Shown: positions 1-64,000 of the stretch, one piece after another | Numbering within the stretch: the first letter of the stretch is position 1 | How the letters are laid out: each line of letters opens with the position of its first letter | From: Escherichia coli | GTDB lineage: Bacteria; Pseudomonadota; Gammaproteobacteria; Enterobacterales; Enterobacteriaceae | Reading direction: 5' to 3' (one strand) | DNA: 64,000 bases | Assembly (NCBI RefSeq): GCF_965641715.1 | Contig: NZ_OZ282453.1 | Made by a program: the position numbers and the translations under genes | The notes under the pieces: model-generated | The model's input: only the letters and a program-made list of their open reading frames with translations | Databases searched by the model: none | What the model was told of the DNA's origin: nothing

Positions 1-1303
1 CAAACCAGCGAATAAACCAGGCGAAACTGGCGACCGATTCAATCATCAGCAGAATCATGGCGGGCAGCAGGATCCAGTACTCCACTGACAACGCAAAACC
101 GGCAGCAAACAGCGGGAATTTACTGAAGAAGCCGTTGAACGGCGGTACGCCGGTAATCGCCAGCGCTGCCACGCAGAAACCCACGCCTGGCAACGGCAGG
201 GTGTGCAATACGCCACGCAGACGCGGCAACAAGCGCGTGCCGCAGCTGTAACTCAGCGCACCTGCTACAAGGAAAAACAGGCTTTTAGCGAACGCGTGGT
301 TGACGATGTAGGCGATGCTACCCTCCAGCGCCAGCCGCGAGCCGAAGATGGAGAGCGACAAGCCGAAGAACATCCAGCCAAGTTGAGTGATGGTCGACCA
401 GGCCAGCAACCGCTTCATATCCTGCTGTGGCAAATACATCAGAAATCCATAAAGAATGGTGACCAGGGCCATGACCATGCCAACGCCGCCAATCACATGC
501 GGGATATTGCCGCCGTCGATAATGGCGCGGGCAAAAATGTAAACGCCCACTTTCACCATCGATGCGGCGTGGAGATAGGCGCTGATCGGTGTTGGCGCTT
601 CCATTGCGTCCGGTAGCCACGCTTGCATCGGTAGCTGGGCCGATTTCCCCCACGCGGCAAACAGGATGCCGCCATAAACCAGATAACGTGCGTCGCCGTG
701 TAACTCGCTCATCGCGCTAAGCGCAAACGTTCCGGTCTGCAAAAACAGCGTGGCGGCGGCAAGATACAACCCCAACGAGCCGATATGAGTGATAAGTAAC
801 GCTTTTAGTGCTGAACGCTGTGCTTTATCGCTCTGGTAATAACTGATCAACGCCCAGGAGCAGCCGCCCGTAATTTCAAAAAACAACAACTGACCGAGCA
901 GCGTCGAGGAGAGTACCAGTCCCGCCATCGCGCCGATAAACACCAGCAAAAATGCGTAATAACGATTCGTGCCGTTATGCGGGTGTTCGCGATTTTTATC
1001 CGTCAGATAACCCGTGGAGTAGATCGTGACCAGCAAACCGAGAAACACCACCACAAACAGAATCAGCGTACTCACGCGATCAATGACCAGGCCAAACAAT
1101 GCCACATCCCCCACGTTGACCAACGTCAACGTGACGGCAACTTTATCGGCCTGATAAAACGCGGAGATCAGTGACAACATGCACAGCGTGGTCAGCGCGG
1201 CGAACAAAACCCCCCATTCGGCGGCCCGACGTTGTGGCGAAAACGAAACGACCAGTGCGCCGATAAAAGGCAGCATTAACGTCGTCAGAGCAAGATTTTC
1301 CAT
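1..1303 (-). CDS. hyfD: Hydrogenase-4 membrane subunit HyfD (NuoL/M-type); C-terminal part lies beyond the window edge
   Basis: Minus-strand ATG at 1303-1301 gives MENLALTTLMLPFIGALVVSFSPQRRAAEWG and stays open to position 1. It is absent from the ORF track only because no stop lies in the window. It follows hyfC as in the hyf operon. Confidence 0.85.
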   Translation of the reverse strand, partial: MENLALTTLMLPFIGALVVSFSPQRRAAEWGVLFAALTTLCMLSLISAFYQADKVAVTLTLVNVGDVALFGLVIDRVSTLILFVVVFLGLLVTIYSTGYLTDKNREHPHNGTNRYYAFLLVFIGAMAGLVLSSTLLGQLLFFEITGGCSWALISYYQSDKAQRSALKALLITHIGSLGLYLAAATLFLQTGTFALSAMSELHGDARYLVYGGILFAAWGKSAQLPMQAWLPDAMEAPTPISAYLHAASMVKVGVYIFARAIIDGGNIPHVIGGVGMVMALVTILYGFLMYLPQQDMKRLLAWSTITQLGWMFFGLSLSIFGSRLALEGSIAYIVNHAFAKSLFFLVAGALSYSCGTRLLPRLRGVLHTLPLPGVGFCVAALAITGVPPFNGFFSKFPLFAAGFALSVEYWILLPAMILLMIESVASFAWFIRWF

Positions 1304-1319
1304 ATTCCGTCAGTGCTCC

Positions 1320-2267
1320 TTACAGACCGGTTAACCAGAAGACCCATGCAAGCGCAGCAAGGCTGAAGCCAAGCCAGGTCACATGGTGAATGAGTAAAAA
1401 ACGCCCGCGTGCCAGCGTGTTTTCTGCGATTGAGGCCAGTACAAAAATCAGCAACACCTTGAGCAGCGTAACGACAAGTGAAGTCAGCAGGCAGGCGAGA
1501 GAAAGTTCTTGCGCGCGCCCAAAGGGCAGAAACAGGGCCACAAACAGTGCTGCCATCACGACCTGTTTCAGCCCCAGCCCCCATTTCGCCAGCGCCAGCC
1601 CGGCACCGGAATATTCTGTCAGCGGGCCTTCCTGTAATTCCTGTTCTGCTTCAGCAACATCAAAGGGAATTTTTCCCATCTCAATGAAGCAGGCAAAACC
1701 ACAGGCCAGTAACGCCAGTACGGTGGTTAGCGGCGAGTTCCAGCCCATCGCCAGCGTATTGCTGATCATCTCGATATGCGTGGAATCCGCTATCAGCGCC
1801 AATACCAGCAGTGAGAGAATGAGCATGGGTTCGACCAGAATGCCGAGCGTCAACTCGCGACTGGCACCGACTCCCGCAAACGGGCTTCCGGTATCCAGCC
1901 CTGAAAGAGCAAAGAAAAAACGAAACAGGGCAAGAAGATAGATAAGGGTGATCAGATCGCCGCCGCCCGCAAAAGGGGAAACGGTAATAAATAGTGGTAG
2001 GGCCATCGCCAGCACCAGCATGCTGCTGATTAATACCCACGGCATCAGGCGGAACATCAGACCTGAAGATATAGGCGCAACTTCCTGCCGTTTAAACAGT
2101 TTGTGGATATCGCGATAATCCTGCCAGATCCCCGGCCCGCGGCGGGAGTGCATACGCGCGCGTATCTGCCGGGAAATACCCGTAAAAAGCGGGGTTAGCA
2201 TCAGCAGAATCACGGCCTGTGCTAACGCAAAAATGACCAGATATCCGTCGCAAAGAGTTTGTCTCAT
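1320..2267 (-). CDS. hyfC: Hydrogenase-4 membrane subunit HyfC (NuoH-like)
   Basis: ORF 1320-2288. Start moved to Met8 (MRQTLCDGYLVIFALAQ), giving 315 aa. Polytopic membrane protein; overlaps the hyfB stop. Confidence 0.9.
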   Translation of the reverse strand: MRQTLCDGYLVIFALAQAVILLMLTPLFTGISRQIRARMHSRRGPGIWQDYRDIHKLFKRQEVAPISSGLMFRLMPWVLISSMLVLAMALPLFITVSPFAGGGDLITLIYLLALFRFFFALSGLDTGSPFAGVGASRELTLGILVEPMLILSLLVLALIADSTHIEMISNTLAMGWNSPLTTVLALLACGFACFIEMGKIPFDVAEAEQELQEGPLTEYSGAGLALAKWGLGLKQVVMAALFVALFLPFGRAQELSLACLLTSLVVTLLKVLLIFVLASIAENTLARGRFLLIHHVTWLGFSLAALAWVFWLTGL

Positions 2268-2277
2268 GGTGATTTCC

Positions 2278-4296
2278 TTAGACGGCAATAGCGATTAGCA
2301 GCACAACCAGTGCGGCAACCACATACAGGCAATAGAGACGAAAGTCGCCGCTTTGCAGATGCTGTATTTCTTTGGCCAGCCGTTGGGTGGCGCTCACGAT
2401 GGGGCGGATCACCCGCTCATCCCAGAAGGGTTCTGTGCTCTGAGCCCTGGCGGTGACGTGCGCAAGACCTTTATTTAGCCTCAGCGTAGGGTCGAGCTGT
2501 TGTCGTAGACGAAATAGCGCAGAGAAGACCACACGCAGCGGCTGCATCACGCCATTGCCTGACGGGGCCATCGCATTTTCCCAGCCGTAGCCGCATGCCC
2601 AGGCATCTCCTGTGCGACGAAACGCTGCGCGGCGCGAACGACACCACAGCCAGTAAAGGCCAGGCAGCAAAGGCATCGCCAGTAGTAACAGCAACAGTAA
2701 TGAGGGAGTGACCCGTGTATGAAACGTGCCGGGTACAAGTGCTATTCCGCTGGCGACAGTGACGGGAGGGGTATCGGTAAAGGCATGGGCAATATGCATT
2801 ATCTTCGGTGCCAGCCAACTGGCACTAAGCGCAATTAATACGCAGAGTGCCGCGAGCAGTAGCATGGCGACGATCATCGTATTTGGCACTTCCTGTGCCT
2901 CTTCAGCGTGTGTACTGCGCGGCGCACCACAGAAAGTAATACCGTACATTTTGACGAAGCACATTACTGCCAGCCCACCAGTGACTGCCAGCATCACCAT
3001 AGCAATAGGACCCGCAAGTTGTAGCGCTACGGCTTCCACACGACTTAGTGAGAACAGCGACTGCCAGGTGTACCATTCGCTGATAAAACCATTCAGCGGA
3101 GGAAGGGCTGATATCGCGAGGCAACCAATCAGGCATGCTGCGGCTGTCCACGGCATCCGTTTCGCCAGTGCCCCCATTTTTTCCATGTCGTGGGTATGCA
3201 AACGCGAAATAATCGCGCCCGCGCCGAGAAATAGCAGCCCTTTGAACAGCGCATGGTTGAGCAGATGAAACAGTGCGCCGAGCAGTCCAACCACGGTGAG
3301 CAGCGGGTCGTGCAGTGACAGACCGACCATCGCCACACCGACTGCCAGCAAAATAATGCCGACGTTTTCGACGGTACTCCAGGCCAGCAGCCGTTTGATA
3401 TCCTGTTCCGCCAGCGCATACAGCACGCCCAGGAGCGCGGAGATTGCGCCGATCGCCATCACCAGAATGCCCCACCACAGCGGCAAACCCGTTTGCGCCA
3501 GCAGATCCATCGCCACTTTCAGGATGCCGAAAATACCGATTTTGACCATTACGCCAGACATCAACGCCGAAGCGTGCGATGGTGCGGCAGGGTGAGCGCG
3601 CGGCAACCAGCTGTGCAACGGCATCATCCCGGCTTTCGCGCCAAAACCGAAAAAGGCCAGCAGGAACACCGCCGACGCCAGCCCCGGAGAAAGTGAAAGC
3701 GTGCGGAAACTGGCAAAATCGAGGCTGCCGCTTTCGCGCCCCATCAGCAAGAAGGCGATCATAATCAGCACCGATCCGGCGTGGGCGATAAAAAAGTAGA
3801 GCATGCCAGCGTTGATTGACGTTTTATCCTGCCTGGCAATGACCAGAAACCAGGAAGACAGCGACATCATTTCAAACAGCACGATGAACCAAAAAGCGTT
3901 GTCCATCACCAGCAGGGCAACCATCGATGCGATAAAAAGATTCATAAAGAAGCCCATCGCCGCCGCGCCTTTGCCCTCGTATTCGCGCATATAAGTCAAT
4001 GAATAGAGCGAACAAACCACCACAAGCAAGGAGATAACCAGCACCATAAATGCCGAGAGACTATCCATTCGCAGGGTTAAATCGGCAAAGTCAAAAGGGG
4101 TGGCAAAACGGGCGACTAAAGTTACGCCTGCATGTAATTGCGTAATTCCGCTGATGATGCCAATCACGCCGCCCACCAGCGATGTGATGGCGGAAAGCTT
4201 AATAGCCAGTCTGTCCAGACCGAGTAAAAACAGCGAAGCCAGACTGGCAAACAGATAGAGGATCAGCGACCAGGTTAATAATTGCAGGGCATCCAT
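2278..4296 (-). CDS. hyfB: Hydrogenase-4 membrane subunit HyfB (NuoL-like)
   Basis: 672-aa ORF MDALQLLTWSLILYLF; highly hydrophobic antiporter-like protein; ATGA overlap with hyfA. Confidence 0.93.
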   Translation of the reverse strand: MDALQLLTWSLILYLFASLASLFLLGLDRLAIKLSAITSLVGGVIGIISGITQLHAGVTLVARFATPFDFADLTLRMDSLSAFMVLVISLLVVVCSLYSLTYMREYEGKGAAAMGFFMNLFIASMVALLVMDNAFWFIVLFEMMSLSSWFLVIARQDKTSINAGMLYFFIAHAGSVLIMIAFLLMGRESGSLDFASFRTLSLSPGLASAVFLLAFFGFGAKAGMMPLHSWLPRAHPAAPSHASALMSGVMVKIGIFGILKVAMDLLAQTGLPLWWGILVMAIGAISALLGVLYALAEQDIKRLLAWSTVENVGIILLAVGVAMVGLSLHDPLLTVVGLLGALFHLLNHALFKGLLFLGAGAIISRLHTHDMEKMGALAKRMPWTAAACLIGCLAISALPPLNGFISEWYTWQSLFSLSRVEAVALQLAGPIAMVMLAVTGGLAVMCFVKMYGITFCGAPRSTHAEEAQEVPNTMIVAMLLLAALCVLIALSASWLAPKIMHIAHAFTDTPPVTVASGIALVPGTFHTRVTPSLLLLLLLAMPLLPGLYWLWCRSRRAAFRRTGDAWACGYGWENAMAPSGNGVMQPLRVVFSALFRLRQQLDPTLRLNKGLAHVTARAQSTEPFWDERVIRPIVSATQRLAKEIQHLQSGDFRLYCLYVVAALVVLLIAIAV

Positions 4297-4913
4297 TAGC
4301 GTTGCTCCTGAGTGAGGGAAAGGGGATCCTCCCCGCCATTGGCAAACCAGCTTGCGGCAAGGCGCTGTTTTTCTTTCATCTGACGTTGCAGGCTATCGTC
4401 GGTGATCAGCCGTAACGCCTGATTCGGGCAAGCGCGAACGCAGGCCGGACCTTGTGGCAAGAAATCACACAGGTCGCATTTCACCGCGACGGTCTGGACA
4501 CCCGGTTCCCAGCGCAGCAAAGCATGTTGTGTTGGCGCGTTTTCTTCGCCGTCTTTGAGTGAGCCCTCAGCCTGAAAAACATATTGCGCAGGGGCATTCA
4601 CCGGACGGCTTCCTGAAGCGCTGATTGCGCCAAATGGGCAGACTACGGCGCAAAGCTTGCAGCCAATACAGAGGCTTTCGTTGAGTTGGATCGCATCATC
4701 CCTCGGGGAGATGGCATTGACCGGGCAGACCTGCAGGCAAGGGGCTTCCTCACAGTGATGACACACGACAGGGGCAGTGAGTGTTGACGTCTTCGCCAGG
4801 GCCAGGCGCGGGTGTTGCTGTAAACCTTGCGTTTTATGCACGTCCGAACAGGCAGCGAGACAGGTATTACATCCTGTACACCACAGTGGTTCGGCCACCA
4901 CAAAGCGGTTCAT
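4296..4913 (-). CDS. hyfA: Hydrogenase-4 4Fe-4S ferredoxin-type subunit HyfA
   Basis: ORF 4296-4952. Start moved to Met14 (MNRFVVAEPLWCTGCNTC), which has an AAGGAG RBS, giving 205 aa. Four CxxCxxCxxxC clusters. Confidence 0.92.
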   Translation of the reverse strand: MNRFVVAEPLWCTGCNTCLAACSDVHKTQGLQQHPRLALAKTSTLTAPVVCHHCEEAPCLQVCPVNAISPRDDAIQLNESLCIGCKLCAVVCPFGAISASGSRPVNAPAQYVFQAEGSLKDGEENAPTQHALLRWEPGVQTVAVKCDLCDFLPQGPACVRACPNQALRLITDDSLQRQMKEKQRLAASWFANGGEDPLSLTQEQR

Positions 4914-4954
4914 GTCGGCTCCTTGAAAATGATATGAAACATTGCGTTTCATAT

Positions 4955-4970
4955 TGCATAAAGGATGCCA
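4955..4970 (-). promoter_or_regulatory. Sigma-54 (-24/-12) promoter of the hyf operon
   Basis: Minus strand reads CTGGCATCCTTTATGCAA (GG-N10-GC), about 40 nt upstream of the hyfA ATG. hyf is known to be sigma-54/HyfR dependent. Confidence 0.6.
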
Positions 4971-5165
4971 GTCTGATTAATTTAATATATTCAATAAGTT
5001 ATGAATTAACTGGATTCTGAACGGTACAAAAATGATGGTCATTAACGTTCAGCAAAAAATGGATTCGACACCCGTGTCGCAGGGGAAAGTGAGAATGTGA
5101 TCTTGGTCACGAGAAGTGAGGTGTGCTGACCACAAGCGCAGCCAGCACGGAATGGAGCAAAGTAA

Positions 5166-5636
5166 TCAGGCGTGTTCTTTCAACCAGTTCAGCACAACGT
5201 CGTGGTGATTGCTGGTTTTGAAATCGTCAAAGACATGTTCGATTTTGCCATCAGCGTCAATCAGGAAGCTGATGCGATGAATACCATCGTAGGTTTTGCC
5301 CATGAAGGACTTTTCACCCCAGACGCCGAATTGTTCGCACACCTGGTGGTCCTCATCAGACAGGAGCGTAAAGTTAAGCAGCTCTTTTTCCGCAAAACGG
5401 GAGAGTTTTTCGGGTTTATCGGTGCTGATACCCAGCACATCAACGCCCGCTTTTTTCAACTCATCCATGTTATCGCGTAAGCCGCAGGCCTGTACGGTAC
5501 AGCCGGGGGTCATGGCTTTCGGGTAGAAATAAACCAGAACACGCTGTCCCTGGAAGTCGGTCAAATTAACTTGTTCTCCGTCTTGATCCGGCAAGCTAAA
5601 TTTCGGTGCGATATCACCGGCTTTCAGTGGATTCAT
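5166..5636 (-). CDS. bcp: Thiol peroxidase (bacterioferritin comigratory protein, peroxiredoxin)
   Basis: 156 aa, MNPLKAGDIAPKFSLPDQDGEQVNL...PGCTVQACG peroxiredoxin motif. Confidence 0.95.
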   Translation of the reverse strand: MNPLKAGDIAPKFSLPDQDGEQVNLTDFQGQRVLVYFYPKAMTPGCTVQACGLRDNMDELKKAGVDVLGISTDKPEKLSRFAEKELLNFTLLSDEDHQVCEQFGVWGEKSFMGKTYDGIHRISFLIDADGKIEHVFDDFKTSNHHDVVLNWLKEHA

Positions 5637-6208
5637 TACTTAACTCCATCCTGTTCATCATGTTGGGAATAATTGACGACGTTAATACTGCCTTGTGCAT
5701 TGAGTTCTGTACATAGGGCTTTGAACGCTTGCTCAATATTTGCTGCGTCCGCAGATGCGGGGCTGTGGGCAGTAATCTGAATATGCAACTGCGCAGCCCG
5801 TTCATTTTCAGCAGGTTGTGTGCGCGACACCAGCTCCGCAATGTTCATATGATGCGTGTCGAAAAGTGCTGTGAAGCGTTCAATTAAATGCGGGGAGTCT
5901 GCCACATCGACCTGAACCCAGACAGATGCTGGCATTGGCGGACGCGGACGCGCCGTCGTGCGCTTCATCACGATTAAAAGATCCAGTTCGGCACCTTTCA
6001 ACGGTAACGTTGATTCAATCAGAGTAATGGCATTCCATGAACCGGAAAGCAGCATGATAAACGTGAACTCTTCTCCCAGCATCGCCAGGCGACTGTCTTC
6101 AATATTACAGCCGCAACTACTGACATGACGGGTGATGGTGTTCACAATTCCAGGGCGATCGGCACCCAACGCAGTGATCACCAGATAATGTTGCGATGAC
6201 AGTGTCAA
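5636..6208 (-). CDS. gcvR: Glycine cleavage system transcriptional repressor GcvR
   Basis: ORF 5636-6274. The in-frame TTG at 6208-6206 gives (M)TLSSQHYLVITALGADRPGIV, 190 aa, with tandem ACT-like domains. Confidence 0.85.
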   Translation of the reverse strand: MTLSSQHYLVITALGADRPGIVNTITRHVSSCGCNIEDSRLAMLGEEFTFIMLLSGSWNAITLIESTLPLKGAELDLLIVMKRTTARPRPPMPASVWVQVDVADSPHLIERFTALFDTHHMNIAELVSRTQPAENERAAQLHIQITAHSPASADAANIEQAFKALCTELNAQGSINVVNYSQHDEQDGVK

Positions 6209-6353
6209 ACTGGTTATTCCTTTAAGGGGTGAGTTGTTCTTAAGGAAAGCATAAAAAAAACATGCATACAACAATCAGAACGGTTCTGTCTGCTTGCTTT
6301 TAATGCCATACCAAACGTACCATTGAGACACTTGTTTGCACAGAGGATGGCCC

Positions 6354-7232
6354 ATGTTCACGGGAAGTATTGTCGCGATTGTTACTCCGATGGATGAAAA
6401 AGGTAATGTCTGTCGGGCTAGCTTGAAAAAACTGATTGATTATCATGTCGCCAGCGGTACTTCGGCGATCGTTTCTGTTGGCACCACTGGCGAGTCCGCT
6501 ACCTTAAATCATGACGAACATGCTGATGTGGTGATGATGACGCTGGAGCTGGCTGACGGGCGCATTCCGGTGATTGCCGGGACCGGTGCTAACGCTACTG
6601 CGGAAGCCATTAGCCTGACGCAGCGCTTCAATGACAGTGGTATCGTCGGCTGCCTGACGGTAACCCCTTACTACAATCGTCCGTCGCAAGAAGGTTTGTA
6701 TCAGCATTTCAAAGCCATCGCTGAGCATACTGACCTGCCGCAAATTCTGTATAATGTGCCGTCCCGTACTGGCTGCGATCTGCTCCCGGAAACGGTGGGC
6801 CGTCTGGCGAAAGTAAAAAATATTATCGGAATCAAAGAGGCAACAGGGAACTTAACGCGTGTAAACCAGATCAAAGAGCTGGTTTCAGATGATTTTGTTC
6901 TGCTGAGCGGCGATGATGCGAGCGCGCTGGACTTCATGCAATTAGGCGGTCATGGGGTTATTTCCGTTACGGCTAACGTCGCAGCGCGTGATATGGCCCA
7001 GATGTGCAAACTGGCAGCAGAAGGGCATTTTGCCGAGGCACGCGTTATTAATCAGCGTCTGATGCCATTACACAACAAACTATTTGTCGAACCCAATCCA
7101 ATCCCGGTGAAATGGGCATGTAAGGAACTGGGTCTTGTGGCGACCGATACGCTGCGCCTGCCAATGACACCAATCACCGACAGTGGTCGTGAGACGGTCA
7201 GAGCGGCGCTTAAGCATGCCGGTTTGCTGTAA
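6354..7232 (+). CDS. dapA: 4-hydroxy-tetrahydrodipicolinate synthase
   Basis: ORF 6336-7232; start at Met7 ([19 protein letters not shown]), 292 aa. Confidence 0.95.
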
Positions 7233-7248
7233 AGTTTAGGGAGATTTG

Positions 7249-8283
7249 ATGGCTTACTCTGTTCAAAAGTCGCGCCTGGCAAAGGTTGCGGGTGTTTCGC
7301 TTGTTTTATTACTCGCTGCCTGTAGTTCTGACTCACGCTATAAGCGTCAGGTCAGTGGTGATGAAGCCTACCTGGAAGCGGCACCGCTTGCGGAGCTTCA
7401 TGCCCCGGCTGGAATGATTTTGCCGGTGACCTCCGGTGATTATGCAATCCCGGTGACCAACGGTAGTGGTGCTGTCGGTAAGGCGCTGGACATTCGTCCA
7501 CCAGCCCAGCCGCTGGCACTGGTTTCTGGCGCGCGTACCCAGTTCACGGGCGATACCGCTTCATTGCTGGTGGAAAATGGTCGTGGCAATACTCTGTGGC
7601 CGCAGGTGGTTAGCGTGCTGCAGGCGAAAAACTACACCATCACCCAACGTGATGATGCTGGTCAGACACTGACCACCGATTGGGTACAATGGAACCGTCT
7701 GGACGAAGACGAGCAGTATCGTGGTCGTTATCAAATCTCTGTTAAGCCGCAGGGTTATCAGCAGGCGGTTACGGTTAAACTGCTGAACCTGGAACAGGCG
7801 GGCAAACCGGTTGCAGACGCGGCTTCCATGCAGCGTTACAGCACGGAGATGATGAACGTTATTTCCGCCGGTCTGGATAAATCTGCCACTGACGCCGCGA
7901 ACGCTGCGCAAAATCGTGCCTCCACCACTATGGACGTACAAAGTGCAGCTGATGACACCGGTTTACCAATGCTGGTCGTACGCGGGCCGTTCAATGTGGT
8001 TTGGCAACGTCTGCCAGCGGCGCTGGAAAAAGTGGGCATGAAAGTGACCGACAGCACCCGTTCGCAGGGCAACATGGCCGTAACTTATAAGCCGCTGTCT
8101 GACAGCGACTGGCAGGAACTGGGCGCGAGCGATCCAGGCCTGGCATCCGGTGACTATAAACTGCAGGTTGGCGATTTAGATAACCGCAGCAGCCTACAGT
8201 TCATCGATCCGAAAGGTCATACTCTGACTCAGAGTCAGAACGACGCGCTGGTAGCTGTCTTCCAGGCTGCGTTTAGCAAGTAA
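7249..8283 (+). CDS. bamC: Outer-membrane assembly lipoprotein BamC (NlpB)
   Basis: [25 protein letters not shown]|SS lipobox; 344 aa; immediately downstream of dapA. Confidence 0.95.
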
Positions 8284-8290
8284 AAATACA

Positions 8291-8317
8291 GGGCTGGAAT
8301 CATCCGGCCCTTTTTTC
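8291..8317 (+). terminator. Rho-independent terminator after bamC
   Basis: gggctgg-aatcat-ccggccc hairpin followed by TTTTTT. Confidence 0.7.
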
Positions 8318-8326
8318 TGATATGAT

Positions 8327-8342
8327 ACGCAAACGTGTGCGT
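8327..8342. promoter_or_regulatory. PurR operator (pur box) upstream of purC
   Basis: ACGCAAACGTGTGCGT matches the palindromic pur-box consensus ACGCAAACGTTTGCGT at 15 of 16 positions. Confidence 0.7.
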
Positions 8343-8388
8343 CGGCAGGAAAACGCGATTTTAGCGGTAATTCGCACGAAATTTGTTT

Positions 8389-8440
<52 letters not shown>

Positions 8441-8495
8441 CACACCAGACAGCAAAAGATTTTAAAACGTTAATTCACACCCAGGAGTGATAAAG

Positions 8496-9209
8496 ATGCA
8501 AAAGCAAGCTGAGTTGTATCGTGGTAAAGCGAAAACCGTATACAGCACGGAAAACCCGGACCTGTTGGTGCTCGAATTCCGCAATGATACGTCAGCAGGG
8601 GATGGCGCGCGCATTGAGCAGTTTGATCGCAAAGGTATGGTGAACAACAAGTTCAACTACTTCATTATGAGCAAACTGGCTGAAGCGGGTATCCCGACTC
8701 AAATGGAGCGTCTGCTCTCCGATACCGAATGTCTGGTGAAAAAGCTGGATATGGTACCGGTTGAGTGTGTCGTGCGTAACCGTGCTGCGGGCTCTCTGGT
8801 GAAACGTCTTGGAATCGAAGAAGGTATTGAGCTGAACCCGCCGCTGTTCGATCTGTTCCTGAAAAACGACGCCATGCACGATCCGATGGTCAACGAATCT
8901 TACTGCGAAACCTTTGGCTGGGTGAGCAAAGAGAACCTGGCGCGTATGAAAGAGCTGACCTACAAAGCGAACGACGTGCTGAAAAAACTGTTCGATGATG
9001 CTGGTCTGATTCTGGTCGACTTCAAGCTGGAATTTGGTCTGTACAAAGGCGAAGTGGTACTGGGTGATGAGTTCTCCCCGGACGGTAGCCGCCTGTGGGA
9101 CAAAGAAACACTGGAGAAAATGGACAAAGACCGTTTCCGCCAGAGCCTCGGTGGCCTGATCGAGGCCTATGAAGCCGTCGCCCGCCGCCTGGGTGTACAG
9201 CTGGACTGA
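8496..9209 (+). CDS. purC: SAICAR synthetase
   Basis: ORF 8487-9209; start at Met4 ([24 protein letters not shown]), 237 aa. Confidence 0.95.
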
Positions 9210-9376
9210 TTTTTCTGTTCATCATCTTGCCGTGCTGCTGGCACGGCAAGACAACCATTCTCGTAAGATGTGCAATGAACGCTCATTCCTCCGCCATTTC
9301 ATCCCGCTTTCCTGTGGTAATCTTCCTCTGAACCACCTACGATCATTTCTATAATGAATATATTGTTGAGGTATCT

Positions 9377-10240
9377 ATGCGTTGGCAAGGGCGACGTGAA
9401 AGTGACAATGTTGAAGACAGGCGCAACAGCTCTGGTGGTCCGTCTATGGGCGGTCCCGGTTTTCGCCTGCCGAGCGGTAAAGGCGGGCTGATTTTACTGA
9501 TAGTCGTGCTGGTTGCAGGCTACTATGGCGTTGATTTAACCGGGTTGATGACCGGACAGCCGGTTTCCCAACAGCAATCAACGCGGTCAATTAGCCCAAA
9601 TGAAGACGAAGCCGCAAAATTCACCTCGGTGATTCTGGCAACTACGGAAGACACCTGGGGACAGCAGTTCGAGAAGATGGGTAAAACCTATCAGCAACCG
9701 AAGCTGGTCATGTACCGTGGAATGACGCGTACCGGCTGCGGGGCGGGCCAGTCCATAATGGGGCCATTCTATTGCCCGGCGGATGGCACGGTTTATATCG
9801 ATCTCTCCTTCTATGATGACATGAAAGACAAACTTGGCGCGGATGGCGATTTTGCCCAGGGGTACGTTATCGCCCATGAAGTCGGTCATCATGTGCAGAA
9901 ACTGTTAGGCATCGAGCCGAAAGTTCGTCAACTGCAACAAAACGCGACGCAGGCGGAAGTGAACCGCTTATCTGTGCGTATGGAACTCCAGGCCGACTGT
10001 TTTGCCGGTGTCTGGGGGCATAGTATGCAGCAGCAAGGCGTTCTGGAAACCGGCGATCTGGAAGAGGCGCTGAACGCGGCGCAGGCCATCGGCGATGACC
10101 GTTTACAACAGCAAAGTCAGGGGCGAGTAGTACCAGACAGTTTCACTCATGGCACTTCTCAGCAACGCTACAGCTGGTTTAAACGTGGTTTCGACAGCGG
10201 CGATCCGGCACAATGCAATACTTTTGGTAAAAGCATTTAA
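9377..10240 (+). CDS. ypfJ: Predicted neutral zinc metallopeptidase, membrane anchored
   Basis: 287 aa, N-terminal TM helix, HEVGHH (HExxH) motif. Confidence 0.9.
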
Positions 10241-10254
10241 CTTCCGGGGCAGGG

Positions 10255-12270
10255 ATGGCTGAACTGACTGCGCTTCACACATTAACAGCGCAAATGAAAC
10301 GTGAAGGGATCCGCCGCTTGCTGGTGTTGAGCGGGGAAGAGGGTTGGTGTTTTGATCATGCGCTTAAGTTACGTGATGCCTTACCTGGCGACTGGCTGTG
10401 GATTTCGCCGCAGCCAGATGCTGAAAACCACTGTTCTCCCTCGGCACTACAAACTTTACTTGGGCGCGAGTTCCGGCATGCGGTATTCGACGCCCGCCAC
10501 GGCTTTGATGCCGCTGCCTTTGCCGCACTTAGCGGAACGTTGAAAGCGGGAAGCTGGCTGGTTTTGTTACTCCCTGTATGGGAAGAGTGGGAAAACCAAC
10601 CTGATGCCGACTCGCTGCGCTGGAGTGATTGCCCTGACCCTATTGCGACGCCGCATTTTGTCCAGCATTTCAAACGCGTACTTACGGCGGATAACGACGC
10701 TATCCTCTGGCGGCAAAACCAGCCGTTCTCGTTGGCGCATTTTACTCCCCGTACTGACTGGCACCCCGCGACCGGCGCACCACAACCAGAACAACAGCAA
10801 CTCTTACAGCAGCTACTGACCATGCCGTCGGGCGTGGCAGCGGTAACTGCTGCGCGTGGGCGCGGTAAATCGGCGCTGGCAGGGCAACTCATTTCTCGTA
10901 TTGCGGGCAGTGCGATTGTCACTGCGCCCGCAAAAGCGGCAACGGATGTACTGGCACAATTTGCGGGCGAGAAGTTTCGCTTTATTGCGCCGGATGCCTT
11001 GTTAGCCAGCGATGAGCAAGCCGACTGGCTGGTGGTCGATGAAGCCGCAGCCATACCTGCGCCGTTGTTGCATCAACTGGTATCGCGTTTTCCTCGAACG
11101 TTGTTAACCACTACGGTGCAGGGCTACGAAGGCACCGGACGTGGTTTTTTGCTGAAATTTTGCGCTCGCTTTCCGCATTTACACCGTTTTGAACTGCAAC
11201 AGCCGATCCGCTGGGCACAGGGATGCCCGCTGGAAAAAATGGTTAGTGAGGCACTGGTTTTTGACGATGAAAACTTCACCCATACACCACAAGGCAATAT
11301 TGTCATTTCCGCATTTGAACAGACGTTATGGCGAATCGAGCCAGAAACGCCGTTAAAGGTTTATCAGTTATTGTCTGGTGCGCACTACCGGACTTCGCCA
11401 CTGGATTTACGCCGCATGATGGATGCACCAGGGCAACATTTTTTACAGGCGGCTGGCGAAAACGAGATTGCCGGAGCGCTGTGGCTGGTGGATGAGGGTG
11501 GATTATCTCAAGAACTCAGTCAGGCGGTATGGGCAGGTTTTCGTCGCCCGCGGGGTAATCTGGTGGCCCAGTCGCTGGCGGCGCACGGCAGCAATCCACT
11601 GGCGGCGACATTGCGTGGACGGCGGGTCAGCCGGATTGCAGTCCATCCGGCGCGTCAGCGCGAAGGCGTTGGGCAACAGCTCATTGCCAGCGCTTTGCAA
11701 TATAGGCCTGGCCTCGACTATCTTTCGGTGAGTTTTGGTTACACCGGGGAGTTATGGCGTTTCTGGCAACGCTGCGGTTTTGTGCTGGTGCGAATGGGTA
11801 ATCATCGTGAAGCCAGCAGCGGTTGCTATACGGCGATGGCGCTGTTACCGATGAGTGATGCGGGTAAACAGCTGGCTGAACGTGAGCATTACCGTTTACG
11901 TCGCGATGCGCAAGCTCTCGCGCAGTGGAATGGCGAAATGCTTCCTGTTGATCCACTAAACGATATCGTGCTTTCTGACGACGACTGGCTTGAACTGGCC
12001 GGTTTTGCTTTCGCTCATCGTCCGCTATTAACATCGTTAGGTTGCTTATTGCGTCTGCTACAAACCAGTGAACTGGCATTACCGGCGCTGCGTGGGCGTT
12101 TACAGAAAAACGCCAGTGACGCGCAGTTATGTACCACACTTAAACTTTCAGGCCGCAAGATGTTACTGGTCCGTCAGCGGGAAGAGGCCGCACAGGCGCT
12201 GTTCGCACTTAATGAGGTTCGCACTGAGCGTCTGCGCGATCGCATAACGCAATGGCAATTTTTTCACTGA
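10255..12270 (+). CDS. tmcA: tRNA(Met) cytidine acetyltransferase (helicase + GNAT domains)
   Basis: 671 aa, MAELTALHTLTAQMKREGIRRLLVLSGEE, Walker A ARGRGKS. Confidence 0.93.
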   Translation: MAELTALHTLTAQMKREGIRRLLVLSGEEGWCFDHALKLRDALPGDWLWISPQPDAENHCSPSALQTLLGREFRHAVFDARHGFDAAAFAALSGTLKAGSWLVLLLPVWEEWENQPDADSLRWSDCPDPIATPHFVQHFKRVLTADNDAILWRQNQPFSLAHFTPRTDWHPATGAPQPEQQQLLQQLLTMPSGVAAVTAARGRGKSALAGQLISRIAGSAIVTAPAKAATDVLAQFAGEKFRFIAPDALLASDEQADWLVVDEAAAIPAPLLHQLVSRFPRTLLTTTVQGYEGTGRGFLLKFCARFPHLHRFELQQPIRWAQGCPLEKMVSEALVFDDENFTHTPQGNIVISAFEQTLWRIEPETPLKVYQLLSGAHYRTSPLDLRRMMDAPGQHFLQAAGENEIAGALWLVDEGGLSQELSQAVWAGFRRPRGNLVAQSLAAHGSNPLAATLRGRRVSRIAVHPARQREGVGQQLIASALQYRPGLDYLSVSFGYTGELWRFWQRCGFVLVRMGNHREASSGCYTAMALLPMSDAGKQLAEREHYRLRRDAQALAQWNGEMLPVDPLNDIVLSDDDWLELAGFAFAHRPLLTSLGCLLRLLQTSELALPALRGRLQKNASDAQLCTTLKLSGRKMLLVRQREEAAQALFALNEVRTERLRDRITQWQFFH

Positions 12271-12343
12271 CTCCTTCAATTTTCTCCCATGGTCATTGTG
12301 AGTCAGCGGCGTAAAATTAATAACATCAGTTAAGGAGTTCGCC

Positions 12344-13042
12344 ATGAAACATGACCATTTTGTTGTTCAAAGCCCGGATAAACCTGCGCAACAGTTGTTA
12401 CTGCTTTTCCACGGTGTCGGGGATAACCCGGTGGCAATGGGGGAAATAGGCAGCTGGTTTGCGCCGCTATTTCCTGATGCGCTGGTGGTGAGTGTCGGAG
12501 GCGCGGAGCCGAGCGGTAATCCGGCGGGGCGTCAGTGGTTTTCGGTGCAGGGTATTACGGAAGATAATCGCCAGGCGCGTGTGGATGCGATCATGCCGAC
12601 GTTTATTGAAACGGTACGCTACTGGCAGAAACAGAGTGGAGTAGGGGCTAACGCCACGGCGCTAATTGGTTTCTCACAAGGCGCGATTATGGCGCTGGAG
12701 AGCATTAAAGCCGAACCGGGCCTTGCCTCACGCGTCATTGCCTTTAACGGACGCTATGCGAGCCTGCCGGAAACCGCGTCTACAGCCACGACAATTCACC
12801 TGATTCATGGCGGTGAAGATCCGGTTATCGATCTGGCGCATGCAGTTGCGGCGCAGGAAGCGTTAATCAGTGCCGGTGGTGACGTGACGCTGGATATCGT
12901 GGAGGATTTAGGCCATGCGATCGACAATCGCAGTATGCAATTTGCCCTGGATCACTTGCGTTATACCATTCCGAAACATTATTTCGACGAAGCGCTAAGT
13001 GGCGGTAAGCCTGGCGATGATGATGTGATTGAAATGATGTAA
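12344..13042 (+). CDS. ypfH: Esterase/phospholipase-carboxylesterase family protein
   Basis: 232 aa, GFSQG nucleophile-elbow motif. Confidence 0.9.
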   Translation: MKHDHFVVQSPDKPAQQLLLLFHGVGDNPVAMGEIGSWFAPLFPDALVVSVGGAEPSGNPAGRQWFSVQGITEDNRQARVDAIMPTFIETVRYWQKQSGVGANATALIGFSQGAIMALESIKAEPGLASRVIAFNGRYASLPETASTATTIHLIHGGEDPVIDLAHAVAAQEALISAGGDVTLDIVEDLGHAIDNRSMQFALDHLRYTIPKHYFDEALSGGKPGDDDVIEMM

Positions 13043-13048
13043 TAATAG

Positions 13049-13116
13049 CCGGGTAGGGCTGATAAGACCGTATCAGACATCATGGCCGGATGCGGCGTGA
13101 ACGCCTTATCCGGCCA
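13049..13116. repeat. REP element(s)
   Basis: gccggatgcggcgtgaacgccttatccggcc is a canonical REP sequence. Confidence 0.85.
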
Positions 13117-13122
13117 CTCAGC

Positions 13123-13323
13123 TTACTTCTTCGGTTGATCCTTTTTCGGCCAGTCGTCGTCATCGTCCCACTTATCGTTGAAATCACGATGCGGGGGAAG
13201 CTCCGGCTTGTTGGCGAGAAATTTCTTATGGTCGACGCGCTTGAGATCTTTAATCACGTTCAGCAGGACGCCTACCAAAAAGACAATCACCAGAATCCAC
13301 CAATATTTAGCCAGCCAGTCCAT
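13123..13323 (-). CDS. ypfN: Small membrane protein YpfN (UPF0370)
   Basis: ORF 13123-13347; start at Met9 ([23 protein letters not shown]), 66 aa, acidic DDDDDW tail. Confidence 0.85.
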
Positions 13324-13350
13324 GCTTATTTCCTCTTGCAGAACCACTCA

Positions 13351-14478
13351 TCACGCGACGAGCTGTTCCATGATACGTTGATACATACGGGCAAGTAGCT
13401 GCAGGTCGGCAGCGTTCACACATTCATTAATTTTATGAATAGTGGCATTGACCGGCCCGAGTTCCACCACCTGCGCCCCCATGCGGGCAATAAAGCGCCC
13501 GTCGGACGTTCCGCCTGTGGTCAGTAGCTGCGGTTTAATTTCATTATAGTGCTCAACCGCGTTAACGACCGCATCCACCAGTTTACCGCGCGCGGTCAAA
13601 AATGGCTGCCCGGAAAGCCACCAGTCCACCGTATAACGCAGTTGATGTTTTTCAAGCAGGGCAAGTACCTGCGCTTTGATCATCTCATCAGTCAGTTCGG
13701 TACTGAAGCGGAAGTTAAACTGCACAAACAGTTCACCCGGAATAACGTTGTTACTGCCCGTTCCCGCCTGAATATTGGCAATCTGCATACTGGTCGCCGG
13801 GAAGAATTCATTGCCTTGATCCCACTCAATAGCCACTAATTCATTAAGGAAAGGTGCTGCGCGATGTACCGGATTGTCAGCCAGATGTGGGTAGGCAACA
13901 TGCCCCTGAACGCCATGAATGGTTAGGTTGCAGGTTAACGATCCGCGACGACCATTTTTCACCACATCACCTACCACTTCGATACTCGACGGTTCGCCGA
14001 CCAGGCAGTAATCGAGACGCTCATTACGTGCCATTAACGCTTCGACGACTTTTACCGTACCATTGTGTGCACTGGCTTCTTCATCAGAGGTGATCAGAAA
14101 TGCCAGTCGCCCCGTATGGTTGGGATGTTGTGCGACAAAACGTTCTGCCGCTACCACCATCGCCGCCAGCGAGCCTTTCATATCTGCCGCACCGCGCCCG
14201 AATAACATGCCGTCACGAATGGTTGGTTCAAACGGCGGATTGATCCAACGGTCGGCGTCGCCAGGCGGCACCACGTCGGTATGCCCGGCAAAGGCTAACG
14301 TTTCACCTTGCCCACGCCATGCCCAAAAATTCTGCGTATCGGCAAAGTCCATGCGTTCAACGGTAAAACCGATCGCCTGCAAACGTTCAATCAACAAAGC
14401 CTGGCATCCTGCGTCATCAGGACTCAGGGAAGGGCGGCGAATAAGCTGTTGTGTCAGCTCAATAACCGGGCACGACAT
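13351..14478 (-). CDS. dapE: Succinyl-diaminopimelate desuccinylase
   Basis: 375 aa, [27 protein letters not shown]20 peptidase family. Confidence 0.95.
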
Positions 14479-14481
14479 AGA

Positions 14482-14856
<375 letters not shown>

Positions 14857-15218
14857 TTATGAGAATAAATACTCATTTAAGGGTGAAAACATTTTGCCTG
14901 CAAATGATTATCAGGAAATATAACATTATCGAAGTATTCAAATTAACAACTATTAAATAATATTAAACATTTTTAACGTAAACATTAAGAATATTCATCT
15001 TGTTATCTGTCTGTATTTTAACCAGAATTAAATCAGTATTAGATGCCGTATGAATATCTCGAAATGTTGCTGTGTATCACATACAAATTATCACCGCAGG
15101 ACCATAGTATTTACATAAGGTTTGTCCCCCGGAGGTAGTCATCGCAGCAATCGAGTAAATTAGCTTCACCACGGTATATTGTTTCCGTAGAATACCCATA
15201 ATTATAAGAGAGGTTGTT

Positions 15219-15278
15219 ATGATTGAACGTGAACTGGGGAACTGGAAAGACTTTATCGAAGTTATGCTTCGTAAGTAA
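15219..15278 (+). CDS. ypfM: 19-aa small stress-induced protein YpfM
   Basis: ATG ATT GAA CGT ... AAG TAA encodes MIERELGNWKDFIEVMLRK. AGAGAGG RBS upstream and a tandem hairpin terminator downstream. Below the ORF-track length cutoff. Confidence 0.75.
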   Translation: MIERELGNWKDFIEVMLRK

Positions 15279-15302
15279 TTCCTGAGACAAAGTATAAACA
15301 GC

Positions 15303-15371
15303 AAGAACCCGCTGAGCAGGTTCTTAATCGGAAAGTTGAAAAAGGCGACACATTGGCATGTCGCCTTTTTT
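15303..15371. terminator. Two hairpins between convergent ypfM and acrD; the second is a bidirectional terminator
   Basis: aagaacc-N9-ggttctt at 15303-15325. ggcgaca-N8-tgtcgcc at 15344-15365, flanked by an A-run and a T-run. Confidence 0.75.
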
Positions 15372-15376
15372 ATTGC

Positions 15377-18300
15377 TTATTCCGGGCGCGGCTTCAGCGG
15401 GAAGCGGCGGCGCACCAGCACAAAGAACAGCGGCACGAAGTAAATAGCCAGAATAGTAGCCGAAATCATCCCGCCCATTACGCCAGTACCCACCGCATGC
15501 TGACCACCGGAACCGGCACCCGTGCTGGTTGCCATTGGCAATACGCCGAAGATAAATGCCAGCGAGGTCATCAGAATCGGGCGTAAACGCTGACGGCAGG
15601 CGTGGAGCGTCGCTTCAAACAGGTCGTGGCCTTTTTGGTTCATCTCGTTAGCAAACTCGACGATCAGGATGGCGTTTTTCGCCGATAAACCAATGACCGT
15701 TAACAGGCCCACCTGGAAGTAAACGTCGTTTTCCAGCCCGCGCATCCAGGTTGCCAGCAGCGCGCCGATTACCCCCAGCGGCACGACCAGCATTACCGAG
15801 AACGGTACCGACCAGCTTTCATACAATGCAGCCAGACACAGGAATACCACCAGCAAGGAAATGGCGTACAGCGCCGGAGCCTGCGCGCCGGAAAGCCGCT
15901 CCTGATACGACATCGCCGTCCACTCCAGACCAAAGCCGTTTGGTAGCTGCTTCACTAACGATTCCATAATATCCATCGCCGTACCGGTACTGACCCCCGG
16001 TGCGGCTTCCCCAACAATTTCAACCGCAGAATAACCGTTATAGCGTTCCAGACGCGGCGAGCCTGTCTCCCAGCGTGAGGTCGCGAAAGCAGAGAAGGGC
16101 ACCATGCCGCCATCTTTATTTCGGACATACCAGAGATTGATGTCATCTGGCAGCATGCGATACGGCGCAGCTGCCTGCACATAGACTTTCTTCACGCGAC
16201 CGCGATCCATAAAGTCATTCACATAGCTCGAACCCCAGGCGGTTTGCAGTGTGTCGTTAATATCGTCGATAGCAACGCCCAGCGCCTGAGCTTTACGCTG
16301 GTCGATATCAATCTGCAACTGCGGACTGTCGTCGAGGCCGTTATGGCGCACACGGGTTAGCTCCGGGTTTTCCGCCGCCAGCGCCAGCAACTGGTTACGT
16401 GCTGCCATCAGCGCATCGTGACCTGCTCCAGCGTGGTCCTGCAACTCCATATCAAAACCTGCAGAACTACCAAGACCGCTAATTGCTGGCGGGCTGCTGG
16501 CGATAACGCGAGCTTCTTTAATTTGGTTAAACGCCTTTGTTGCACGCTCGATAATGGCAAACGAGGTGCCGGTCTTACTGTCGCGTTCGCTCCAGTCTTT
16601 CAGGCGGATAAACATTCGCGCCACGTTTTGCCCGTTACCCCCAGGGCCAGAACCAACAGTGGCAAACACCGACATGATGTTGTCTTTTTCATGGGTGAAG
16701 TAATATTTCTCGATTTGCTCAACGACTTTCAGGGTCTGTTGTTGGGTTGAACCGCTGGGCAATTGTACCGAGGTAGTAAACATGCCACGGTCTTCCAGCG
16801 GTAAGAACGACGTCGGCAAACGCAGGAACAGGAACACCATGCCGCCAAGCAGCAGGACATAAATCACAATCCAGCGCAGGCTACGGTGGAGAATTTTCGC
16901 CACCCCTTTTTCGTAGCGTTCGGCGTTGCGGTTAAACATCTGGTTAAACCAGGCAAAAAAGCCTTTTTGCCCGTGATGCTCACCTTTTTTCAGTGGCTTA
17001 AGTAGCGTGGCACACAGAGCCGGAGTGAGGATCATCGCTACCAGTACTGACAGCACCATCGCCGCAACAATGGTAATAGAGAACTGGCGATAGATGGCAC
17101 CGGTGGTGCCGCCGAAGAAGGCCATTGGTACAAATACCGCCGAAAGCACCATCGCAATCCCGACCAGTGCCCCCTGGATCTGCCCCATCGATTTACGTGT
17201 GGCTTCGCGAGGAGTGAGTCCTTCCTCACTCATAATACGTTCGACGTTTTCCACCACCACGATGGCGTCATCCACCAGCAGACCGATCGCCAGTACCATC
17301 GCGAACATGGTTAAGGTGTTGACGCTGTAACCGAAGGCGTAAAGTACGGAGAAGGTTCCCATCAACACCACCGGCACGGCGATAGTGGGTATCAGCGTGG
17401 CGCGGAAGTTTTGCAGGAACAGATACATAACGAGGAAAACCAGAGCGATAGCTTCCAGCAGCGTTTTCACCACGTCTTCAATGGAGGCTTTAACAAACGA
17501 GGTGGTTTCATACGCCACCTTGTATTCCAGTCCGTGCGGGAAGTACTGCGCCAGCTCGTCGAGACGATTGAGCACCAGCTCCGCTGTCGCCATTTCGTTT
17601 GCGCCGGAGGCCAGTTTTACCCCCAACCCGGAGGCTGGCTTACCATTGAAGCGGCTAAGATAATCGTATTTCTCCGCCCCCATCTCGACGGTGGCGACAT
17701 CGCCCAGCCTTACCTCTGAGCCGTCCTGATTCACCCGCAAGGTGATATCGCGGAACTGTTCTGGTGTTTGCAGCAGTGACTGGGCGTTAATGGTGGCGTT
17801 GAGCGCCTGCTTATCGACGGAAGGTGTACCCCCAAGTTGCCCAACCGCAATCTGCGCGTTCTGTGACTCAATGGCATCAGTGACATCTTTAGCCGTCATC
17901 TGGAAACTGTTGAGTTTCGCCGGGTCCAGCCAGATACGCATGGAATATTGCGAACCATAGGCATCGATATCCCCGACGCCATTCACGCGGCTTAACGGGT
18001 CCTGAATATTACTGGCAACATAATCGGCAATATCCTGTTTATCCATCGAACCATCGGTAGAGACGAAGGCAATGGTCAGAATGTTGGTATCGCCGGTTTT
18101 ACGCACCGTCACGCCCTGATTTTGCACCGCCTGCGGTAACTTTCGCATGGCTGATTGCAGCTGGTTTTGTACTTGCTGCACGGCTTCGTCCGGATCGGTG
18201 CCTGCTTTAAAACTTAAAGTGACAGATGCCTGACCGGTGCCACTGCTCTGAGATGACATATACATGAGATTATCGAGGCCAGTCATATTTTGCTCGATAA

Positions 18301-18490
18301 CCTGGGTCACGGTGTTTTCCAGCGTCTGGGCCGATGCGCCGGGATAGTTAGCGGTCACTCGCACATTCGGTGGCGCGAGATCGGGGTATTGTTCAACGGG
18401 CAATGAAAAAATCGCCAGGGTACCTGTCAGACACAACAGGATTGCCAGCACCCAGGCAAAAATGGGGCGATCAATAAAGAAATTCGCCAT
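15377..18490 (-). CDS. acrD: RND aminoglycoside/multidrug efflux pump AcrD
   Basis: 1037 aa, [36 protein letters not shown]. Confidence 0.96.
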
Positions 18491-18653
18491 TAAAAGAGGA
18501 CCTCGTGTTTCTGCGTATCGTTGTAGGCTTGACTTGCTTCACTGTAGCGGCAAGGTACGAGCCAATCGTGGAGAAAAAAAGGAGTTAATGTAAATTATCA
18601 TGCCCTTTTATACTGAACCTTAAGTGCAAGTATTCTTTGGTCAGTAGGAGGCA

Positions 18654-20354
18654 TTACATTAACTGACTTTCCTCACCCTCCGCAGAGCGAAAGCTAATAC
18701 TCACTAACGTGCCGCCGCCGGAAGGTTGTGAAAAAGTCAGCGTCCCACCCAGCCGTTCCGCGCGTTCGCGCATGATATTCAGACCATAATGACCTTCGGG
18801 TTCTTTCGGTTCACCGATACCAATCCCGTTATCACGGATATAAACCGTGTGATTGCCGTCCGGCGCGGTGACGCAACTGACGGCAATTTCGCTGGCGTTG
18901 GCGTGCTTCATCGCATTTAGCACCGCTTCGCGAATAATTTGCAACAAATGCACCTGCATTTGCGCATCCAGCGCCAGGGTTGGCAGACGGCAGTCGAGGG
19001 TCAGTTTGGCGCTGGTTTGATTTTGTAACGTATCCAGCATTTCCCTCAACGCGGAGGGGAGATCCGCCTGCTGCAGCGTCAGGCGGAAAGTAGTCAACAG
19101 CTCGCGTAACTGCCGATAAGCATCATTCAACGCCTGGGAAAAATCGGCCATGATACTTTGTGCGGTGTCGTTATCTTCCGGTATCGAACGCTTCAGTAAC
19201 GTCAACTGGATACGTAAGTAAGAAAGCACCTGAGCCAGCGAGTCGTGCAATTCGCGGGCGATGGTCGCACGTTCTTCCATCAACAATAACTGCTGAAAAT
19301 GCTTCTGCGCCTGATTAAAGTACAAACCGCGTCCCAGCATCGACGAAACGCTGTTAAGCAGCGGTTCTGATGATGAAACGTGACTATTTTGCCAGTGCAG
19401 TTCGCCGTAAACCGTCTCTTGCATTGTCACCGGTAAAATCTGCATCGGCAATTCCGGGTTTGGTTGCCCTTCGCTAATCCGCCAGTTTTCACCGACATTT
19501 AACTCCAGATATTCAGCCGCTTCATTGTCGCGAACAATCTGCAAAATATGGCGGAAACAATGCACATCAATCTGGCTGGTGTTCAGCGCCTGCGAACACT
19601 GATACAACACCTCCAGACGACGCTTGGCCTCGTGGAGATCGCGGGTCTTTTCTTCTACTGACGCCTCCAGCGAACGGTACAATTTATGTAGCTCGCTCGA
19701 CATCTGGTTAAAGGTTTTTGCAAGCAGGCCAAGCTCATTCGGCAGGCTGGTATCCAGCGGTGGCGAGTCGAACTGTCCGTGTTCAATACGCTGACTGGCG
19801 GTAACCAGCTGATTCAGCGGGGCAACCACCTGATGGCGTATGCGGCGCAAAGTAAAAAAGACCAGCGTGAAAATACCGATGCCGCCAGCCAGGGAAATCG
19901 CCACCACCAGCAGCATTTTGCGTTCAGCGTAGTGCTGTAAAGCCAGCACGAACAGGTCTATCTGATTAACATAATTATTAATATTGGCCTGATACCACGG
20001 CAAGTCGCCCTTGCTGAGACGATTATTCATCTCCAGCCAGTTGGCATTCAGATGCGCATAGCGAGTTTTTACTGCCTCTGGCACATACCAGACGTTGAGG
20101 TTGGTTAATACCGGTGAATGCAGTGCCTGCTGAAATAACTGGCGATGTGCATTGAGTTGTGGACTGCCACTTTGCAAGTCGTAGCCCAGGCGGTAACTCT
20201 GCATACGCAGCGATCCGGCAATATTGATAGCCTCAGCGTCGCGCAAACTGCTCGCCAGAGTTAGCAGAGCGATACCCGTGGAAAGAATCGACAGCAGCAC
20301 AATGTAAAAAAAGGCCCGGGCCAGACTGGCCGAGACGGGTCGTTTAACAATCAC
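18654..20354 (-). CDS. narQ: Nitrate/nitrite sensor histidine kinase NarQ
   Basis: ORF 18654-20369. The GTG at 20354 gives (M)IVKRPVSASLARAFFYIVLL, 566 aa, with HAMP, HisKA_3 and HATPase domains. Confidence 0.9.
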   Translation of the reverse strand: MIVKRPVSASLARAFFYIVLLSILSTGIALLTLASSLRDAEAINIAGSLRMQSYRLGYDLQSGSPQLNAHRQLFQQALHSPVLTNLNVWYVPEAVKTRYAHLNANWLEMNNRLSKGDLPWYQANINNYVNQIDLFVLALQHYAERKMLLVVAISLAGGIGIFTLVFFTLRRIRHQVVAPLNQLVTASQRIEHGQFDSPPLDTSLPNELGLLAKTFNQMSSELHKLYRSLEASVEEKTRDLHEAKRRLEVLYQCSQALNTSQIDVHCFRHILQIVRDNEAAEYLELNVGENWRISEGQPNPELPMQILPVTMQETVYGELHWQNSHVSSSEPLLNSVSSMLGRGLYFNQAQKHFQQLLLMEERATIARELHDSLAQVLSYLRIQLTLLKRSIPEDNDTAQSIMADFSQALNDAYRQLRELLTTFRLTLQQADLPSALREMLDTLQNQTSAKLTLDCRLPTLALDAQMQVHLLQIIREAVLNAMKHANASEIAVSCVTAPDGNHTVYIRDNGIGIGEPKEPEGHYGLNIMRERAERLGGTLTFSQPSGGGTLVSISFRSAEGEESQLM

Positions 20355-20559
20355 ACGCGTCTTCTCCACAAAAAATCATTAATGTTCCAGTTCGCTGAAA
20401 CGCAATTTAGTCAGTGATGGGATTATTTGATCTGCCACAGTTTATAGCGAAATAGTTACTTATTCTGGGCACATGAACATTGCCGATTCCCCTGTAAGTC
20501 GGGTAATAACAACACTCATATAAAGAATAAGGTTTTTACAACCAAAAAAGAAGGTCGTT

Positions 20560-22539
20560 ATGAATCGTTTTATTATGGCCAACAGTCAGCAATGTCTGGG
20601 TTGTCATGCTTGTGAAATCGCTTGTGTCATGGCTCACAATGATGAGCAACATGTCCTGAGCCAACATCATTTTCATCCCCGAATTACGGTTATCAAACAT
20701 CAGCAGCAACGTAGTGCAGTGACCTGTCACCATTGTGAAGATGCGCCCTGCGCCCGTAGCTGCCCTAATGGCGCAATCAGCCACGTTGATGACAGCATTC
20801 AGGTCAATCAGCAAAAGTGTATTGGCTGTAAATCCTGCGTGGTGGCCTGTCCGTTTGGTACGATGCAAATCGTCCTGACACCCGTCGCAGCGGGCAAAGT
20901 TAAAGCCACGGCGCATAAATGCGACCTTTGTGCAGGGCGCGAAAACGGTCCTGCCTGTGTCGAGAATTGCCCGGCGGACGCGCTGCAGCTGGTCACTGAC
21001 GCCGCACTCTCAGGCATGGCGAAATCCCGCCGCTTGCGTACCGCACGTCAGGAACATCAACCGTGGCATGCCAGTACCGCTGCACAAGAAATGCCGGTAA
21101 TGAGTAAAGTCGAACAAATGCAGGCAACGCCCGCGCGTGGCGAGCCGGATAAACTGGCGATTGAAGCGCGCAAAACCGGTTTTGATGAAATTTATCTGCC
21201 ATTCCGTGCCGATCAGGCACAACGGGAAGCCTCGCGCTGCCTTAAATGCGGCGAGCACAGCGTTTGTGAATGGACCTGCCCGCTGCATAACCATATACCG
21301 CAGTGGATTGAACTGGTGAAAGCCGGAAACATCGACGCCGCCGTCGAGCTTTCTCACCTGACCAACACCCTGCCGGAAATTACCGGACGCGTTTGTCCGC
21401 AAGACCGTTTGTGTGAAGGTGCCTGTACTATTCGCGATGAGCACGGTGCGGTAACTATCGGCAACATTGAACGCTACATTTCAGATCAGGCGTTGGCGAA
21501 AGGTTGGCGCCCTGACTTAAGCCATGTCACCAAAGTGGACAAGCGGGTGGCGATTATCGGTGCAGGTCCGGCAGGGCTGGCCTGTGCGGATGTTCTGACC
21601 CGCAATGGCGTGGCGGTGACGGTGTACGATCGCCATCCAGAAATCGGTGGCTTGCTCACTTTCGGCATTCCTTCTTTCAAACTGGATAAATCCCTGCTGG
21701 CACGCCGTCGGGAAATCTTCAGCGCGATGGGGATTCACTTCGAACTCAATTGTGAAGTGGGTAAAGATGTCTCTTTGGATTCGCTTTTGGAACAATACGA
21801 CGCGGTCTTCGTTGGCGTAGGCACTTACCGTTCCATGAAAGCGGGTTTACCCAATGAAGATGCGCCGGGCGTTTATGACGCGCTGCCGTTCCTCATCGCC
21901 AACACTAAACAGGTGATGGGGCTCGAAGAGCTACCGGAAGAGCCGTTTATCAATACCGCCGGACTTAACGTCGTGGTACTGGGCGGCGGCGACACCGCGA
22001 TGGACTGTGTGCGTACTGCGCTGCGCCACGGCGCGAGTAACGTCACCTGCGCTTATCGTCGTGATGAAGCTAACATGCCAGGCTCGAAGAAAGAGGTGAA
22101 GAACGCCCGCGAAGAGGGGGCCAACTTCGAATTTAACGTCCAGCCGGTGGCGCTTGAGCTGAATGAACAAGGTCACGTTTGCGGGATTCGTTTCCTGCGT
22201 ACGCGTCTTGGCGAGCCGGATGCCCAGGGGCGTCGGCGTCCAGTACCGGTGGAAGGCAGTGAATTTGTCATGCCAGCCGACGCGGTGATTATGGCGTTTG
22301 GCTTCAATCCGCACGGGATGCCGTGGCTGGAGTCGCACGGTGTAACGGTAGACAAATGGGGCCGCATCATCGCGGATGTGGAAAGCCAGTACCGTTACCA
22401 GACCACCAATCCGAAAATCTTCGCCGGTGGCGACGCCGTGCGTGGTGCGGATCTGGTGGTTACCGCAATGGCAGAAGGACGTCATGCGGCACAGGGGATT
22501 ATTGACTGGCTGGGGGTAAAATCAGTCAAATCTCACTGA
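20560..22539 (+). CDS. aegA: Fe-S / FAD-NAD(P) oxidoreductase AegA (GltD-like)
   Basis: 659 aa, N-terminal 4Fe-4S ferredoxin repeats, C-terminal GAGPAG dinucleotide fold. Confidence 0.93.
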   Translation: MNRFIMANSQQCLGCHACEIACVMAHNDEQHVLSQHHFHPRITVIKHQQQRSAVTCHHCEDAPCARSCPNGAISHVDDSIQVNQQKCIGCKSCVVACPFGTMQIVLTPVAAGKVKATAHKCDLCAGRENGPACVENCPADALQLVTDAALSGMAKSRRLRTARQEHQPWHASTAAQEMPVMSKVEQMQATPARGEPDKLAIEARKTGFDEIYLPFRADQAQREASRCLKCGEHSVCEWTCPLHNHIPQWIELVKAGNIDAAVELSHLTNTLPEITGRVCPQDRLCEGACTIRDEHGAVTIGNIERYISDQALAKGWRPDLSHVTKVDKRVAIIGAGPAGLACADVLTRNGVAVTVYDRHPEIGGLLTFGIPSFKLDKSLLARRREIFSAMGIHFELNCEVGKDVSLDSLLEQYDAVFVGVGTYRSMKAGLPNEDAPGVYDALPFLIANTKQVMGLEELPEEPFINTAGLNVVVLGGGDTAMDCVRTALRHGASNVTCAYRRDEANMPGSKKEVKNAREEGANFEFNVQPVALELNEQGHVCGIRFLRTRLGEPDAQGRRRPVPVEGSEFVMPADAVIMAFGFNPHGMPWLESHGVTVDKWGRIIADVESQYRYQTTNPKIFAGGDAVRGADLVVTAMAEGRHAAQGIIDWLGVKSVKSH

Positions 22540-22606
22540 TAGCCTGCGCAGACAAACCCGACTTCACAGCGTAATATAATTGTTCATTTCGCGCTGTGGA
22601 GTCGGT

Positions 22607-23182
22607 ATGACGCAACAAATCACCCTCATTAAAGACAAAATTCTCTCCGATAACTATTTCACCCTGCACAACATTACTTACGATCTCACGCGCAAAGATG
22701 GCGAAGTTATCCGCCATAAACGTGAAGTTTACGATCGCGGTAATGGTGCGACGATCCTCCTGTACAACGCGAAGAAAAAGACCGTGGTTCTGATTCGTCA
22801 GTTCCGTGTCGCTACCTGGGTTAATGGCAATGAAAGCGGGCAGCTGATTGAAACCTGCGCCGGGCTGCTGGATAACGACGAACCGGAAGTGTGCATTCGC
22901 AAAGAAGCGATTGAAGAGACGGGCTATGAAGTGGGTGAAGTGCGCAAATTATTTGAACTGTATATGTCGCCAGGCGGTGTGACTGAGCTAATCCACTTTT
23001 TTATCGCCGAATACAGTGACAATCAGCGCGCTAACGCCGGTGGCGGTGTCGAAGATGAAGATATTGAAGTGCTCGAGCTGCCGTTCAGCCAGGCGCTGGA
23101 GATGATCAAAACCGGCGAGATACGTGACGGTAAGACGGTGTTATTGCTTAACTATTTGCAAATGTCACATTTAATGGACTGA
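22607..23182 (+). CDS. nudK: GDP-mannose pyrophosphatase (Nudix)
   Basis: ORF 22580-23182; start at Met10 ([18 protein letters not shown]), 191 aa, Nudix box GLLD...EAIEETG. Confidence 0.9.
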
Positions 23183-23307
23183 AAAATAACAATAATATTT
23201 CGTTGTTTATTGTTGGCTCAATCCGACAAATCCGATTGAGCCGCGCTACCTGCGCAACGAAGATACGACTTGTGCTGTTTGTTTGAACTTCTGGGGTCGT
23301 ACCGTCC

Positions 23308-24351
23308 ATGCGCTATCGCATTTTCCTTCTCTTTTTTTTCGCTTTGTTGCCGACGTCTTTGGTGTGGGCGGCACCAGCGCAACGGGCGTTTTCCGACTGG
23401 CAGGTCACCTGTAATAACCAAAACTTCTGCGTGGCGCGTAATACGGGCGATCATAATGGACTGGTGATGACCCTGAGCCGCAGCGCCGGGGCGCATACCG
23501 ATGCCGTTTTACGTATTGAGCGCGGCGGGTTGAAATCGCCGGATGCGTCTGAAGGGGAGATAGCGCCACGGCTGCTGTTAGATGGTGAGCCGTTGGCGTT
23601 AAGTGGTGACAAGTGGCGGATTTCACCATGGTTATTAGTAACCGATGATACGGCAACCATCACCGCGTTTTTGCAGATGATTCAGGAAGGGAAGGCGATC
23701 ACCTTACGCGACGGCAATCAGACCATTTCTCTGAGTGGCTTAAAAGCGGCGTTGTTGTTTATTGATGCTCAGCAAAAGCGCGTTGGCAGTGAAACCGCGT
23801 GGATAAAGAAAGGGGACGAACCGCCGCTCAGCGTACCGCCCGCGCCTGCGCTGAAAGAGGTCGCGGTGGTTAACCCAACGCCGACGCCACTCTCACTCGA
23901 AGAACGCAACGATTTGCTGGATTATGGAAACTGGCGGATGAATGGTCTGCGCTGCTCGCTTGATCCATTGCGTCGTGAGGTGAATGTCACTGCGCTGACT
24001 GATGATAAAGCGCTGATGATGATTAGCTGTGAGGCAGGGGCCTATAACACCATTGATTTGGCATGGATTGTGTCGCGTAAAAAGCCGCTGGCCTCGCGCC
24101 CGGTTCGGTTGCGTTTGCCGTTCAACAACGGTCAGGAGACGAATGAACTGGAACTGATGAACGCAACATTTGATGAGAAATCGCGTGAGCTGGTGACCTT
24201 AGCAAAAGGGCGCGGATTAAGCGATTGTGGCATTCAGGCGCGCTGGCGCTTTGACGGTCAGCGTTTTCGCCTGGTGCGTTACGCCGCAGAACCCACCTGC
24301 GATAACTGGCATGGGCCAGACGCCTGGCCCACGTTGTGGATCACCCGTTAA
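23308..24351 (+). CDS. ypfG: DUF1176 periplasmic protein YpfG
   Basis: 347 aa with signal peptide MRYRIFLLFFFALLPTSLVWA. Confidence 0.88.
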   Translation: MRYRIFLLFFFALLPTSLVWAAPAQRAFSDWQVTCNNQNFCVARNTGDHNGLVMTLSRSAGAHTDAVLRIERGGLKSPDASEGEIAPRLLLDGEPLALSGDKWRISPWLLVTDDTATITAFLQMIQEGKAITLRDGNQTISLSGLKAALLFIDAQQKRVGSETAWIKKGDEPPLSVPPAPALKEVAVVNPTPTPLSLEERNDLLDYGNWRMNGLRCSLDPLRREVNVTALTDDKALMMISCEAGAYNTIDLAWIVSRKKPLASRPVRLRLPFNNGQETNELELMNATFDEKSRELVTLAKGRGLSDCGIQARWRFDGQRFRLVRYAAEPTCDNWHGPDAWPTLWITR

Positions 24352-24365
24352 ACAAAATAGCGGGA

Positions 24366-24468
24366 CATGTAGGCCGGATAAGACGCTGTAGGCCGGATAA
24401 GACGCGTCAGCGTCGCATCCGGCAATCAGCATCCGGCAATCAGCGTCCGGCAATCAGCATCTGCCGGT
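24366..24468. repeat. BIME/REP cluster
   Basis: gtaggccggataagacg occurs twice, followed by repeated catccggcaatcag units. Confidence 0.85.
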
Positions 24469-24473
24469 CAGTA

Positions 24474-26477
24474 TCAGGCACCTTTTACTCCCAGCACCTT
24501 ATGCGCTTTTGCCACAATATTCTCGGCGGTAAAGCCAAAGAACGGGAACAGCTTATCCGCCGGAGCAGATTCCCCGTAACCCGTCATCCCGACAATTGCC
24601 CCTTTCAGACCAACATACTTGTACCAGTAATCGGCAATACCTGCTTCCACCGCCACGCGAGCCGCAACGTTAGAAGGCAACACCGACTCCCGATATTCCT
24701 CATCCTGGGCGTCGAAAATATCGGTCGAGGGCAGGGAAACTACGCGAACATTGCGACCCTCTCCCGCTAATTTCTCTGCCGCTTGCAGGGTGATTTCCAT
24801 CTCTGAACCGGTGGCAATCAGAATAATATCTGGCTTACCGCCGCTGTCTTTCAGCACATAACCGCCACGAGCAATCTCTTTAACCTGATCCGGCGTACGT
24901 TCCACCTGGGCCAGATTCTGCCTGGAGAGAATCAGTGCCGTCGGTCCGTTGTGGCGCTCAACCGCCAGCTTCCAGCCCACCGCCGCTTCCACCTGATCGC
25001 ACGGTCGCCAGGTGCTGAAATTTGGCGTTAAGCGCAGGCTGGCCAGTTGCTCAACAGCCTGGTGCGTCGGACCATCTTCGCCCAGACCAATTGAGTCGTG
25101 GGTATAAACCATAATCTGCCGCGCTTTCATCAGTGCCGCCATCCGCGCGGCGTTACGGGCGTATTCAACAAACATCAGGAACGTTGCGGTATACGGCACA
25201 AAGCCGCCGTGGTGCGCAATGCCATTGGCGATAGCGGTCATGCCAAATTCACGCACCCCGTAGTGAATGTAGTTGCCCGCCGGATCTTCCTTCAGCGAAA
25301 CAGAACCTTTCCAGATGGTCAGGTTGCTGGGAGCCAGATCCGCCGAACCGCCGAGCAGCTCCGGTAGCATCGGCCCGTAAGCGTTAAGCGTATTTTGCGA
25401 AGCCTTACGGGTAGCGATTTTCGCCGGATTCGCCTGCAACTCATTGATATATTTCTGAGTCGTTTTCTCCCAGTCCTTCGGTAAACCACCGCTCATCCGA
25501 CGGGTAAACTCTTCTGCCAGTTGCGGATGAGCCTTTTTATAGGCGGCAAACTTCTCATTCCAGCTCTGCTGCGCTTTTTCGCCTTTTTCGCGGGCATCCC
25601 AGGCGTGATAAATATCTTTAGGGATCTCAAATGGCGGATGGTGCCAGCCCAGTTTTTGCCGTGCCAGCGCCACTTCTTCTTCCCCCAGTGGTGCGCCGTG
25701 CGCCTCTTCCTTACCTGCTTTATTCGGCGAACCAAAGCCAATCACCGTACGGCAGATAATCAGCGACGGCTTATCTTTCACGCTTTGCGCTTCAAGGATC
25801 GCTTCCTTCACCGCCTGCGGATCGTGACCGTCGATTTCATGGATTACATGCCAGTGATAGGCTTCAAAACGTTTTGCCGTATCGTCGGTAAACCAGCCTT
25901 CGGTTTCTCCATCAATCGAAATACCGTTGTGATCGTAAAAACCAATCAGCTTGCCCAGTCCCAGCGTGCCCGCCAGCGAACAGACTTCGTGGGAAATACC
26001 TTCCATCAGGCAGCCGTCGCCCATAAACACATAGGTGAAGTGATCGACAATTTCATGATCCGGCTGGTTAAACTGCGCCGCCAGTGTACGCTCTGCTATC
26101 GCCAGTCCGACGGCGTTCGCCAAACCTTGTCCAAGTGGACCGGTGGTGGTTTCAACACCGGGCGTATAGCCGATTTCCGGGTGGCCAGGGGTTTTCGAAT
26201 GCAACTGACGGAAGTTCTTCAGTTCTTCCAGCGGCAGGTCGTAACCGGTCAGATGTAGCAAACTGTAGAGCAGCATCGACGCGTGACCGTTGGAAAGAAT
26301 AAAGCGGTCGCGATCATACCAGGTTGGGTCGGTAGGGTTATGTTTAAGAAAATCGTTCCACAGCACTTCTGCAATATCAGCCATGCCCATCGGCGCGCCG
26401 GGATGACCAGAATTGGCTTTTTGTACCGCATCCATACTGAGTGCGCGAATCGCATTGGCAAGGTCTTTTCGGGACAT
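24474..26477 (-). CDS. tktB: Transketolase 2
   Basis: ORF 24474-26540; start at Met22 ([27 protein letters not shown]), 667 aa. Confidence 0.95.
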
Positions 26478-26496
26478 ATAACACTCCGTGGCTGGT

Positions 26497-27447
26497 TTAT
26501 AGTTTGGCGGCAAGAAGATCTTCCAGTTTGCGTTGATCAACGGCGAACAGACGAATGCCTTCAGACAGTTTTTCTACCGCCATCGCATCCTGATTGTGCA
26601 CCCAACGGAACTCCGCTTCGCTCATGGGAGCTGGGCGTGGGAACGTCTGAGAAGGTGGGATTAATTTACGTACCACTGGCGAAACTTTTTCCTGCAGCTC
26701 CTTCAGCAAATTCGGTGCGATAGTCAGTCGATCGCAGCCGGTTAAGGCGAGGATTTGTTCGGTGCGACGGAAGCTCGCGCCCATCACAATGGTTTCATAG
26801 TGGTGTTGCTTATAGTAGTCGTAGATATTGCGCACCGATTTAACGCCCGGATCTTCTTCCACCACATACGGGTCCATCGGCTTGCGTGCCTGATACCAGT
26901 CATAAATACGCCCGACAAACGGCGAAATCAGAAAAACGCCTGCTTCTGCACAGGCCCGTGCCTGGGCAAAAGAAAACAGCAGCGTCAGGTTGCAGTTAAT
27001 ACCTTCTTTTTCCAGCTCTTCTGCCGCGCGAATTCCTTCCCAGGTCGAAGCCAGCTTGATCAGAATGCGTGATTTCTCAACGCCTTGTTGCTGATACAAG
27101 TCCACCAGATGGCGCGCCTTCTCAATACTCTTTTCTTTATCAAAAGAGAGGCGTGCATCAACTTCTGTTGACACGCGACCGGGTACGATTTTGAGGATTT
27201 CAGCACCGAAATTGACCGCCAGTTTGTCACACGCTGCGACCACCTGTTGTTCCTGGGTCTTGCCATTTTTTTTACCCCAGGCGATAGCATCGTCTATTAA
27301 ATGCTCATATTGTGATAATCCGGCAGCCTTGAGCAACAGCGAAGGATTGGTGGTGGCATCCTGGGGATGATAATGGCGAATGGACTCAATATCGCCGCTG
27401 TCTGCCACGACAGTGGTGAACTGTTTGATGCCGTCTAACTCGTTCAT
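26497..27447 (-). CDS. talA: Transaldolase A
   Basis: 316 aa, [23 protein letters not shown]. Confidence 0.95.
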
Positions 27448-27735
27448 AGGAAATACTCCTTGAAAAGTAAAGTGTTAGATGAGTGCGTTAATTCACACTT
27501 CTGAGAAATTTCGCTAAACGCATCAAAAAAGCATAGCAGACAGGCATGGTATTGCTGGATTAAGCAGGTAACATCAGTGTTATAGGATTATTACCAAAAC
27601 ATTATATTAATGGTGAGAGTTTGGACTTGCTCAAAGTCTGTAGACTCCGGCAAGGTAATAATGTGCGCCACGTTGTGGGCAGGGGCTGTTGCCCACACAC
27701 TTTATTTGTGAACGTTACGTGAAAGGAACAACCAA

Positions 27736-30015
27736 ATGGATGACCAGTTAAAACAAAGTGCACTTGATTTCCATGAATTTCCAGTTCCAGGGAAAATCCA
27801 GGTTTCTCCAACCAAGCCTCTGGCAACGCAGCGCGATCTGGCGCTGGCCTACTCACCAGGCGTTGCCGCACCTTGTCTTGAAATCGAAAAAGACCCGTTA
27901 AAAGCCTACAAATATACCGCGCGCGGTAACCTGGTGGCGGTGATCTCTAACGGTACGGCGGTGCTGGGGTTAGGCAACATTGGCGCGCTGGCAGGCAAAC
28001 CGGTGATGGAAGGCAAGGGCGTTCTGTTTAAGAAATTCGCCGGGATTGATGTATTTGACATTGAAGTTGACGAACTCGACCCGGACAAATTTATTGAAGT
28101 TGTCGCTGCGCTCGAACCGACCTTCGGCGGAATCAACCTCGAAGACATTAAAGCGCCAGAATGTTTCTATATTGAACAGAAACTGCGCGAGCGGATGAAT
28201 ATTCCGGTATTCCACGACGATCAGCACGGCACGGCAATCATCAGCACTGCCGCCATCCTCAACGGCTTGCGCGTGGTGGAGAAAAACATCTCCGACGTGC
28301 GGATGGTGGTTTCCGGCGCGGGTGCCGCAGCAATCGCCTGTATGAACCTGCTGGTAGCGCTGGGTCTGCAAAAACATAACATCGTGGTTTGCGATTCAAA
28401 AGGCGTTATCTATCAGGGCCGTGAGCTAAACATGGCGGAAACCAAAGCCGCATATGCGGTGGTGGATGACGGCAAACGTACCCTAGATGATGTGATTGAA
28501 GGCGCGGATATTTTCCTCGGCTGTTCCGGCCCGAAAGTGCTGACCCAGGAAATGGTGAAGAAAATGGCTCGTGCGCCAATGATCCTGGCGCTGGCGAACC
28601 CGGAACCGGAAATTCTGCCGCCGCTGGCGAAAGAAGTGCGTCCGGATGCCATCATTTGCACCGGTCGTTCTGACTACCCGAACCAGGTGAACAACGTCCT
28701 TTGCTTCCCGTTTATCTTCCGTGGCGCGCTGGACGTTGGCGCAACGGCTATCAATGAAGAGATGAAACTGGCGGCGGTACGCGCGATTGCAGAACTGGCC
28801 CATGCGGAACAGAGCGAAGTGGTGGCTTCAGCGTATGGCGATCAGGATCTGAGCTTTGGTCCGGAATACATCATTCCAAAACCGTTTGATCCGCGCTTGA
28901 TCGTTAAGATCGCTCCTGCGGTCGCGAAAGCGGCGATGGAGTCGGGCGTGGCGACGCGTCCGATTGCTGATTTCGACGTCTACATCGACAAGCTGACTGA
29001 GTTCGTTTACAAAACCAACCTGTTTATGAAGCCGATTTTCTCCCAGGCTCGCAAAGCGCCGAAGCGCGTAGTTCTGCCGGAAGGGGAAGAGGCGCGCGTT
29101 CTGCATGCCACTCAGGAACTGGTAACGCTGGGACTGGCGAAACCGATCCTTATCGGTCGTCCGAACGTGATCGAAATGCGCATTCAGAAACTGGGCTTGC
29201 AGATCAAATCGGGCGTTGATTTTGAGATCGTCAATAACGAATCCGATCCGCGCTTTAAAGAGTACTGGACCGAATACTTCCAGATCATGAAGCGTCGCGG
29301 TGTCACTCAGGAACAGGCGCAGCGTGCGCTGATCAGTAACCCGACAGTGATCGGCGCGATCATGGTTCAGCGTGGGGAAGCCGATGCAATGATCTGCGGT
29401 ACGGTGGGCGATTATCATGAACATTTTAGCGTGGTGAAAAATGTCTTTGGTTATCGCGATGGCGTTCACACCGCAGGTGCAATGAACGCGCTGCTGCTGC
29501 CGAGTGGTAACACCTTTATTGCCGATACATATGTTAATGATGAACCGGATGCAGAAGAGCTGGCGGAGATCACCTTGATGGCGGCAGAAACTGTCCGTCG
29601 TTTTGGTATTGAGCCGCGCGTTGCTCTGTTGTCGCACTCCAACTTTGGTTCTTCTGACTGCCCGTCGTCGAGCAAAATGCGTCAGGCGCTGGAACTGGTC
29701 AGGGAACGTGCGCCAGAACTGATGATTGATGGTGAAATGCACGGCGATGCAGCGCTGGTGGAAGCGATTCGCAACGACCGTATGCCGGACAGCCCTTTGA
29801 AAGGTTCCGCCAATATTCTGGTAATGCCAAACATGGAAGCTGCCCGCATTAGTTACAACTTACTGCGCGTTTCCAGCTCGGAAGGTGTGACTGTCGGTCC
29901 GGTGCTGATGGGCGTGGCGAAACCGGTTCACGTGTTAACGCCGATCGCATCGGTACGTCGTATCGTCAACATGGTGGCGCTGGCCGTGGTTGAAGCGCAA
30001 ACCCAACCGCTGTAA
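27736..30015 (+). CDS. maeB: NADP-dependent malic enzyme (malic enzyme + PTA-like domain)
   Basis: 759 aa, [23 protein letters not shown]. Confidence 0.96.
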
Positions 30016-30032
30016 TTCTTTTTTAACTCTCA

Positions 30033-30066
30033 CGCTTACCCTGAATATTCAGGGTAAGCGGTTTGG
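30033..30066 (+). terminator. maeB terminator
   Basis: cgcttaccctgaa-ta-ttcagggtaagcg is a perfect 13-bp stem, followed by gtttgg. Confidence 0.7.
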
Positions 30067-30308
30067 CTGCAATATATTAGTAAAGCTTATTACTGAGTTT
30101 GCGAATAATAAAAAAAAGCAGTCTATATAATATCTCGATATTATTTTATTTATATTCATGCGTTGCATATGAAAGTTTATGCACCACAGCGAATATCTCT
30201 CCATTCTTAGTGATCTACCTCACCTTTTAAACGCGCTTGCCGAATTTTGTTATTTACTCTGACGAAAAATTGTCACGATACACGAAAGTTTTTCACAGGC
30301 GGCGACTC

Positions 30309-30644
30309 ATGGATAAAGAACGCATCATTCAGGAATTTGTGCCCGGTAAACAAGTCACACTGGCGCATCTCATCGCGCATCCCGGCGAGGAACTGGCGAA
30401 GAAAATCGGCGTTCCGGATGCGGGCGCAATTGGCATTATGACGCTAACTCCTGGCGAAACGGCGATGATCGCCGGTGATTTAGCATTGAAAGCCGCTGAT
30501 GTGCATATCGGTTTTCTCGACCGTTTTAGCGGCGCGCTGGTGATTTATGGCTCGGTGGGTGCAGTAGAAGAAGCGTTATCACAAACCGTCAGTGGTTTAG
30601 GTCGCTTATTAAATTATACGCTTTGTGAAATGACCAAAAGTTAA
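30309..30644 (+). CDS. eutS: Ethanolamine microcompartment shell protein EutS (circularly permuted BMC domain)
   Basis: ORF 30237-30644; start at Met25 ([23 protein letters not shown]), 111 aa. Confidence 0.9.
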
Positions 30645-30656
30645 TACGAGGCATTC

Positions 30657-31136
30657 ATGAAACGAATTGCGTTTGTGGGTACCGTCGGGGCAGGGAAAAC
30701 AACGTTATTTAATGCGTTGCAGGGGAATTATACCCTCGCCAGAAAAACACAGGCCGTGGAATTTAATGATAAGGGCGATATTGATACGCCGGGTGAATAT
30801 TTTAGCCATCCCCGCTGGTATCACGCCTTAATTACCACGCTACAGGATGTGGACATGCTGATCTATGTCCACGGCGCGAATGACCCGGAAAGTCGGTTGC
30901 CTGCCGGGTTGCTGGATATTGGCGTCAGCAAACGGCAAATCGCCGTCATCAGTAAAACGGACATGCCAGATGCTGACGTCGCCGCAACGCGAAAGTTATT
31001 GCTTGAGACTGGCTTCGAAGAGCCAATTTTCGAGCTAAACAGCCACGACCCGCAAAGCGTGCAGCAACTGGTGGATTATCTGGCATCTCTCACCAAACAG
31101 GAGGAAGCAGGTGAAAAAACTCATCACAGCGAATGA
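30657..31136 (+). CDS. eutP: EutP GTPase/acetate-kinase-like protein
   Basis: 159 aa, P-loop GTVGAGKTT. Confidence 0.92.
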   Translation: MKRIAFVGTVGAGKTTLFNALQGNYTLARKTQAVEFNDKGDIDTPGEYFSHPRWYHALITTLQDVDMLIYVHGANDPESRLPAGLLDIGVSKRQIAVISKTDMPDADVAATRKLLLETGFEEPIFELNSHDPQSVQQLVDYLASLTKQEEAGEKTHHSE

Positions 31137-31812
31137 TATTCGTGAAGCACACGCGCGCGGCGAACAGGCAATGTCCGTGGTTCTGCGCGCCAGCATTATT
31201 ACCCCGGAAGCCCGTGAAGTGGCGGATCTACTGGGTTTTACCATCACCGAATGTGATGAATCGATCCCGGTAACGGCGTCCGTGCCCGCCAGCGTGCCAG
31301 CCGATAAAACCGAAAGTCAGCGCATCCGCGAAACCATCATTGCCCAGCTGCCGGAAGGCCAGTTTACCGAAAGCCTGGTCGCGCAGTTGATGGAAAAAGT
31401 GATGAAGGAAAAACAGTCGCTGGAGCAGGGTGCAATGCAGCCGAGCTTCAAATCGGTGACCGGCAAAGGCGGCATCAAAGTGATTGATGGCAGCAGCGTC
31501 AAGTTTGGTCGTTTCGACGGCGCAGAGCCGCATTGCGTGGGCTTAACTGACCTTGTGACCGGAGACGACGGCAGCAGCATGGCCGCTGGTTTTATGCAGT
31601 GGGAGAACGCATTCTTCCCGTGGCCCCTGAACTACGACGAAATCGACATGGTGCTGGAAGGGGAGCTGCATGTTCGCCACGCAGGCGAAACCATGATCGC
31701 TAAAGCAGGCGACGTGATGTTTATCCCGAAAGGCTCCAGCATCGAATTTGGTACGACATCCAGCGTGAAATTCCTGTATGTCGCCTGGCCGGCTAACTGG
31801 CAATCCCTATGA
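31111..31812 (+). CDS. eutQ: EutQ cupin-domain protein
   Basis: 233 aa, GTG start, overlaps the eutP 3' end. Confidence 0.9.
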   Translation: MKKLITANDIREAHARGEQAMSVVLRASIITPEAREVADLLGFTITECDESIPVTASVPASVPADKTESQRIRETIIAQLPEGQFTESLVAQLMEKVMKEKQSLEQGAMQPSFKSVTGKGGIKVIDGSSVKFGRFDGAEPHCVGLTDLVTGDDGSSMAAGFMQWENAFFPWPLNYDEIDMVLEGELHVRHAGETMIAKAGDVMFIPKGSSIEFGTTSSVKFLYVAWPANWQSL

Positions 31813-32612
31813 AAGATTTCATCACCGAAGCATGGCTAAGAGCGAACCATACGCTCAGCGAAGGCGCAGAGATCCATCTCCCTGCGGACAGTCGCCTGAC
31901 GCCCTCTGCCCGGGAGTTGCTGGAAAGCCGCCATCTGCGCATCAAGTTTATTGACGAGCAGGGCCGCCTGTTTGTTGACGATGAACAGCAGCAGCCGCAG
32001 CCCGTTCATGGGCTGACCAGTAGCGATGAACATCCGCAGGCGTGCTGCGAACTGTGCCGCCAGCCGGTGGCAAAAAAGCCGGACACGCTGACTCACCTGT
32101 CGGCGGAAAAAATGGTCGCCAAAAGCGATCCGCGTCTGGGTTTTCGCGCGGTTCTCGACAGCACCATTGCGCTGGCAGTGTGGCTGCAAATTGAACTGGC
32201 GGAACCGTGGCAGCCGTGGCTTGCGGATATCCGTTCGCGTCTTGGCAACATTATGCGTGCCGATGCGCTGGGGGAACCGCTGGGCGATCAAGCGATTGTC
32301 GGGCTTTCTGACGAAGATCTGCATCGGCTTTCTCATCAGCCGCTGCGCTATCTCGGCCACGATCATCTGGTGCCGGAAGCCAGCCACGGGCGCGATGCTG
32401 CGTTGCTCAATCTGCTACGCACCAAAGTGCGGGAAACCGAAACCGTAGCGGCGCAGGTGTTTATCACCCGCAGCTTTGAAGTATTACGCCCGGACATCTT
32501 GCAGGCGCTGAACCGCCTTTCGAGCACGGTCTACGTGATGATGATCCTGAGCGTAACGAAGCCGCCGCTAACGGTGAAGCAGATCCAACAACGACTGGGG
32601 GAAACGCAATGA
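31809..32612 (+). CDS. eutT: Ethanolamine-utilisation cob(I)alamin adenosyltransferase
   Basis: 267 aa; ATGA overlaps with both neighbours. Confidence 0.92.
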
Positions 32613-33625
32613 TTATTGAACGTTGTCGTGAACTGGCGTTGCGAGCGCCCGCCAGGGTGGTTTTTCCGGATGCGTTAGATCAACGTGTGCTGAAAGCTGC
32701 GCAATATTTACATCAACAAGGTCTGGCAACGCCCATTCTGGTCGCCAATCCGTTTGAACTTCGTCAGTTTGCGCTCAGTCACGGCGTGGCGATGGACGGG
32801 CTACAGGTGATTGATCCGCATGGCAACCTCGCAATGCGGGAAGAATTTGCTCATCGCTGGCTGGCCCGCGCGGGCGAAAAAACGCCGCCGGATGCGCTGG
32901 AAAAACTTACCGATCCGCTGATGTTCGCCGCCGCAATGGTCAGCGCCGGTAAAGCGGATGTCTGTATCGCGGGCAACCTCTCTTCCACGGCGAATGTGCT
33001 GCGTGCCGGATTACGCATTATCGGCTTGCAGCCAGGCTGTAAAACGCTCTCTTCCATTTTCCTGATGCTGCCACAGTACAGCGGTCCGGCGTTGGGTTTT
33101 GCGGATTGCAGCGTGGTGCCACAGCCGACGGCGGCGCAGCTGGCGGATATCGCACTTGCCAGCGCTGAAACCTGGCGCACCATCACCGGAGAAGAGCCGC
33201 GCGTGGCGATGTTGTCGTTTTCCAGCAACGGTAGCGCCCGTCACCCCTGCGTTGCCAATGTCCAGCAGGCGACAGAAATCGTCCGTGAGCGCGCACCAAA
33301 GCTGGTAGTCGATGGCGAGTTGCAGTTTGACGCCGCCTTCGTGCCGGAAGTGGCGGCGCAAAAAGCGCCTGCCAGCCCGCTACAGGGCAAGGCCAATGTG
33401 ATGGTTTTTCCGTCGCTGGAAGCCGGAAATATTGGCTACAAAATCGCACAACGACTCGGCGGATATCGTGCCGTCGGGCCATTGATACAAGGACTTGCCG
33501 CGCCGATGCACGATCTCTCTCGTGGTTGTAGCGTGCAGGAAATTATCGAGCTGGCGCTGGTGGCAGCTGTGCCGCGTCAGACAGAAATGAACCGCGAAAG
33601 CAGTTTACAAACACTGGTTGAATGA
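32609..33625 (+). CDS. eutD: Phosphotransacetylase of the eut pathway (EutD, also called EutI)
   Basis: 338 aa, PTA family ([24 protein letters not shown]). Confidence 0.93.
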
Positions 33626-33663
33626 ACGGTCCCGTTCTGGACCCTGATAAAGAGGAAAGCACA

Positions 33664-33957
33664 ATGGAAGCATTAGGAATGATCGAAACCCGGGGCCTGG
33701 TTGCACTGATTGAGGCTTCTGACGCGATGGTGAAAGCTGCGCGCGTCAAGCTGGTTGGTGTTAAGCAGATTGGCGGCGGCCTGTGTACTGCCATGGTTCG
33801 TGGTGATGTTGCAGCCTGTAAAGCGGCGACCGATGCCGGTGCCGCAGCGGCACAGCGTATCGGCGAGCTGGTATCTGTACACGTTATCCCGCGTCCGCAC
33901 GGCGACCTGGAAGAAGTGTTCCCGATCGGCCTGAAAGGCGATAGCAGCAACCTGTAA
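33664..33957 (+). CDS. eutM: BMC-H shell protein EutM
   Basis: ORF 33622-33957; start at Met15 ([28 protein letters not shown]), 97 aa. Confidence 0.93.
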
Positions 33958-34063
33958 TCACCCTGTGTGACGTCGATTCGGGCGTCACGCTCTCTCATTT
34001 TTCATTTTACCTTCCGCGGAGGGTAGGGGGAGCTTTTACCTGAAATACGCCACGGAGGCGGGT

Positions 34064-34351
34064 ATGAAACTGGCAGTCGTCACTGGACAAATTGTTTGTA
34101 CCGTACGCCATCACGGACTGGCGCATGACAAATTGCTGATGGTGGAAATGATTGATCCACAAGGTAATCCTGACGGGCAATGTGCCGTCGCCATCGACAA
34201 TATTGGCGCGGGAACCGGGGAGTGGGTGTTGCTGGTGAGTGGCAGTTCCGCCCGCCAGGCGCATAAAAGCGAAACGTCACCGGTCGATCTGTGCGTGATT
34301 GGCATCGTCGATGAGGTGGTGTCTGGCGGTCAGGTAATTTTCCACAAATAA
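34064..34351 (+). CDS. eutN: BMC vertex (pentamer-type) protein EutN
   Basis: 95 aa, MKLAVVTGQIVCTVRHHGL. Confidence 0.93.
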   Translation: MKLAVVTGQIVCTVRHHGLAHDKLLMVEMIDPQGNPDGQCAVAIDNIGAGTGEWVLLVSGSSARQAHKSETSPVDLCVIGIVDEVVSGGQVIFHK

Positions 34352-34362
34352 GGCAGAACATC

Positions 34363-35766
34363 ATGAATCAACAGGATATTGAACAGGTGGTGAAAGCGGT
34401 ACTGCTGAAAATGCAAAGCAGTGACACGCCGCCCGCCGCCGTTCATGAGATGGGCGTTTTCGCGTCCCTGGATGACGCTGTTGCGGCAGCCAAAATTGCC
34501 CAGCAAGGGTTAAAGAGCGTGGCAATGCGCCAGTTAGCCATTGCTGCCATTCGTGAAGCAGGCGAAAAACACGCCAGAGATTTAGCGGAACTTGCCGTCA
34601 GTGAAACCGGCATGGGTCGCGTTGAAGATAAATTTGCCAAAAACGTCGCTCAGGCACGCGGCACGCCAGGCGTTGAGTGTCTCTCTCCGCAAGTGCTGAC
34701 GGGCGACAACGGCCTGACTTTAATTGAAAACGCGCCCTGGGGCGTGGTGGCTTCGGTGACGCCGTCCACTAACCCGGCGGCAACCGTAATTAATAACGCC
34801 ATCAGCCTGATTGCCGCGGGCAACAGCGTCATTTTTGCCCCGCATCCGGCGGCGAAAAAAGTCTCCCAGCGGGCGATCACGCTGCTCAACCAGGCGATTG
34901 TTGCCGCAGGCGGGCCGGAAAACTTACTGGTTACTGTGGCAAATCCGGATATCGAAACCGCGCAACGCTTGTTCAAGTTTCCGGGTATCGGCCTGCTGGT
35001 GGTGACCGGCGGCGAAGCGGTAGTAGAAGCGGCGCGTAAACACACCAATAAACGTCTGATTGCCGCAGGCGCTGGCAACCCGCCGGTAGTGGTGGATGAA
35101 ACCGCTGACCTCGCCCGTGCTGCTCAGTCCATCGTCAAAGGCGCGTCTTTCGATAACAACATCATTTGTGCCGACGAAAAGGTACTGATTGTTGTTGATA
35201 GCGTAGCCGATGAACTGATGCGTCTGATGGAAGGCCAGCACGCGGTGAAACTGACCGCAGAACAGGCGCAGCAGCTGCAACCGGTGTTGCTGAAAAATAT
35301 CGACGAGCGCGGAAAAGGCACCGTCAGCCGTGACTGGGTTGGTCGCGACGCAGGCAAAATCGCGGCGGCAATCGGCCTTAAAGTTCCGCAAGAAACGCGC
35401 CTGCTGTTTGTGGAAACCACCGCAGAACATCCGTTTGCCGTGACTGAACTGATGATGCCGGTGTTGCCCGTCGTGCGCGTCGCCAACGTGGCGGATGCCA
35501 TTGCGCTAGCGGTGAAACTGGAAGGCGGTTGCCACCACACGGCGGCAATGCACTCGCGCAACATCGAAAACATGAACCAGATGGCGAATGCTATTGATAC
35601 CAGCATTTTCGTTAAGAACGGACCGTGCATTGCCGGGCTGGGGCTGGGCGGGGAAGGCTGGACCACCATGACCATCACCACGCCAACCGGTGAAGGGGTA
35701 ACCAGCGCGCGTACGTTTGTCCGTCTGCGTCGCTGTGTATTAGTCGATGCGTTTCGCATTGTTTAA
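34363..35766 (+). CDS. eutE: CoA-acylating acetaldehyde dehydrogenase EutE
   Basis: 467 aa, aldehyde dehydrogenase fold, N-terminal encapsulation-type helix. Confidence 0.94.
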   Translation: MNQQDIEQVVKAVLLKMQSSDTPPAAVHEMGVFASLDDAVAAAKIAQQGLKSVAMRQLAIAAIREAGEKHARDLAELAVSETGMGRVEDKFAKNVAQARGTPGVECLSPQVLTGDNGLTLIENAPWGVVASVTPSTNPAATVINNAISLIAAGNSVIFAPHPAAKKVSQRAITLLNQAIVAAGGPENLLVTVANPDIETAQRLFKFPGIGLLVVTGGEAVVEAARKHTNKRLIAAGAGNPPVVVDETADLARAAQSIVKGASFDNNIICADEKVLIVVDSVADELMRLMEGQHAVKLTAEQAQQLQPVLLKNIDERGKGTVSRDWVGRDAGKIAAAIGLKVPQETRLLFVETTAEHPFAVTELMMPVLPVVRVANVADAIALAVKLEGGCHHTAAMHSRNIENMNQMANAIDTSIFVKNGPCIAGLGLGGEGWTTMTITTPTGEGVTSARTFVRLRRCVLVDAFRIV

Positions 35767-35776
35767 GGAGTAACAG

Positions 35777-36613
35777 ATGGCGCACGACGAACAATGGCTC
35801 ACCCCACGTCTGCAAACGGCGGCAACGCTGTGTAACCAGACGCCCGCCGCGACGGAATCTCCGCTGTGGCTGGGGGTGGATCTGGGCACCTGCGATGTGG
35901 TGTCGATGGTTGTCGACCGCGACGGTCAGCCAGTGGCGGTATGCCTCGACTGGGCCGATGTGGTTCGCGACGGCATCGTCTGGGATTTCTTCGGCGCTGT
36001 CACCATTGTTCGTCGCCATCTCGACACGCTCGAGCAGCAATTCGGTCGTCGTTTTAGCCATGCGGCGACTTCATTTCCTCCAGGTACGGACCCGCGTATT
36101 TCCATCAACGTGCTGGAATCTGCCGGACTGGAAGTGAGCCATGTGCTGGATGAGCCAACCGCAGTTGCGGATCTGCTGCAACTGGACAACGCCGGTGTAG
36201 TGGATATCGGCGGCGGCACTACCGGCATTGCCATCGTGAAAAAGGGCAAGGTGACGTACTCGGCGGATGAAGCCACCGGCGGACATCACATCTCTCTGAC
36301 TCTCGCCGGAAATCGCCGTATTTCGCTGGAAGAGGCGGAGCAGTACAAGCGCGGTCACGGTGAAGAGATTTGGCCTGCGGTGAAACCGGTGTACGAAAAA
36401 ATGGCGGACATTGTCGCCCGGCATATTGAAGGGCAGGGCATTACTGATTTATGGCTGGCGGGCGGCTCTTGTATGCAACCGGGCGTGGCGGAACTGTTTC
36501 GCAAACAATTCCCGGCGTTACAGGTGCATTTACCGCAGCACAGTTTGTTTATGACCCCGCTGGCGATCGCCAGTAGTGGGCGAGAGAAAGCGGAGGGGCT
36601 ATATGCAAAATGA
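35777..36613 (+). CDS. eutJ: EutJ, DnaK/actin-fold chaperone-like protein
   Basis: 278 aa, GVDLGTCDVV and DIGGGTTG ATPase motifs. Confidence 0.92.
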   Translation: MAHDEQWLTPRLQTAATLCNQTPAATESPLWLGVDLGTCDVVSMVVDRDGQPVAVCLDWADVVRDGIVWDFFGAVTIVRRHLDTLEQQFGRRFSHAATSFPPGTDPRISINVLESAGLEVSHVLDEPTAVADLLQLDNAGVVDIGGGTTGIAIVKKGKVTYSADEATGGHHISLTLAGNRRISLEEAEQYKRGHGEEIWPAVKPVYEKMADIVARHIEGQGITDLWLAGGSCMQPGVAELFRKQFPALQVHLPQHSLFMTPLAIASSGREKAEGLYAK

Positions 36614-37790
36614 ATTGCAGACCGCGCTCTTTCAGGCGTTCGATACCCTGAATCTGCAACGGGTAAAAACATTTAGCGTTCCACCGGTGACGCTTTGCGG
36701 TCCGGGCTCGGTGAGCAGTTGCGGACAGCAAGCGCAAACGCGTGGGCTGAAACATCTGTTCGTGATGGCAGACAGCTTTTTGCATCAGGCAGGGATGACC
36801 GCCGGGCTGACGCGTAGCCTGACCGTTAAAGGTATCGCCATGACGCTCTGGCCATGTCCGGTGGGCGAACCGTGCATTACCGACGTGTGTGCAGCCGTGG
36901 CGCAGTTGCGTGAGTCAGGCTGTGATGGGGTGATCGCGTTTGGCGGCGGCTCGGTGCTGGATGCGGCGAAAGCCGTGACGTTGCTGGTGACGAACCCGGA
37001 TAGCACGCTGGCAGAGATGTCAGAAACCAGCGTTCTGCAACCGCGCTTGCCGCTGATTGCCATTCCAACTACCGCCGGAACCGGCTCTGAAACCACCAAT
37101 GTAACGGTGATTATCGACGCGGTGAGCGGGCGCAAGCAGGTGTTAGCCCATGCCTCGCTGATGCCGGATGTGGCGATCCTCGACGCCGCATTGACCGAAG
37201 GTGTGCCGTCGCATGTCACGGCGATGACCGGCATTGATGCGTTAACCCATGCCATTGAAGCATACAGCGCCCTGAACGCTACACCGTTTACCGACAGTCT
37301 GGCGATTGGTGCCATTGCGATGATTGGCAAATCGCTGCCGAAAGCGGTGGGCTACGGTCACGACCTTGCCGCGCGCGAGAGCATGTTGCTGGCTTCATGT
37401 ATGGCGGGAATGGCGTTTTCCAGTGCGGGTCTTGGGTTGTGCCACGCGATGGCGCATCAGCCGGGCGCGGCGCTGCATATTCCGCACGGTCTCGCGAACG
37501 CTATGTTGCTGCCAACGGTGATGGAGTTTAACCGGATGGTTTGTCGTGAACGCTTTAGTCAGATTGGTCGGGCACTGCGAACTAAAAAATCCGACGATCG
37601 TGACGCTATTAACGCGGTAAGTGAGCTGATTGCGGAAGTTGGGATTGGTAAACGACTGGGCGATGTTGGCGCGACATCTGCGCATTACGGTGCATGGGCG
37701 CAGGCCGCGCAGGAAGATATTTGTCTGCGCAGCAACCCGCGTACCGCCAGCCTGGAACAGATTGTCGGACTGTACGCAGCGGCGCAATAA
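36603..37790 (+). CDS. eutG: Iron-containing alcohol dehydrogenase EutG
   Basis: ORF 36576-37790; start at Met10 (MQNELQTALFQAFDTLNLQR), 395 aa. Confidence 0.92.
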   Translation: MQNELQTALFQAFDTLNLQRVKTFSVPPVTLCGPGSVSSCGQQAQTRGLKHLFVMADSFLHQAGMTAGLTRSLTVKGIAMTLWPCPVGEPCITDVCAAVAQLRESGCDGVIAFGGGSVLDAAKAVTLLVTNPDSTLAEMSETSVLQPRLPLIAIPTTAGTGSETTNVTVIIDAVSGRKQVLAHASLMPDVAILDAALTEGVPSHVTAMTGIDALTHAIEAYSALNATPFTDSLAIGAIAMIGKSLPKAVGYGHDLAARESMLLASCMAGMAFSSAGLGLCHAMAHQPGAALHIPHGLANAMLLPTVMEFNRMVCRERFSQIGRALRTKKSDDRDAINAVSELIAEVGIGKRLGDVGATSAHYGAWAQAAQEDICLRSNPRTASLEQIVGLYAAAQ

Positions 37791-37873
37791 ATGCCGGATG
37801 CGACGCTTGCCGCGTCTTATCCGGCCTACGGGATTGCACATGTAGGGCGGATAAGGCTTCACGCAGCATCCGC
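37791..37873. repeat. REP pair (BIME) between eutG and eutH
   Basis: tgccggatgcgacgcttgccgcgtcttatccggcctac followed by an inverted gtagggcggataaggcttcacgcagcatccgc. Confidence 0.85.
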
Positions 37874-37905
37874 TAATAAATAACAACTAACAGGGAGTAA
37901 AGGCG

Positions 37906-39132
37906 ATGGGAATTAACGAAATCATCATGTACATCATGATGTTCTTTATGCTGATAGCTGCCGTAGACAGGATCCTGTCGCAGTTCGGCGGTTCTGCTCG
38001 TTTCCTCGGTAAGTTCGGTAAAAGTATCGAAGGATCAGGCGGTCAGTTCGAAGAAGGCTTTATGGCAATGGGCGCACTGGGCCTGGCGATGGTCGGTATG
38101 ACCGCGCTGGCACCGGTACTGGCTCACGTTCTCGGGCCGGTAATTATTCCGGTTTACGAAATGCTCGGCGCTAACCCATCGATGTTCGCCGGAACACTGC
38201 TGGCGTGCGATATGGGCGGCTTCTTCCTCGCCAAAGAGCTGGCGGGCGGCGACGTAGCCGCGTGGCTATACTCTGGGTTAATTCTCGGGTCGATGATGGG
38301 GCCAACGATTGTGTTTTCCATTCCGGTGGCGCTCGGCATTATCGAACCTTCTGACCGTCGTTATCTGGCGCTCGGCGTGCTGGCGGGCATTGTGACCATT
38401 CCGATTGGTTGTATCGCTGGTGGTCTGGTTGCTATGTACTCCGGTGTTCAGATCAACGGCCAGCCGGTGGAATTCACTTTCGCCCTGATCCTGATGAACA
38501 TGATCCCGGTGATCATTGTTGCGATTCTGGTGGCGCTGGGGCTGAAATTCATCCCAGAAAAAATGATCAACGGCTTCCAGATCTTCGCCAAATTCCTCGT
38601 TGCATTGATCACCCTCGGTCTTGCCGCTGCGGTAGTGAAATTCCTGCTTGGCTGGGAACTGATCCCCGGTCTGGATCCTATCTTTATGGCCCCTGGCGAT
38701 AAACCCGGTGAGGTGATGCGCGCCATTGAAGTTATCGGTTCTATCTCCTGCGTTCTGTTAGGGGCGTATCCGATGGTGCTGCTGCTGACCCGCTGGTTTG
38801 AAAAACCGCTGATGAGCGTCGGTAAAGTGCTGAATATGAACAACATCGCGGCAGCCGGCATGGTGGCAACGCTTGCCAACAACATCCCGATGTTCGGCAT
38901 GATGAAGCAGATGGATACCCGCGGCAAAGTCATCAACTGCGCCTTCGCCGTTTCCGCTGCTTTCGCCCTGGGCGACCACTTAGGCTTCGCCGCTGCCAAC
39001 ATGAATGCCATGATCTTCCCGATGATTGTCGGCAAGTTGATCGGCGGCGTAACGGCGATTGGCGTGGCGATGATGCTGGTGCCAAAAGACGACGCGACCG
39101 CGGCTAAAACCGAAGCGGAGGCACAATCGTGA
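37906..39132 (+). CDS. eutH: Ethanolamine permease/facilitator EutH
   Basis: 408 aa, polytopic membrane protein. Confidence 0.94.
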   Translation: MGINEIIMYIMMFFMLIAAVDRILSQFGGSARFLGKFGKSIEGSGGQFEEGFMAMGALGLAMVGMTALAPVLAHVLGPVIIPVYEMLGANPSMFAGTLLACDMGGFFLAKELAGGDVAAWLYSGLILGSMMGPTIVFSIPVALGIIEPSDRRYLALGVLAGIVTIPIGCIAGGLVAMYSGVQINGQPVEFTFALILMNMIPVIIVAILVALGLKFIPEKMINGFQIFAKFLVALITLGLAAAVVKFLLGWELIPGLDPIFMAPGDKPGEVMRAIEVIGSISCVLLGAYPMVLLLTRWFEKPLMSVGKVLNMNNIAAAGMVATLANNIPMFGMMKQMDTRGKVINCAFAVSAAFALGDHLGFAAANMNAMIFPMIVGKLIGGVTAIGVAMMLVPKDDATAAKTEAEAQS

Positions 39133-40532
39133 ACACTCGCCAGCTACTGAGCGTCGGTATCGATATCGGCACCACCACCACCCAGGTGATTTTCTCCCAC
39201 CTGGAACTGGTTAACCGTGCGGCGGTGTCGCAGGTGCCGCGCTACGAATTCATCAAACGCGAAATTAGCTGGCAAAGCCCGGTGTTCTTTACCCCTGTCG
39301 ATAAACAGGGTGGTTTAAAAGAAGCGGAACTGAAATCGCTGATTTTAGAGCAATATCAGGCTGCGGGCATTGCGCCGGAAAGCGTTGATTCTGGTGCCAT
39401 CATCATCACCGGTGAAAGCGCGAAAACCCGCAATGCTCGCCCGGCGGTGATGGCGCTCTCTCAGTCGCTGGGCGATTTTGTCGTCGCCAGCGCCGGGCCG
39501 CACCTCGAATCCGTGATCGCCGGTCACGGTGCCGGGGCGCAAACCCTTTCTGAACAACGGCTGTGTCGGGTACTGAATATCGACATCGGCGGTGGCACCG
39601 CGAACTACGCCCTGTTCGATGCCGGAAAAATCAGCGGCACTGCCTGCCTCAACGTCGGTGGTCGCCTGCTGGAAACCGACAGCCAGGGGCGCGTGGTTTA
39701 CGCTCATAAACCGGGGCAGATGATTGTGGATGAGTGCTTCGGCGCAGGCACCGATGCCCGTTCGCTGACCGGCGCGCAGCTGGTGCAGGTTACCCGGCGG
39801 ATGGCAGAGCTGATTGTCGAAGTGATTGACGGAACGCTTTCGCCGCTCGCGCAGGCATTAATGCAAACCGGTTTGCTGCCCGCAGGTGTTACGCCCGAAA
39901 TCATTACGCTTTCTGGCGGCGTGGGCGAATGTTATCGCCACCAGCCCGCCGACCCGTTCTGTTTTGCCGATATTGGCCCGCTTCTGGCAACGGCGCTGCA
40001 TGACCATCCGCGCCTGCGTGAGATGAACGTGCAGTTTCCGGCGCAAACCGTGCGCGCCACGGTGATTGGTGCGGGTGCACATACCCTTTCGCTCTCTGGC
40101 AGCACAATCTGGCTGGAGGGCGTACAACTGCCGCTGCGCAATTTGCCGGTGGCGATCCCAATTGATGAAACGGATCTGGTGGGTGCCTGGCAACAGGCGC
40201 TGATTCAGCTGGATCTTGATCCCAAAACTGACGCGTACGTGCTGGCGCTTCCCGCCTCGCTGCCTGTGCGTTACGCCGCGGTACTGACGGTCATCAACGC
40301 GTTGGTCGATTTCGTCGCGCGTTTTCCGAATCCGAATCCCCTGCTGGTGGTGGCCGGGCAGGACTTTGGTAAAGCTCTGGGCATGTTGTTGCGCCCACAG
40401 CTACAACAACTCCCGTTGGCAGTCATTGACGAAGTGATTGTCCGCGCGGGGGACTATATCGACATTGGTACGCCTCTTTTTGGCGGATCGGTTGTGCCGG
40501 TGACGGTGAAATCACTCGCATTTCCTTCCTGA
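39129..40532 (+). CDS. eutA: Ethanolamine ammonia-lyase reactivase EutA
   Basis: 467 aa; the TGA stop (40530-40532) lies inside the att core of the island. Confidence 0.94.
   Translation: MNTRQLLSVGIDIGTTTTQVIFSHLELVNRAAVSQVPRYEFIKREISWQSPVFFTPVDKQGGLKEAELKSLILEQYQAAGIAPESVDSGAIIITGESAKTRNARPAVMALSQSLGDFVVASAGPHLESVIAGHGAGAQTLSEQRLCRVLNIDIGGGTANYALFDAGKISGTACLNVGGRLLETDSQGRVVYAHKPGQMIVDECFGAGTDARSLTGAQLVQVTRRMAELIVEVIDGTLSPLAQALMQTGLLPAGVTPEIITLSGGVGECYRHQPADPFCFADIGPLLATALHDHPRLREMNVQFPAQTVRATVIGAGAHTLSLSGSTIWLEGVQLPLRNLPVAIPIDETDLVGAWQQALIQLDLDPKTDAYVLALPASLPVRYAAVLTVINALVDFVARFPNPNPLLVVAGQDFGKALGMLLRPQLQQLPLAVIDEVIVRAGDYIDIGTPLFGGSVVPVTVKSLAFPS
40511..40532. repeat. attL (bacterial arm + 8-bp core CTTCCTGA)
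   Basis: atcactcgcatttccttcctga. The core at 40525-40532 is repeated at 51725-51732, and atcact is also shared. Confidence 0.7.
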
Positions 40533-40582
40533 ATACTGTAGTTATCAGGCGTGGCGCTGGGTGGCTGGGTGTTAGTGGGATT

Positions 40583-40602
40583 ATATCCGGCTGTGTATCC
40601 GG
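40583..40602. repeat. GTATCCGG-type repeats near attL (candidate integrase arm-type sites)
   Basis: atatccgg at 40583-40590 and gtatccgg at 40595-40602. Confidence 0.4.
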
Positions 40603-40626
40603 TCGGGGTGATTGGTCTGTATAGCA

Positions 40627-40648
40627 GAAAACCCGGCGCGGGGCCGGG
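40627..40648 (-). terminator. Rho-independent terminator after the Rha-like gene
   Basis: Minus strand reads cccggc-cccgc-gccggg followed by TTTTT. The hairpin is identical to the one at 42316-42337. Confidence 0.8.
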
Positions 40649-40655
40649 TGAACTA

Positions 40656-41216
40656 TCACTCAGGGAACAAGTTGATTTGAAGCAAACTGCCAATGTATTT
40701 ACCAGTGCTTTTAATTTTTCGCTTTGATGGCTTACACGAATTCAGGTTGACACCAGCCTGGCTAGATATTGGCTTGTATTGCCGCTCCGCCAGTACGATC
40801 AGGTCTGCCGCGTCTTTTAGCTTTCCATCGTTAGCCAGTTCCAATGCTCGATCCGCCATTTGCCCGCATTGTTGAATCAGCTTAAGTTGCGATACCTCCA
40901 GTCGCAATTGCTGGATTCGTTCTACCACTTTCGCCCTAATGCGCTTAGTTTCACGCATTCCCATTCTTAATGCCTGGTTGCCAGTAAGTGAGTAAACCTC
41001 TTTTTCTTTCCTGAAGTTTGCGGCTTTACCGTCAGCTTGGACGCGCATTTTATGCGCTTCCAAGAATTCGCCCTCCAATTCATCCCTGATCTTCGCGTTG
41101 AATCTGTCGTTCTTGAGTTCATTTAACCCTTCCGCCTTGCGGATCTGGTTGATTAACTCCAACAATTCATCACTGCGGATACGCCACTCGCTATCAACCT
41201 GTACCAAGTCAAACAT
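40656..41216 (-). CDS. Rha-like phage regulatory / antirepressor-like protein (186 aa)
   Basis: ORF track 40656-41309 begins at a TTG. I prefer the ATG at 41216 (MFDLVQVDSEWRIRSDELLELINQIRKAEG), which has a GGGAG RBS 7 nt upstream. The domain pattern resembles the Phage_pRha family; this is a memory-based judgement, not a search result. Confidence 0.6.
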   Translation of the reverse strand: MFDLVQVDSEWRIRSDELLELINQIRKAEGLNELKNDRFNAKIRDELEGEFLEAHKMRVQADGKAANFRKEKEVYSLTGNQALRMGMRETKRIRAKVVERIQQLRLEVSQLKLIQQCGQMADRALELANDGKLKDAADLIVLAERQYKPISSQAGVNLNSCKPSKRKIKSTGKYIGSLLQINLFPE

Positions 41217-41380
41217 GTTGTTGCTCCCGTTTTGCTGCCATAGGGCAACGGCTCGCCAGCCTTTATCACCTCCTTTAGTTGTTGCGATTCTTAACTGAAT
41301 GGTTATCAAAACGCTGCGTTAATATCATTGATATGTATCAAATTTGTTTTGTGACGCGACAATGCCTTGTGAATATCAAT

Positions 41381-41404
41381 AAAAAACCCAGCGCTATGGC
41401 TGGG
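41381..41404 (-). terminator. Terminator after the XRE-HTH gene
   Basis: Minus strand reads cccagc-catagc-gctggg followed by TTTTTT. Confidence 0.8.
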
Positions 41405-41437
41405 CTTCGTTTAATGAGATGGGATTGAAAGCGGGTT

Positions 41438-42220
41438 TTATTTATCTCCCAGATTGTATTCCCAGTTGGGAAGTAAAGTTATCAGCTTGTCACCTTTCTT
41501 GCCTTTGCCGATCTGGTTGCCGTTCTCGTCTTTCTTGTGTGTGATTTCCTGGTCAACCTTAATCAATCCTCTCTCTTTGGCTTGCTCAATCAGTCGGTAG
41601 AATGCGCCGTTACTAATCGGCTTCCGGTTACCGTCGTTATCCATCGCAGTGATTTTCTGTTGCAGTCCGGCGTTATTGCCCAGGTATTCGCCACCTAACG
41701 CCGCCAGTACCTGACACAACATGCCGACACTGTATTTTTTCGGATTTGGGTTAATCCATTCTTTAGCTCCCATCTCTTTTTTGTCGTTGGGCGCTTGTTC
41801 TGCTGCTACTGCGTTCACCTTTTCATCTCCCATCTTGTTACCGCTTGCTGTGCGCTTAATTTCTTCCAGTTCTCTCTCAAGCTCACCTATACGTAATTCA
41901 CGCTCGATAATTACCCCGCGCAGCACATCATCATCACCGTGAGGGCTTGCCTGAATCCAGTTACCATTGGCGAGCGGTAGGAGGGCATAAATTCCGAACA
42001 GGTCACAAAGCGCGGCAAGTGTATTAAAATCAGGTTCCCGGCGTCCCTCCATCCAGTGGCTAACAGCGCCTTTTGTGACTGGTTCGCCTTTCTTGCTTTT
42101 AACACCCATGCGATCCAGTGCGGCGGCTATCTCTTCGCATTTAATGCCACGACCGCCAGCATAGCCCGCCGCTTTCGCGGCCCCTTTGAGGATGTCGTGA
42201 ATTTTCATTTCGTAACTCAT
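41438..42220 (-). CDS. XRE/cI-type HTH protein with coiled-coil linker and C-terminal putative winged-helix domain (260 aa)
   Basis: ORF 41438-42235. Start moved to MSYEMKIHDILKGAAKAAG, where the GGGAGA RBS is 8 nt upstream. The segment GIKCEEIAAALDRMGV...TKGAVSHWMEGRREPDFNTLAALCDLFG matches the HTH_XRE pattern. Confidence 0.7.
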   Translation of the reverse strand: MSYEMKIHDILKGAAKAAGYAGGRGIKCEEIAAALDRMGVKSKKGEPVTKGAVSHWMEGRREPDFNTLAALCDLFGIYALLPLANGNWIQASPHGDDDVLRGVIIERELRIGELERELEEIKRTASGNKMGDEKVNAVAAEQAPNDKKEMGAKEWINPNPKKYSVGMLCQVLAALGGEYLGNNAGLQQKITAMDNDGNRKPISNGAFYRLIEQAKERGLIKVDQEITHKKDENGNQIGKGKKGDKLITLLPNWEYNLGDK

Positions 42221-42230
42221 AATTTTATCT

Positions 42231-42258
42231 CCCATCTCATGAACTATGGTGGGAGATT
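42231..42258. promoter_or_regulatory. 28-bp box copy 1 (CCCATCTCAT-N9-TGGGAGATT), overlapping the RBS of the HTH gene
   Basis: Near-identical box at 42939-42966. ATCTCCCA (42227-42234) and TGGGAGAT (42250-42257) form a perfect 8-bp inverted repeat. Confidence 0.5.
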
Positions 42259-42315
42259 AACACGGCGGGCCTGTGGCGGGTAAGTGTAACGGGAGAGAAT
42301 GTTGATTCAGGTCAC

Positions 42316-42337
42316 AAAAACCCGGCGCGGGGCCGGG
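42316..42337 (-). terminator. Terminator after the 158-aa gene
   Basis: aaaaacccggcgcggggccggg is identical over 21 nt to the terminator at 40628-40648. Confidence 0.8.
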
Positions 42338-42359
42338 CTGTGTTAGTACGTCGTTGCTC

Positions 42360-42836
42360 TTAGTTCATGAGGAGATCTTTAAATTCGACGCCGTATTCAT
42401 GGGCAATGTCGCCTCTATAGTAGATGTTATCTTTCAGGATATATCCGACGTTTCTCAGGACGTGAGAACACTCTCTTACTGCTGCCTCTTTACCCCTTAA
42501 AACATCCTCCCCGCTAACTTCTTCGCCGCTGTACTTCACTGCGATGTTGTCTGCTGCACGCTCTGCTGCTTCCAGGCAATTAATCTTCACTTTTCCCCGA
42601 TTCTCCCAGGCAAAATCGCGGCCATAAATCCCCATTGCATCAACCATCTTTTGCGCAGTAGTGCGCTCATCCACCCATTCAGTGCGTTCGAACTTCTCGC
42701 CAGCAGCTACCCTTGCCGCCAGTTGTTCGTGTTGAGTCTGTACGGCCGCAGCCTCTTCTTCCCATTTGCCTTGCTCGTTGTATACGATGAAGCCAGTGAT
42801 GACTGCAGCGATTAGTAACTTGTCCAGAAAATTCAT
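42360..42836 (-). CDS. Membrane-anchored (N-terminal TM) protein of unknown function, 158 aa
   Basis: Strong RBS AGGAGGA 6 nt before the ATG. MNFLDKLLIAAVITGFIVY signal-anchor, then a soluble domain with two Cys. Confidence 0.7.
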   Translation of the reverse strand: MNFLDKLLIAAVITGFIVYNEQGKWEEEAAAVQTQHEQLAARVAAGEKFERTEWVDERTTAQKMVDAMGIYGRDFAWENRGKVKINCLEAAERAADNIAVKYSGEEVSGEDVLRGKEAAVRECSHVLRNVGYILKDNIYYRGDIAHEYGVEFKDLLMN

Positions 42837-42938
42837 AGCTTCCTCCTATCTGTTCAATTACCCGGCATCTCTTGCCGTTGAACGTATTAAACAAAATGCC
42901 AGTCAGGGATAAAGCGATCTGCGTCATAAAGTCCATCC

Positions 42939-42966
42939 CCCATCTCATTGATATTGATGGGAGATT
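42939..42966. promoter_or_regulatory. 28-bp box copy 2, about 100 nt upstream of the 158-aa gene
   Basis: CCCATCTCAT-tgatattga-TGGGAGATT. On the minus strand it overlaps a candidate promoter, CTGACC-N18-CAATAT. Confidence 0.45.
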
Positions 42967-43041
42967 GTTTAATTGGTCAGAAATTAAGCGTTTATGTGCG
43001 CTGCCGGGTATCCACCTCCTATCTGAAGATGGAAAGATGGG

Positions 43042-43123
43042 TGATATAATGTGATGGCAATTGGTGGATTGCGTGGTTTTTACAATGATAAGGGGCTGGC
43101 GTAATGCTGGCCCCTTTGTTTAT
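43042..43123 (+). ncRNA. Candidate ~65-nt plus-strand sRNA (promoter through terminator)
   Basis: Perfect extended -10 TGaTATAAT at 43042-43050. First hairpin gcaat-N6-attgc at 43057-43072. An 11-bp terminator stem at 43090-43116 has two G-U pairs, so it only folds well on the plus-strand RNA. It is followed by TTTGTTTAT. Confidence 0.4.
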
Positions 43124-43162
43124 CCGGTATCCGGTATCCGGTATAAGCGGGCGTGTATCCGG
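43120..43162. repeat. Internal cluster of TATCCGG/GTATCCGG repeats
   Basis: tTATCCGGTATCCGGTATCCGG (three tandem 7-mers) plus gtatccgg at 43155-43162. The segment cgtgtatccggtagcgggga resembles ctgtgtatccggtcggggtga at the left end. Confidence 0.6.
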
Positions 43163-43356
43163 TAGCGGGGATATGGGCGCGTGTACGTGAAATCTGGCAA
43201 ATTAGCAGGGTAATTGTGAGGGAATTTTTGCGTAGGAGCGTTTGTGGCTGGTAGCTCAAAATTGAGCTTTGCTTTTCATTCAATGACTTAGGTTAATTCT
43301 AGCAAAACGCTAGGATTGAATGTCCGCCAGTCTGCTTCCCCTAGCGTGGGATTTGG

Positions 43357-45723
43357 TCAACGTCTGCGCGGCTGCAAAATTCCTCCGGGTCGTTGTGATT
43401 CACGCTGCATCAGTCGCATCGCTGTGTTTTCTATGGTCTGCTGCAGCGCTTTTGAGTCTTCCTCTGTCCAGCCGTTGTTAGCCTGGATGTTGAACGTATT
43501 GTTCATCGTGATTCCGCCACCGCCTACCAGATCGCGGCCCGGTGTAACTCGTCCACCTTCACCCGGGATCATGTACTGTTTCCCGCCAGTGGATGTAAAT
43601 AGCTCCGGTACTCCGTGCTCCCCGACCCTATAAAGATTGCCACCGTTAACAGCCCCGCCGTTGTAACGAGCGCCAGCCAGTCCAAGCGTTTTGGCGGCAG
43701 CTACGCCAGTAGTAAGCCCGGTAAGTCCAGTGGCCCCAGCGCCGCCCATCGTGGCTACGTTAGCCAGGTATGCAGGAGTGGCCCACGCCGATCCTAATGC
43801 TGTAGCCTCTGCTAGTGCTTTAGCTGTTGCGGCTGCGTTTGCGGCTTCACCAATTAGCTGCTGTTTAACCCACTCAGCACCCATCTGGACAATGCCACCG
43901 ACCACAGAAGACAGGATCGTACTGCCAACGTTGGCAAGTGACTCTTGCAGCGATTGAGTACCGTTTATCAGTCCGGTAAATGCGCTGCCAGCGCCAGACG
44001 ATAACCCATCGACCATATTCCCGATGAGGCCATTTATATCGCTTTGTTTCTTCCACTGCTGCCACTGGAGATCCAGAACCCTTTGTTCATGTGCGATCTC
44101 TTCCTGGCGCAACTGCTCTTCGGTAGCCCCAAGATCTAGAAGCATTTGCTTGCGAACAGCCCATTCATTTTGGATCTTCTGTATTGGGTCAATCTGAGCT
44201 TTCTGCTTATCCTGCTCACTGACAAGACTGTCCCATTTCGCTTTCTGCTTGCGGATGGCTTCAGCTTCATCAATTGCTGCGAGTGTACTTGCTCGCTGTT
44301 TCGCGCTGATCAACCGTTTCTGCTCAGCCGCTTCCAGGTCTTCTACTGCTTTTTTCCGTTTATTGAGCGCCGCTAGTTCGGGATCGTATTTTTCCACCAA
44401 TGAAAGGCCGCTTGCTTCCTTACGTTCGCGTTCTCTTTGTGCCTGTTTGGCTGCCTGCTTAGCGGCGTTTTCTGCTTGTTTGGCTGCTCTTTCTTTCGCC
44501 CTGGTGTTCTCTTCTTCCTTGCGCTTATTCTCTTCTAACTCCTTGTTTTGTTCGCGTAATTTAACGATTTCCTCATGATGCGCCTTTGTCAGCTGGCCTT
44601 CTTTCAGTGCCCGATCTATATCAGCGTTTGCGTTGCCTTTTAGCTGTTCCTGTTTAACTTGCAGATGTTTAATCATCATTTCGCCAGTGGCAATCGCTGC
44701 CGCAGACGCTCCAGCATTCAGAGCTTCATTTAACGCTCTCTGACGTTCTTCTGCTGTTAATGCCTCGTTGCTGTATCGAAGTAGCGCATCAACGTATTTC
44801 TCCAGTTCTGCGCGGCCTGCCGCAGTTGCTGGTTCCATTGCTTTTAGGATGCTCAGAAGGCTTTGCGCTTCATAGGAAGACGGGTTTTTGCGGAACTGCG
44901 CCATAGCGTTATAAAGCGCCATAGCTTCACCCTCTGTGATTCTGTACTTAGCTCCCAGCCCTTCAATGACCGCTGATAACTGTTTGCCAAGCGCTGCACC
45001 GAATGCGCCTTCCTTGCTTAATTTGTTGAGCACTTCACTCAGTGAATTTCCTGACACGCCCAGCGCGTCGAGTTCTCTTGCTACCGTTCCCAGGTCGCCG
45101 CCTTTCATCCATCCTGCATTAGAAAATTCAGTGATAGCCCGGCCCGCTTCCCGCGTTTCTTCCTGGAGTGTTTTTAGCGCCCGCACGGCCTGCTCTTTCA
45201 TTACGGCGGCGGCAATGGCGTTGTTCTGTGTGGCTTCGTAATATGAATCACTGAAAGCGTTAACGCCCTGGGTGGATTTGCCGATCACGGCGTCGATTGA
45301 TGCTAATGCCTCCTTCATCCTTTCAGCGCTATCCGTTGCGTCGTCCATGCTGTCCGTTAGGCTGTTGGCAATCGCCCCGCCAATAGCCATCACCGCCCCC
45401 ATGACCGCACCGCCAGTACCGAAGGCAGCGGCAAGTTGTGCACCCTGCACAGCGAACGCCTGGAGCGCATTACCGCCCATCTGCAATTGAGTGGCAAGGT
45501 CTGCGATCTGGTATGATGCGTTACGGATTGCCGGGGAAAGGTTGGTTTTGACTGCGGCAGACGTTTTGGTCATCTGCGTGTTCAGTTTTTTGACGCCACT
45601 GTCAGCGCGTTTTGCGCCGCGTTCTATACTGTCAAAAGCCTGGTCCGCTTCTTGTTGTGCTGCCAGGAGTTTACCAGTACGGGCGTCGACCTCATAGTAT
45701 ATGGTCCCAAGATTCCCACTCAT
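43357..45723 (-). CDS. Phage tail tape-measure protein, lambda gpH-like, 788 aa, apparently full length
   Basis: The N-terminal YQIADLATQLQMGG segment, the long E/K/A/Q coiled-coil core, and the Gly-rich hydrophobic C-terminal region ending GG..YRVGEHGVPELF ... NNTFNIQANNG match my memory of gpH domain order. Confidence 0.8.
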   Translation of the reverse strand: MSGNLGTIYYEVDARTGKLLAAQQEADQAFDSIERGAKRADSGVKKLNTQMTKTSAAVKTNLSPAIRNASYQIADLATQLQMGGNALQAFAVQGAQLAAAFGTGGAVMGAVMAIGGAIANSLTDSMDDATDSAERMKEALASIDAVIGKSTQGVNAFSDSYYEATQNNAIAAAVMKEQAVRALKTLQEETREAGRAITEFSNAGWMKGGDLGTVARELDALGVSGNSLSEVLNKLSKEGAFGAALGKQLSAVIEGLGAKYRITEGEAMALYNAMAQFRKNPSSYEAQSLLSILKAMEPATAAGRAELEKYVDALLRYSNEALTAEERQRALNEALNAGASAAAIATGEMMIKHLQVKQEQLKGNANADIDRALKEGQLTKAHHEEIVKLREQNKELEENKRKEEENTRAKERAAKQAENAAKQAAKQAQRERERKEASGLSLVEKYDPELAALNKRKKAVEDLEAAEQKRLISAKQRASTLAAIDEAEAIRKQKAKWDSLVSEQDKQKAQIDPIQKIQNEWAVRKQMLLDLGATEEQLRQEEIAHEQRVLDLQWQQWKKQSDINGLIGNMVDGLSSGAGSAFTGLINGTQSLQESLANVGSTILSSVVGGIVQMGAEWVKQQLIGEAANAAATAKALAEATALGSAWATPAYLANVATMGGAGATGLTGLTTGVAAAKTLGLAGARYNGGAVNGGNLYRVGEHGVPELFTSTGGKQYMIPGEGGRVTPGRDLVGGGGITMNNTFNIQANNGWTEEDSKALQQTIENTAMRLMQRESQRPGGILQPRRR

Positions 45724-46012
45724 AATATCTTTATCCGCGTTGTGCGGACACCTCCGATTATTCTTTACTCTAATAATTTCACAATGAAACAGTTTATTGC
45801 CGCTTCAGTGGCTTCGTGTTCCGGTTTGCTTCGATCAATCACAAAAAATACAGCTTAATAGAATCAATGGCTTATAAAGTTGTATTAGCTATGTTTCTTC
45901 GTCCGTGCCACTGAAAACCCAGTTTTTCCAATGGAATCAATACTGATATGTATCCATACTGTTTTTCACATAATGTACGTTATGCGCACTACGGGAAACG
46001 TACTGAATTTAT

Positions 46013-46243
46013 TTACTGGTCGCCGTTCAGTTCATGCAGAGTCTGTTCTGGCAATGAATCCAGCCAGTTTTCTGCATCCTCCCTGTAACACTCCAGGATG
46101 CAACGGTTTGTGAAGTTGATGAAAGCGGTCAGTGATTCTGCTTCGTCGTTCCTGTGCGTTCTCCTGGCGTGCTTGCGTAGTCGTTTCGCGTCTGCCAGTT
46201 GGTCATTGAGTATCTTCAGTCTGTCGGCAATATCATCGTTCAT
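46013..46243 (-). CDS. Hypothetical 76-aa helical protein
   Basis: GGGAGAG RBS 5 nt upstream of the ATG; protein-like charged helical composition; no family recognised. Confidence 0.55.
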   Translation of the reverse strand: MNDDIADRLKILNDQLADAKRLRKHARRTHRNDEAESLTAFINFTNRCILECYREDAENWLDSLPEQTLHELNGDQ

Positions 46244-46378
46244 GTCGTCTCTCCCTCGCGCGCGCGTCGTACTTGTCCGAAAATTACCCCCATAAAAGCG
46301 CCCCTCATATAGTGCAAAATCCCGGCTGACGCGGATCTCAGTGGGTTTTAGCAGTGAAAACTGACATCAAAAACGGCT

Positions 46379-46426
46379 CGCTAAGGTCCGCTAAGTATCC
46401 GCTATCGTTCGCTAACCCCCCGCTAA
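46379..46426. repeat. Five phased CGCTAA (minus strand TTAGCG) direct repeats
   Basis: Copies start at 46379, 46389, 46400 (CGCTAT), 46410 and 46421. The spacings of 10, 11, 10 and 11 bp equal one helical turn. Confidence 0.85.
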
Positions 46427-46430
46427 CCTA

Positions 46431-46796
46431 TTAGATATCGCATCCAACGCTATTGAGCTGGCTATGTATATCGGCGCGAATTAACTTCAGGCGTTTACAA
46501 AATTCGCGTTCTTCCGAATTAAGCTCGCGGCCACCTTGTTTCGAGGCAATGAGCTTGTTGATGGTGGAAAGCGAATATTCACTCCATATACGAAGCATTT
46601 GTCGCTTCATTGGTTGCTCGCTCAATGGTGAGTTTTTCAGGTCTGACACGCGCTCTGCGACGGTTCTTGCGATGCCTTGTACCACTCGTAGTGCCAACAT
46701 GATGATTTTCTCCGGACTTGTGCTAATATAGTTCCCGAACATTGTTTCGAGACTGCTTATCCTGTTTGTCTTGTCCGATTTGTTCATTGGTCGCAT
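46431..46796 (-). CDS. Hypothetical 121-aa protein
   Basis: ORF with protein-like composition (…IIMLALRVVQGIARTVAERVSDL…) but no obvious SD. A hairpin lies just upstream, and the stop abuts the CGCTAA array. Confidence 0.5.
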   Translation of the reverse strand: MRPMNKSDKTNRISSLETMFGNYISTSPEKIIMLALRVVQGIARTVAERVSDLKNSPLSEQPMKRQMLRIWSEYSLSTINKLIASKQGGRELNSEEREFCKRLKLIRADIHSQLNSVGCDI

Positions 46797-46838
46797 TGTT
46801 AAGTCAGCCGGGGTAATTCCCGGCTTTCTTTTATCCGA

Positions 46839-47381
46839 TCAGTACCGAATCCCTATCGCATTGAATACGCGTTTCCGTTGCTCAGCTTCAGGATCGGCGG
46901 CCATTTCTGGTTCTGGCTCCGGCATAGACGGGGCGGCATCAAAATGCTCAATTTCACGACCGAAATACGAGTTCAGGTCAATACCTGCCGAACTATCCAC
47001 TCCATCAAAATAGCGACGCTGTTCCTCGGTGAGACAGCTACCCAGACGTTCCTCAACCTGCGCCATAAACTCAGCATCCGGTGAGAAGTACTCATCCGGA
47101 GTCGGAGCACCGCTCTGTTTGTGCATCTCCATTTTCTCTGCGTTCGTTTTCAGCCCGGCAATGCGTTTCTCCAGTCCGGCGGCTTTAATAGCGTCAGCAA
47201 CGATTTGTGGGATCTGCGGTTTAATTATTTCGATAACTTCATTGCTGATTAATTTAAACTGGGCCATACGGATCGCTTTAATCTGCTTATTTAACAGTGC
47301 GCGTTCCCCTTCGTTGGCGGTTTTATCACGCTGTGCTACCAGTTCATCGCCTTTGTTTGTCAGTACATCAAATGCGTCCAT
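46839..47381 (-). CDS. Hypothetical 180-aa protein with acidic, Pro-rich C-terminal part
   Basis: Strong RBS GGAGGAGG; starts 17 nt after the stop of the 108-aa ORF. Confidence 0.65.
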   Translation of the reverse strand: MDAFDVLTNKGDELVAQRDKTANEGERALLNKQIKAIRMAQFKLISNEVIEIIKPQIPQIVADAIKAAGLEKRIAGLKTNAEKMEMHKQSGAPTPDEYFSPDAEFMAQVEERLGSCLTEEQRRYFDGVDSSAGIDLNSYFGREIEHFDAAPSMPEPEPEMAADPEAEQRKRVFNAIGIRY

Positions 47382-47398
47382 TGTCTTTCCTCCTCCGA

Positions 47399-47725
47399 TT
47401 ATTTAAAAGTGCTTATTGACACGCCGAAACGACGACTTAATTCAAAAAGGAGTCGCGCCTTTGCAGTGCCTTCCATGTCTTCCGGCATTTCAGACTGAAG
47501 TTTATCAGCTACTTCATCAACAAGTGGCCGAACCGTTTCCACGAACTTGTCCGCAATATAATCAGCAGAACGCATCACTTTTTCCTGGAATTCCTCACGG
47601 CGTACCTGGGCGGCTGATTTAGGGGCTGTCGTGCGCTGAAAATAACTGTCTAATGAATGCATGGCATCTGCTCCTTTTACTTTGATTGCTGTTATTTCTT
47701 TAATTGTGTTTGCTTTGATTTTCAT
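47399..47725 (-). CDS. Hypothetical 108-aa protein
   Basis: AAGGA RBS; first gene downstream of alpA in the same orientation. Confidence 0.55.
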   Translation of the reverse strand: MKIKANTIKEITAIKVKGADAMHSLDSYFQRTTAPKSAAQVRREEFQEKVMRSADYIADKFVETVRPLVDEVADKLQSEMPEDMEGTAKARLLFELSRRFGVSISTFK

Positions 47726-47801
47726 GCTGCCTATTCCTTCAGAAATTGCGGTAGTTTGCTTTTTAAATCAATAAGTTATTTGATAATCTCAGTAGCTGTT
47801 T

Positions 47802-47993
47802 TCATTGGTGGCGAGCGCCTTTGTTTTTATAGAATTCCAAAATCTCAGATCGGATAAACTTAATTCTTGAGCCAATCGGACTGACCGGGACGGGCCAGCC
47901 TTTAATCTTGTTCATCCACCGGAATATTGTCCGACGGGTAACGCCGAATAAAGCTGCTACCTCGTTAACCGTCATTAATTCGCTATCATTCAT
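47802..47993 (-). CDS. AlpA-family (Phage_AlpA/HTH_17) transcriptional regulator / excisionase-like protein, 63 aa
   Basis: LMTVNEVAALFGVTRRTIFRWMNKIKGWPVPVSPIGSRIKFIRSEILEF is the typical AlpA/MerR-like HTH. GAGGTGAG RBS. Confidence 0.85.
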   Translation of the reverse strand: MNDSELMTVNEVAALFGVTRRTIFRWMNKIKGWPVPVSPIGSRIKFIRSEILEFYKNKGARHQ

Positions 47994-47996
47994 GTT

Positions 47997-48046
47997 CTCA
48001 CCTCAAAAAGTAGCGGTGAGGAAAATATGGAGAAAACCCTCACCGC
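47997..48046 (-). promoter_or_regulatory. Terminator-like leader hairpin immediately upstream of alpA; one arm duplicates the SD
   Basis: mRNA sense: GCGGTGAGG-N16-CCTCACCGC (9-bp perfect stem), then UACUUUUU, then GAGGUGAG (SD), then AAC-AUG. The 3' arm can also pair with the SD (CUCACC/GGUGAG). Confidence 0.55.
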
Positions 48047-48090
48047 GCCCTGAATGAAATTAAAGACCAACATTACTGTTGATACTTATT

Positions 48091-48096
48091 ATTATA
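48091..48096 (-). promoter_or_regulatory. Candidate -10 (perfect TATAAT) for the alpA operon
   Basis: Minus strand reads ggaaTATAATaa, about 95 nt upstream of the alpA ATG. The -35 is weak (ATGTGA). Confidence 0.3.
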
Positions 48097-48185
48097 TTCC
48101 TCCTGTCCCTGTTTCACATCTTTTACCATATAGTGAAAGGGGATATTCTGTAATGTTTACAAAACTTTTAATTAGCAAAAAATAA

Positions 48186-48306
48186 TTGCGCATCTCACGT
48201 AATGCAGGGATAATATTACTCAAGGGCTGGTTGCCCTTACTCAAAATGTGATCTATAACTACAACGATCTATTTCACTTCCCCGCTTTCTCCGGCGGGAT
48301 TTTTTT
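48186..48306 (+). ncRNA. Candidate ~85-nt plus-strand sRNA (promoter through terminator)
   Basis: TTGCGC-N17-GATAAT at 48186-48214. 5' hairpin aagggc-tggtt-gccctt at 48222-48238. 3' hairpin cccgc-N8-gcggg followed by a run of seven T at 48300-48306. Confidence 0.3.
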
Positions 48307-49118
48307 GCCTGCAATCTGGCACCATTGCGCACATTAAAATTAGATGCCATTTAAAAGCGATATAACGCGTTCTGCCGGGCTTAATTTTGGCTATCCACTT
48401 GGAAGGGTAAGCCTGTTTTGATTCGTCTGGCGTGGAATGGTGCGGCGGTAATATCAGATCTCAGCGTTCTGCGTGGTGGGATGAAATAGCCTGGCAGGAT
48501 TTGCGTGTGGTTTGCTCTCCCAAAAAATGGGGTAATGGCGCTGGCTGGATGGCAGGACTCCGCGCTGATTACTGGATGGCTGAAAATTTAATGAAATCGC
48601 ATCAATTTTAATGCGTCTAAATCGCTCTGTGGCGACGTGAAGTTTTCAGGTAAGCAAGTGTAGCTGTGTGGTGTGTTCATCGCGTTACTGGCACCATTCC
48701 GTTCGAATTTGGCGCTATCAGGATGGTTTGCGGTGGTCGGCGGCGGGGATAAACTTGCTTGAGTGGTCACCTCAGCCTGCTGTGCGTCGTGTGATGGTAC
48801 TGTCTGCACCTGGCTATACGCTGCTTTGCTGCTGTTTCCTGTCTGGTCTGTATACGCGATAAAACCCATCGGCTTTACAGTGAGTGAGTTTTTTGCGCTT
48901 TGCTTTCCATTCGGTTTGCTTACTGCTGCTGTGTGTCTGTGCGGTAGCTCAGAAAGCTGTCGATGATAACCATCACTGCCAGACCGTCTTTTGAGCTGGC
49001 GATTGCTCGAAGTCTTCCGAAGGTCCGCTGGGCTTGTTGCTTGTTTGTGTTCTTTTAAAATGCGCGCCTCTTACTTTCTCTTAAAAAGAAAAAAGGAATA
49101 TACAGATCTCATACTATG

Positions 49119-49273
49119 TGTGTCCCAAATGTCACACGTCATGGCCTGACCTGTATCCCAAATGTCACACGTCACCCTCTGACCTGTATCCCAAATGTCA
49201 CACGTACCTGTGTCCCAAATGTCACACGTCTATTGTTAATTAATTGTTGACCTGTGTCTCAAATGTCACACGT
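49119..49273. repeat. Five direct 21-bp iterons TGTRTCCCAAATGTCACACGT (putative ori)
   Basis: Copies at 49119-49139, 49152-49172, 49185-49205, 49209-49229 and 49253-49273 (one mismatch). Start spacings are 33, 33, 24 and 44 bp. Four copies are preceded by (G)ACCTG. An AT-rich tract with AGATCT lies at 49081-49110. Confidence 0.85.
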
Positions 49274-49290
49274 CTGTTGATGGTTTAAGT

Positions 49291-49320
49291 AATAAAAAGG
49301 GCCACCATTTTAGGTGACCC
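49291..49320 (-). terminator. Terminator after the Rep-like gene
   Basis: Minus strand reads gggtcacc-taaaat-ggtggccc followed by TTTTTATT. Confidence 0.7.
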
Positions 49321-49338
49321 ATTGATGCGTTTTAGTCG

Positions 49339-50103
49339 TTATCTTGCGTTCTCGACCTGAAAAAGCATTCTGTATTTTCTTGCGTGCTGACCAATAACAT
49401 ATTCCCCGTATGGCTCAATGAGTCCTAACTCAACCAGGATTTTCATCTGGCGAATTACGGTGCGGCGATTCATGCCCCATTCATCAGCTATTTTTGCCTG
49501 GCAAACTTCAGATACATAAGATCCATCATTCTGCTTTCTTGCTGCTGATGCAATGCTGGATAATACGCTCCAGGCTGTAGCTTTAGCTTTATTCTCGCAA
49601 CCACTTCTGACAAATGCCTTACGTGCCGCACCCAAACAGACATAACTGCAATAAATTCCTTTTTCTTCCGTTTGGTATTGTGTCTCTTTATCCTGCATGG
49701 CTTCCGGTTCTTCCGGCGCTTCCTGCTGTGGTGCTGTCTGCGAAGTTTTAGCGGCCATACTGCGTAGCTCGTTCACGATATCAGTAGCTGATTTCTTCTC
49801 GCTTTTAGTTTCCTGCGTGACTGATAAATACTCACCTTGTAACGCCAGGAAGTCAGCGCGGGCGTTTGCCTGGCTTTGTTCTGGTGATTCAGGTTCTGCA
49901 TCGGCAGGTGATGAAATCGGTGATACACGCGCCCAGCCTGTTTTGGCGTTGCATTCCCAGCGATAACCATTAAAGCGGATATCATTCAGGCCATCATCAA
50001 TGGCGCTCCGTACTTCTTCCGGGATCGCGTCGATTTTCTGAAGGCTGTGTTTACCGAGTGATTCGCCTTGCCGTGGGGCGTAGGCGGTTGGTAAAATATT
50101 CAT
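49339..50103 (-). CDS. Putative iteron-binding replication initiator / winged-helix DNA-binding protein, 254 aa
   Basis: AAGGAGAA RBS. The C-terminal segment IADEWGMNRRTVIRQMKILVELGLIEP is a wHTH-like motif. A long acidic Q/E/P-rich linker is present. The gene is directly followed by a terminator and the iteron array. No primase or helicase motifs. Confidence 0.55.
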   Translation of the reverse strand: MNILPTAYAPRQGESLGKHSLQKIDAIPEEVRSAIDDGLNDIRFNGYRWECNAKTGWARVSPISSPADAEPESPEQSQANARADFLALQGEYLSVTQETKSEKKSATDIVNELRSMAAKTSQTAPQQEAPEEPEAMQDKETQYQTEEKGIYCSYVCLGAARKAFVRSGCENKAKATAWSVLSSIASAARKQNDGSYVSEVCQAKIADEWGMNRRTVIRQMKILVELGLIEPYGEYVIGQHARKYRMLFQVENAR

Positions 50104-50173
50104 GTGGGATTTCTCCTTTTTACTTGTTTCCCATATCGCCCGGATTGGTTAGCGGCCTTCCGGGCTTTTTGTT
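50068..50173 (+). ncRNA. Candidate countertranscript (antisense) RNA to the rep leader, ~70 nt, with its promoter
   Basis: TTGCCG-N18-TGgTAAAAT (extended -10) at 50068-50097 places the TSS near 50104, abutting the rep ATG. The transcript is complementary to the rep SD (ttctcctt at 50111-50118). It ends at hairpin gcccgga-N14-tccgggc followed by TTTTTGTT (50138-50173). Confidence 0.5.
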
Positions 50174-50317
50174 GCGTTGATCCTATTTTCGATCCCCGGA
50201 TTTTTTATTACAAACTTGGCTTAATCATTGATTTTATTGGTATAGCTGTATAAAAGGATAACAGGATAAAAGGGTGATAGATTGTGTAACCTGTTAACCT
50301 TTTATACCAGTAAGGCG

Positions 50318-50341
50318 AAAGAAAAGCCGGACGAATCCGGC
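50318..50341 (-). terminator. Terminator after the integrase gene
   Basis: Minus strand reads gccgga-ttcg-tccggc followed by TTTTCTTTC. Confidence 0.75.
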
Positions 50342-50349
50342 CTTATAGT

Positions 50350-51555
50350 TCACGGCTCCAGCGGATTACCGCCACCAGCCAATATCTGGTCGATGGCGTC
50401 GCTGTAGTCCTGCATCATGGCCCGCCGTTGCTTCAGATAGGCCGCCTGGTTATAAACGCCGCGCACACCTTTCGGAACGTGGGCCAGTTGGATTTCGATC
50501 CAGTCTGGTGAGTATCTGCCGTACTCGTTAAGTGCGGTTGAAAAGGTGGTTCGCCAGCCGTGACCAGTGGCTATCGACTTGTATCCGATACGCTCCAGGG
50601 CTTTAAGGATGGCACTGGCTGAAAGTGGCTTATCCATGAATCGACCAGGGAACACAAAAGCACTGTATCCGCTGCGGGTAAACTGGTCCTGTAATAGCTC
50701 GACCGCCTGCCGGGATAGCGGGACCACATGCGGGCGGCGGGCCTTCATGACTTCAGCGGGTAGGGTGATGGTTGCCGATTCCAGATCTACCCACTCCCAG
50801 CGCATTAAACGCAGTTCTGCGGTCCTTAGGGCGCTTAATATAAGCAAACGTATTGCCGTCTGAATCTGAACGCTCCCGGCTCTCTCAAGGGCTTTGTAGA
50901 AGGCCGGGATTTCGTTAATTTGTATCCATGCGTTATGGCCTGGGCGTCGGGCTTTCAATGCCGTGTCCAGATCTGCAACCGGATTTCGGTTAACCAGTTC
51001 AGTGATAACGGCAAATTTGAAGATTTCCCCTATACGCTGCCGTAATTTTCGGGCCTGTTCCGGCGCGGTGCGCTCTTTCTTCTGAAGCAATGCCAGCACG
51101 TCACGGGCCGTTATATCGACAATCGACCGCTTGCCAAGTACCGGATAAACATCTTTCTCCAGTGCCGATCTAACTTGTTTCGTGTAAGACTCAGACCAAC
51201 CGCTCACTCTGGTAGCAAACCAGTCTTCCGCTACCGTCTTAAAACTTGCCGCCATGTTGAGCGCATCAATGGCTTTCTCCTTGCGCGCTTCTTCCATTGG
51301 GTCAATTCCCTGGGCGATGAGTAAACGGCTCTCTGTGGCGCGTTTACGTGCTTCCTTCAAGGTAATCAGCGGATATACCCCAATAGCCTGTAACCGCTCT
51401 TTCTTGTCTATCCAGTACCGGAATCGCCAGTATTTGCTGCCATTGGGATGTACCAGCAAGAACAGGCCAGGTGTCTGTGAATCGGTGAGTTTGTAGGGCT
51501 TGTCCTTCGGCTGGGCGGCCTCTATGCCCTTTGCTGTCAGTGGTGTCTTGCTCAA
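50350..51555 (-). CDS. P4-family tyrosine integrase (N-terminal arm-binding DUF4102-type domain), 401 aa; occupies the position of K-12 intZ
   Basis: TTG start with a GAGGT RBS. KPYKLTDSQTPGLFLLVHPNGSKYWRFRY is the typical P4-integrase N-terminus. C-terminal catalytic residues are present: ...HGWRTTFST...LAHV...GVYNQAAY. Confidence 0.9.
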   Translation of the reverse strand: MSKTPLTAKGIEAAQPKDKPYKLTDSQTPGLFLLVHPNGSKYWRFRYWIDKKERLQAIGVYPLITLKEARKRATESRLLIAQGIDPMEEARKEKAIDALNMAASFKTVAEDWFATRVSGWSESYTKQVRSALEKDVYPVLGKRSIVDITARDVLALLQKKERTAPEQARKLRQRIGEIFKFAVITELVNRNPVADLDTALKARRPGHNAWIQINEIPAFYKALERAGSVQIQTAIRLLILSALRTAELRLMRWEWVDLESATITLPAEVMKARRPHVVPLSRQAVELLQDQFTRSGYSAFVFPGRFMDKPLSASAILKALERIGYKSIATGHGWRTTFSTALNEYGRYSPDWIEIQLAHVPKGVRGVYNQAAYLKQRRAMMQDYSDAIDQILAGGGNPLEP

Positions 51556-51557
51556 AA

Positions 51558-51604
51558 CCGGATACCTCGATCTAACGACTCGATAACCCCGCTCATGTAT
51601 CCGT
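51558..51604. repeat. GTATCCGG-type motifs near attR (candidate arm-type sites)
   Basis: ccggatac (inverted) at 51558-51565, overlapping the int RBS, and gtatccgt at 51597-51604. Confidence 0.35.
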
Positions 51605-51717
51605 CGCGTTCGGTTGCGTTCGGCAGGATAAGTAACGGGCGTATTAAGTGGAACACCTTACAGGACAAGGGATAACGATGAAATAGAATTGTTCGAATGC
51701 TGTGAAAAATGTTACTC

Positions 51718-51732
51718 ATCACTTCTTCCTGA
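51718..51732. repeat. attR (element-borne imperfect copy of the eutA 3' end)
   Basis: atcacttcttcctga, followed directly by gggaacgacttATG of eutB, the expected uninterrupted eutA-eutB junction. Confidence 0.7.
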
Positions 51733-51743
51733 GGGAACGACTT

Positions 51744-53105
51744 ATGAAACTAAAGACCACATTGTTCGGCAATGTATATCAGTTTAAGGATGTAAAAGAG
51801 GTGCTGGCTAAAGCCAACGAACTGCGTTCGGGGGATGTGCTGGCGGGCGTCGCAGCGGCAAGCTCACAGGAGCGCGTGGCGGCAAAGCAGGTGTTGTCGG
51901 AAATGACCGTAGCGGACATCCGCAATAATCCGGTGATTGCCTATGAAGATGACTGCGTGACGCGGCTGATTCAGGACGATGTTAACGAAACGGCCTACAA
52001 CCAGATTAAAAACTGGAGCATCAGCGAACTGCGTGAGTATGTGCTGAGCGATGAAACCAGCGTGGACGACATTGCCTTTACCCGCAAAGGGCTGACCTCG
52101 GAAGTGGTCGCGGCGGTAGCGAAGATTTGCTCCAACGCGGACCTGATCTACGGCGCGAAGAAAATGCCGGTAATCAAAAAGGCCAATACCACCATCGGTA
52201 TTCCGGGCACCTTTAGCGCCCGTTTGCAGCCAAATGACACCCGTGACGACGTGCAAAGTATCGCCGCGCAAATCTACGAAGGGCTTTCCTTCGGGGTGGG
52301 CGATGCGGTGATCGGCGTCAACCCGGTAACTGACGATGTGGAAAACTTAAGCCGCGTGCTGGATACCATTTATGGCGTGATCGACAAATTCAACATCCCA
52401 ACTCAGGGCTGCGTACTGGCGCACGTCACCACCCAGATCGAAGCGATTCGTCGCGGCGCGCCTGGCGGACTGATTTTCCAGAGTATCTGTGGCAGCGAAA
52501 AAGGGCTGAAAGAGTTTGGCGTGGAACTGGCGATGCTCGACGAAGCGCGCGCAGTGGGCGCAGAGTTCAACCGTATCGCCGGGGAAAACTGCCTCTACTT
52601 CGAAACCGGACAAGGCTCTGCGCTATCCGCTGGCGCTAACTTCGGCGCTGACCAGGTGACGATGGAAGCACGTAACTATGGGCTGGCGCGTCATTACGAT
52701 CCGTTTATCGTCAACACCGTGGTCGGTTTTATTGGGCCGGAGTATCTCTACAACGACCGCCAGATTATCCGTGCTGGCTTAGAAGATCACTTTATGGGCA
52801 AGCTGAGCGGCATCTCTATGGGCTGTGACTGCTGTTACACCAACCACGCTGACGCTGACCAGAACCTCAACGAAAACCTGATGATCCTGCTCGCCACCGC
52901 AGGCTGCAACTACATCATGGGGATGCCGTTGGGCGATGACATCATGCTCAACTACCAGACCACCGCCTTCCACGACACTGCCACTGTGCGTCAGTTACTC
53001 AACCTGCGCCCGTCACCGGAGTTTGAACGCTGGCTGGAAAGCATGGGCATTATGGCAAACGGTCGCCTGACCAAACGGGCGGGCGATCCGTCACTGTTCT
53101 TCTGA
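51744..53105 (+). CDS. eutB: Ethanolamine ammonia-lyase large subunit
   Basis: ORF track starts at 51702, inside the island. The true start is MKLKTTLFGNVYQFKDVKEVLAKANE at 51744, 453 aa. Confidence 0.95.
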   Translation: MKLKTTLFGNVYQFKDVKEVLAKANELRSGDVLAGVAAASSQERVAAKQVLSEMTVADIRNNPVIAYEDDCVTRLIQDDVNETAYNQIKNWSISELREYVLSDETSVDDIAFTRKGLTSEVVAAVAKICSNADLIYGAKKMPVIKKANTTIGIPGTFSARLQPNDTRDDVQSIAAQIYEGLSFGVGDAVIGVNPVTDDVENLSRVLDTIYGVIDKFNIPTQGCVLAHVTTQIEAIRRGAPGGLIFQSICGSEKGLKEFGVELAMLDEARAVGAEFNRIAGENCLYFETGQGSALSAGANFGADQVTMEARNYGLARHYDPFIVNTVVGFIGPEYLYNDRQIIRAGLEDHFMGKLSGISMGCDCCYTNHADADQNLNENLMILLATAGCNYIMGMPLGDDIMLNYQTTAFHDTATVRQLLNLRPSPEFERWLESMGIMANGRLTKRAGDPSLFF

Positions 53106-53125
53106 TGACGCGGAGATAACACATC

Positions 53126-54013
53126 ATGGATCAAAAACAGATTGAAGAAATTGTACGCAGCGTGATGGCGTCAATGGGACAAGTGGCCCCCGCGCCGTCA
53201 GAAGCAAAGTGCGCCACCACCAACTGTGCGGCACCGGTGACCTCGGAAAGCTGCGCGCTGGATTTAGGTTCTGCGGAAGCAAAAGCGTGGATTGGTGTTG
53301 AAAACCCACATCGTGCGGATGTGTTAACAGAACTGCGTCGCAGCACCGTGGCCCGCGTTTGTACCGGTCGTGCCGGTCCGCGTCCGCGTACCCAGGCGCT
53401 GCTGCGTTTCCTGGCCGATCACTCTCGTTCGAAAGATACCGTACTTAAAGAAGTGCCGGAAGAGTGGGTGAAAGCGCAGGGCTTGCTGGAAGTACGCTCT
53501 GAAATTAGCGACAAAAATCTCTACCTGACTCGCCCGGATATGGGCCGCCGCCTGTGTGCAGAAGCTGTTGAAGCGCTGAAAGCGCAGTGTGTTGCCAATC
53601 CGGACGTGCAGGTCGTTATTTCTGATGGCCTGTCAACTGATGCCATCACTGTGAACTACGAAGAGATCCTGCCACCGCTGATGGCGGGCCTGAAACAGGC
53701 CGGGCTGAAAGTCGGTACACCATTCTTTGTTCGTTATGGTCGCGTGAAGATTGAAGATCAGATCGGTGAGATCCTCGGCGCGAAAGTGGTGATCCTGCTG
53801 GTGGGGGAACGTCCGGGGTTAGGGCAGTCAGAAAGCCTCTCCTGCTACGCCGTTTACTCGCCGCGTATGGCGACCACCGTTGAGGCCGATCGCACCTGCA
53901 TCTCTAACATTCACCAGGGCGGCACGCCGCCGGTTGAAGCCGCAGCCGTCATTGTGGATTTGGCGAAACGTATGCTGGAGCAGAAAGCATCCGGCATCAA
54001 CATGACCCGATAA
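53126..54013 (+). CDS. eutC: Ethanolamine ammonia-lyase small subunit
   Basis: 295 aa, [17 protein letters not shown] encapsulation-type N-terminus. Confidence 0.95.
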
Positions 54014-54022
54014 GGAGGCATC

Positions 54023-54682
54023 ATGCCAGCTTTAGATTTGATTCGACCGTCGGTAACCGCCATGCGGGTGATTGCCTCCGTTAACGCCGAATTTGCGCGT
54101 GAACTGAAATTGCCGCCGCATATTCGTAGCCTCGGGCTGATTTCTGCTGATTCCGATGACGTCACCTACATTGCCGCTGATGAAGCGACCAAGCAGGCGA
54201 TGGTGGAAGTTGTGTATGGCCGCTCGCTGTATGCGGGCGCTGCACACGGCCCGTCACCGACTGCCGGTGAAGTGCTGATTATGCTTGGTGGGCCAAACCC
54301 GGCGGAAGTGCGTGCAGGTCTGGATGCAATGGTTGCGCATATTGAAAATGGCGCTGCTTTCCAGTGGGCTAATGATGCGCAAGATACGGCATTCCTGGCA
54401 CATGTAGTTTCGCGTACCGGTTCTTATCTCTCATCAACCGCCGGGATCACGCTTGGCGATCCGATGGCGTATCTGGTGGCACCGCCGCTGGAAGCGACCT
54501 ACGGCATTGATGCAGCGTTGAAATCTGCCGACGTACAGCTGGTGACCTATGTCCCGCCACCGTCTGAAACTAACTACTCGGCAGCATTTTTAACCGGTAG
54601 CCAGGCAGCGTGTAAAGCGGCCTGTAACGCCTTTACCGATGCAGTGCTGGAAATCGCGCGTAATCCAATCCAGCGTGCGTAA
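54023..54682 (+). CDS. eutL: BMC-T (tandem-domain) shell protein EutL
   Basis: 219 aa, [20 protein letters not shown]. Confidence 0.94.
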
Positions 54683-54694
54683 TGGAGGTTGCCG

Positions 54695-55195
54695 ATGATC
54701 AATGCACTGGGATTGCTGGAAGTGGACGGCATGGTCGCTGCGATAGATGCAGCGGATGCCATGCTCAAAGCAGCTAACGTTCGTCTGCTCAGTCACGAAG
54801 TGCTTGACCCTGGTCGCTTAACGCTGGTGGTGGAAGGCGATCTGGCGGCGTGTCGTGCTGCGCTGGACGCAGGTTGTGCTGCCGCGATGCGTACCGGGCG
54901 TGTCATCAGCCGTAAGGAGATCGGTCGGCCAGACGATGACACCCAGTGGCTGGTTACTGGCTTTAACCGCCAGCCGAAGCAACCCGTAAAGGAACCCGAC
55001 GCGCCAGTTATCGTCGTGGAATCTGCTGACGAGTTGTTGGCGCTGTTAACATCAGTACGTCAGGGAATGACGGCAGGAGAAGTGGCTGCCCACTTTGGCT
55101 GGCCGCTGGAAAAAGCCAGAAATGCGCTCGAACAGCTCTTTTCTGCCGGGACGTTACGTAAACGCAGTAGTCGTTACCGTCTCAAGCCCCATTAA
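54695..55195 (+). CDS. eutK: BMC shell protein EutK with C-terminal nucleic-acid-binding-like domain
   Basis: ORF 54689-55195; start at MINALGLLEVDGMVAAIDAADAMLKAANV, 166 aa. Confidence 0.9.
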   Translation: MINALGLLEVDGMVAAIDAADAMLKAANVRLLSHEVLDPGRLTLVVEGDLAACRAALDAGCAAAMRTGRVISRKEIGRPDDDTQWLVTGFNRQPKQPVKEPDAPVIVVESADELLALLTSVRQGMTAGEVAAHFGWPLEKARNALEQLFSAGTLRKRSSRYRLKPH

Positions 55196-55240
55196 CCTGT
55201 CGGAGGTGCCGGGTGTCCTACAACACCCGGCATTAACATC

Positions 55241-56293
55241 ATGAAAAAGACCCGTACAGCCAATTTGCACCATCTTTATCATGAACCCTTACCCGAAAAC
55301 CTGAAGCTCACGCCGAAGGTCGAAGTGGATAATGTTCATCAACGACAGACAACGGATGTCTATGAACATGCTTTGACAATTACCGCCTGGCAGCAGATTT
55401 ACGATCAGCTGCATCCGGGCAAGTTTCATGGTGAATTTACGGAAATTCTACTCGATGATATTCAGGTTTTTCGTGAATACACCGGTCTGGCGCTGCGTCA
55501 GTCGTGCCTGGTCTGGCCGAACTCGTTCTGGTTTGGCATTCCGGCGACGCGCGGTGAGCAGGGATTTATCGGTTCGCAATGTCTGGGAAGCGCAGAAATT
55601 GCGACGCGCCCGGGTGGAACCGAGTTTGAATTAAGTACGCCGGACGATTACACGATCCTGGGCGTAGTGCTTTCTGAAGATGTCATCACTCGTCAGGCTA
55701 ACTTTTTGCATAATCCGGATCGGGTATTACATATGCTGCGTAGCCAGTCGGCGCTGGAAGTGAAAGAGCAGCATAAAGCCGCTCTGTGGGGCTTTGTCCA
55801 ACAGGCGCTGGCGACATTTTGCGAGAACCCGGAAAATCTTCATCAGCCTGCTGTGCGTAAAGTGCTGGGGGATAATTTGCTCATGGCGATGGGGGCGATG
55901 CTGGAAGAAGCGCAGCCAATGGTGACGGCGGAAAGCATCAGTCATCAGAGTTACCGTCGATTGCTTTCCCGCGCCCGTGAATATGTGCTGGAAAACATGT
56001 CCGAACCAGTGACGGTGCTGGAGTTGTGCAATCAATTGCACGTCAGCCGCCGCACGCTACAAAACGCATTTCACGCCATTTTGGGCATTGGTCCGAACGC
56101 GTGGCTGAAACGTATTCGCCTGAACGCCGTGCGCCGCGAATTGATAAGTCCGTGGTCACAAAGCACAACGGTAAAAGACGCCGCCATGCAGTGGGGATTC
56201 TGGCATCTTGGGCAATTTGCCACGGATTATCAGCAACTGTTTGCCGAGAAGCCGTCACTGACGCTGCATCAGCGGATGCGGGAGTGGGGGTGA
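55241..56293 (+). CDS. eutR: AraC-family activator of the eut operon
   Basis: 350 aa, C-terminal AraC HTH ([34 protein letters not shown]). Confidence 0.94.
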
Positions 56294-56298
56294 GGGAG

Positions 56299-57201
<903 letters not shown>

Positions 57202-58071
57202 TTACCGCTTTCTCGAGTGTGCTTTCTGGTTGTCAAACCAGTGGAAATAACTGATCACGCCTTCGGCAATCGCTGTGGCGATTTTCTGGCGAAACGCCGC
57301 CGTGCCTAACAGCCGCTCTTCTTCCGGGTTGGTGATAAACGAGGTTTCCACCAGCACCGACGGAACCGACGGCGATTTCAACACCACAAACGCGGCTTGT
57401 TCGGTGTTGCGGCTGTGCAGTTTATGCACCGGCTTAATCTTTTTCAGAATATGCGAGCCGAGCGTCAGGCTGTTTTTAATAGTATCGGTTTGCACCAGAT
57501 CAAACAGCACTTGCTGCAATAGGTGATCCTTGTCAGTCGCCTTTTTACCGGCAACTTCATCGGCGCGGTTTTCGCGTTCAGACAGGTATTTCGCCATTGC
57601 GCTACTTGCCCCACGGTTAGAGAGGGCAAATACCGAAGCACCGGCAGCTTTCGGGTTGGTAAAGCCATCGGCATGAATTGACATAAACAGATCTGCGCCA
57701 TGTTTATGGGCGATTTCAACGCGATCGTAAAGTGGGATAAACGTATCGCCAGAACGCGTTAAACGCGCATCAATCCCATGATTACGCAAAATGGAACGGA
57801 CGTTTTTAGCAATCGCCAGCACCACATGTTTTTCTTTCGAACCGTTGCGTCCGATCGCTCCGGTATCAATTCCGCCGTGGCCTGGATCGAGAACAACGAC
57901 ACGTTTGCCGCCAGATTTTTTGGCTTTCGGCTTGCTGTGTCCGTTGCTGGTTTTTAAAGGTTCGTCTTTGGCGATGGCTTGCGACATTCCTGACAACGTC
58001 AGGGCAGCCAAACCGGCTTTCAGCACCTGGCGGCGCGAAGTGAGTGTTTTTAGTGGTTTAAAAGTGCTCAT
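57202..58071 (-). CDS. amiA: N-acetylmuramoyl-L-alanine amidase A (Tat-exported)
   Basis: 289 aa, twin-arginine signal SRRQVLKAGLAALTL. Confidence 0.95.
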   Translation of the reverse strand: MSTFKPLKTLTSRRQVLKAGLAALTLSGMSQAIAKDEPLKTSNGHSKPKAKKSGGKRVVVLDPGHGGIDTGAIGRNGSKEKHVVLAIAKNVRSILRNHGIDARLTRSGDTFIPLYDRVEIAHKHGADLFMSIHADGFTNPKAAGASVFALSNRGASSAMAKYLSERENRADEVAGKKATDKDHLLQQVLFDLVQTDTIKNSLTLGSHILKKIKPVHKLHSRNTEQAAFVVLKSPSVPSVLVETSFITNPEEERLLGTAAFRQKIATAIAEGVISYFHWFDNQKAHSRKR

Positions 58072-58284
58072 ACGGCCTGAGTTGTAATAATAAAGTTCCA
58101 GATGTTATATCGTATCGCGTAATCCGTTACGACGGTTTGATGTTGAGAATTGTTTTACTTTTCATTTCAATAGTTGACAACTCCCCATTATGCCACTTTT
58201 TCAACCGATTTTCGTCAGATATTGGCTAATTCGACCGTTCACGCCATAATCAGCCTTTTAACCCGCAAAAAGGTAACGAATACC

Positions 58285-58710
58285 ATGGAGATACGCGTAT
58301 TTCGCCAGGAAGATTTCGAAGAGGTCATCACCCTTTGGGAGCGTTGCGACTTGCTGCGTCCGTGGAACGATCCGGAAATGGACATCGAGCGTAAGATGAA
58401 CCATGACGTCAGTTTGTTTTTGGTCGCTGAGGTAAACGGTGAAGTGGTCGGAACGGTGATGGGCGGTTATGACGGGCATCGCGGGTCTGCTTATTATCTT
58501 GGCGTGCATCCAGAGTTTCGTGGGCGTGGGATTGCCAATGCGTTGCTTAATCGGCTGGAGAAAAAGCTGATTGCTCGTGGCTGCCCGAAAATTCAGATCA
58601 ATGTGCCGGAAGATAACGACATGGTGCTCGGAATGTATGAACGCCTGGGATATGAACACGCCGACGTGCTGAGTCTGGGTAAGCGTTTGATTGAAGATGA
58701 AGAGTACTGA
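58285..58710 (+). CDS. ypeA: GNAT acetyltransferase YpeA
   Basis: ORF 58174-58710; start at Met38 ([23 protein letters not shown]), 141 aa. Confidence 0.9.
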
Positions 58711-59146
58711 GTTCCATCCTGTCCATTATGATGCGCACGGACGCCTGCGTTTACCCTTGCTCTTCTGGCTTGTGCTATTGCTTCAGGCGCGAACCTGGGT
58801 GCTGTTTGTCATTGCCGGTGCGTCGCGCGAGCAGGGTACTGCGCTGCTAAATCTGTTTTATCCCGATCACGATAATTTCTGGCTGGGGCTGATTCCAGGC
58901 ATTCCGGCGGTGCTGGCGTTTTTGTTGAGCGGTCGGCGGGCTACATTTCCTCGCACTTGGCATGTGCTCTATTTTCTGTTGCTGTTGGCGCAGGTGGTTT
59001 TACTTTGCTGGCAACCGTGGCTGTGGCTGAACGGTGAATCCGTTAGCGGTATCGGTCTGGCGCTGGTAGTGGCGGATATTGTGGCGTTAATCTGGCTGCT
59101 GACCAATCGACGTTTACGCGCTTGTTTTAATGAAGAAAAAGAATAA
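58697..59146 (+). CDS. yfeZ: Inner-membrane protein YfeZ
   Basis: ATG at 58697 ([29 protein letters not shown]), 149 aa; overlaps the ypeA 3' end. Confidence 0.88.
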
Positions 59147-59167
59147 CGCAGAGGTGCGCTTTGTTTA

Positions 59168-59267
59168 TGCCGGATGCGGCGTGAACGCCTTATCCGGCCT
59201 ACAAAACATCGAAAATTCAATATATTGCAGGAGAAAGTAGGCCTGATAAGCGTAGCGCATCAGGCAA
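59168..59267. repeat. BIME (two inverted REP units)
   Basis: gccggatgcggcgtgaacgccttatccggcctac ... gtaggcctgataagcgtagcgcatcaggc. Confidence 0.85.
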
Positions 59268-59352
59268 TTTTGTGTTTGTCATCAACCTTTAACGGCACTT
59301 TTTGGTGAATTTGCACTCCAAGCAACGTTATTGAATAACCAAAGGAAGTGAC

Positions 59353-59928
59353 ATGAAATCGCTGCGTTTAATGTTATGCGCTATGCCGTTGATGCTGACC
59401 GGCTGTTCCACGATGTCGTCAGTTAACTGGTCGGCCGCTAACCCGTGGAACTGGTTTGGGTCGTCCACCAAAGTGAGCGAGCAGGGCGTGGGTGAATTAA
59501 CGGCGTCCACACCACTGCAAGAACAAGCCATTGCTGATGCGCTTGATGGCGATTATCGCCTGCGCAGCGGAATGAAAACCGCGAACGGCAACGTGGTGCG
59601 CTTTTTTGAAGTGATGAAAGGCGACAACGTGGCGATGGTGATTAACGGTGATCAGGGCACGATCAGCCGCATTGATGTGCTGGATAGCGATATTCCAGCT
59701 GACACCGGTGTTAAAATCGGTACACCGTTTAGCGGCCTTTACAGCAAAGCATTTGGCAATTGCCAAAAAGCCGACGGTGATGATAATCGTGCTGTCGAAT
59801 GTAAAGCCGAAGGCAGTCAACATATTAGCTACCAGTTCAGCGGGGAATGGAGTGGCCCTGAAGGGTTAATGCCTTCGGACGATACCCTGAAAAACTGGAA
59901 AGTCAGTAAAATTATCTGGCGGCGTTAA
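59353..59928 (+). CDS. yfeY: Lipoprotein YfeY (DUF1131)
   Basis: 191 aa, lipobox MLTGC|S. Confidence 0.9.
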   Translation: MKSLRLMLCAMPLMLTGCSTMSSVNWSAANPWNWFGSSTKVSEQGVGELTASTPLQEQAIADALDGDYRLRSGMKTANGNVVRFFEVMKGDNVAMVINGDQGTISRIDVLDSDIPADTGVKIGTPFSGLYSKAFGNCQKADGDDNRAVECKAEGSQHISYQFSGEWSGPEGLMPSDDTLKNWKVSKIIWRR

Positions 59929-59939
59929 TTTGCGTCTGA

Positions 59940-60923
<984 letters not shown>

Positions 60924-60946
60924 GCGTTTCTGATTCATTGATTAAA

Positions 60947-60980
60947 GGCCAGCCAGTAACACAACTGACTGGCCTTTTTA
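60947..60980. terminator. Bidirectional terminator between convergent yfeX and yfeW
   Basis: ggccag(c)cagt-N6-actg(a)ctggcc stem flanked by AAA and TTTTTA. Confidence 0.7.
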
Positions 60981-62282
60981 TTACTGCTTTAACGCCGCAT
61001 ACACTTGATCAACTACCCAACCATAAGTTGCAATCGGCAACTGACCGCTTTCGAACATATTGGGATTTTTGTGTGGATCGGCAACTGGCGAATGTGGCTT
61101 GTTGCTTAACATCACAATCGCCATATGATTCACCGGATCGATAACGGTCACCGTCCCGGTCCAGCCAGTGTGACCGTAGGTTTGCGGGCTTGCCAGCGTG
61201 CCAAACGTCGGCGTCATGGTGGCATTACCATTCACGCGCCAGCCAAGGCCAAAAGTGGCATCTTCCTTAGAGCTGGTGGTGAACATCTTCACCGTTTCCG
61301 CACTGAACAGCTGCACATCACCATAGCCACCGCCGTTCAGCATCGTTTGCATTAACACCGCAATATCGCCGGTATTGGAAAACAAACCTGCGTGCCCGGA
61401 AACACCGCCCATCGAATAAAAGGCTTTTTCATCGTGCACCTGACCCCAGAGAGTGGAGGTGCGGATATTCGGGAAATGGATCACGCCATCGCGGGTATTG
61501 CCGTTCAGTTCCGTGGCGGCAATTTGCTGTGGTTTAAAGCCTTTCAGCAGCGGATTAAATACCGTGTGCGTCAGGCCGAGCGGGCGATAAATCGACTCTT
61601 CAACATAGCGGTCAAGTGGCTGACCGGTAACCGACTCGACGATAAATCCAAGCAGCATATAATCGACATCGCTGTAGATATGCTTGCTGCCGGGCTGATA
61701 CTCCAGCGGCGTGCGCTTGATCATCTCCAGCGTCTGGCCTTTATCCTGGGAATATAACGCGCCCGCGACCGCTTTATTCGGATATTGTGGGTCCGCCGGG
61801 AAACCGCCGCTGTGATGCAGCAGATCAGAAATCCGCAACGTGTTTTTGCCTTTAATGGTGTCATTTGGGTTATCGGCAAATCCCGGAATATATTTCGCAA
61901 TCCGATCGTCAGGATGCAGCTTGCCTTCGCTCATTAGCTTTTGCAGAGCAAAGTTAGTGGCGTACATTTTGGTGTTTGAGGCCAGATCATACAGCGTCCC
62001 GGTGGTGGCTTTTACAGGCTGCGCCATTAACGTGCTGCCATCGTACTTTTTCGCCGCGCCCCAGGCTTTGCGATAAACAATCTGATTATCTTTTATAATC
62101 AGCAGGTTTACGCCGGGATAACCGGCGTCCACTTGCTGGCTTATCCAGCGATCCATCTGATTAAGCCGTTCGACGTTAAACCCTGCTTTCTCTGGCGAAC
62201 TTTCTGTCAGAACAGGGTATTTTGCGGCGCTGACGCTACAGCTGACAGCCAGCAGAGAAAGATAGAGCATTGTCCGTTTCAT
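60981..62282 (-). CDS. yfeW: Penicillin-binding protein 4B (class C beta-lactamase-fold DD-carboxypeptidase)
   Basis: ORF 60981-62369; start at Met30 (MKRTMLYLSLLAVSCSVSAA signal peptide); SNTK active-site motif. Confidence 0.88.
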   Translation of the reverse strand: MKRTMLYLSLLAVSCSVSAAKYPVLTESSPEKAGFNVERLNQMDRWISQQVDAGYPGVNLLIIKDNQIVYRKAWGAAKKYDGSTLMAQPVKATTGTLYDLASNTKMYATNFALQKLMSEGKLHPDDRIAKYIPGFADNPNDTIKGKNTLRISDLLHHSGGFPADPQYPNKAVAGALYSQDKGQTLEMIKRTPLEYQPGSKHIYSDVDYMLLGFIVESVTGQPLDRYVEESIYRPLGLTHTVFNPLLKGFKPQQIAATELNGNTRDGVIHFPNIRTSTLWGQVHDEKAFYSMGGVSGHAGLFSNTGDIAVLMQTMLNGGGYGDVQLFSAETVKMFTTSSKEDATFGLGWRVNGNATMTPTFGTLASPQTYGHTGWTGTVTVIDPVNHMAIVMLSNKPHSPVADPHKNPNMFESGQLPIATYGWVVDQVYAALKQ

Positions 62283-62286
62283 ATTA

Positions 62287-63711
<1,425 letters not shown>

Positions 63712-63714
63712 GGG

Positions 63715-64000
63715 TTATTCCTTGTCTAAAACCTGACGAATAAAGCCGCCGTGTTGATCCAGGCGTTTTTTAGCTTCTGCGGCATCGAGATTTTTCAGCA
63801 CCATCACAATGGCCGTTTTACAGTTGCGCTCGCAGGCAATTAACGCTGTTTCCGCTTGTTCGGCATTACATCCGGTGGCGTTTTTAACGATATTGACCTG
63901 GCGCACATGCAGTTTTTCGTTGGTGGCGACCACATCGACCATCAGGTTGCCGAACACTTTGCCGGATTTAATCATCAGCCCGGTGGAGAGCATATTGAGC
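63715..64000 (-). CDS. murQ: N-acetylmuramic acid 6-phosphate etherase; only the C-terminal ~95 codons are in the window
   Basis: Minus-strand frame open to the window end. ...[27 protein letters not shown]... is the SIS-domain C-terminus, directly upstream of murP. Confidence 0.88.

Follow-up and report, generated by a model that had tools for sequence, protein, structure and literature searches.

The closest described counterpart of the locus reported here is the PLE of Vibrio cholerae, a satellite whose tape measure protein (TMP) becomes part of chimeric tails built with phage ICP1 (Mathur, Boyd et al., Nature 2026, PMC12987554). Like the Escherichia coli island, the PLE is small, lacks tail tube, sheath and fibre genes and carries its own full-length TMP of near helper length, which has diverged from that of the helper and exists as alternative types within the family, as in the CPZ-55 family to which the E. 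coli island belongs. Nevertheless the two differ in several respects. Genes for a tail assembly chaperone, and often for a baseplate hub, are further part of the PLE, and neither was found in the E. coli island; the PLE helper is a lytic myovirus, whereas the candidate helpers of the E. coli island are temperate siphophages; and the PLE TMP is about 20% identical to that of the helper, compared with 55-76% for the terminal domains in the E. coli island. Moreover the TMP of the E. coli island comes as an optional cassette together with a conserved leader, swapped between near-identical islands, unlike that of the PLE, and incorporation into virions was shown for the PLE TMP and would be a prediction for that of the E. 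coli island.

Putative tmp genes have also been described in cf-PICIs and PLE-like elements (Extended Data Fig. 10, PMC12987554) and in the EPIP satellites of Mycolicibacterium (PMC12822802). The cf-PICIs and EPIPs have in common with the E. coli island the presence of predicted TMP genes in satellites from outside Vibrio. However, cf-PICIs have capsid, portal and connector genes, all of them absent from the CPZ-55 family, and the EPIPs, free particles of a satellite that belongs with an actinobacterial prophage, have a gene content unrelated to that of the E. coli island.

In size and organization the island family resembles the PICIs of Gram-negative bacteria, which are about 11 kb long and have an integrase, an AlpA-type regulator and a replication module; the small terminase of the island's relatives is a further shared trait, and capsid, tail-shaft and lysis genes are missing from the island family. 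The island studied here is of PICI type in having a length of 11,169 bp, IntZ, an AlpA-like helix-turn-helix (HTH) gene and a Rep-like HTH gene with iterons, the AlpA and Rep calls being below threshold. To our knowledge classical PICIs do not carry a TMP. Unlike them, some members of the CPZ-55 family are integrase-less circular episomes, putative satellites. Such multicopy circles among the relatives support a presumed mobilisation by a helper phage indirectly at most. The E. coli K-12 element CPZ-55 (intZ, yffL-yffS) occupies the same eutA/eutB site, has an IntZ 92% identical to that of the island and a YffM homologous to its p121, and keeps the element that follows the TMP gene (92% identity). 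It differs in having neither leader nor TMP and in keeping YffO (a small-terminase homologue) and YffP, both missing from the variant in the window, that is, the whole 64,000-nt stretch of E. coli DNA analysed (NZ_OZ282453.1). The IntZ-type integrase and the insertion between eutA and eutB place the island in the CPZ-55 family. Its features are the following:

39129-40532, eutA, island boundary
40533..51701, no strand, whole island of the CPZ-55 family, between eutA and eutB, 11,169 bp
40656..42836, minus, variable cargo downstream of the TMP gene: 158-aa, 265-aa HTH and 217-aa anti-repressor-like ORFs
43150..43240, no strand, short conserved element following directly on the TMP gene, at the right limit of the cassette slot
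43357..45723, minus, TMP gene, 788 aa, ATG start, intact (ORF, PHROG 1538, PDB 9occ_M, dN/dS)
45724..45990, minus, conserved non-coding leader (~265 nt), always accompanies the TMP gene
45732..45755, minus, GGAGG (45755-45751), then predicted 7-bp hairpin (45750-45732), 8-nt spacer and ATG (from sequence)
46013..46243, minus, p76, 76-aa ORF specific to the backbone variant of the window, no family match
46431..46796, minus, p121, 121-aa core gene, homologue of K-12 YffM and of q100 of the circular elements
46839..47381, minus, p180, 180-aa core gene, equivalent to two adjacent genes of the circular elements (80 aa and 142 aa)
47399..47725, minus, p108, 108-aa ORF in the slot of the HNH endonuclease of variant-A elements (synteny map), no family match
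47802..47993, minus, AlpA/excisionase-type HTH gene, 63 aa
48240..48507, no strand, non-coding stretch common to the integrase-less circular elements
49119..49285, no strand, five iterons (TGTGTCCCAAATGTCACACGTC...), direct-repeat family D1, 24-44 nt spacing
49339..50103, minus, Rep-like HTH protein, 254 aa, Pfam HTH_36 E=3.5e-5, below cut-off
50350..51555, minus, IntZ tyrosine integrase, Pfam Arm-DNA-bind_3, Phage_int_M and Phage_integrase, all above cut-off
from 51702, eutB, other island boundary

The initial annotation had described an intact 788-codon TMP gene in a small island. The 11,169 bp between eutA and eutB and the uninterrupted ORF bear this out, with the correction that the gene is on the minus strand. 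The chance probability of 788 codons free of stops is (61/64)^788, ~4e-17. Residues 1-774 fall within a match to PHROG 1538 ('tail length tape measure protein', E=8e-112) and the virion TMP structure PDB 9occ_M ('tail tape measure protein gp18') matches residues 72-746 (E=1e-41), both in agreement with the family assignment. Every motif named beforehand was found in the translation, namely IADLATQLQMGG, NNTFNIQANNG and GGIL, together with a Lys/Glu/Ala-rich coiled coil and a Gly/Ala-rich hydrophobic stretch. The designation as lambda gpH-like holds for the overall TMP layout and for the DxATQL motif near the N-terminus, which gpH shares, but the relationship is distant: BLASTP against gpH aligned the ATQL motif alone (38 residues, E=0.03), Pfam TMP_2 (PF06791) scored 25.7 bits against a gathering cut-off of 30.2, and the real relatives are found in mEp021-group phages. 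A precomputed PF06791 label exists on database entries near-identical to the island TMP. A place inside the tail and a function in setting tail length are putative roles for this protein.

None of the ten island ORFs matched tail chaperone, tube, terminator or tip families in Pfam, PHROGs or NCBIfam, in accordance with the earlier observation that the gene is an orphan with no tail-assembly partners nearby, and in place of a tail module running from chaperone to tip genes its flanks are eutA and eutB. The same databases revealed no capsid, tail-shaft, tail-tube or lysis genes in the island, as in a satellite, and family searches recognised no small terminase/HNH or other packaging determinant in the variant of the window, where a cos or pac site is possible. 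No chaperone family in the sequence-family searches matched p76, p121, p180 or p108, nor the q195 and 161-aa ORFs of relatives, and the phage DUF6246 gene showed no homology with the candidate proteins of the island family. Since the small core proteins are also present in TMP-less relatives, they are not TMP-specific partners.

The island is a low-GC block at which no tRNA was found. Its smaller genes connect it to other loci of the family (numbered L001 onwards): p76 is 84-99% identical in L001, L002, L012, L014, L016, L019, L020 and L024; p121 has 42% identity to q100 of L006, 45% to YffM and 80% to its counterpart in an island at the ychJ site; and p180 has BLASTP identities of 41% and 32-36% to q80 and q142 of L006 and L007. 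The 63-aa AlpA-like gene has its equivalent in the gene that comes first in the circular elements, at 54-58% identity; it matches the TIGR01764 excisionase domain below cut-off (E=5e-5) and the PADLOC mad1 HTH (E=4e-10), and its counterpart in L033 has a precomputed Pfam HTH_17 label. Apart from this HTH gene, the PADLOC defence scan of the TMP and its neighbours returned nothing. The stretch 48240..48507 has 74-90% identity to L006 10800-10970 and to L007 11136-11217 plus 2-222, and is also found in L013 and L016. The iterons, which adjoin the Rep-like gene, are likely the replication origin, and the Rep-like protein has weak PHROG matches to replication initiation proteins. At the other end, the cargo region is 99% identical to that of L002, and its position in the O157:H7 island holds just a 600-nt spacer.

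The non-coding gap upstream of the TMP gene (289 nt, 45724-46012) and the 76-aa ORF beyond it (46013-46243) are as described in the initial annotation, which had overlooked the CPZ-55 locus, the leader as a conserved part of a cassette and the TMP allele swaps between otherwise identical islands. The leader has 78-94% nucleotide identity in every element, exceeding the conservation of the coding region, and is missing together with the TMP gene from TMP-less relatives. Leader and TMP gene thus form a 2.7-kb cassette that is present or absent as one unit. The short element on its right edge matches L006 6566-6630, the O157:H7 island and the TMP-less plasmids L008 and L009. The leader may have a regulatory role. 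It has no Rfam match at E up to 1, so it is not a recognised RNA, and a large structured RNA is unsupported because RNAalifold on 20 leaders gave almost no compensatory changes and little covariation. One weak sigma-70-like site (45784-45757) came from the promoter scan and no minus-strand terminator was found in the leader, promoter and terminator counts in these scans not exceeding those of shuffles. That the leader is a copy of a phage cos or regulatory region was rejected, a blastn search of 50,697 phage records with 45724-50349 (11-nt words) giving nothing. The 'weak SD' GGATAAAG reported before is imprecise, as there is a canonical GGAGG at 45755-45751 upstream of a predicted hairpin. 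This hairpin is predicted in three variants, among them L017 with a different stem sequence, at z-scores of only -1 to -2, and the order of GGAGG, hairpin and spacer before the ATG is retained in variants.

All 20 complete TMP ORFs found via the leader are intact (726-791 aa), and intact copies occur in isolates and in complete genomes. For the TMP of the window against L004, L006 and L007 dN/dS was 0.10-0.18, at dS >=1; it was 0.04-0.27 in each of five segments of the protein and 0.07-0.17 within the window's own backbone variant, where dS is unsaturated. The TMP is therefore full-length and under purifying selection over its whole length, as had been suspected from the uninterrupted ORF. Seven of the 120 best protein matches were shorter (470-768 aa) and may be truncated genes or contig ends. 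Most relatives are not truncated, and none was contiguous with a normal tail cluster. The island of the window is 99.4% identical to L001 from 45731 to 51493 and unrelated to it from 8 nt upstream of the TMP start codon onward, and it is 99% identical to L002 from the last 106 TMP codons into the cargo. TMP alleles have thus been exchanged by recombination between otherwise near-identical islands, and such frequent swapping fits an arms race.

Of 5426 complete E. coli genomes, 61 have the leader and TMP cassette, which was also found in metagenomes and on circular elements of ~11 kb that lack an integrase. The family comprises islands integrated at two chromosomal sites and integrase-less ~11-kb circular episomes, the orphan TMP recurring in at least three backbones (eut site, ychJ site and circles). 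A match outside eut (H97) proved to be no prophage and is another island of the same kind, at ychJ. That L006 is circular is indicated by its ends, which overlap by 119 nt, by flag 3 in its MEGAHIT contig name and by a coverage of 82; L007 has a terminal overlap of 30 nt, and the gene orders of L030 and L032 are circularly permuted. The island-sized contigs L013 and L021 were rejected as excised circles and are integrated copies, because they carry the eutA and eutB ends, and L020 contains a tandem remnant and no attP junction. An invariant 23-mer of the leader had 0 matches among 185,579 species, each represented by one genome, and 0 in IMG/VR, where a TMP-based scan gave one distant match only (40% identity over 110 residues).

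Relatives carry further genes of interest. An Sf6-type small terminase with HNH is present in L003, L006, L007, L028, L030 and L032, and K-12 has the small-terminase homologue YffO. In L028 the terminase, the 161-aa ORF and the TMP gene follow each other, translationally coupled, in one operon. L007 and L032 have a gene for a tail-completion protein (HK97 gp10-like), 45-48% identical to mEp013_81, and a divergent TMP N-terminus is confined to these two loci; in phage 80alpha the tail-completion protein touches the TMP N-termini (PMC11661146). The replication module of L007 includes a DUF5906 primase, and in L002 an AIPR abortive-infection gene is inserted directly beside the TMP cassette. The cassette is missing from K-12 CPZ-55 and from plasmids pRHB34-C15_2 and pRHB29-C22_2, and it is dispensable for the element family.

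The closest phage TMPs are those of the mEp021-group (mEpimmI) coliphages (PMC11893012), 45-55% identical to the island TMP at the N-terminus and 59-66% at the C-terminus, the next best being about 40%; across island alleles the terminal domains are 55-76% identical to this group. They are nearest at both termini, fall in the same two length classes (726-733 and 787-791 aa in islands, 735 and about 776-781 aa in phages) and share a near-identical hydrophobic block and the RYNGGAVNGGNLYRVGE motif. In contrast, the middle of the protein shows weak relatedness or none, these phages lack the island leader (50,697 phage records), and the phage gene is one of a full set of tail genes (tube, DUF6246 and TMP, followed by M-, L-, K-, I- and J-like genes). 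That the islands recently exchanged DNA with mEp013 or with the prophage of L011 was rejected, the homologous C-terminal part having only ~73-76% nucleotide identity. By sequence similarity, the sole two virion-protein genes of the family (TMP and tail-completion) are both most like those of the mEp021-group temperate siphophages. The leader was found in 61/5426 genomes and mEpimmI head genes in 35/5426, with 0 overlap among the 40 leader-positive genomes listed (~0.4 expected by chance, too few for the comparison to be informative).

These observations can best be explained, with a probability of roughly 0.55, by a functional TMP that a PICI-like satellite of the CPZ-55 family would carry for building chimeric tails with helper phage parts. 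Growth of a helper phage would lead to the expression of the island operon, from alpA to the TMP gene, and the island TMP would join tail assembly, replacing the helper TMP or acting alongside it. Its conserved C-terminal domain may dock on the helper tip complex and its N-terminus may meet a tail-completion protein of the helper or of the satellite, the matching length giving normal-length tails around a core specified by the satellite. Such tails could resist inhibitors or superinfection-exclusion proteins acting on the helper TMP, they could be fitted to several helpers, or the island TMP could act as a competitor in the assembly of the helper; one or more of these benefits may apply in combination. 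This reading is favoured because in relatives the TMP gene is in an operon with a small terminase or beside a tail-completion gene, and because the Vibrio PLE TMP experimentally builds chimeric tails (PMC12987554). Of the roles listed in the initial annotation, action on a helper's tail is for the same reasons the best supported, except that 're-measuring' is unlikely because the island and phage length classes match; a decoy or trigger for an immunity function found no support. Counted against chimeric tails are the variant of the window, with no recognisable small terminase or HNH and, unlike PLEs, no tail assembly chaperone, the dispensable cassette, the lack of any observed co-residence with the proposed helper, the absence of a relevant match in IMG/VR, the only moderate identity to the TMPs of candidate helpers, with no sign of a recent exchange of DNA, and the seven shorter protein matches.

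A further, tentative suggestion, which we consider possible and still doubtful, is that leader and TMP are a hot-swappable adaptor cassette of a hitherto unrecognised satellite family of E. coli that includes CPZ-55 of K-12, and that with it particles carrying the satellite evade blocks aimed at the TMP, whether in the recipient or in the producing cell. The conserved ends of the TMP would plug into the siphophage tip complex and the tail-completion protein, and the exchangeable body and alternative ends would get round superinfection-exclusion lipoproteins made by resident prophages of the mEp021 group or inhibitors like Tab, Tai and Rta. If so, the TMP would be more than a ruler, being a determinant, under satellite control, of where DNA is delivered.

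The TMP could instead be defence cargo, a mismatched or dominant-negative ruler that lowers the yield of siphophages and protects the clone, the island itself having no need of the tails. It is established that satellites can carry defence genes and that defence can be directed at tail assembly (Tab PMC10884400, Tai PMC11364771, Rta PMC12987554); the cassette, which is accessory, lies in the variable, cargo-rich end of the island, adjoined by the AIPR gene in L002, the terminase is missing from the variant of the window, and allele swapping suits an arms race. Tab, Tai and Rta likewise act on TMP-dependent tail assembly and are borne by prophages or satellites, but they are small unrelated proteins that target the phage TMP, whereas the island protein is a full TMP itself. 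Moreover a poison needs neither purifying selection over its whole length (omega 0.04-0.27 in all segments), nor length classes equal to those of phages, nor operon linkage with a small terminase or a tail-completion gene, and PADLOC gave no match to the TMP. Interference as the only function is for these reasons rather unlikely, although it is compatible with chimeric tails, as a competing TMP could do both.

Even less probable is a selfish or neutral passenger, a cassette that persists by recombining into and out of islands and phages, serving phages as a reservoir of alleles, and is useless to island and host. Its mosaic nature, with breakpoints at the conserved leader and the C-terminal arm, would agree with this, as would the mEp013-type phages, in which the TMP gene is itself isolated between opposite-strand moron blocks. 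However, there was no recent exchange with sequenced phages (73-76% nucleotide identity, leader in 0/50,697 phage records), and the TMPs of islands constitute separate lineages in which dS is saturated and omega is about 0.1, from which it follows that selection acts on the protein during its residence in islands. Finally, the 'recent deletion remnant' of the initial annotation, a last gene of a deleted tail cluster as the 'cryptic prophage CPZ-55' label of the K-12 locus and the absence of neighbouring tail genes might suggest, can be dismissed, given the same orphan layout in at least three backbones with no trace of other tail genes, 20/20 complete copies intact at an omega of about 0.1, and a private conserved leader found in none of the 50,697 phage records.

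A TMP encoded by a satellite was demonstrated for the first time in 2025-26, for a single Vibrio system, and the present island extends this feature to E. coli. New here are the family of elements, E. coli as host, the swappable cassette and the missing chaperone. Candidate helper phages (mEp021 group) exist in culture, and natural variation offers ready controls, namely near-isogenic islands with different TMP alleles, cassette-less relatives, and relatives with their own tail-completion protein plus a matching change of the TMP N-terminus. The choice of a foreign TMP in assembly, the binding partners of both ends, any effect on delivery or on resistance to exclusion, and the signal of the leader are now testable. 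The finding falls in the family of a K-12 'cryptic prophage' with uncharacterised genes (yffL-yffS), and CPZ-55 would move from prophage debris to a satellite lineage.

The TMP gene lies in an 11,169-bp low-GC block flanked by eutA (39129-40532) on one side and eutB (from 51702) on the other, where the cryptic prophage CPZ-55 is inserted in K-12. Every gene of this island is on the minus strand, and related islands were found in 488 of the 5426 complete E. coli genomes searched. Its features are as follows.

50350-51555, minus strand: IntZ integrase, with three Pfam integrase domains above cut-off
49339-50103, minus strand: Rep-like HTH protein
49119-49285, directly downstream of the Rep-like HTH gene: five iterons of ~22 nt (TGTGTCCCAAATGTCACACGTC) with 24-44-nt spacing
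47802-47993, minus strand: excisionase/AlpA-type HTH gene
after the AlpA-type gene, minus strand: four small ORFs of 108, 180, 121 and 76 aa, in that order, without a family match
after the 76-aa ORF, minus strand: a 289-nt gap, the TMP gene and three cargo ORFs, in that order
43357..45723, minus strand: TMP gene, 788 aa, ATG start (ORF call)

The iterons beside the Rep-like gene form a predicted plasmid-type origin within a chromosomal island. No tRNA gene was found in the island and a search of it against Rfam gave zero hits. Repeats rich in GTATCCGG lie after the TMP gene (43117-43182) and again at the island's eutA end (40582-40612), an exact 21-nt repeat (AAAACCCGGCGCGGGGCCGGG) at 40628-40648 and 42317-42337 brackets the cargo genes, and one comparison locus (L020) has a second, truncated integrase beyond the island end; the combination suggests that tandem accretion or insertion of cargo has taken place at the end next to eutA. 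In strain USMARC-49610 (locus L001, 12844-13623) the island integrase and the adjoining eutB are both truncated at the junction and annotated as pseudogenes; the island of that strain is fixed in place and its eut operon damaged.

The intact TMP ORF described in the initial annotation is real. Along its entire length it matches PHROG 1538 (E=8e-112), the family named 'tail length tape measure protein', it also matches the solved virion TMP chain PDB 9occ_M (E=1e-41), and all of the motifs named there were found in the translation. The reported lack of tail partners was likewise borne out, as the other island ORFs have no chaperone, tube, terminator or tip family match in Pfam, PHROGs or NCBIfam. 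The resemblance to lambda gpH holds for the ATQL motif, which is common to both proteins, and goes no further: the BLASTP match (E=0.03) is restricted to this motif, and Pfam TMP_2 scores 25.7 bits, below its cut-off of 30.2. The gene strand is corrected here to minus. Moreover, the ribosome site, formerly described as a weak SD, is not simply weak, because the ATG is preceded by a canonical GGAGG (45755-45751), then a predicted 7-bp hairpin and an 8-nt spacer.

In other strains, too, islands at this site have a TMP gene at the corresponding position (for example 726 aa in ATCC 8739-type strains, 733 aa in USMARC-49610, 732 aa in O157:H7 PV15-279 and 791 aa in E47). The leader (45724-45990, ~265 nt before the start codon) is 78-94% identical in all these islands and is more conserved than the coding sequence. 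An invariant leader 23-mer retrieved 15 metagenome contigs, and across all motif-bearing loci the 20 complete ORFs downstream of the motif are without exception intact TMPs of 726-791 aa; two incomplete ones run off contig ends. The leader is present in 61 of the 5426 complete E. coli genomes, in one copy each, always chromosomal and never under an annotated feature, and no exact match to the 23-mer was obtained in 185,579 species (one representative genome each) or in IMG/VR. The protein database holds more than 100 near-full-length TMP variants, those of 69-100% identity being almost all 784-791 aa, with shorter proteins making up seven of the best 120 hits. The TMP gene is therefore a recurrent, intact cassette, and the earlier suggestion of a recent deletion remnant is contradicted by this survey.

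Foreign DNA has entered between the 76-aa ORF and the leader at two loci, namely an AIPR abortive-infection gene with a 232-aa ORF in strain 2018-18.25PC (L002, 7538-10045) and an IS1 fragment with an acyltransferase in L034 (1740-3356); the TMP gene is intact in both despite these insertions. Genomes of serotypes O27:H7 and O157:H7 (hits H81 and H83-H85) have a second place matching the C-terminal 310 nt of the TMP gene, with a single-copy leader. This second place may be another island, or a prophage whose TMP has that C-terminal allele.

The leader-plus-TMP cassette is optional. It is absent from K-12 CPZ-55 and from the plasmids pRHB34-C15_2 and pRHB29-C22_2, the backbone being common to all. 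Homology between these cassette-less backbones and the circular element L006 ends ~50 nt past the preceding gene and resumes ~34 nt past the TMP stop codon, and a short post-TMP element (43150-43240 in the window) is kept in the cassette-less relatives. The leader moves with the TMP gene. Its sequence is conserved and shows little covariation; it had zero matches in Rfam and phage records, and no terminator was found on its coding strand. The most economical guess is that it might be a helper-responsive regulatory site.

Comparison of homologous islands, proposed earlier as a check, gave dN/dS values of 0.10-0.14 (Nei-Gojobori, dS at least 1) between the window TMP and the 788/791-aa alleles of L004, L006 and L007, and omega was 0.04-0.27 throughout five TMP segments, the coiled-coil middle included. 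Within the window's backbone variant, where dS is unsaturated (0.05-0.6), omega was 0.08-0.17, one near-identical pair in the set having too few substitutions to inform. These ratios indicate that the whole TMP is under purifying selection while resident in islands. The window and L001 are 99.4% identical over 45731-51493, from the leader through the integrase, and past that stretch, starting 8 nt ahead of the TMP start codon, they have no DNA-level similarity. With L002 the window shares 99% identity over the last 106 TMP codons and on through the cargo, whereas the TMP body differs. Alleles L004 and L025 share ~690 identical codons and then diverge to dS=1.5. The loci reassort four N-terminal types, three length classes and two C-terminal types, and these breakpoints and combinations point to the leader and the terminal coding segments as arms for the exchange of TMP bodies, a pattern typical of an arms-race locus.

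TMPs 81-85% identical to that of the window are found on ~11-kb contigs without integrase. L006 (ENA ERZ19652126, 11,006 bp, coverage 82 in one metagenome) has a 119-nt terminal overlap equal to the assembler k-mer and MEGAHIT name flag 3, the mark of a stand-alone loop; L007 (Logan SRR13871237, 11,218 bp) has a 30-nt terminal overlap, and the gene order is circularly permuted in L030 and L032, two isolate contigs from NCBI. In the protein database, lengths of 11.0-11.7 kb are common among TMP-bearing contigs. Five copies of 10.9-11.2 kb amount to 54-56 kb, near the mEp021-group genome size of 53-54.7 kb, which may be a coincidence. These circles encode an AlpA-like HTH protein, an HNH endonuclease, homologues of the 180- and 121-aa ORFs, an Sf6-type small terminase, a 195-aa protein, the leader and TMP, more small ORFs, and Rep or a DUF5906 primase. 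The non-coding window segment 48240-48507, upstream of the AlpA-like gene, is 74-90% conserved with the region before their first gene and may hold common regulatory or packaging signals.

The HNH and terminase module of the circles is also present in the O157:H7 island. A third backbone, in RM11911 (NZ_CP044313.1, ~303,700-314,500), is a ~10.5-kb island in ychJ with a tyrosine integrase 31% identical to IntZ; its terminase (112 aa), a 161-aa ORF and its TMP (732 aa) are translationally coupled, without the leader. The complete 9.0- and 9.65-kb E. coli 'plasmids' pRHB34-C15_2 (CP057168.1) and pRHB29-C22_2 (CP057337.1) have the HTH, HNH, terminase and 195-aa genes, with a serine recombinase right after the empty TMP slot. 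In K-12 MG1655 (NC_000913.3, 2558691-2565480) the 'uncharacterized' protein YffO (locus 8112-8528) is 38% identical to the Sf6-type small terminase of the circles (E=7e-23), YffP (8525-9118) is a homologue of the 195-aa protein, and YffM and YffQ match other backbone genes. From these homologies CPZ-55 would seem to belong to a satellite family, as a member without a TMP, and not to be the debris of a prophage. Small size, integrase, AlpA and replication modules and a small terminase, without capsid, tail-shaft or lysis genes, give the family a PICI-like satellite anatomy. The window island is a second backbone variant, defined by the 108-, 180-, 121- and 76-aa ORFs, in which no terminase or HNH gene was recognisable, and the satellite inference is therefore weaker for it.

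The candidate helpers are temperate coliphages of the mEp021 group (mEpimmI), whose TMPs are the nearest relatives of the island TMP at both of its conserved ends. Identity to this group is 45-55% over the N-terminal 122 aa and 59-66% over the C-terminal 103 aa, the next phages reaching ~40%; when the island alleles are compared with mEp013 and the related prophage L011, their terminal domains show 55-76% identity. Island and phage TMPs have almost the same hydrophobic block and RYNGGAVNGGNLYRVGE motif, and the phage size classes, 735 aa (mEp013) and ~776-781 aa (others), are the two of the islands. In the phages the gene sits within a full tail module, where opposite-strand moron blocks flank the TMP gene itself. 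Moreover, L007 (3644-4087) and L032 (6744-7187) have an HK97-gp10-like gene that separates the leader from the TMP gene. Along its whole length the gp10-like product shows 45-48% identity to mEp013_81, encoded just upstream of the tail terminator gene, and to the L011 counterpart of mEp013_81. HK97 gp10 is a tail-completion protein. Only these two loci have a divergent TMP N-terminus (MSEQVGSLQIDIDLKT...), and as they are close relatives the two occurrences count as one evolutionary event. The TMP and the gp10-like protein are the only virion genes of the family and both are nearest to the mEp021 group, so the same phage group is indicated. Two findings qualify this substantially: no recent DNA exchange with its sequenced members was detected (~73-76% nucleotide identity), and mEpimmI head genes, present in 35 genomes, occurred in none of the 40 leader-positive genomes listed (chance expectation ~0.4). 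The TMP of mEpimmI phages is a proven virion protein (PMC11893012).

Sequence comparison thus presents the TMP as a functional-looking, selected and swappable gene that, in a satellite-like family, has links to genes for packaging and tail completion. We consider it somewhat probable (about 0.55) that the island TMP enters helper tails. Helper growth would bring expression of the alpA-to-TMP operon; the helper-compatible C-terminus would contact the tip complex and the N-terminus the tail-completion protein, the island TMP would join tail assembly, and tails of normal length would form round it. What the island may gain is evasion of blocks directed at the TMP; it may also profit from being able to use several helpers or from competing with the helper. 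Prophages of the mEpimmI type encode exclusion lipoproteins inside the structural cluster, and Lpp010, the lipoprotein of mEp010, excludes mEp010, mEp044 and mEp554 and does not exclude mEp013 (PMC11893012). The TMP of mEp013 is of the other length class, which may be linked to its escape. A role of the island TMP in interference or defence seems rather unlikely, and would be compatible with its entry into helper tails. That the gene is a selfish passenger is doubtful, as this fits poorly with protein-level selection inside islands, and a prophage remnant is highly improbable, being contradicted by the survey of the cassette. The interpretation offered in the initial annotation is borne out in part.

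The PLE satellites of Vibrio cholerae have genes for a TMP of their own and a chaperone, and in some cases for a baseplate hub (PMC12987554; 2026 Nature; preprint January 2025). The PLE TMP substitutes for that of ICP1 in PLE virions, giving chimeric tails, and PLE11 adds Rta, an 80-aa inhibitor of the phage's TMP-dependent assembly (PMC12987554). Putative tmp genes occur in PLE-like elements and some cf-PICIs (Extended Data Fig. 10, PMC12987554), and EPIP satellites of Mycolicibacterium carry a TMP (PMC12822802). Unlike PLE, the present family has no chaperone gene, its TMP relatives are of siphophage type, the end domains are much more identical to those of the candidate helper, the gene is an optional cassette with a private conserved leader, and alleles are replaced between near-isogenic islands. 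Literature searches gave no description of the present family. The TMP island family is a variant of a recently established kind, which offers a tractable E. coli system and redefines CPZ-55.

What the first reader, a model, noticed from the sequence alone, without database searches (positions are those of the whole stretch)
46257..46430. Five CGCTAA hexamers at exact helical-turn spacing upstream of the 76-aa/tape-measure unit
CGCTAA (TTAGCG in the sense of the genes) starts at 46379, 46389, 46400 (one mismatch), 46410 and 46421. The spacings are 10, 11, 10 and 11 bp. The array lies immediately after the stop of the 121-aa ORF. It is ~60-110 bp upstream of a weak candidate promoter (TTGCAC-N17-TATGGG; rc of 46312-46317 and 46289-46294) and of a 10-nt alternating CG run (46257-46266) next to the RBS of the 76-aa ORF. 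Same-face direct repeats are typical of cooperative activator sites (compare lambda CII TTGC-N6-TTGC), centromere-like parC/parS arrays, or small-terminase recognition sites. Any of these would be new for this element.
Basis: seen in the sequence. Interest (0 to 1): 0.6.

Follow-up and report, generated by a model that had tools for sequence, protein, structure and literature searches.

The report
Orphan small-terminase recognition array
Five same-face TTAGCG repeats in an E. coli phage-satellite-like island are real and belong to a conserved repeat array that normally sits just upstream of a small-terminase (DNA-packaging) gene and changes sequence with that gene, so they are most likely the terminase's docking (pac-like) site, left behind here after the terminase gene itself was replaced.

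Summary
CGCTAA/CGCTAT starts at 46379, 46389, 46400, 46410 and 46421, with spacings 10/11/10/11. No such array appeared in 100 shuffles of the window.

The window is an E. coli eutA/eutB (CPZ-55-type) island. The array lies in a ~165-bp module found in only 3 of 5426 complete E. coli genomes.

In related islands the same module sits directly upstream of an Sf6-type small-terminase gene (terS). In the window only a 17-codon stub of that reading frame remains.

Across about 14 loci and 10 or more alleles, 5-9 hexamers at 10-11 bp phase lie between a small helical-protein gene (U) and terS. The hexamer class follows the TerS clade: WTAGCG, TYAGMG or YYAART. It does not follow the AlpA-like regulator or U.

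The best explanation is a TerS-binding, pac-like array (inferred, not tested), and it is an orphan in this island. Activator, centromere and origin readings are weaker. I rate it a new variant of a known kind, of moderate interest.

The parts
46379..46426 (-). Array of five phased hexamers. In gene sense these are TTAGCG 46426-46421, TTAGCG 46415-46410, ATAGCG 46405-46400, TTAGCG 46394-46389 and TTAGCG 46384-46379. The period is 10.5 bp, with a 21-bp super-unit TTAGCG-N4-ATAGCG-N5.
   Evidence: The same register is seen in PEC145, L133, L138 and L127-131. Hexamer positions are 87% identical among four alleles, against 58% for spacers.
46348..46353 (+). Inverted hexamer-like copy: TTAGCA on the + strand, which is TGCTAA within GCTAAAACC in gene sense. 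It starts 31 bp (about 3 helical turns) from the start of the last direct unit. The corresponding distance is 21 bp in L127 and 31 bp in L138. Its function is unknown.
   Evidence: Read. It is CGCTAA in L127/L129/L131, TGCTAA in the window, PEC145 and L137, and CACTAA in L138.
46294..46378 (-). Conserved segment between the array and the terS start codon (GCTAAAACC..CCGCG..TTTTGCACTATATGAGGGG). It includes the SD-like GAGGGG at 46301-46306. It is present in all clade-1 terS loci, including those without an array.
   Evidence: Alignment. No conserved RNA structure was found (consensus energy -1.09 kcal/mol, 0 compensatory pairs). There was no sigma-70 hit.
46240..46293 (-). 17-codon stub ORF (MGVIFGQVRRAREGETT*) that begins at the former terS start codon (ATGGGGG, 46293-46287). 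Its stop overlaps the ATG of the 76-aa ORF (ATGA). It contains the (CG)5 run at 46257-46266.
   Evidence: In PEC145 and L133 the same ATGGGGG opens a 214-aa Sf6-type TerS. Downstream of TAATTTTCGGACAAG the window matches the ATCC 8739-type backbone.
46431..46796 (-). U gene. The ORF is 121 aa as listed. The probable product is about 89 aa from the internal Met, as NCBI annotates in the near-identical record L001. It is a helical-bundle protein of unknown function found upstream of the array in most related islands.
   Evidence: The AlphaFold model is all-helical with pLDDT 84. There was no significant PDB fold match or sequence match.
46286..46690 (.). Recombinant (mosaic) segment relative to the common ATCC 8739-type island. 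It comprises the 3' two-thirds of U, the array, the proximal segment and the terS start codon. Flanks on both sides are 90-100% identical to ATCC 8739.
   Evidence: Alignment; 209 genomes match only the flanks at 90-95% identity, and 2 match the whole stretch.
46013..46243 (-). 76-aa ORF, which occupies the position that terS holds in related islands. It is unrelated to the ORFs that follow terS elsewhere.
43357..45723 (-). 788-aa tape-measure-like protein gene, downstream of the unit.
   Evidence: phrog_1538, E 8e-112; PF06791, below cut-off.
47802..47993 (-). AlpA/excisionase-like wHTH gene (63 aa). It was considered as the array reader and rejected.

Best explanation
**What it is.** The five hexamers are the recognition array of an Sf6-type small terminase (TerS). 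This is a pac-like docking site in which several HTH domains of the ring-shaped TerS oligomer each contact one hexamer on one face of the DNA.

**Normal arrangement.** In related E. coli satellite-like islands the order is: U gene, then an array of 5-9 phased hexamers, then (in clade 1) a ~75-bp conserved segment, then the SD, then terS.

**What happened here.** A recombination event brought in the 3' part of U, the array, the proximal segment and the terS start codon. The junction falls right after ATGGGGG, so terS is replaced by the 76-aa/tape-measure unit of the common ATCC 8739-type backbone. The array in this window is therefore an orphan site. No cognate terS is present in the window, or in the two complete genomes that carry the same module.

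**Shown.**
- The array exists and is not a chance feature.
- It is conserved in phase upstream of terS.
- Its hexamers are more conserved than its spacers.
- Its sequence class co-varies with the TerS clade.
- The junction structure is as described above.

**Inferred.**
- TerS is the protein that binds the array.
- Binding directs packaging, or possibly TerS autoregulation.
- The site may still be usable in trans.
For: 1. **Position next to terS.** In PEC145 the 81%-identical module lies between a PPIase gene and a gene that reaches the Pfam Sf6_terminase cut-off (40.2 bits against 27). A profile of that TerS family matches Sf6 gp1 (PDB 3HEF) at E = 1e-9.

2. **Independent islands.** Contexts of TerS homologues show the array in the same register: L133, L138 and L127-L131. 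L127-L131, L138 and L139 carry a different integrase, AlpA class and insertion site. The arrays have 5-7 units at 11/10/11/10 spacing.

3. **Two more TerS clades.** TerS144 (13 of 5426 complete genomes) and TerS137 also have 7-9 phased units filling the U-terS gap.

4. **Covariation with TerS.**
   - Clade 1 goes with WTAGCG (T2 and A3 invariant in 22 units).
   - TerS144 goes with TYAGMG.
   - TerS137 goes with YYAART.
   - TerS identity between loci of different classes is at most 53%; within the TerS clades it is at least 65%.

5. **No covariation with AlpA or U.**
   - The AlpA-like protein is 84-95% identical, with an identical HTH, in the window, L143 and L214/L215. These three have three different hexamer classes.
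   - AlpA is identical in L127 and L147, which also differ in class.
   - U is 86% identical between L143 and L214, and 75% between L133 and L145.

6. **Constraint on hexamers.** Hexamer positions are 87% identical among four alleles, against 58% for spacers.

7. **Copy-number changes in whole units.** Variants differ by exactly one 11-bp unit: L145 against L211, and L215 against L214.

8. **No room for a promoter.** In TerS144/TerS137 loci the last unit is 16-17 nt from the ATG, so there is no space for a promoter between the array and terS.

9. **Precedent.** The SPP1 pac region has three sets of direct repeats spanning the promoters and the start of terS (PMC4737164). The P1 pac site has seven hexanucleotide repeats (PMC11260489).
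Against: 1. **terS without an array.** Four terS loci (L126, L135, L136, L137) have an intact clade-1 terS and the proximal segment but no array anywhere in the fetched DNA. The array is therefore not indispensable for every clade-1 TerS. These four share a distinct TerS N-terminal variant.

2. **Linkage.** The array is physically adjacent to terS, so part of the covariation could reflect linkage rather than function. It is equally adjacent to U, however, and does not follow U.

4. **Closest phage relatives.** The nearest phage TerS relatives (mEp021 group, 33% identity) have no such array upstream.

5. **Known Sf6/P22-type sites.** From general knowledge, known P22-type pac sites are single sites inside terS, not phased repeats.

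6. **No binding or packaging data exist.**

7. **This window lacks terS.** Whatever the array does elsewhere, it may do nothing here.
Confidence: 0.55

Rival explanations
1. Transcriptional operator or activator array. An RDF-like winged-helix protein polymerises on the phased hexamers and switches the terS/late unit on or off, as Apl, Cox and Xis-type proteins do. The reader would be the island's AlpA-like protein, or a helper-phage protein.
For: The architecture matches known RDF operators almost exactly. Phage 186 Apl binds 6-bp operators present as 5 or 7 direct repeats at 10-11 bp spacing (PMC7498355). AlpA is the activator of E. coli PICIs (PMC6092414). In clade-1 loci the array would span about -41 to -88 relative to a TGnTAAAAC element (my reading).
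Against: AlpA class does not predict hexamer class. The same AlpA occurs with three hexamer classes, and arrays of one class occur with AlpA proteins only 17-26% identical.

There is no second array near the att sites or elsewhere in the island, as RDFs usually have.

No sigma-70-like promoter is found next to the array. TAAAAC lacks the conserved -7 T.

In TerS144/TerS137 loci the array abuts the SD.

A helper-encoded reader cannot be tested here.
Confidence: 0.15
2. Iterons of a replication origin. The 21-bp super-repeat (TTAGCG-N4-ATAGCG-N5, 2.5-3.5 copies) is bound by the island's HTH_36/DnaD-like initiator.
For: The 21-22-bp periodicity and 3-4 copies are typical of iteron origins (general knowledge). 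The islands encode HTH_36/DnaD_N-like proteins with weak PHROG hits to replication initiators.
Against: The array is never next to the initiator or helicase genes and always next to terS. There is no adjacent AT-rich unwinding region. In the TerS144/137 clades the period is 11 bp, not 21 bp, and the sequence follows TerS. In E. coli PICIs the origin follows pri-rep (PMC6092414).
Confidence: 0.05
3. No sequence-specific function. The array is a slippage-prone tandem repeat, or a conserved boundary sequence that serves only as a recombination joint between the U and terS modules. Alternatively it acts at the RNA level in the U-terS intercistronic region.
For: Copy number changes by whole units. 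The module sits at mosaic junctions. Some terS loci lack it. In TerS144 loci the repeats contain SD-like GAGG strings.
Against: Hexamers are clearly more conserved than spacers (87% against 58%). The 10.5-11 bp phase is kept in all 10 or more alleles although their sequences differ. Three distinct hexamer classes track the TerS clade. There is no conserved RNA fold.
Confidence: 0.12
4. Centromere-like (parC/parS) partition site.
For: Only the generic resemblance of phased direct repeats to parC of R1 (general knowledge).
Against: No ParA/ParM/ParR/ParB-like gene appears among the island ORFs scanned. The element is integrated in the chromosome. The array is tied to terS in all relatives.
Confidence: 0.02

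Closest known systems
SPP1 / SF6 (Bacillus) pac region
   Same: It has sets of short direct repeats, lies immediately upstream of and into the small-terminase gene, and is bound by a ring-shaped TerS with peripheral HTH motifs (PMC4737164).
   Different: The array here is one homogeneous run of 5-9 hexamers at exact helical phase, not three different box types. The TerS is of the Sf6 (Shigella phage) Pfam family, not the SPP1 G1P family. The element is a satellite-like island, not a phage. No cleavage site has been mapped.
Phage P1 pac site (seven hexanucleotide repeats)
   Same: It is a packaging site built from multiple copies of one hexamer (PMC11260489).
   Different: From general knowledge, the P1 hexamers (TGATCA/G) flank the cleavage site in two groups, are Dam-methylation controlled, and are read by PacA, which is unrelated to Sf6-type TerS. 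None of these points was tested here.
Apl (phage 186) / Cox (P2) / Xis operators
   Same: The geometry is nearly identical: 6-bp sites, 5 or 7 direct repeats, 10-11 bp apart, bound cooperatively on one face of the DNA (PMC7498355).
   Different: Those arrays occur both at attP and at a promoter switch, and follow the RDF gene. Here there is one array per island, next to terS, and it does not follow the AlpA/RDF-like gene.
SaPI/PICI terS-dependent packaging (TerS_S recognising a satellite-specific pac site)
   Same: The island is integrase-bearing and AlpA-bearing, and in relatives it carries its own terS. The presumed logic is the same: redirect helper packaging to the island (PMC6092414).
   Different: Helper dependence, excision and packaging are untested for these eut-site islands. 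They carry tape-measure-like and HK97 gp10-like genes, which classical PICIs do not. In my searches I found no paper defining a pac site for a Gram-negative PICI.

Membership tests
Small-terminase recognition (pac-type) site | Lies in or next to the small-terminase gene of the same element | tested here: met
   This holds in relatives: PEC145, L133, L138, L127-131, L143, L145-148 and L211-215 all have the array directly upstream of a PF20901 terS. It does not hold in the window itself, where terS is replaced and only its start codon remains.
Small-terminase recognition (pac-type) site | Sequence specificity matches the cognate TerS (co-variation) | tested here: met
   Three TerS clades correspond to three hexamer classes. 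AlpA and U are discordant with the classes. Linkage remains a caveat.
Small-terminase recognition (pac-type) site | Bound by TerS in vitro or in vivo | not testable with these tools
   Needs EMSA, footprinting or ChIP.
Small-terminase recognition (pac-type) site | Required in cis for packaging, with packaging series starting nearby | not testable with these tools
   Needs transduction assays and end mapping of encapsidated DNA.
Small-terminase recognition (pac-type) site | Present wherever the cognate TerS is present | tested here: not met
   L126, L135, L136 and L137 have clade-1 terS but no array.
RDF/AlpA (Apl/Cox/Xis-type) operator array | Short direct repeats one helical turn apart | tested here: met
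   Spacing is 10/11 bp with 5-9 units.
RDF/AlpA (Apl/Cox/Xis-type) operator array | Repeat sequence follows the RDF/AlpA allele | tested here: not met
   The same AlpA occurs with three hexamer classes, and the same class occurs with AlpA proteins only 17-26% identical.
RDF/AlpA (Apl/Cox/Xis-type) operator array | A matching array at the attachment site or at a promoter switch | tested here: not met
   No second phased array was found in the island or near the att or int regions. No promoter-like site lies at the array.
Iteron replication origin | Iterons adjacent to the initiator gene and an AT-rich unwinding element | tested here: not met
   The array is 3 kb from the HTH_36 gene in the window, and lies next to terS in all relatives. 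No AT-rich block is present.
Centromere-like parC/parS | Cognate partition genes (ParA/ParM plus an adaptor) in the element | tested here: not met
   There are no par-like Pfam or PHROG hits among the island ORFs scanned.
Activator-dependent sigma-70 promoter (lambda CII / OmpR / PhoB style) | A recognisable -10 element at a fixed distance downstream of the repeats | tested here: inconclusive
   TATGGG is the terS start codon, not a -10 element. A conserved TGnTAAAAC lies 31 bp from the last unit in clade-1 loci, but it lacks the -7 T and is absent in TerS144/137 loci.

The most novel reading that the evidence does not exclude
The arrays form a modular address code for ring-shaped small terminases. 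Each of 5-9 HTH domains of one TerS oligomer reads one hexamer while the DNA wraps around the ring. Changing the hexamer class (WTAGCG, TYAGMG, YYAART) re-addresses packaging among competing E. coli satellites. An orphan array like the one in this window would let a terS-less island be packaged by a TerS supplied in trans by another satellite or a helper, which would amount to hitch-hiking on a hitch-hiker.
Probability: 0.2. Interest if true: 0.8.

Novelty: new variant of a known kind. Interest (0 to 1): 0.55.

Why it matters
How ring-shaped small terminases pick out their own DNA is still unclear. For SF6/SPP1 the isolated DNA-binding domain shows little sequence specificity (PMC4737164).

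These islands offer a natural series: three related Sf6-type TerS clades, each paired with a differently spelled but identically phased hexamer array. The copy numbers (5-9) are close to the subunit number of the ring. That would make the "DNA wraps around the ring, one HTH per helical turn" model directly testable by array swaps and point mutations.

It would also give a first candidate pac site for Gram-negative PICI-like satellites.

For this particular island it changes the reading of the locus. The array is not the control region of the 76-aa/tape-measure unit. It is a leftover, possibly still usable in trans, of a lost packaging module.

Tried and rejected
1. **Genome-contig scan.** I used a degenerate four-hexamer pattern. 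None of the hits is homologous to the module.

2. **Viral-contig scans.** Exact and degenerate array patterns, and a proximal-segment pattern, gave nothing or unrelated tandem repeats. None of these loci contains TerS or U homologues.

3. **TerS-profile searches.** The viral-contig search gave one distant hit. The metagenome-contig search gave none.

4. **blastn of the module.** There was no match against phages or plasmids.

5. **RNA explanation.** There is no conserved fold in the proximal segment and no Rfam match at the array.

6. **AlpA as reader.** Rejected on covariation. P. aeruginosa AlpA (PMC9371919) is a different, Q-like protein and not a useful model.

7. **U as reader.** It is a generic helical bundle with no DNA-binding fold match, and it is discordant with hexamer class.

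8. **The 76-aa ORF as a remnant of the post-terS ORF.** No similarity was found.

9. **Phage relatives.** The mEp021-group TerS has no upstream array.

10. **Cognate terS elsewhere.** I looked for a cognate terS elsewhere in genomes carrying the window's module. Only PEC145 has a clade-1 terS among 5426 complete genomes.

Full report
**1. The observation**

On the + strand CGCTAA starts at 46379, 46389, 46410 and 46421, and CGCTAT at 46400. The spacings are 10, 11, 10, 11. All island genes are on the - strand, so in gene sense the units read TTAGCG, TTAGCG, ATAGCG, TTAGCG, TTAGCG. The first unit begins 5 nt after the stop codon of the 121-aa ORF (46431-46796).

The word CGCTAA is not enriched in the window (39 matches against 31.6 expected). 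A search for any hexamer repeated five times at 10/11-bp steps, with at most one mismatch in total, finds only this site. It found none in 100 dinucleotide shuffles. The array is real and not a chance feature.

**2. Context**

The window is an E. coli-type chromosome. The island lies between eutA (39129-40532) and eutB (from 51702). This is the CPZ-55/intZ site. From the eutB end, the island carries:
- an integrase;
- an HTH_36 protein;
- an AlpA/excisionase-like 63-aa protein;
- ORFs of 108, 180 and 121 aa;
- the array;
- a 76-aa ORF;
- a 788-aa tape-measure-like protein.

About 210 complete E. coli genomes carry the common (ATCC 8739-type) version of this island. There the homologue of the 121-aa ORF, which I call U, stops 38 bp before the 76-aa ORF, and there is no array.

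Relative to that backbone the window has a foreign segment at about 46286-46690. It comprises a diverged 3' part of U plus ~145 bp that contains the array. The exact module occurs in only two complete genomes (USMARC-49610, Z142-6). An 81%-identical copy occurs in a third, PEC145. There are no phage or plasmid matches.

**3. What the module normally precedes**

In PEC145 the module lies directly upstream of a 214-aa gene that passes the Pfam Sf6_terminase threshold (40.2 bits against 27; phrog_1482). A profile of this family matches the Shigella phage Sf6 small terminase gp1 (PDB 3HEF) at E = 1e-9.

A GGAGG-type SD sits 7-9 nt upstream in all relatives. In the window only ATGGGGG survives. It opens a 17-codon ORF (46293-46240) whose stop overlaps the start of the 76-aa ORF. 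From TAATTTTCGGACAAG onward the sequence is the ATCC 8739 backbone.

So the candidate promoter is a ribosome-binding site plus start codon of a lost terS gene. The consensus scan finds no sigma-70 promoter in the intergenic region.

**4. Conservation**

I looked at genomic contexts of TerS homologues.
- L133 has U - array - terS.
- L138 and L127-131 are a different island type. They have a 388-aa integrase, a PF05930 AlpA and a DEAD helicase plus DnaD-like genes, and they are inserted next to a patatin gene. They nevertheless carry 5-7 units (ATAGCG, ATAACG, TTAGTG and similar) in the same 11/10/11/10 register upstream of terS.

Among four alleles, hexamer positions are 87% identical, spacers 58% and the proximal segment 69%. 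T2 and A3 are invariant in 22 units.

Two further Sf6-type TerS clades were found through U homologues:
- TerS144 is present in 13 of 5426 complete genomes.
- TerS137 is present in L214 and L215.

In both, the whole U-terS gap is a run of 7-9 units with an ~11-bp period. The last unit starts 16-17 nt before the ATG. Alleles differing by exactly one 11-bp unit exist: L145 against L211, and L215 against L214.

Four terS loci (L126, L135-137) have the proximal segment but no array.

**5. Who reads it?**

| TerS clade | Hexamer class |
|---|---|
| Clade 1 (214-217 aa) | WTAGCG |
| TerS144 | TYAGMG (a mix of TCAGAG and TTAGCG) |
| TerS137 | YYAART (TCAAAT, TTAAGT) |

Identities separate the candidates.

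- **AlpA-like protein.**
  - It is 84-95% identical, with an identical recognition helix, in the window, L143 and L214/L215. These carry three different classes.
  - It is identical in L127 and L147, which also differ in class.
  - Arrays of one class occur with AlpA proteins only 17-26% identical.
- **U.** It is 86% identical between L143 and L214, and 75% between L133 and L145. Both pairs differ in class.
- **TerS.** It is at most 53% identical between loci of different class, and at least 65% within the TerS clades.

U is predicted to be a plain helical bundle (pLDDT 84) with no significant fold or sequence match. TerS is the only neighbour with a recognised HTH DNA-binding domain.

The array lies between U and terS, adjacent to both, yet it segregates with terS. 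This is what is expected if array plus terS form one functional unit. Linkage cannot be fully excluded, and the small ORF after terS is co-inherited as well.

**6. Mechanism proposed**

Sf6-type TerS forms a ring with HTH domains on the outside (general knowledge; PDB 3HEF family match). A run of 5-9 identical half-sites, one per helical turn, on one face of the DNA is the natural target for several neighbouring subunits of such a ring. The DNA would bend around it.

The nearest precedents are the SPP1 pac region, with direct-repeat boxes spanning the promoters and the start of terS (PMC4737164), and the seven hexamers of P1 pac (PMC11260489). I therefore read the array as a pac-like TerS docking site, possibly also serving TerS autoregulation.

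The following steps are inferred, not shown:
- TerS binding;
- a role in packaging;
- helper dependence of these islands.

**7. The window itself**

No TerS homologue is encoded in the 64-kb window. Among 5426 complete genomes only PEC145 carries a clade-1 terS, so the two genomes with the window's exact module have none.

The array here is therefore an orphan. It is either a recent recombination relic or a site usable by a TerS supplied in trans. Its hexamers are intact (4 TTAGCG plus 1 ATAGCG), but the three known copies are identical, so decay cannot be judged.

**8. Rivals**

- **Apl/Cox/Xis-type operator.** This matches the geometry best (6-bp sites, 5 or 7 repeats, 10-11 bp; PMC7498355). 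It fails on covariation with AlpA, on the absence of a second array at att and on the absence of a promoter.
- **Iteron origin.** This is unlikely. The array is never next to the initiator gene, there is no AT-rich element, and it follows TerS.
- **Partition site.** No par genes are present.
- **Functionless slippage repeat or RNA element.** This is contradicted by hexamer-over-spacer conservation, strict phase retention and the lack of a conserved fold. The array-less terS loci keep it alive at low probability.

**9. Novelty and verdict**

In the paper searches I ran I found no description of phased hexamer arrays upstream of terS in E. coli satellites, and no defined pac site for a Gram-negative PICI. 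Pac sites built from direct repeats are known, so this is a new variant of a known kind.

One of its three interpretations (terminase recognition site) is supported by comparative evidence. Its promoter proposal is not, and the link to the 76-aa/tape-measure unit is secondary.

Confidence in the TerS-site reading is about 0.55. Interest is 0.55.

Noticed in passing
window 43357-45723 (-); L146 4357-7002; L147 4322-6949: Small integrase-bearing islands at the eut site encode a 730-790-aa tape-measure-like protein. In some relatives they also encode an HK97 gp10-family (head-tail) protein right after terS. No other tail or capsid genes were seen in the stretches I examined. This is an unusual cargo for a satellite-like element, and its role (tail-length manipulation, interference or something else) is unknown.
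   Followed up: partly
window 47994-49338: A 1.3-kb stretch between the AlpA-like gene and the HTH_36 gene has no convincing ORF. It gives only sub-threshold Rfam matches (LhrC at 26.6 bits, STnc430 at 25.4 bits, both far below gathering score). It might hold promoters, an origin or an sRNA.
   Followed up: partly
window 46240-46293 (-): A 17-codon ORF starts at the former terS ATG and ends in ATGA, overlapping the start of the 76-aa ORF. If translated, it could couple translation of the 76-aa ORF to the old terS ribosome-binding site. The (CG)5 run at 46257-46266 lies inside it and is also present, as CGCGCGCGCA, in the array-less ATCC 8739 backbone.
   Followed up: partly
L145 3455-3564 vs L211 355-453; L215 4890-5003 vs L214 4900-5003: Pairs of loci whose TerS proteins are identical (for L145/L211 the U protein too) differ by exactly one 11-bp repeat unit in the array (8 against 7 units, and 9 against 8). 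The array expands and contracts in whole helical turns.
   Followed up: yes
L137 5001-5654; L126 6001-6651: The array-less terS loci share one TerS N-terminal variant (MEESNTTEILPGPGRPTKYTRRR..SFTRIGK). This holds even where the rest of the protein differs: L137 is 66-69% identical to the PEC145/L133-type TerS, against 86% for L126. TerS may therefore itself be mosaic, with a DNA-binding-domain allele that goes with absence of the array.
   Followed up: partly
L001 12352-14272; L004 13105-15025: In the two complete genomes that share the window's module, intZ and eutB are both truncated and abut each other (a deletion across the island/eutB junction). The window has both genes intact.
   Followed up: no
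L003 9166-9666 and 10729-11708: The PEC145 island carries a cyclophilin-type PPIase gene immediately upstream of the array, in place of U. It also carries a frameshifted ISKpn26-family IS5-like transposase gene nearby, so that island has been rearranged.
   Followed up: no
L140 (phage mEp021) 2447-2932: The closest phage relatives of the island TerS N-terminal half are the mEp021-group coliphages (about 33% identity). They could be candidate helper phages. They have no hexamer array upstream of terS.
   Followed up: partly
L005-L124 (genome contigs pattern hits): Many unrelated MAGs (Cloacimonadota, Paludibacteraceae, Limisphaerales) contain multiple loci matching a phased CGYTAW pattern, apparently dispersed 11-bp-period tandem repeats. 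They are not homologous to the module, and I did not examine them further.
   Followed up: no

Follow-up and report, generated by a model that had tools for sequence, protein, structure and literature searches.

The leader that precedes a small helix–turn–helix (HTH) gene in an Escherichia coli mobile island may carry, just downstream of its promoter, a non-canonical and probably weak intrinsic terminator, made of a GC-rich main hairpin and a run of U, which would gate both the HTH gene and about 6.7 kb beyond it. We put the chance of this reading at about even. It is drawn from the placement of a GC-rich stem and U-run, whose distance to a conserved promoter is constant and which directly precede the Shine–Dalgarno (SD) sequence, and from the conservation of this architecture. 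The initial annotation had already described a terminator-like leader gating the island, and the conserved promoter, hairpin and U-run make such a gate plausible, while the switch at the SD that it had built into the gate is not supported.

As we picture it, the region would be the structured, non-coding 5′ leader of the island's main rightward operon. A σ70 promoter (ATGTGA-17-TATAAT) would start the transcript some 90 nt ahead of the coding sequence, and the RNA would fold into a small 5′ hairpin, then the GC-rich main hairpin, then UAC-U5. Most transcripts would stop at about position 48005, giving a leader RNA of roughly 80 nt, and the read-through transcripts alone would carry the SD, the gene for the 63-aa HTH protein and the ~6.7 kb of downstream genes. 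Expression would then be the product of promoter activity and read-through, with no dependence on refolding between hairpin and SD; on a read-through mRNA the hairpin would stay folded and the SD would be largely free. Termination would be partial or factor-assisted, the large size of the loop arguing for a terminator that is probably weak or in need of a factor.

Elements of the leader

All elements lie on the minus strand of the window (the whole 64-kb stretch of DNA that was analysed). Furthest upstream is CACTATATGGTAAAAG (48120-48135, about −52 to −37), an imperfect palindrome around ATATGG that is kept as (C/T)ATATGG(T/C)(A/C)AAA in four of the leader alleles described below (A, B, E and F), within flanking sequence that differs; this palindromic element (CACTATATGGTAAAAG/CACTATATGG) is a candidate site at which a regulator probably binds. 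The −35 hexamer, ATGTGA (48114-48119), has three of six matches to TTGACA and stands 17 bp upstream of a perfect −10 hexamer, TATAAT (48091-48096), from whose spacing transcription is predicted to start near 48084. Leader hairpin 1 (48066-48083), with the core CAACA-GUAA-UGUUG, is present in the minimum free energy (MFE) folds. Leader hairpin 2, the main, terminator-like one (48013-48046), has the stem GCGGUGAGGG/UCCUCACCGC of 10 bp including one G·U. Its 9-nt 5′ arm, GCGGTGAGG (48046-48038), lies ~44 nt past TATAAT and is separated by a 16-nt loop from the 3′ arm, CCTCACCGC (48021-48013), to which a repeat finder scores it as 100% complementary; the extra G48037·U48022 pair brings the stem to 10 bp and leaves a 14-nt loop without any G. 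Eight of the 10 pairs are G–C, and the hairpin is worth −18.2 kcal/mol. Directly 3′ of it comes TAC + TTTTT (UAC-U5 in the RNA; 48005-48012), the predicted termination zone, with 3′ ends that would fall around 48004-48008, and then the SD, GAGGUGAG (47997-48004; read as GAGGTGAG at 48004-47997), AAC and the ATG (47993-47991) of a 63-codon ORF. The layout first reported, with TATAAT at 48096-48091, a 9-bp hairpin with a 16-nt loop, U-run, SD, AAC and ATG, is thus exact on the minus strand in every part.

The main hairpin is the core of the leader's MFE fold, and the leader as a whole folds with z = −2.73 (4 of 200 shuffles fold equally well). When perfect 9-bp inverted repeats with a loop of 3-20 nt and T5 within 10 nt were counted in the 64-kb window on either strand, a single instance emerged, the main hairpin itself, whereas such repeats averaged 0.025 per dinucleotide shuffle of the window and never exceeded 1 in 40 shuffles; the inverted repeat with its T5 is not a chance feature. 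A search of the whole window against Rfam 15 returned no RNA family at gathering score, and the sub-threshold matches, to LhrC (26.6 of 110 bits, E 0.23) and STnc430 (25.4 of 47 bits), are at chance level.

The island and its gene string

The leader belongs to an island of ~11 kb between eutA (39129-40532) and eutB (51702-53105) in which every gene is on the minus strand. It includes intZ (50350-51555) and a gene for a 254-aa HTH protein (49339-50103) with weak replication-initiator matches; five iterons follow the latter gene, and 1.35 kb without an annotated gene separates these from the region of the 63-aa gene. The co-oriented genes downstream (41383-47801, minus strand) are four ORFs of no assigned function, a tape-measure homologue (43357-45723) and genes for an HTH protein and an anti-repressor-like protein. 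Since no canonical minus-strand terminator occurs between the leader and the one at 41408-41383, the leader stands at the head of a gene string of ~6.7 kb, and we infer that the 63-aa gene and the ~6.7 kb downstream form one operon.

The insertion site is that of the K-12 cryptic prophage CPZ-55, and we class the element as a CPZ-55-type integrative island. The K-12 copy of CPZ-55 has lost the leader region, and for this reason K-12 transcriptomes and public 3′-end maps are unusable here. The region is carried, as a single copy each, by ~140-170 of 5426 complete E. coli genomes. One count puts the carriers at 142 genomes; strain USDA-ARS-USMARC-49610 is a carrier. Membership among P4-like elements or phage-inducible chromosomal islands (PICIs) is demonstrated in neither case for this CPZ-55-type island. 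Gram-negative PICIs are defined by int, alpA and pri-rep genes in one direction together with packaging-interference genes; beside that set, this island has int, an AlpA-like HTH gene, the 254-aa HTH protein and iterons, and relatives of the island carry HNH and Sf6-type small-terminase genes; a primase or primase-replicase gene was not found in the island. Among the papers searched, none describes eut-inserted islands or connects termination with the induction of alpA in satellites.

The first gene of the string (47802-47993, minus strand) encodes a 63-aa AlpA-like protein of the MerR/excisionase-type winged-HTH kind. Its best Pfam match is HTH_17 (PF12728, 7e-9), with no Pfam match to Phage_AlpA (PF05930) at E ≤ 0.01. 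PHROGs places it in phrog_66, ‘excisionase and transcriptional regulator’ (1.7e-9), and NCBIfam matches the generic excisionase domain alone, below cut-off. By BLASTP, 12 residues align with K-12 AlpA and 34 residues, at 21% identity, with the AlpA-type protein of the island that carries leader allele C. The best folds for the AF2 model (pLDDT 82) are BldC, RacA, the RdfS excisionase, Pukovnik Xis and terminase DNA-binding domains, at TM about 0.6-0.66; the fold as modelled is that of a generic MerR/excisionase winged HTH. The family comprises 39 clusters, all of them from E. coli and at least 74% identical, and scans of genomes, viruses and metagenomes for wider homologues yielded nothing beyond distant, generic HTH genes and close copies in E. 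coli. Some relatives are named ‘AlpA family’ by NCBI, and the gene here had been called alpA outright. That name is not supported: the protein matches HTH_17 and not Phage_AlpA, its match to K-12 AlpA spans 12 residues, and in an island on the rssA side a separate Phage_AlpA-type gene comes straight after int and is followed by the homologue of the 63-aa protein. We therefore treat the gene as AlpA-like and not as an AlpA orthologue.

Six leader alleles with one layout

Related E. coli and Shigella islands, drawn from complete genomes, metagenomes and read assemblies, yielded six leader alleles (A, that of the window, and B–F), which precede the 63-aa gene or an analogous small HTH gene and share one layout. 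Allele A reads GCGGTGAGGG-N14/15-TCCTCACCGC, then TAC-T5/6, and allele B CCGCCTCCAGG-N28-30-CCTGGGGGCGG, then T(T/C)C-T5. In allele C, from the rssA island, CCGCTAGG or CCACCAG is paired with CCTGGTGG and followed by CGATC-T8. Allele D, from an O157 island and placed before a different, unannotated HTH gene, has the arms of allele B around N27, then CATC-T4. Allele E has CCGCCCC..GGGGCGG, then CTTC-T6, and allele F, before a MerR-type HTH gene, has CCGCCCCAGG-N23/24-CCTGGGGCGG, then CTTA-T6/7. Allele A is unrelated to the others in sequence and like them in geometry.

In all promoter-bearing alleles the −10 is TATAAT or TAAAAT, and those other than A have GTGTGA, ATGTCA or TTGTCA as the −35. 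The spacing between the two hexamers is 17 bp throughout and the spacer sequence is divergent; constant spacing despite a divergent spacer argues that the promoter is real. Across alleles the 5′ arm of the main hairpin starts 40-44 nt past the −10, the stem has 7-11 bp, and the loop (14 nt here, 23-36 nt in the other alleles) contains 0-8% G. Every allele has a run of T4-T8 after the main hairpin, with 2-5 nt between the stem and the main run; that of allele D has just four consecutive U. The SD, GAGGUG(A/G) or GAGGUA, follows 0-8 nt past the U-run, and the ATG lies 19-27 nt past the stem, in all alleles. Two features of the leader are unusual as such, the very large, G-poor loops and the fixed geometry. 

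Between the start site and the main hairpin every promoter-bearing allele has a smaller hairpin. At the position of hairpin 1, alleles B–F also fold a hairpin, with compensatory changes from U-A to C-G (leader L070), from G·U to G-C (L007) and from A-U through G·U to G-C (L082/L083). In the main stem, one pair is U·G in allele B, C-G in allele E and A-U in allele C, while allele F has lost both of its partners. When a covariance model is made from alleles B–F only, it recovers the type A leader at full length (window 47991-48102, minus strand) with 20-28 bits. In the covariance-model alignment 96.2% of cells pair, versus 37-52% with the partner slid, both partners are changed in 11 of 17 pairs, and none of 500 shuffles attains the observed pairing and covariation values; these figures come from an alignment fitted to the model's structure, and the independent events behind them are only a handful, namely the replacement that separates A from the rest, the stem-pair changes in alleles E, F and C, and the three changes in hairpin 1. 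The family is narrow, being confined to E. coli and Shigella.

Insertions and deletions of 1 nt are common in the loop and after the U-run and shift the frame of the leader ORF to all three registers, which points to selection on RNA structure and not on coding. Judged from these comparisons the architecture of the leader is conserved and under structural selection in the relatives, and the leader itself is non-coding. An origin of the hairpins from dispersed repeats was rejected because each genome has just one copy of either hairpin module.

A leader of type A (L076) and one of type B (L075) precede genes for an identical 63-aa protein, so that hairpin sequence and protein do not co-vary. 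The unit of promoter and leader is thus an exchangeable cassette, of which the islands offer natural allelic swaps before an identical protein, and the hairpin is not a sequence-specific site of that protein. Allele C starts from the stop codon side of the Phage_AlpA-type gene and reaches to the HTH gene's SD, an interval in which its hairpin and U8 leave no room for a promoter; expression of the HTH gene must there come from read-through. Nothing like this leader precedes the true alpA genes examined (in K-12 CP4-57 and in the type C island), and an extension of the leader to true alpA genes was rejected, K-12 alpA having 44 nt upstream and the type C alpA no comparable hairpin. A promoter-motif scan of viral contigs gave a single chance match, in a giant-virus MAG.

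Strength of the proposed terminator and a possible role in translation

By classical criteria the leader hairpins are poor terminators: the GC-rich stem of ~5-12 bp is there, but the short loop of 3-8 nt is not. The built-in terminator scan, whose loop limit is 3-8 nt, did not call the main hairpin. The main hairpins of the alleles reach a −ΔG per nucleotide of 0.19-0.49, versus 0.64-0.69 in control terminators, and tail scores of 0.8-3.7, versus 4.3-4.7 in good controls, with the U tract 2-5 nt off the stem. A rough d'Aubenton-Carafa-type score was negative for all alleles and mis-scored one control as well, and is used here in a qualitative way only.

These values are in keeping with a rival reading, in which the leader would be a post-transcriptional element of the 5′ untranslated region (UTR), that is, a stabiliser of the mRNA 5′ end, an insulator of the ribosome-binding site, or a U-run acting as a U-rich enhancer or in a fourU-like manner. 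A U-run beside a purine-rich SD could serve translation instead of termination, and the constant closeness of the two in all alleles fits such a use. Folding predictions for several alleles moreover pair the U-run with the region of the SD, as UACUU:AGGUG in allele A and through 10 pairs, including four G·U, in allele F. In allele A, however, this helix is worth just ~−1 kcal/mol; a GC-rich stem with a U-run at a fixed distance from the promoter in six alleles is the signature of an intrinsic terminator; and a stabiliser of the 5′ end would make little sense in allele C, where the module is intergenic between two genes. We consider a UTR role unlikely, though it deserves a hearing.

Less likely still, the terminated leader of ~80-100 nt would itself be the product, a trans-acting small RNA (sRNA), with read-through into the HTH gene secondary. 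Two hairpins, a single-stranded A/U-rich stretch and a U-tail do resemble sRNAs of the Hfq type, the loops of alleles A–D are pyrimidine-rich and anti-SD-like, and the sub-threshold LhrC match (CU-rich loops and a terminator) spans 48006-48100 over the full model. Yet that match is at chance level, loop composition varies (alleles E and F are A/U-rich, not CU-rich), the alleles share no conserved seed and no target was found. Two further RNA contacts were considered. Kissing of the leader loop (UUUCUCC) with the loop of an upstream hairpin (GGAGAAA) was dropped, as the loop differs in L083 and L084 without compensation, and pairing in trans of RNA from an upstream conserved block with the leader gave no consistent signal in either orientation.

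Antitermination, refolding and other readings

A bolder view is that the leader may be a factor-dependent antitermination gate, with a processive antiterminator loaded at the conserved promoter or the initially transcribed region (CACTATATGG...TATCA(C/A)). The factor may come from a helper phage or from the island, and only a polymerase so modified may pass the hairpin and U-run. We regard this stronger version as a long shot. An invariant TATCACATGGG follows the −10 in alleles B–F and contains no A2/T6 hexamer of the kind that marks a −10-like, σ-dependent pause element, and the island yielded neither an antiterminator homologue nor a Q-like gene. The idea that the leader mimics λ PR′ with its Q-loading site was discarded: ATGGG(T)TAATT is common to both at a similar offset, but the alignment is no better than those of shuffles.

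The initial annotation had made the leader a two-state attenuator and translation switch, in which the 3′ arm pairs with either the 5′ arm or the SD, and had proposed this choice as the induction checkpoint of the island. The near-identity of 5′ arm and SD on which it was founded is real in allele A, and is not a conserved design feature. CUCACC of the 3′ arm can form 6 bp with GGUGAG of the SD, the MFE fold does contain this helix once the 5′ arm is blocked, and alleles B and C have an arm that partly matches their own SD (CCGCCUC:GAGGUGG, with one G·U, and CCACC:GGUGG). But the helix of 3′ arm and SD is worth −9.2 kcal/mol, versus −18.2 for the hairpin, and appears only with the 5′ arm artificially blocked; that arm is transcribed first, and no upstream sequence competes for it. 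A 6-nt match between arm and SD arises in 5.4% of shuffled-arm hairpins of the same composition in allele A (P = 0.054); complementarity of arm and SD has P = 0.16-0.44 in alleles B–D, which is not above chance, and is absent in alleles E and F (SD GAGGUAAC). The matching arm of alleles B and C is the opposite one, the 5′ arm, and the topology therefore differs. No mutually exclusive fold of comparable stability and conservation was found for the leader, and a choice between terminator and sequestered SD is very unlikely.

It is more improbable again that the inverted repeat acts as DNA, forming a cruciform or serving as an operator for the HTH protein or some other protein. The perfect 9-bp repeat does adjoin the gene of a DNA-binding protein, but the identical protein stands behind two unrelated hairpin sequences, the arms are 14 to 36 bp apart, pairs of the G·U type (T opposite G) occur and are resolved in the way of RNA, and the arm motif has no second exact copy in the island. 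A leader peptide is the least credible of all: a 27-codon ORF (MLVFNF...) does run from 48073 through the hairpin to a TGA overlapping the ATG of the gene (ATGA), so that its translation would open the hairpin and couple to the HTH gene, and some B alleles have an analogous ORF, but 1-nt indels put its ATG frame in all three registers among close variants (the ground on which it was rejected), the frame closes after 7 or 15 codons in alleles E and F, within an overall range of 7-47 codons, the leader ATG has no SD, and open frames are expected anyway in purine-poor loops.

What a terminating leader would mean

How helper phages switch the master regulators of Gram-negative satellites is an open question (PMC6092414, PMC11773190). 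The island family described here offers a compact control region, with one promoter, one probable operator and one structured leader, whose terminator-like hairpin every transcript of the operon has to traverse. If the hairpin terminates, what relieves it (candidates are a helper phage, the HTH protein itself, and NusA or other host factors) would show whether induction proceeds by promoter activation, by antitermination or by both; if it does not, the leader is an ordinary structured 5′ UTR. Should the antitermination gate be true, expression of the HTH, packaging-type and tail-type genes would be tied to the lytic programme of the helper, and this would answer how Gram-negative satellites of this island family sense it.

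Comparison with known systems

Promoter-proximal terminators and attenuators are known as a kind, and this leader would add another case. One precedent is the attenuator of E. coli ampC, where a hairpin and U-run between promoter and SD damp expression with no antiterminator fold. The island leader is like it in having a hairpin and U-run between promoter and SD and no alternative structure, and differs in its much larger loop, a second, conserved 5′ hairpin and a mobile setting.

In architecture the proposed gate is closest to the lambdoid PR′-tR′/6S RNA/Q and the Pseudomonas PalpB-tB/AlpA systems, in which a promoter and a short, terminated leader precede an operon read by modified polymerase. 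In the lambdoid case transcription from the promoter ends in a short leader RNA, and only read-through reaches the long operon of ‘late type’. The island resembles PR′ and its initially transcribed region no more than chance allows (P 0.5-0.8), a search of the island for a Q-like gene gave none, and its hairpin has an unusually large loop. The immunity system of phage P4 is alike in that the main operon of a satellite-type element is silenced by termination in the leader; P4 PLE does so through pairing of the CI RNA with seqA and seqC, whereas no complementary partner was found here.

The second of these systems is that of Pseudomonas aeruginosa, whose AlpA, Q-like and longer than 140 aa, makes a ring within the RNA exit channel (PMC7969949, PMC9371919) and whose leader terminator tB is weak and requires NusA (PMC9371919). 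There, as in our reading of the island, a promoter (PalpB) is followed by a weak intrinsic terminator (tB) just before the first gene of the regulated operon, and alleles A and B carry GGGAC/GGGAA in the promoter spacer at about −25, the place taken by the AlpA binding element GGGACG. In contrast, the island encodes a winged-HTH protein of 63 aa, the GGGAC motif is missing from alleles E and F, and the initially transcribed region of the island shows no evident −10-like pause element with A2/T6. A transfer by homology of Pseudomonas AlpA antitermination was rejected, that AlpA being a different, larger Q-like protein.

Among Gram-negative PICIs, AlpA serves as master activator and is induced by the helper phage via an unknown route (PMC6092414). 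The island resembles elements with AlpA/Vis/TorI-type regulators in placing a small winged-HTH gene near the integrase and at the head of its main operon (PMC6092414). It differs from them in that the 63-aa protein falls below Phage_AlpA and, in one island type, has a true AlpA-type gene beside it, and from P4-like elements and PICIs in its lack of a primase-replicase gene.

Exchange of the promoter–leader unit

Six versions of the leader (types A to F, A being that of the window) are found among related E. coli and Shigella islands, and one pair of loci separates the leader from the gene that it precedes. An identical 63-aa HTH protein (P0020) lies behind a type B promoter–leader in one assembly (L075 3001–3192) and behind type A in another (L076 3001–3192). 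As judged from these sequences, the promoter–leader unit is swapped as one cassette, whose breakpoints lie close to the −35 element and at the RBS.

Predicted fold of the leader RNA

In the minimum free energy (MFE) fold, the leader segment GUCUUUAAUUUCAUUCA pairs over a long range with the start codon and codons 1–8 of the 63-aa gene (AUGAAUGA...AAUUAAUGAC; minus strand, 47971–47993 with 48050–48067). Such a pairing would enclose both the hairpin and the Shine–Dalgarno sequence and could mask the AUG, the predicted unpaired probability of which is ~0.38. Variants of the type A leader show no sequence differences within the two pairing segments. The full Rfam model of the Listeria RNA LhrC matches 48006–48100 on the minus strand (26.6 bits, E 0.23), below the gathering score of 110, and this match is at chance level. 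The matched stretch opens in the predicted start region, closes with the U-run and coincides in its coordinates with the predicted terminated leader RNA.

Conserved block upstream of the promoter

Upstream of the leader promoter lies a conserved block of ~135 nt (48177–48312, considered on both strands), which is kept across leader alleles, the O157 island included; it occurs in L002–L007, L070–L079, L083 and L084. Within it, an invariant plus-strand hairpin, CCCGC-N8-GCGGG, is followed by T7 (48281–48305) and by its sequence reads as a strong intrinsic terminator. A promoter-like site occupies 48156–48183 on the same strand. An internal hairpin occurs in four versions with differing arms, each of them complementary (AAGGGC/GCCCTT, GAGGAT/ATCCTC, AACACTA/TAGTGTT and GAGGGT/ACCCTC). 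The block, for which Rfam returned no match, may specify a small RNA of ~115 nt that is transcribed divergently, or may instead comprise several palindromic operators of variable sequence.

Related islands and the tape-measure gene

An island adjoining rssA/ychJ, common in E. coli and present on >800 contigs, carries a Phage_AlpA-type gene (66 aa) together with a homologue of the window HTH gene (62 aa; the two at 2706–3189 in L064–L069), followed by an HNH endonuclease gene. A hairpin with U8 separates the two small genes, the second of which is frequently unannotated in RefSeq. An O157:H7 island with the type D leader carries an unannotated HTH ORF of 58 codons (MKAITLEQFAAMANISTRTLRRWL...; L007 3355–3531), with an HNH endonuclease gene on its other side; relatives of this ORF occur in Shigella flexneri and match Pfam MerR. 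A full-length tail tape-measure homologue (43357–45723, minus strand; phrog_1538, E 8e-112) is encoded in the window, and no other tail or head genes were recognisable in the 11-kb island that carries it.

Promoter elements and iterons compared with known systems

Alleles A, B, E and F, despite their differing flanks, all retain an imperfect palindrome around ATATGG, CACTATATGGTAAAAG (48120–48135, minus strand; about −52 to −37), which is likely an activator or repressor site for the leader promoter. The promoter spacer contains GGGACA (48110–48116, minus strand; about −25 to −20), the same promoter position as that of the AlpA binding element GGGACG in Pseudomonas PalpB; allele B has GGGAAA at this point, no comparable sequence occurs there in alleles E and F, and the likeness is probably a coincidence. 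Just downstream of the gene for a 254-aa HTH protein, which has weak PHROG matches to replication initiators, five iterons of ~22–24 nt, ACGTGTGACATTTGGGA(C/T)ACAGGT, form an array (49139–49290, minus strand) that is a probable origin of replication. At the equivalent place, CPZ-55 of K-12 (L080 4453–4540) instead carries a different iteron set, GGTGGGTCAAAAGTTGCCGTTAA, in four copies.

Follow-up and report, generated by a model that had tools for sequence, protein, structure and literature searches.

A candidate iteron origin and its putative initiator in a CPZ-55-type island of Escherichia coli

Iteron plasmids of the Rep_3 type (pPS10, F, R6K, P1 and RK2) combine direct repeats at a spacing of ~22 bp with an AT-rich unwinding element, DnaA boxes and an adjacent gene for the cognate initiator. 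The lambda O protein is likewise a small initiator, whose winged helix binds about four phased repeats beside an AT-rich region and whose remainder recruits the helicase loader. In PLEs, which are satellites of Vibrio cholerae, the initiator comes without helicase or primase and depends on phage functions (PMC8263062; PMC7145576), and the RepA binding domain and the iterons of ori covary, move together as a module and function only in cognate combinations (PMC8263062). PICI origins are located 3′ of rep and contain iterons and AT-rich DNA (PMC6092414).

Here, we describe a module in E. coli that is closest in its logic to PLE RepA/ori and to PICI origins and is a member of neither family. It consists of a gene for a 254-aa protein and a neighbouring array of direct repeats, and it resides on an island within the window, as we call the whole stretch of 64 kb that was analysed. 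Comparison with related loci makes it likely that the array represents the iterons of a replication origin and that the 254-aa protein is the sequence-specific initiator.

The island and its 254-aa protein

The island is 11.2 kb in size and occupies the CPZ-55/intZ site, where it is bounded by the 8-bp sequence CTTCCTGA, the target-site duplication reported for the place at which the cryptic prophage CPZ-55 is inserted in K-12 (PMC6379469). All of its recognisable genes are on the minus strand, along which the order is integrase, 254-aa ORF, terminator, repeats, AT-rich stretch, ~450 nt of conserved non-coding DNA, AlpA-like gene, small ORFs and a 788-aa tape-measure-like gene. The principal features are:

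40533..51724, minus strand: whole CPZ-55-type island between eutA and eutB, with the 8-bp repeat at 40525-40532 and 51725-51732
50350..51555, minus strand: intZ-type tyrosine integrase (Pfam Arm-DNA-bind_3, Phage_int_M and Phage_integrase; RefSeq name intZ)
49339..50103, minus strand: candidate initiator gene, an ORF of 254 aa; residues 1-150 conserved and predicted to be mostly disordered, ~150-254 a winged helix-turn-helix
49342..49656, minus strand: coding region of the C-terminal winged helix, the part varying between specificity classes (alignment A1)
48590..49030, minus strand: conserved, apparently non-coding block common to islands with different repeat types (alignments A2 and A4)
47802..47993, minus strand: AlpA-like HTH_17 gene, the next recognisable gene past the module

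With its integrase, alpA-like gene, one-directional transcription and a size within about 10-15 kb, the island shows several traits of a PICI. In these respects it resembles the Gram-negative type (EcCICFT073, pri-rep-ori; ~11 kb), in which the origin, like the candidate origin of the window, lies immediately 3′ of the initiator gene. The module is, however, placed between int and alpA, whereas the PICI module is found downstream of alpA. Moreover, PICI Rep/Pri-Rep proteins possess primase and helicase functions, while the 254-aa protein has neither, and Pfam and PHROGs detected no Pri-Rep primase/helicase domain in any island ORF. The same searches of the island ORFs returned no helicase, primase, polymerase or partition genes and no candidate replication gene besides the 254-aa ORF.

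Among 5,426 complete genomes, the module was present at ≥80% coverage and high identity in 68, and 155 gave any match. Hints of induction, packaging and transfer by a helper phage are limited to TerS-like (small-terminase-like) genes in relatives and to homologues of the tape-measure-like gene in the mEp021 group. For CPZ-55, the literature searched contained no description of a replicon, a satellite nature or a function of YffL.

The conserved ~450-nt block was considered as coding sequence and as a structured RNA, both of which were rejected (no conserved ORF and a covariation term of only -0.48, respectively). Rfam returned no match across the whole island or across the related plasmid L017, which makes both a known ncRNA and an origin of the ColE1/RNAI type less likely. 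A resemblance of the block to lambda cosN, seen by eye, was unsupported, with no match in 50,697 phage records.

Alignment of the 254-aa protein with its relatives (alignment A1) revealed a conserved N-terminal region of ~150 residues, with the motifs MNILPTAYAPRQGES and KSEKKSAxDIVNELRSKAAAKTSQ shared by all members, even by the short forms, from which residues 17-90 are missing. In contrast to this conserved part, the winged helix at the C-terminus exists in discrete classes that diverge strongly from one another. In the AF2 model, residues 150-250 fold into one winged helix, with pLDDT values of 75-91 there and below 50 at residues 1-25 and 64-149. Pfam yielded sub-threshold matches to HTH_36 and HTH_Crp_2 at residues 180-235 and nothing else; the HTH_36 (PF13730) score was 23.9 bits versus a gathering cut-off of 25 bits. 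Class-C relatives reached 39.4 for this family, and of 80 sampled remote relatives all matched HTH_36, with DnaD_N in 37, RP-C in 26 and RepL in 15.

The gene had been called Rep-like in the earlier note. Its product gave weak PHROG matches to the HTH of 'replication initiation protein' families. It matches none of the curated initiator models (Rep_3, RepA_N and Phage_rep_O in Pfam, or those of NCBIfam), contains neither a helicase nor a primase domain, and has a winged helix of a generic kind. In the fold search, generic winged helices from the transcription factors CooA, CodY and MarR came out on top; the initiators DnaD-NTD and RepA_N scored similarly and were not preferred, and the similarity to the RepA_N structures 4pta/4pt7 was no better than that to generic winged helices. 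PADLOC returned nothing.

Homologues of the protein are nearly restricted to E. coli. Searches with alignment A1 found no relative in species-representative genomes or IMG/VR, and tblastn of the window protein against phages gave no match. With P0012 and the K-12 protein YffL as queries against plasmids, tblastn gave nothing useful, the sole YffL match being a Klebsiella plasmid record with K-12 sequence. Two metagenomic homologues (P0044 and P0047) come from short contigs that stop ahead of any array.

In its general construction, the module is similar to PLE RepA-ori: both do without a helicase or primase domain, in both the binding domain and the iterons covary and are swapped as a module between similar elements, and in both the non-binding part of the protein is conserved. 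The polarity is reversed, however, with PLE RepA carrying an N-terminal RepA_N domain and a conserved C-terminus and the window protein having its constant part at the N-terminus and its variable winged helix, of the HTH_36 type, at the C-terminus; for RepA_N, the DNA-binding domain of initiators such as PLE RepA and pSK41 RepA, the 254-aa protein gave no Pfam match. Rep_3 initiators consist of tandem WH1-WH2 domains, whereas the window protein has one winged helix plus a disordered region and no Rep_3 match. As a small initiator candidate with a winged helix, phased repeats and an AT-rich neighbour, it is reminiscent of lambda O, in which, by contrast, DNA is bound by the N-terminal domain and the O gene itself contains the origin; there is no Phage_rep_O match. 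Since a RepA_N domain, a Pri-Rep primase/helicase and the tandem winged helices of Rep_3 are all lacking, we assign the module to none of these families. The description that suits it best is that of a variant iteron origin, in which a C-terminal binding domain of the HTH_36 type is joined to a conserved, disordered scaffold.

The repeat array and its flanks

A pattern search with TGTRTCCCAAATGTCACACGT, in which up to 3 mismatches were permitted, returned exactly five matches in the 64-kb window (at 49119, 49152, 49185, 49209 and 49253), all on the plus strand and with 0-1 mismatch, as compared to a chance expectation of 0.00 matches in 100 dinucleotide shuffles. The five direct copies described in the earlier note are thus present, and a repeat search reproduced their start-to-start spacings of 33, 33, 24 and 44. 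The array of TGTRTCYCAAATGTCACACGT spans 49119-49273 and starts 66 bp 3′ of the stop codon of the 254-aa minus-strand gene, past the terminator of the latter:

49289..49320, minus strand: intrinsic terminator of the 254-aa gene, GGGTCACC-TAAAAT-GGTGGCCC followed by TTTTTATTAC, which separates gene and array (terminator scan)
49253..49273, plus strand: repeat copy 5, first from the gene side; TGTGTCTCAAATGTCACACGT, 1 mismatch; missing in locus L010
49230..49252, no strand: AT-rich, non-conserved spacer that separates copies 4 and 5; ranks third among the least stable 40-mers of the region
49209..49229, plus strand: repeat copy 4 (pattern and repeat searches)
49185..49205, plus strand: repeat copy 3 (pattern and repeat searches)
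49152..49172, plus strand: repeat copy 2 (pattern and repeat searches)
49119..49139, plus strand: repeat copy 1, last from the gene side; abuts the AT-rich flank
49050..49118, no strand: AT-rich candidate DNA-unwinding element; least stable 40-mer at 49078-49117, GATC at 49105-49108

Other parts of the earlier description required adjustment. The (G)ACCTG said to precede four copies shortens to (G)ACC, given that TG already belongs to the 21-mer; the true repeat unit is therefore 24-25 nt long, (G)ACCTGTRTCCCAAATGTCACACGT, which reads ACGTGTGACATTTGGGAYACAGGT(C) on the strand of the neighbouring gene. The proposed location of most copies on one helix face holds only roughly, the spacings giving offsets of ~51, 103 and 69 degrees at 10.5 bp per turn. 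Both AT-rich tracts exist, one with AGATCT (49104-49109) inside 49078-49118 and the other (ctattgttaattaattgtt) between copies 4 and 5, but the second is not constant. Near-identical E. coli islands carry 4, 5 or 6 copies, and because the 4-copy variant (L010) is devoid of both the internal spacer and the fifth copy, this spacer is not a fixed or essential part of the array.

The same variation bears on the comparison with PICI origins, where two sets of iterons flank the AT-rich region. In the window, such a layout exists only as 1+4 copies, and the 4-copy variant does not show it; the AT-rich DNA that is conserved is located outside the array, and the layout conserved in the window family is one set of repeats followed by the AT-rich region. 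PLE origins differ in having three semi-palindromic repeats of ~30 bp, as opposed to 4-6 mostly asymmetric repeats of ~24 bp in the window family. Two generic features of iteron theta origins, namely at least three same-orientation repeats of ~17-25 bp with regular phasing and an easily melted AT-rich neighbour, are found in the window. Like iteron plasmids, the window family has direct repeats, an AT-rich element alongside and an adjacent candidate initiator gene, and in its plasmid relatives DnaA boxes flank the array.

The 40-mer at 49078-49117 has a nearest-neighbour stability of -42.7 kcal/mol versus a regional mean of -54.5 (sd 3.7), which makes it the minimum of a 1.7-kb region, and is 1 bp away from the array. 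Across eight loci analysed in this manner, whose repeat sequences are unrelated, the least stable 40-mer of 1.7 kb started 0-9 bp from the gene-distal array end in six (the window, L002, L003, L006, L014 and L017), and in the remaining two the 40-mer of the gene-distal flank ranked second or third. In L002, L006 and L008, the AT-rich flank has short AT-rich sub-repeats of its own. Terminators equivalent to that of the window were identified by scan in L002, L008 and L016 and by eye in L003, L017 and L020.

With respect to DnaA boxes, none with ≤1 mismatch was found in 48560-49345 of the window, and a perfect box is absent from the entire island. L003, L014 and L016 possess a 1-mismatch box between terminator and first repeat, whereas the plasmid loci L017, L019 and L020 possess perfect ones. 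At the promoter of the 254-aa gene itself, no iteron-like operator was found. The array was also considered as a set of integrase arm sites, which was rejected: it is more than 1 kb away from either island end, and its sequence tracks the winged-helix protein and not int.

Specificity classes, cassette exchange and plasmid relatives

Each winged-helix class is matched by a repeat sequence of its own, in at least seven pairs that include K-12 YffL, and the array always lies just past the terminator of the gene:

Window protein and P0004: repeat ACGTGTGACATTTGGGAYACAGGT, 4-6 copies among window-type islands (five in the window, at 33, 33, 24, 44)
P0006 (L014): repeat ACCCCTGACACCAGAAACAGGGGT, on a 45-24-33-33 scaffold, the same as in the window
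P0012 (L002): repeat AACTCGTTATCATTCTGAGCAC, six copies, then three AT-rich 15-mers
P0030 and P0010 (L003-5, L015): repeat CACCCCCACCAAATTTGGGCTAC, spacing 23 bp
P0032 (L016): repeat ACCCTACCCCAAAATGACCTACC, five to six copies, spacing 23 bp
P0026 (L006): repeat AGACCCCCACCAAAAATTGGCTAC, two copies
K-12 YffL (L008): repeat GGTGGGTCAAAAGTTGCCGTTA, four copies, spacing 23 bp

The order of gene, terminator, array and AT-rich flank was identical in every relative examined. Within each array, the repeats share one orientation, are mostly asymmetric and follow each other at 22-26 bp or at longer distances such as 33 and 44. Because perfect inverted arms occur only in the L014 type, we discarded the idea that a dimer generally binds palindromic repeats. 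Two of the pairs are informative as to what changes with what. P0006 (L014) has retained the spacing scaffold of the window, but both its repeat and its recognition helix are different. P0010 joins a long N-terminus to a class-C winged helix and class-C repeats, and it is therefore the C-terminal domain with which specificity goes.

The segment concerned was delimited by the sliding identity of loci L002 and L003 to the window. Outside the internal deletion that the short form in L003 has undergone, identity amounts to ~0.8-0.97 over 50240-49700, falls to ~0.4 (background) over 49700-49040 and is back at 0.77-1.0 over 49040-48900. As identity drops at ~49700 and recovers at ~49040, winged helix, terminator, repeats and AT-rich flank have been exchanged as a single cassette:

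49040..49700, minus strand: exchangeable specificity cassette of ~660 bp (winged-helix coding region, terminator, repeats and AT-rich flank)

Given covariation and co-transfer in one cassette, it is very likely that the 254-aa protein binds the neighbouring repeats. That the array is real and constitutes the binding site of the adjacent protein is the part of our interpretation in which we place high confidence.

Core genes of the island family are shared by three circular E. coli plasmids of 8,009, 9,003 and 9,653 bp (four records from two studies). The smallest, L017, has two records, NZ_CP062859.1 and NZ_CP062904.1, which are exact circular permutations of each other, and within the 5,426 complete genomes it occurs in plasmid form only. 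It shares with the CPZ-55 family the alpA-like gene as well as counterparts of several small ORFs, of yffM and of yffO; its recombinase is of the serine type. The 195-aa homologue encoded by L017 is 42% identical to the window protein over window residues 132-254 (E 2e-30). Past its gene follow a 107-aa ORF, a terminator, a perfect DnaA box, 5-6 repeats of 22 bp (CCATGTCCCACCACACACCACC), an AT-rich 40-mer and a second perfect box in inverted orientation. The other two plasmids, pRHB29-C22_2 (9,653 bp) and pRHB34-C15_2 (9,003 bp), which stem from a different study than L017 and correspond to loci L019 and L020, also encode homologues of the window protein and are laid out in a similar way, with four copies of CCATTGCGTATAGATTCTATAC and one perfect DnaA box alongside. 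In all three, the boxes adjoining the array are the only perfect ones on the plasmid, with ~0.07 expected per plasmid by chance. In L017, the sole plasmid screened for other replicons, neither an RNAI/ColE1 signature nor a replication protein of PHROGs was detected, and it was assigned to no replicon type.

Origin reading, alternatives and a model for initiation

The earlier note had proposed an iteron-type origin and named an operator array as the alternative; covariation, repeat form, the unstable flank, the plasmid relatives and the terminator without a consistent promoter favour the former over the latter. We favour an origin because the repeats, with their common orientation and mostly asymmetric sequence, are spaced as in classical iteron arrays; because the least stable DNA abuts the gene-distal array end at six of the eight loci; because a terminator stands between gene and array, with no consistent promoter on the far side of the arrays in consensus scans; because the island offers no other candidate replication function; and because the module occurs on free plasmids. 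Against an origin speak the lack of a DnaA box in the window island, the generic fold with transcription factors as its top matches and the absence of a curated initiator match.

Alternatively, the repeats could form an operator or upstream-activator array, with the 254-aa protein acting as a regulator (master repressor or activator) of the leader/alpA operon and the classes corresponding to immunity types. This we regard as unlikely, even though the gene directly follows int, which is where SaPI-type islands keep their repressor (PMC6092414), and covariation together with cassette exchange would fit an immunity module of repressor and operator just as well. The AT-rich DNA could likewise be promoter DNA: a crude consensus scan yielded a weak sigma-70-like match (GGGACA-18-TATATT at 49126-49097) that overlaps repeat 1 and the AT-rich flank. 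Yet four to six same-orientation, mostly asymmetric repeats at a spacing of at least 22 bp would be untypical of an operator, the same type of scan found no consistent sigma-70 promoter after the arrays of L003, L008 and L016, and alpA, as the next gene, follows only after ~1.1 kb and is preceded by a conserved block of its own. Besides, the arrays of the plasmid relatives are accompanied by the only perfect DnaA boxes of these replicons, and L017 carries separate operator-like GATGTAAC motifs around an XRE-annotated gene.

An origin that is active in episomal relatives may also have become an inactive relic in the chromosomal island of the window, with DnaA box and replication lost, though this strikes us as improbable. 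In line with a relic, no box with ≤1 mismatch lies near the window array, while L014, L003 and L016 keep 1-mismatch boxes and the plasmids perfect ones; CPZ-55 of K-12, moreover, excises rarely (<1e-5) and is regarded as cryptic, its replication being unreported (PMC3105296), which also counts against an origin in general. The ORF is intact, however, and the module is maintained at high identity in the 68 genomes mentioned above; the repeats are nearly perfect, and their number is still changing by whole units. DnaA boxes are likewise absent from L002, L006 and L008, which have different cassettes, and this distribution suggests a DnaA-independent mode, for example one dependent on a helper phage, rather than decay.

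Least of all do we expect a centromere-like site bound by a winged-helix protein similar to TubR or ParR, or an accessory site of pac/cos: Foldseek matches include TubR and the pNOB8 centromere-binding protein, direct-repeat arrays also form centromeres and relatives encode a small-terminase-like protein, but no ParA, ParM or TubZ partner exists in the island or L017, an integrated island does not need partition, specificity tracks the winged-helix protein instead of the TerS-like gene, and DnaA boxes and adjacent unstable DNA indicate an origin.

For the origin that we prefer, the following mechanism can be envisaged. The C-terminal winged helix would bind the 24-nt repeats, as suggested by protein-repeat covariation, and several bound copies on the phased sites may then distort the DNA and open the AT-rich stretch at ~49050-49118, as its position next to the array implies. 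By analogy to PLE RepA and lambda O, the conserved and mostly disordered N-terminus, having no enzymatic domain, would recruit a helicase and replisome from the host or a helper phage. Repeated swapping of the cassette of binding domain, terminator, repeats and AT-rich flank between similar islands would give rise to distinct specificity (incompatibility) classes, with yffL and its four 23-bp repeats as the putative K-12 CPZ-55 version.

The architecture of iterons, AT-rich DNA and adjacent initiator is textbook and, as such, an extension rather than a surprise; what it points to is an undescribed family of elements with swappable origin cassettes. More tentatively, and with somewhat less than even confidence, we propose that the CPZ-55 family, CPZ-55 of K-12 and its yffL included, may represent a lineage of small integrative satellites or plasmids that has gone unrecognised. 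Its members would use a minimal, helicase-less initiator, in which a disordered conserved N-terminus recruits the host or helper-phage replisome and winged helix, iterons and unwinding element together form a plug-in cassette that sets origin specificity; swapping of this cassette would allow escape from incompatibility or, as in PLEs, from origin-targeting counter-defences of phages. If the origin reading is right, it would provide a function for yffL, an uncharacterised gene of E. coli K-12, and for the intergenic repeats beside it, and CPZ-55, long seen as a dead prophage remnant, would count among elements that have a functional replicon and relatives living as free plasmids. It would also constitute a second case of modular origin-specificity exchange in small mobile elements, independent of the Vibrio PLEs and in a genetically tractable host, with a compact module of ~1.2 kb (gene plus origin) that comes in several apparently orthogonal specificities.

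Module versions in K-12 and in L016

The CPZ-55 element of E. coli K-12 MG1655 (NC_000913.3) encodes a counterpart of the island's 254-aa winged-helix protein:

L008 (K-12 CPZ-55 locus) 4258-5046: yffL, encoding a weak homologue with a C-terminal HTH, together with the terminator and repeats beyond it

On the 3' side of yffL, a terminator is followed by four 23-bp direct repeats (GGTGGGTCAAAAGTTGCCGTTA). With an HTH-bearing homologue, a terminator and a repeat array in place, the laboratory strain K-12 thus has a module of its own, a putative initiator gene with its candidate replication origin. Another version, at 3001-3765 of L016 (GCA_024475565.1), comprises a gene for a 190-aa protein and 5-6 repeats at 23 bp. 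As no integrase gene precedes this module, which comes after a tape-measure gene and small genes and adjoins ychJ/purU, L016 suggests that a different chromosomal site holds a tandem or rearranged island.

Candidate regulatory and cis-acting sites

Three features lie near the 254-aa gene or the alpA-like gene:

48590-49030, minus strand: conserved block of ~450 nt, starting GGACCTTCGGAAGACTTCGAGCAATCGCCAGC
50248-50307: 21-nt inverted repeat, 90% complementary, with an 18-nt spacer, past the integrase stop codon and ahead of the start of the 254-aa gene
48156-48305, plus strand: promoter-like site (TTTACA-16-AAAAAT), with a strong terminator (CCCGCTTTCTCCGGCGGG + T7) ~100 nt further on

The block is kept across islands with differing repeat cassettes (the exchangeable winged-helix coding region, terminator, repeats and AT-rich flank). 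It contains neither a conserved ORF nor RNA covariation, returned no match in Rfam or in phage DNA, and carries no annotated gene in RefSeq; possible roles are those of a leader, a packaging site or some other cis element. The DNA holding the inverted repeat is conserved across the family, and the repeat itself may serve as a regulatory site for the promoter of the 254-aa gene. The promoter-like site and its terminator, situated directly upstream of the alpA-like gene on the strand opposite the island genes, are retained in the related loci L002 and L003, and may specify a small antisense transcript or terminate incoming transcription.

Phage-like genes and plasmid relatives

An unusual cargo for a small island is a tape-measure-like gene:

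43357-45723, minus strand: gene for a 788-aa tape-measure-like protein (PHROG 1538, E 8e-112)

Since its closest phage homologues are found in temperate coliphages of the mEp021 group (52-60% identity), these phages are possible helpers of the island. Related loci additionally carry a small-terminase-like gene (Pfam Sf6_terminase in L002-L005; a yffO homologue in K-12), for which tblastn returned no match within the window island (40533-51724); the latter may be a variant without this gene.

Relatives of the CPZ-55 family also occur as small E. coli plasmids, circular and non-mobilizable, with sizes of 8.0-9.7 kb: L017 (NZ_CP062859.1), L018, L019 (CP057337.1) and L020 (CP057168.1). All carry alpA-like and small-ORF genes, whose homology to family members was demonstrated in L017, and encode a serine recombinase in place of the tyrosine integrase; L017 also bears a TerS-like gene. 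Many copies of the motif GATGTAAC occur at L017 4691-5581, partly as 12-nt tandem repeats within a gene that bears an XRE-family regulator annotation, and once more directly upstream of the plasmid's 195-aa gene; the arrangement looks like a separate operator system of the plasmid. The plasmids themselves have the appearance of episomal satellites or of integrative plasmids.

Follow-up and report, generated by a model that had tools for sequence, protein, structure and literature searches.

A leader-complementary antisense RNA is very probably encoded opposite the 5' end of a rep-like gene in a small chromosomal island of Escherichia coli. The best explanation of the whole arrangement, to which we assign a probability of about 0.7, is that this RNA represses the translation of rep, with the island silent when integrated and self-limiting after excision. 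The position of the transcription start, the repression of rep translation and the link to copy number are what we infer within this reading, and copy control of the plasmid style is plausible. The analysis was performed on one 64-kb stretch of E. coli DNA, which is termed the window and to which all coordinates refer unless another sequence is named.

The rep-like gene and the predicted antisense RNA

An island of approximately 11 kb is located in the window between eutA and eutB, the site of the cryptic prophage CPZ-55 in E. coli K-12, and every one of its genes lies on the minus strand. The features surrounding the rep-like gene are as follows.

50350-51555, minus strand: intZ, island gene for a P4-type integrase
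50326-50341, minus strand: int terminator, from a terminator scan
50185-50213, minus strand: predicted rep promoter (Prep), TTGTAA-N17-GAAAAT, read from the sequence
49339-50103, minus strand: rep-like gene, 254 amino acids with a C-terminal winged helix, ATG at 50103-50101
49299-49320, minus strand: terminator of the rep transcript, from a terminator scan
49119-49285, no strand assigned: five 22-bp direct repeats, TGTGTCCCAAATGTCACACGTC, located 3' of rep and presumed to be origin iterons

The int terminator makes rep a transcription unit of its own, whose predicted start near 50178 would give the mRNA a leader of about 75 nt. The rest of the island comprises an AlpA/Xis-like helix-turn-helix (HTH) gene, several unknown genes and an anti-repressor-like gene. 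In addition, a 788-amino-acid protein encoded at 43357-45723 (minus strand) strongly matches tail tape-measure families (PHROG 1538, E = 8e-112), and such a tape-measure-like gene is an unusual cargo for a satellite-like element that measures only about 11 kb and carries integrase, Rep-like and AlpA-like genes. The stretch of 1.1-1.3 kb from the iterons to the AlpA-like gene (48000-49100) contains no annotated gene in a near-identical RefSeq genome (L001 11094-12439), and its AT-rich tracts adjoin the iterons; it may represent the remainder of the origin or other non-coding elements.

The name rep is owed to the winged-helix domain and the type-specific iterons downstream, and to nothing else, and we regard a replication initiator as the probable identity of the gene product. 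The protein matches HTH_36 weakly (3.5e-5, which does not reach the Pfam cutoff), and its match to PHROG 8102, "replication initiation protein", is weak as well (6e-4). Its AlphaFold model is confident for the C-terminal winged helix only, and both Foldseek against the PDB and a profile search of PDB sequences returned generic winged-helix regulators only. A stronger argument comes from the modular build of the family, in which at least three alternative winged-helix domains occur, each with a distinct array of 22-24-bp direct repeats behind it (window 49119-49285; L018 2358-2594; L022 2139-2239; L025 2052-2181; L002 4951-5046; L006 1779-1900), in which the spacing of the repeats corresponds to about two helical turns. 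This joint variation of protein and DNA site would fit the pairing expected of initiators and iterons, and would fit a repressor with its operators too.

The elements predicted on the opposite strand, together with their target on the rep strand, are listed below.

50068-50073, plus strand: -35 element TTGCCG of the antisense promoter (Pas), inside rep codons 11-12, from the sequence and a consensus scan
50089-50097, plus strand: extended -10 element TGgTAAAAT of Pas, over rep codons 3-5 (Ile-Leu-Pro), from the sequence and a consensus scan
50104-50172, plus strand: predicted antisense RNA (about 69 nt) whose sequence is the complement of almost the entire rep 5' untranslated region, from the fold
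50104-50134, plus strand: stem-loop 1, GUGGGA/UCCCAU, with a 19-nt loop carrying the anti-Shine-Dalgarno sequence UUCUCCUU, from the fold
50138-50165, plus strand: stem-loop 2, the terminator hairpin GCCCGGA..UCCGGGC with an inner GGUU/GGCC helix, from the fold and the scan
50166-50174, plus strand only: U-tract TTTTTGTTG, read from the sequence
50113-50118, minus strand: rep Shine-Dalgarno sequence AAGGAG, target of the loop of stem-loop 1

An earlier, sequence-only reading of this DNA had proposed a promoter TTGCCG-N18-TGgTAAAAT opposite rep, with a predicted start at about 50104 that adjoins the rep ATG (50103-50101). This promoter was found in place at 50068-50097 on the plus strand, where the 18-nt spacer ends in TGG (TG at 50089-50090) and is followed by TAAAAT at 50092-50097. 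The complement of the rep start codon, CAT, occupies 50101-50103, and the predicted +1 is G50104, in agreement with the proposed coordinates. Prep and Pas face each other, and their predicted starts are about 75 nt apart. Two synonymous changes in rep that would weaken Pas (Leu4 TTA to CTG and Pro5 CCA to CCG) read CGGCAGAAT.

The consensus scan scores Pas 9/12 plus the TG, and within 4 kb it lists six promoter-like sites against 4.9 expected and twelve terminator-like sites against 4.5 expected, so the promoter match or the terminator match, taken by itself, is at chance level and not significant. A stricter promoter pattern (TTGnnn, a 16-18-nt spacer ending in TGn, and TAnnnT) was then applied to both strands of the 64-kb window, in which Pas is the single match. 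In first-order Markov random sequences, the combination of such a promoter with a GC hairpin and T-run 45-95 nt further on has an expectation of 0.05 per window.

A 73-nt RNA from this site folds into two hairpins (-24.4 kcal/mol, z-score -2.8). Stem-loop 1, which is absent from the sequence-only account, has a stem that can be extended to 50102-50136. The 7-bp arms of stem-loop 2 lie at 50138-50144 (GCCCGGA) and 50159-50165 (TCCGGGC), and the consensus scan lists an inner version of the same hairpin. The earlier proposal of a 7-bp GC stem and a T-run acting as a terminator on the plus strand only was borne out at 50138-50174, since the rep strand has no U-run there. Equally, the proposed complementarity of the transcript to the rep leader holds by position, for 50104-50172 includes the complement of AAGGAG at 50113-50118 and adjoins the ATG. 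The 5' end of the RNA is a predicted one, and its 3' end was placed by analogy with the K-12 homologue described below.

Two further candidates were rejected. The rep-strand version of the hairpin is followed by GAUAUGG, with no U-run, so that no attenuator or terminator is assigned to the sense strand. The plus-strand open reading frames at 50058-50180 and 50104-50253 are not regarded as coding, as they have no ribosome-binding site and are broken in frame by 1-nt loop indels among the variants.

Conservation of promoter and RNA fold among E. coli islands

Of 5,426 complete E. coli genomes, 370 carry the regulatory cassette, which is located either at the eut site or at a purU-ychJ site. Sixteen distinct variants, including K-12 CPZ-55 (intZ-yffL), were collected from complete genomes and from contigs encoding Rep homologues. 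A protein-based scan with one genome per species found no relatives outside E. coli, and a 21-base leader pattern was found in E. coli only, apart from six chance hits, and returned nothing from IMG/VR. The comparative set is therefore confined to E. coli.

The extended -10 pattern TGnTAxxxT is present in all 16 variants, 3-6 nt before the CAT. A TTG -35 element was scored 17-18 nt upstream of it in 14 of them, the exceptions being L006, which has no TTG, and L003, for which the scan took an offset register. Read as its reverse complement, the -10 box corresponds to rep codons 3-5, whose residues vary (I/M/S at codon 3 and P/A/T at codon 5). Despite these residue changes, the first base of codon 3 is invariably A, Leu4 is encoded by TTA or CTA only, and codon 5 has the form xCA throughout, and the fixed bases are exactly those needed for T6, T1A2 and the TG of the -10 element. 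The distance from the -10 box to stem-loop 1 is likewise fixed in 16/16, despite the residue changes and a one-codon insertion. Some of this constraint on the promoter could stem from conservation of the N-terminal peptide MNILPTAYAPRQGES.

The rep types of L004 and L005 have no N-terminal domain and share 0-17% identity with the window over 49819-50058, whereas identity rises to 77-97% from about 50059 to about 50210, a segment that comprises Pas, the antisense RNA and Prep. The edge at about 50059 is sharp and coincides with the -35 element even where the rep coding sequence is unalignable, which indicates that the first 15 rep codons travel with the regulatory cassette and not with the protein. 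At the other end of the RNA, a T-rich tail follows stem-loop 2 on the plus strand in every one of the 16 variants.

These observations bear on a reading in which the hairpin and the T-run constitute a one-way terminator or insulator that stops stray antisense transcription, begun within the island, before int, with Pas fortuitous and no discrete small RNA produced. The chance-level score of a 9/12 promoter match would suit such an insulator, as would a second antisense 3' end in CPZ-55 (at 2561657), which shows that antisense transcription exists in that element. We nevertheless consider it highly improbable: a fortuitous promoter does not agree with a TGnTAxxxT box that is kept in 16/16 variants at a fixed distance from stem-loop 1, with a conserved block that begins at the -35, or with a strict extended -10 motif that is unique in 64 kb, and a terminator alone leaves stem-loop 1 with its anti-Shine-Dalgarno loop unexplained.

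The sense promoter is conserved as well, in that TTGyrA-N17-GAAAAT is kept in 14/16 variants; L006 has GATAAT and L007 a different promoter. Two GATC (Dam) sites flank the predicted Prep -10 at 50180-50195 (GATCCTATTTTCGATC), and the GATC at the predicted rep mRNA start is kept in nearly all variants, a layout reminiscent of IS10 pIN and other Dam-sensitive promoters. The segment separating the rep promoter from the int terminator (50214-50325, and its counterpart in L003-L029) is occupied, depending on the island, by one of three unrelated repeat-rich cassettes, namely GTATAAAAGGATAACAGGATAAAAGG with an inverted copy, GGAATAATTTATTCCA..TGGAATAATGGAATAAT and TATATACTAGTAG..CTAGTAAACTAGTATGT, which may be operators for island-specific regulators.

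Folding with RNAfold gave the two-hairpin shape in 13 of 15 variants; stem-loop 1 was not formed in L006 and was disrupted by mutation in L023. At least five different stem-loop 1 stems keep their pairing in other islands, and the forms of this stem across the variants are GUGGGA/UCCCAU, GUGGAA/UUCCAC, AUGAGAAA/UUUCUCAU, AUGGGAAAU/AUUUCUCAU and AUGGGGAAA/UUUUCCCAU. In stem-loop 2, the C- and G-runs vary in length with the arms changing to match, and two alternative inner helices occur. A structural alignment, N-padded and made by hand, replaced a MAFFT alignment whose stems were out of register. In it, 92.8% of cells are paired and 12 of 20 pairs are altered on both sides; for the stem-loop 2 helix, all cells are paired and 7 of 11 pairs are altered on both sides. 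Covariation scores 0.47 in this alignment, compared with 0.20 for shuffles (0/500 reach 0.47) and at most 0.14 with slid partners. These figures are inflated, because the alignment was hand-fitted to plus-strand pairing and the variants are mosaics related to one another within a single species.

Alternatively, the conserved hairpins might be functional within the rep mRNA, whose leader would act in cis by providing a protein or RNase binding site or by limiting ribosome access to the AUG, in which case the antisense transcript would be a by-product. Watson-Crick covariation is neutral as to strand, and the rep strand also forms two hairpins, which place the Shine-Dalgarno sequence within a loop and the AUG at a stem base; in 3 of the 15 variants it folds equally well or slightly better. 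The details of pairing favour the other strand, however. On the plus strand 272/293 cells are paired, 24 of them as G·U, compared with 254/293 and 6 on the rep strand, so that G·U pairs are four times commoner on the antisense strand. The antisense strand pairs better in 13/15 variants and the rep strand in none, and the plus-strand fold is the more stable one in 12/15. Moreover, the conserved T-run and extended -10 box would be purposeless for a sense leader, and in K-12 an RNA 3' end lies on the antisense strand. A cis-acting leader is accordingly judged improbable, and the antisense RNA remains the preferred reading.

RNA 3' ends at the K-12 homologue

The cryptic prophage CPZ-55 of K-12 carries a homologous cassette (intZ-yffL). 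In the Term-seq data for MG1655 reported by Adams et al. 2021 (eLife; PMC7815308, supplementary file 1), three minus-strand 3' ends at this site, one for each of the three growth conditions tested, are labelled "antisense yffL".

2560302, minus strand: Term-seq 3' end, LB OD 0.4, score 25,474 (PMC7815308)
2560309, minus strand: Term-seq 3' end, LB OD 2.0, score 94,119 (PMC7815308)
2560305, minus strand: Term-seq 3' end, M63 glucose, score 58,214 (PMC7815308)

The table prints sequence alongside these entries, which corresponds to stem-loop 2 of K-12 and the U-tract behind it (PMC7815308), and the ends map 0, 4 and 7 nt past stem-loop 2, in and at the base of the U-tract. Two of the three scores exceed the lowest minus-strand values of that table by a moderate margin only. 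The K-12 promoter, TTGTTT-N17-TGcTAGCAT, ends at 2560380, which gives a predicted RNA of about 72 nt; the 3' ends could also derive from a longer antisense RNA. No entry close to the K-12 site is present in the Cappable-seq supplement, the K-12 RefSeq annotation has no RNA gene there, and a RIL-seq table contains a node "yffL.intZ.IGR" with one interaction, which is too weak for use. In one mobilome study, CPZ-55 displayed no extrachromosomal activity.

The same Term-seq source records a plus-strand 3' end at 2560188, at the intZ terminator (PMC7815308), which confirms rep/yffL as a separate transcription unit. Elsewhere in CPZ-55, opposite yffM/yffN, it records another antisense 3' end (NC_000913.3 2561657, minus strand), which has a score of 42,928 in LB at OD 0.4 (PMC7815308).

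The annotation of yffL deserves comment. Its annotated start at 2560257 falls on the -35 element of the predicted rep/yffL promoter, and the annotated coding sequence takes in the whole conserved leader (L002 4258-4373; NC_000913.3 2560257-2560373). The AAAGGAGAA and ATG used by all relatives are located at K-12 2560371-2560373. Given an annotated start on the -35 and a conserved ATG downstream, the N-terminal 38 residues of the annotated protein are probably not translated.

Taken together, the conservation across 16 variants, the covariation with its strand asymmetry, the boundary of the conserved block and the K-12 Term-seq 3' ends support the discrete antisense transcript that the sequence-only reading had predicted.

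Proposed mode of action and relation to known systems

In the proposed mechanism, a constitutive cis-antisense RNA of about 70 nt would be transcribed from the extended -10 promoter within the first 12 rep codons, starting at or beside the complement of the rep ATG. The transcript would form two hairpins and be terminated intrinsically, shortly before it reaches the predicted rep mRNA 5' end. Loop-loop contact would probably initiate its pairing with the rep leader and be followed by a full duplex, which would hide the Shine-Dalgarno sequence and the AUG, block the synthesis of Rep and probably serve as a substrate for RNase III as well. In the integrated island, the iteron-binding Rep-like protein would thus be kept off, and after excision the antisense dose would rise with copy number, resulting in a plasmid-like negative feedback. 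Interference between the facing promoters may add to the repression.

A related possibility is that the RNA is real and serves mainly a purpose other than copy control of its own island, either through interference between Pas and Prep or through exclusion or incompatibility exerted in trans against related incoming islands. The convergence of the two promoters is in line with the former. As for the latter, one cassette is common to islands with at least three Rep/iteron specificities, and two copies were never found in one genome among the 370 carriers, though two chromosomal sites are used. From rough class counts, however, only about 3-4 co-occurrences would be expected by chance, so this absence is weak evidence, and we take it as a weak hint of exclusion between cassette-sharing islands. 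As full complementarity to the island's own Shine-Dalgarno sequence and AUG makes repression in cis the simplest account, a main role of this other kind appears rather unlikely; interference, exclusion and translational repression are nonetheless not mutually exclusive.

On a more speculative view, which we hold to be doubtful though conceivable, Pas, the antisense RNA and Prep would form a shared lock of E. coli satellite-like islands whose Rep and iteron specificities are otherwise different, in which the resident RNA silences its own rep and cross-silences incomers of the same variant. The five or six stem variants would then correspond to groups of incompatibility or exclusion, and induction would depend on a factor, encoded by a helper or by the island, that overcomes the RNA.

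If translational repression by the antisense RNA is true, it would provide small islands with a simple means to silence an iteron replicon in the chromosome and to limit it once excised. It would also give a functional meaning to an RNA 3' end of K-12 that is detected reproducibly but carries no annotation, and would correct the likely start of yffL, and the model is directly testable in K-12 with standard tools.

Searches for known relatives of the RNA were negative within their scope. The whole window gave no Rfam match at gathering thresholds, and a search of 48800-50800 at E <= 10 gave nothing relevant: a Phe_leader match at 49292-49382 is spurious and corresponds to the rep terminator, and matches to MicX and to a eukaryotic lncRNA are spurious as well. 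Covariance models did not place the RNA in any curated antisense or countertranscript RNA (ctRNA) family (CopA, RNAI, ctRNA_pND324/pT181/pGA1, RNA-OUT, FinP and others). Among plasmids in PLSDB the only match was CPZ-55 itself on a Klebsiella plasmid, and the phages of INPHARED gave no match. The open literature on yffL, on CPZ-55 and antisense, and on phage-inducible chromosomal islands and antisense RNA yielded no description. The sequence-only reading had known of no account of such an arrangement for islands at this locus, which agrees with the negative RefSeq, Rfam and literature results; no earlier description was found of antisense rep control for integrase-borne chromosomal islands or phage-satellite-like elements of E. 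coli, or for CPZ-55.

Antisense control of rep is textbook knowledge for plasmids, and four hallmarks of the ctRNA class are recognizable here at the level of sequence: a predicted promoter of its own opposite rep, an intrinsic terminator that would yield a short RNA, complementarity to the leader and conserved stem-loops.

In ColE2 and ColE3, RNAI is a short constitutive cis-antisense RNA to the untranslated leader of the monocistronic rep mRNA, which blocks the translation of Rep; the origin is situated just downstream of rep, and Rep is of the primase type. The island RNA would resemble RNAI as a constitutive, leader-complementary cis-antisense RNA, with direct repeats and a presumed origin 3' of rep, while no sequence or Rfam-detectable relationship was found between the two. 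Unlike ColE2 and ColE3, the island is an integrated element that possesses a P4-type integrase and a small winged-helix Rep-like protein with iterons, and its RNA, unlike RNAI, covers the Shine-Dalgarno sequence and adjoins the AUG.

The plasmid pMV158/pLS1 uses the repressor CopG besides RNAII, and CopA of R1 works through the leader peptide tap. Both RNAs share with the island RNA an antisense promoter in or near rep, an intrinsic terminator, loops that would pair with the leader and a dose that would follow gene dosage. In contrast to these plasmids, the island has no evident second repressor or leader peptide, and no homology was found.

Among mobile elements, temperate phage P22 produces sar RNA, which is antisense to the ribosome-binding site of the antirepressor gene ant. 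It is similar to the predicted island RNA in size, in starting within the 5' end of its target gene and in covering the ribosome-binding site. The two differ in their targets, an antirepressor versus a replication-type gene, and no sequence relationship was found.

RNA-OUT of IS10 is an RNA of about 70 nt that forms a stem-loop and pairs with the extreme 5' end of the mRNA, including the ribosome-binding site and the start codon, over about 35 nt. The RNA-OUT/RNA-IN pair has in common with the island the facing promoters, an antisense RNA of about 70 nt and GATC at the sense promoter, which in the island flanks the predicted Prep -10. The target in the island is a Rep-like gene instead of a transposase gene, and the predicted overlap extends over the whole leader of about 70 nt, as opposed to about 35 nt in IS10.
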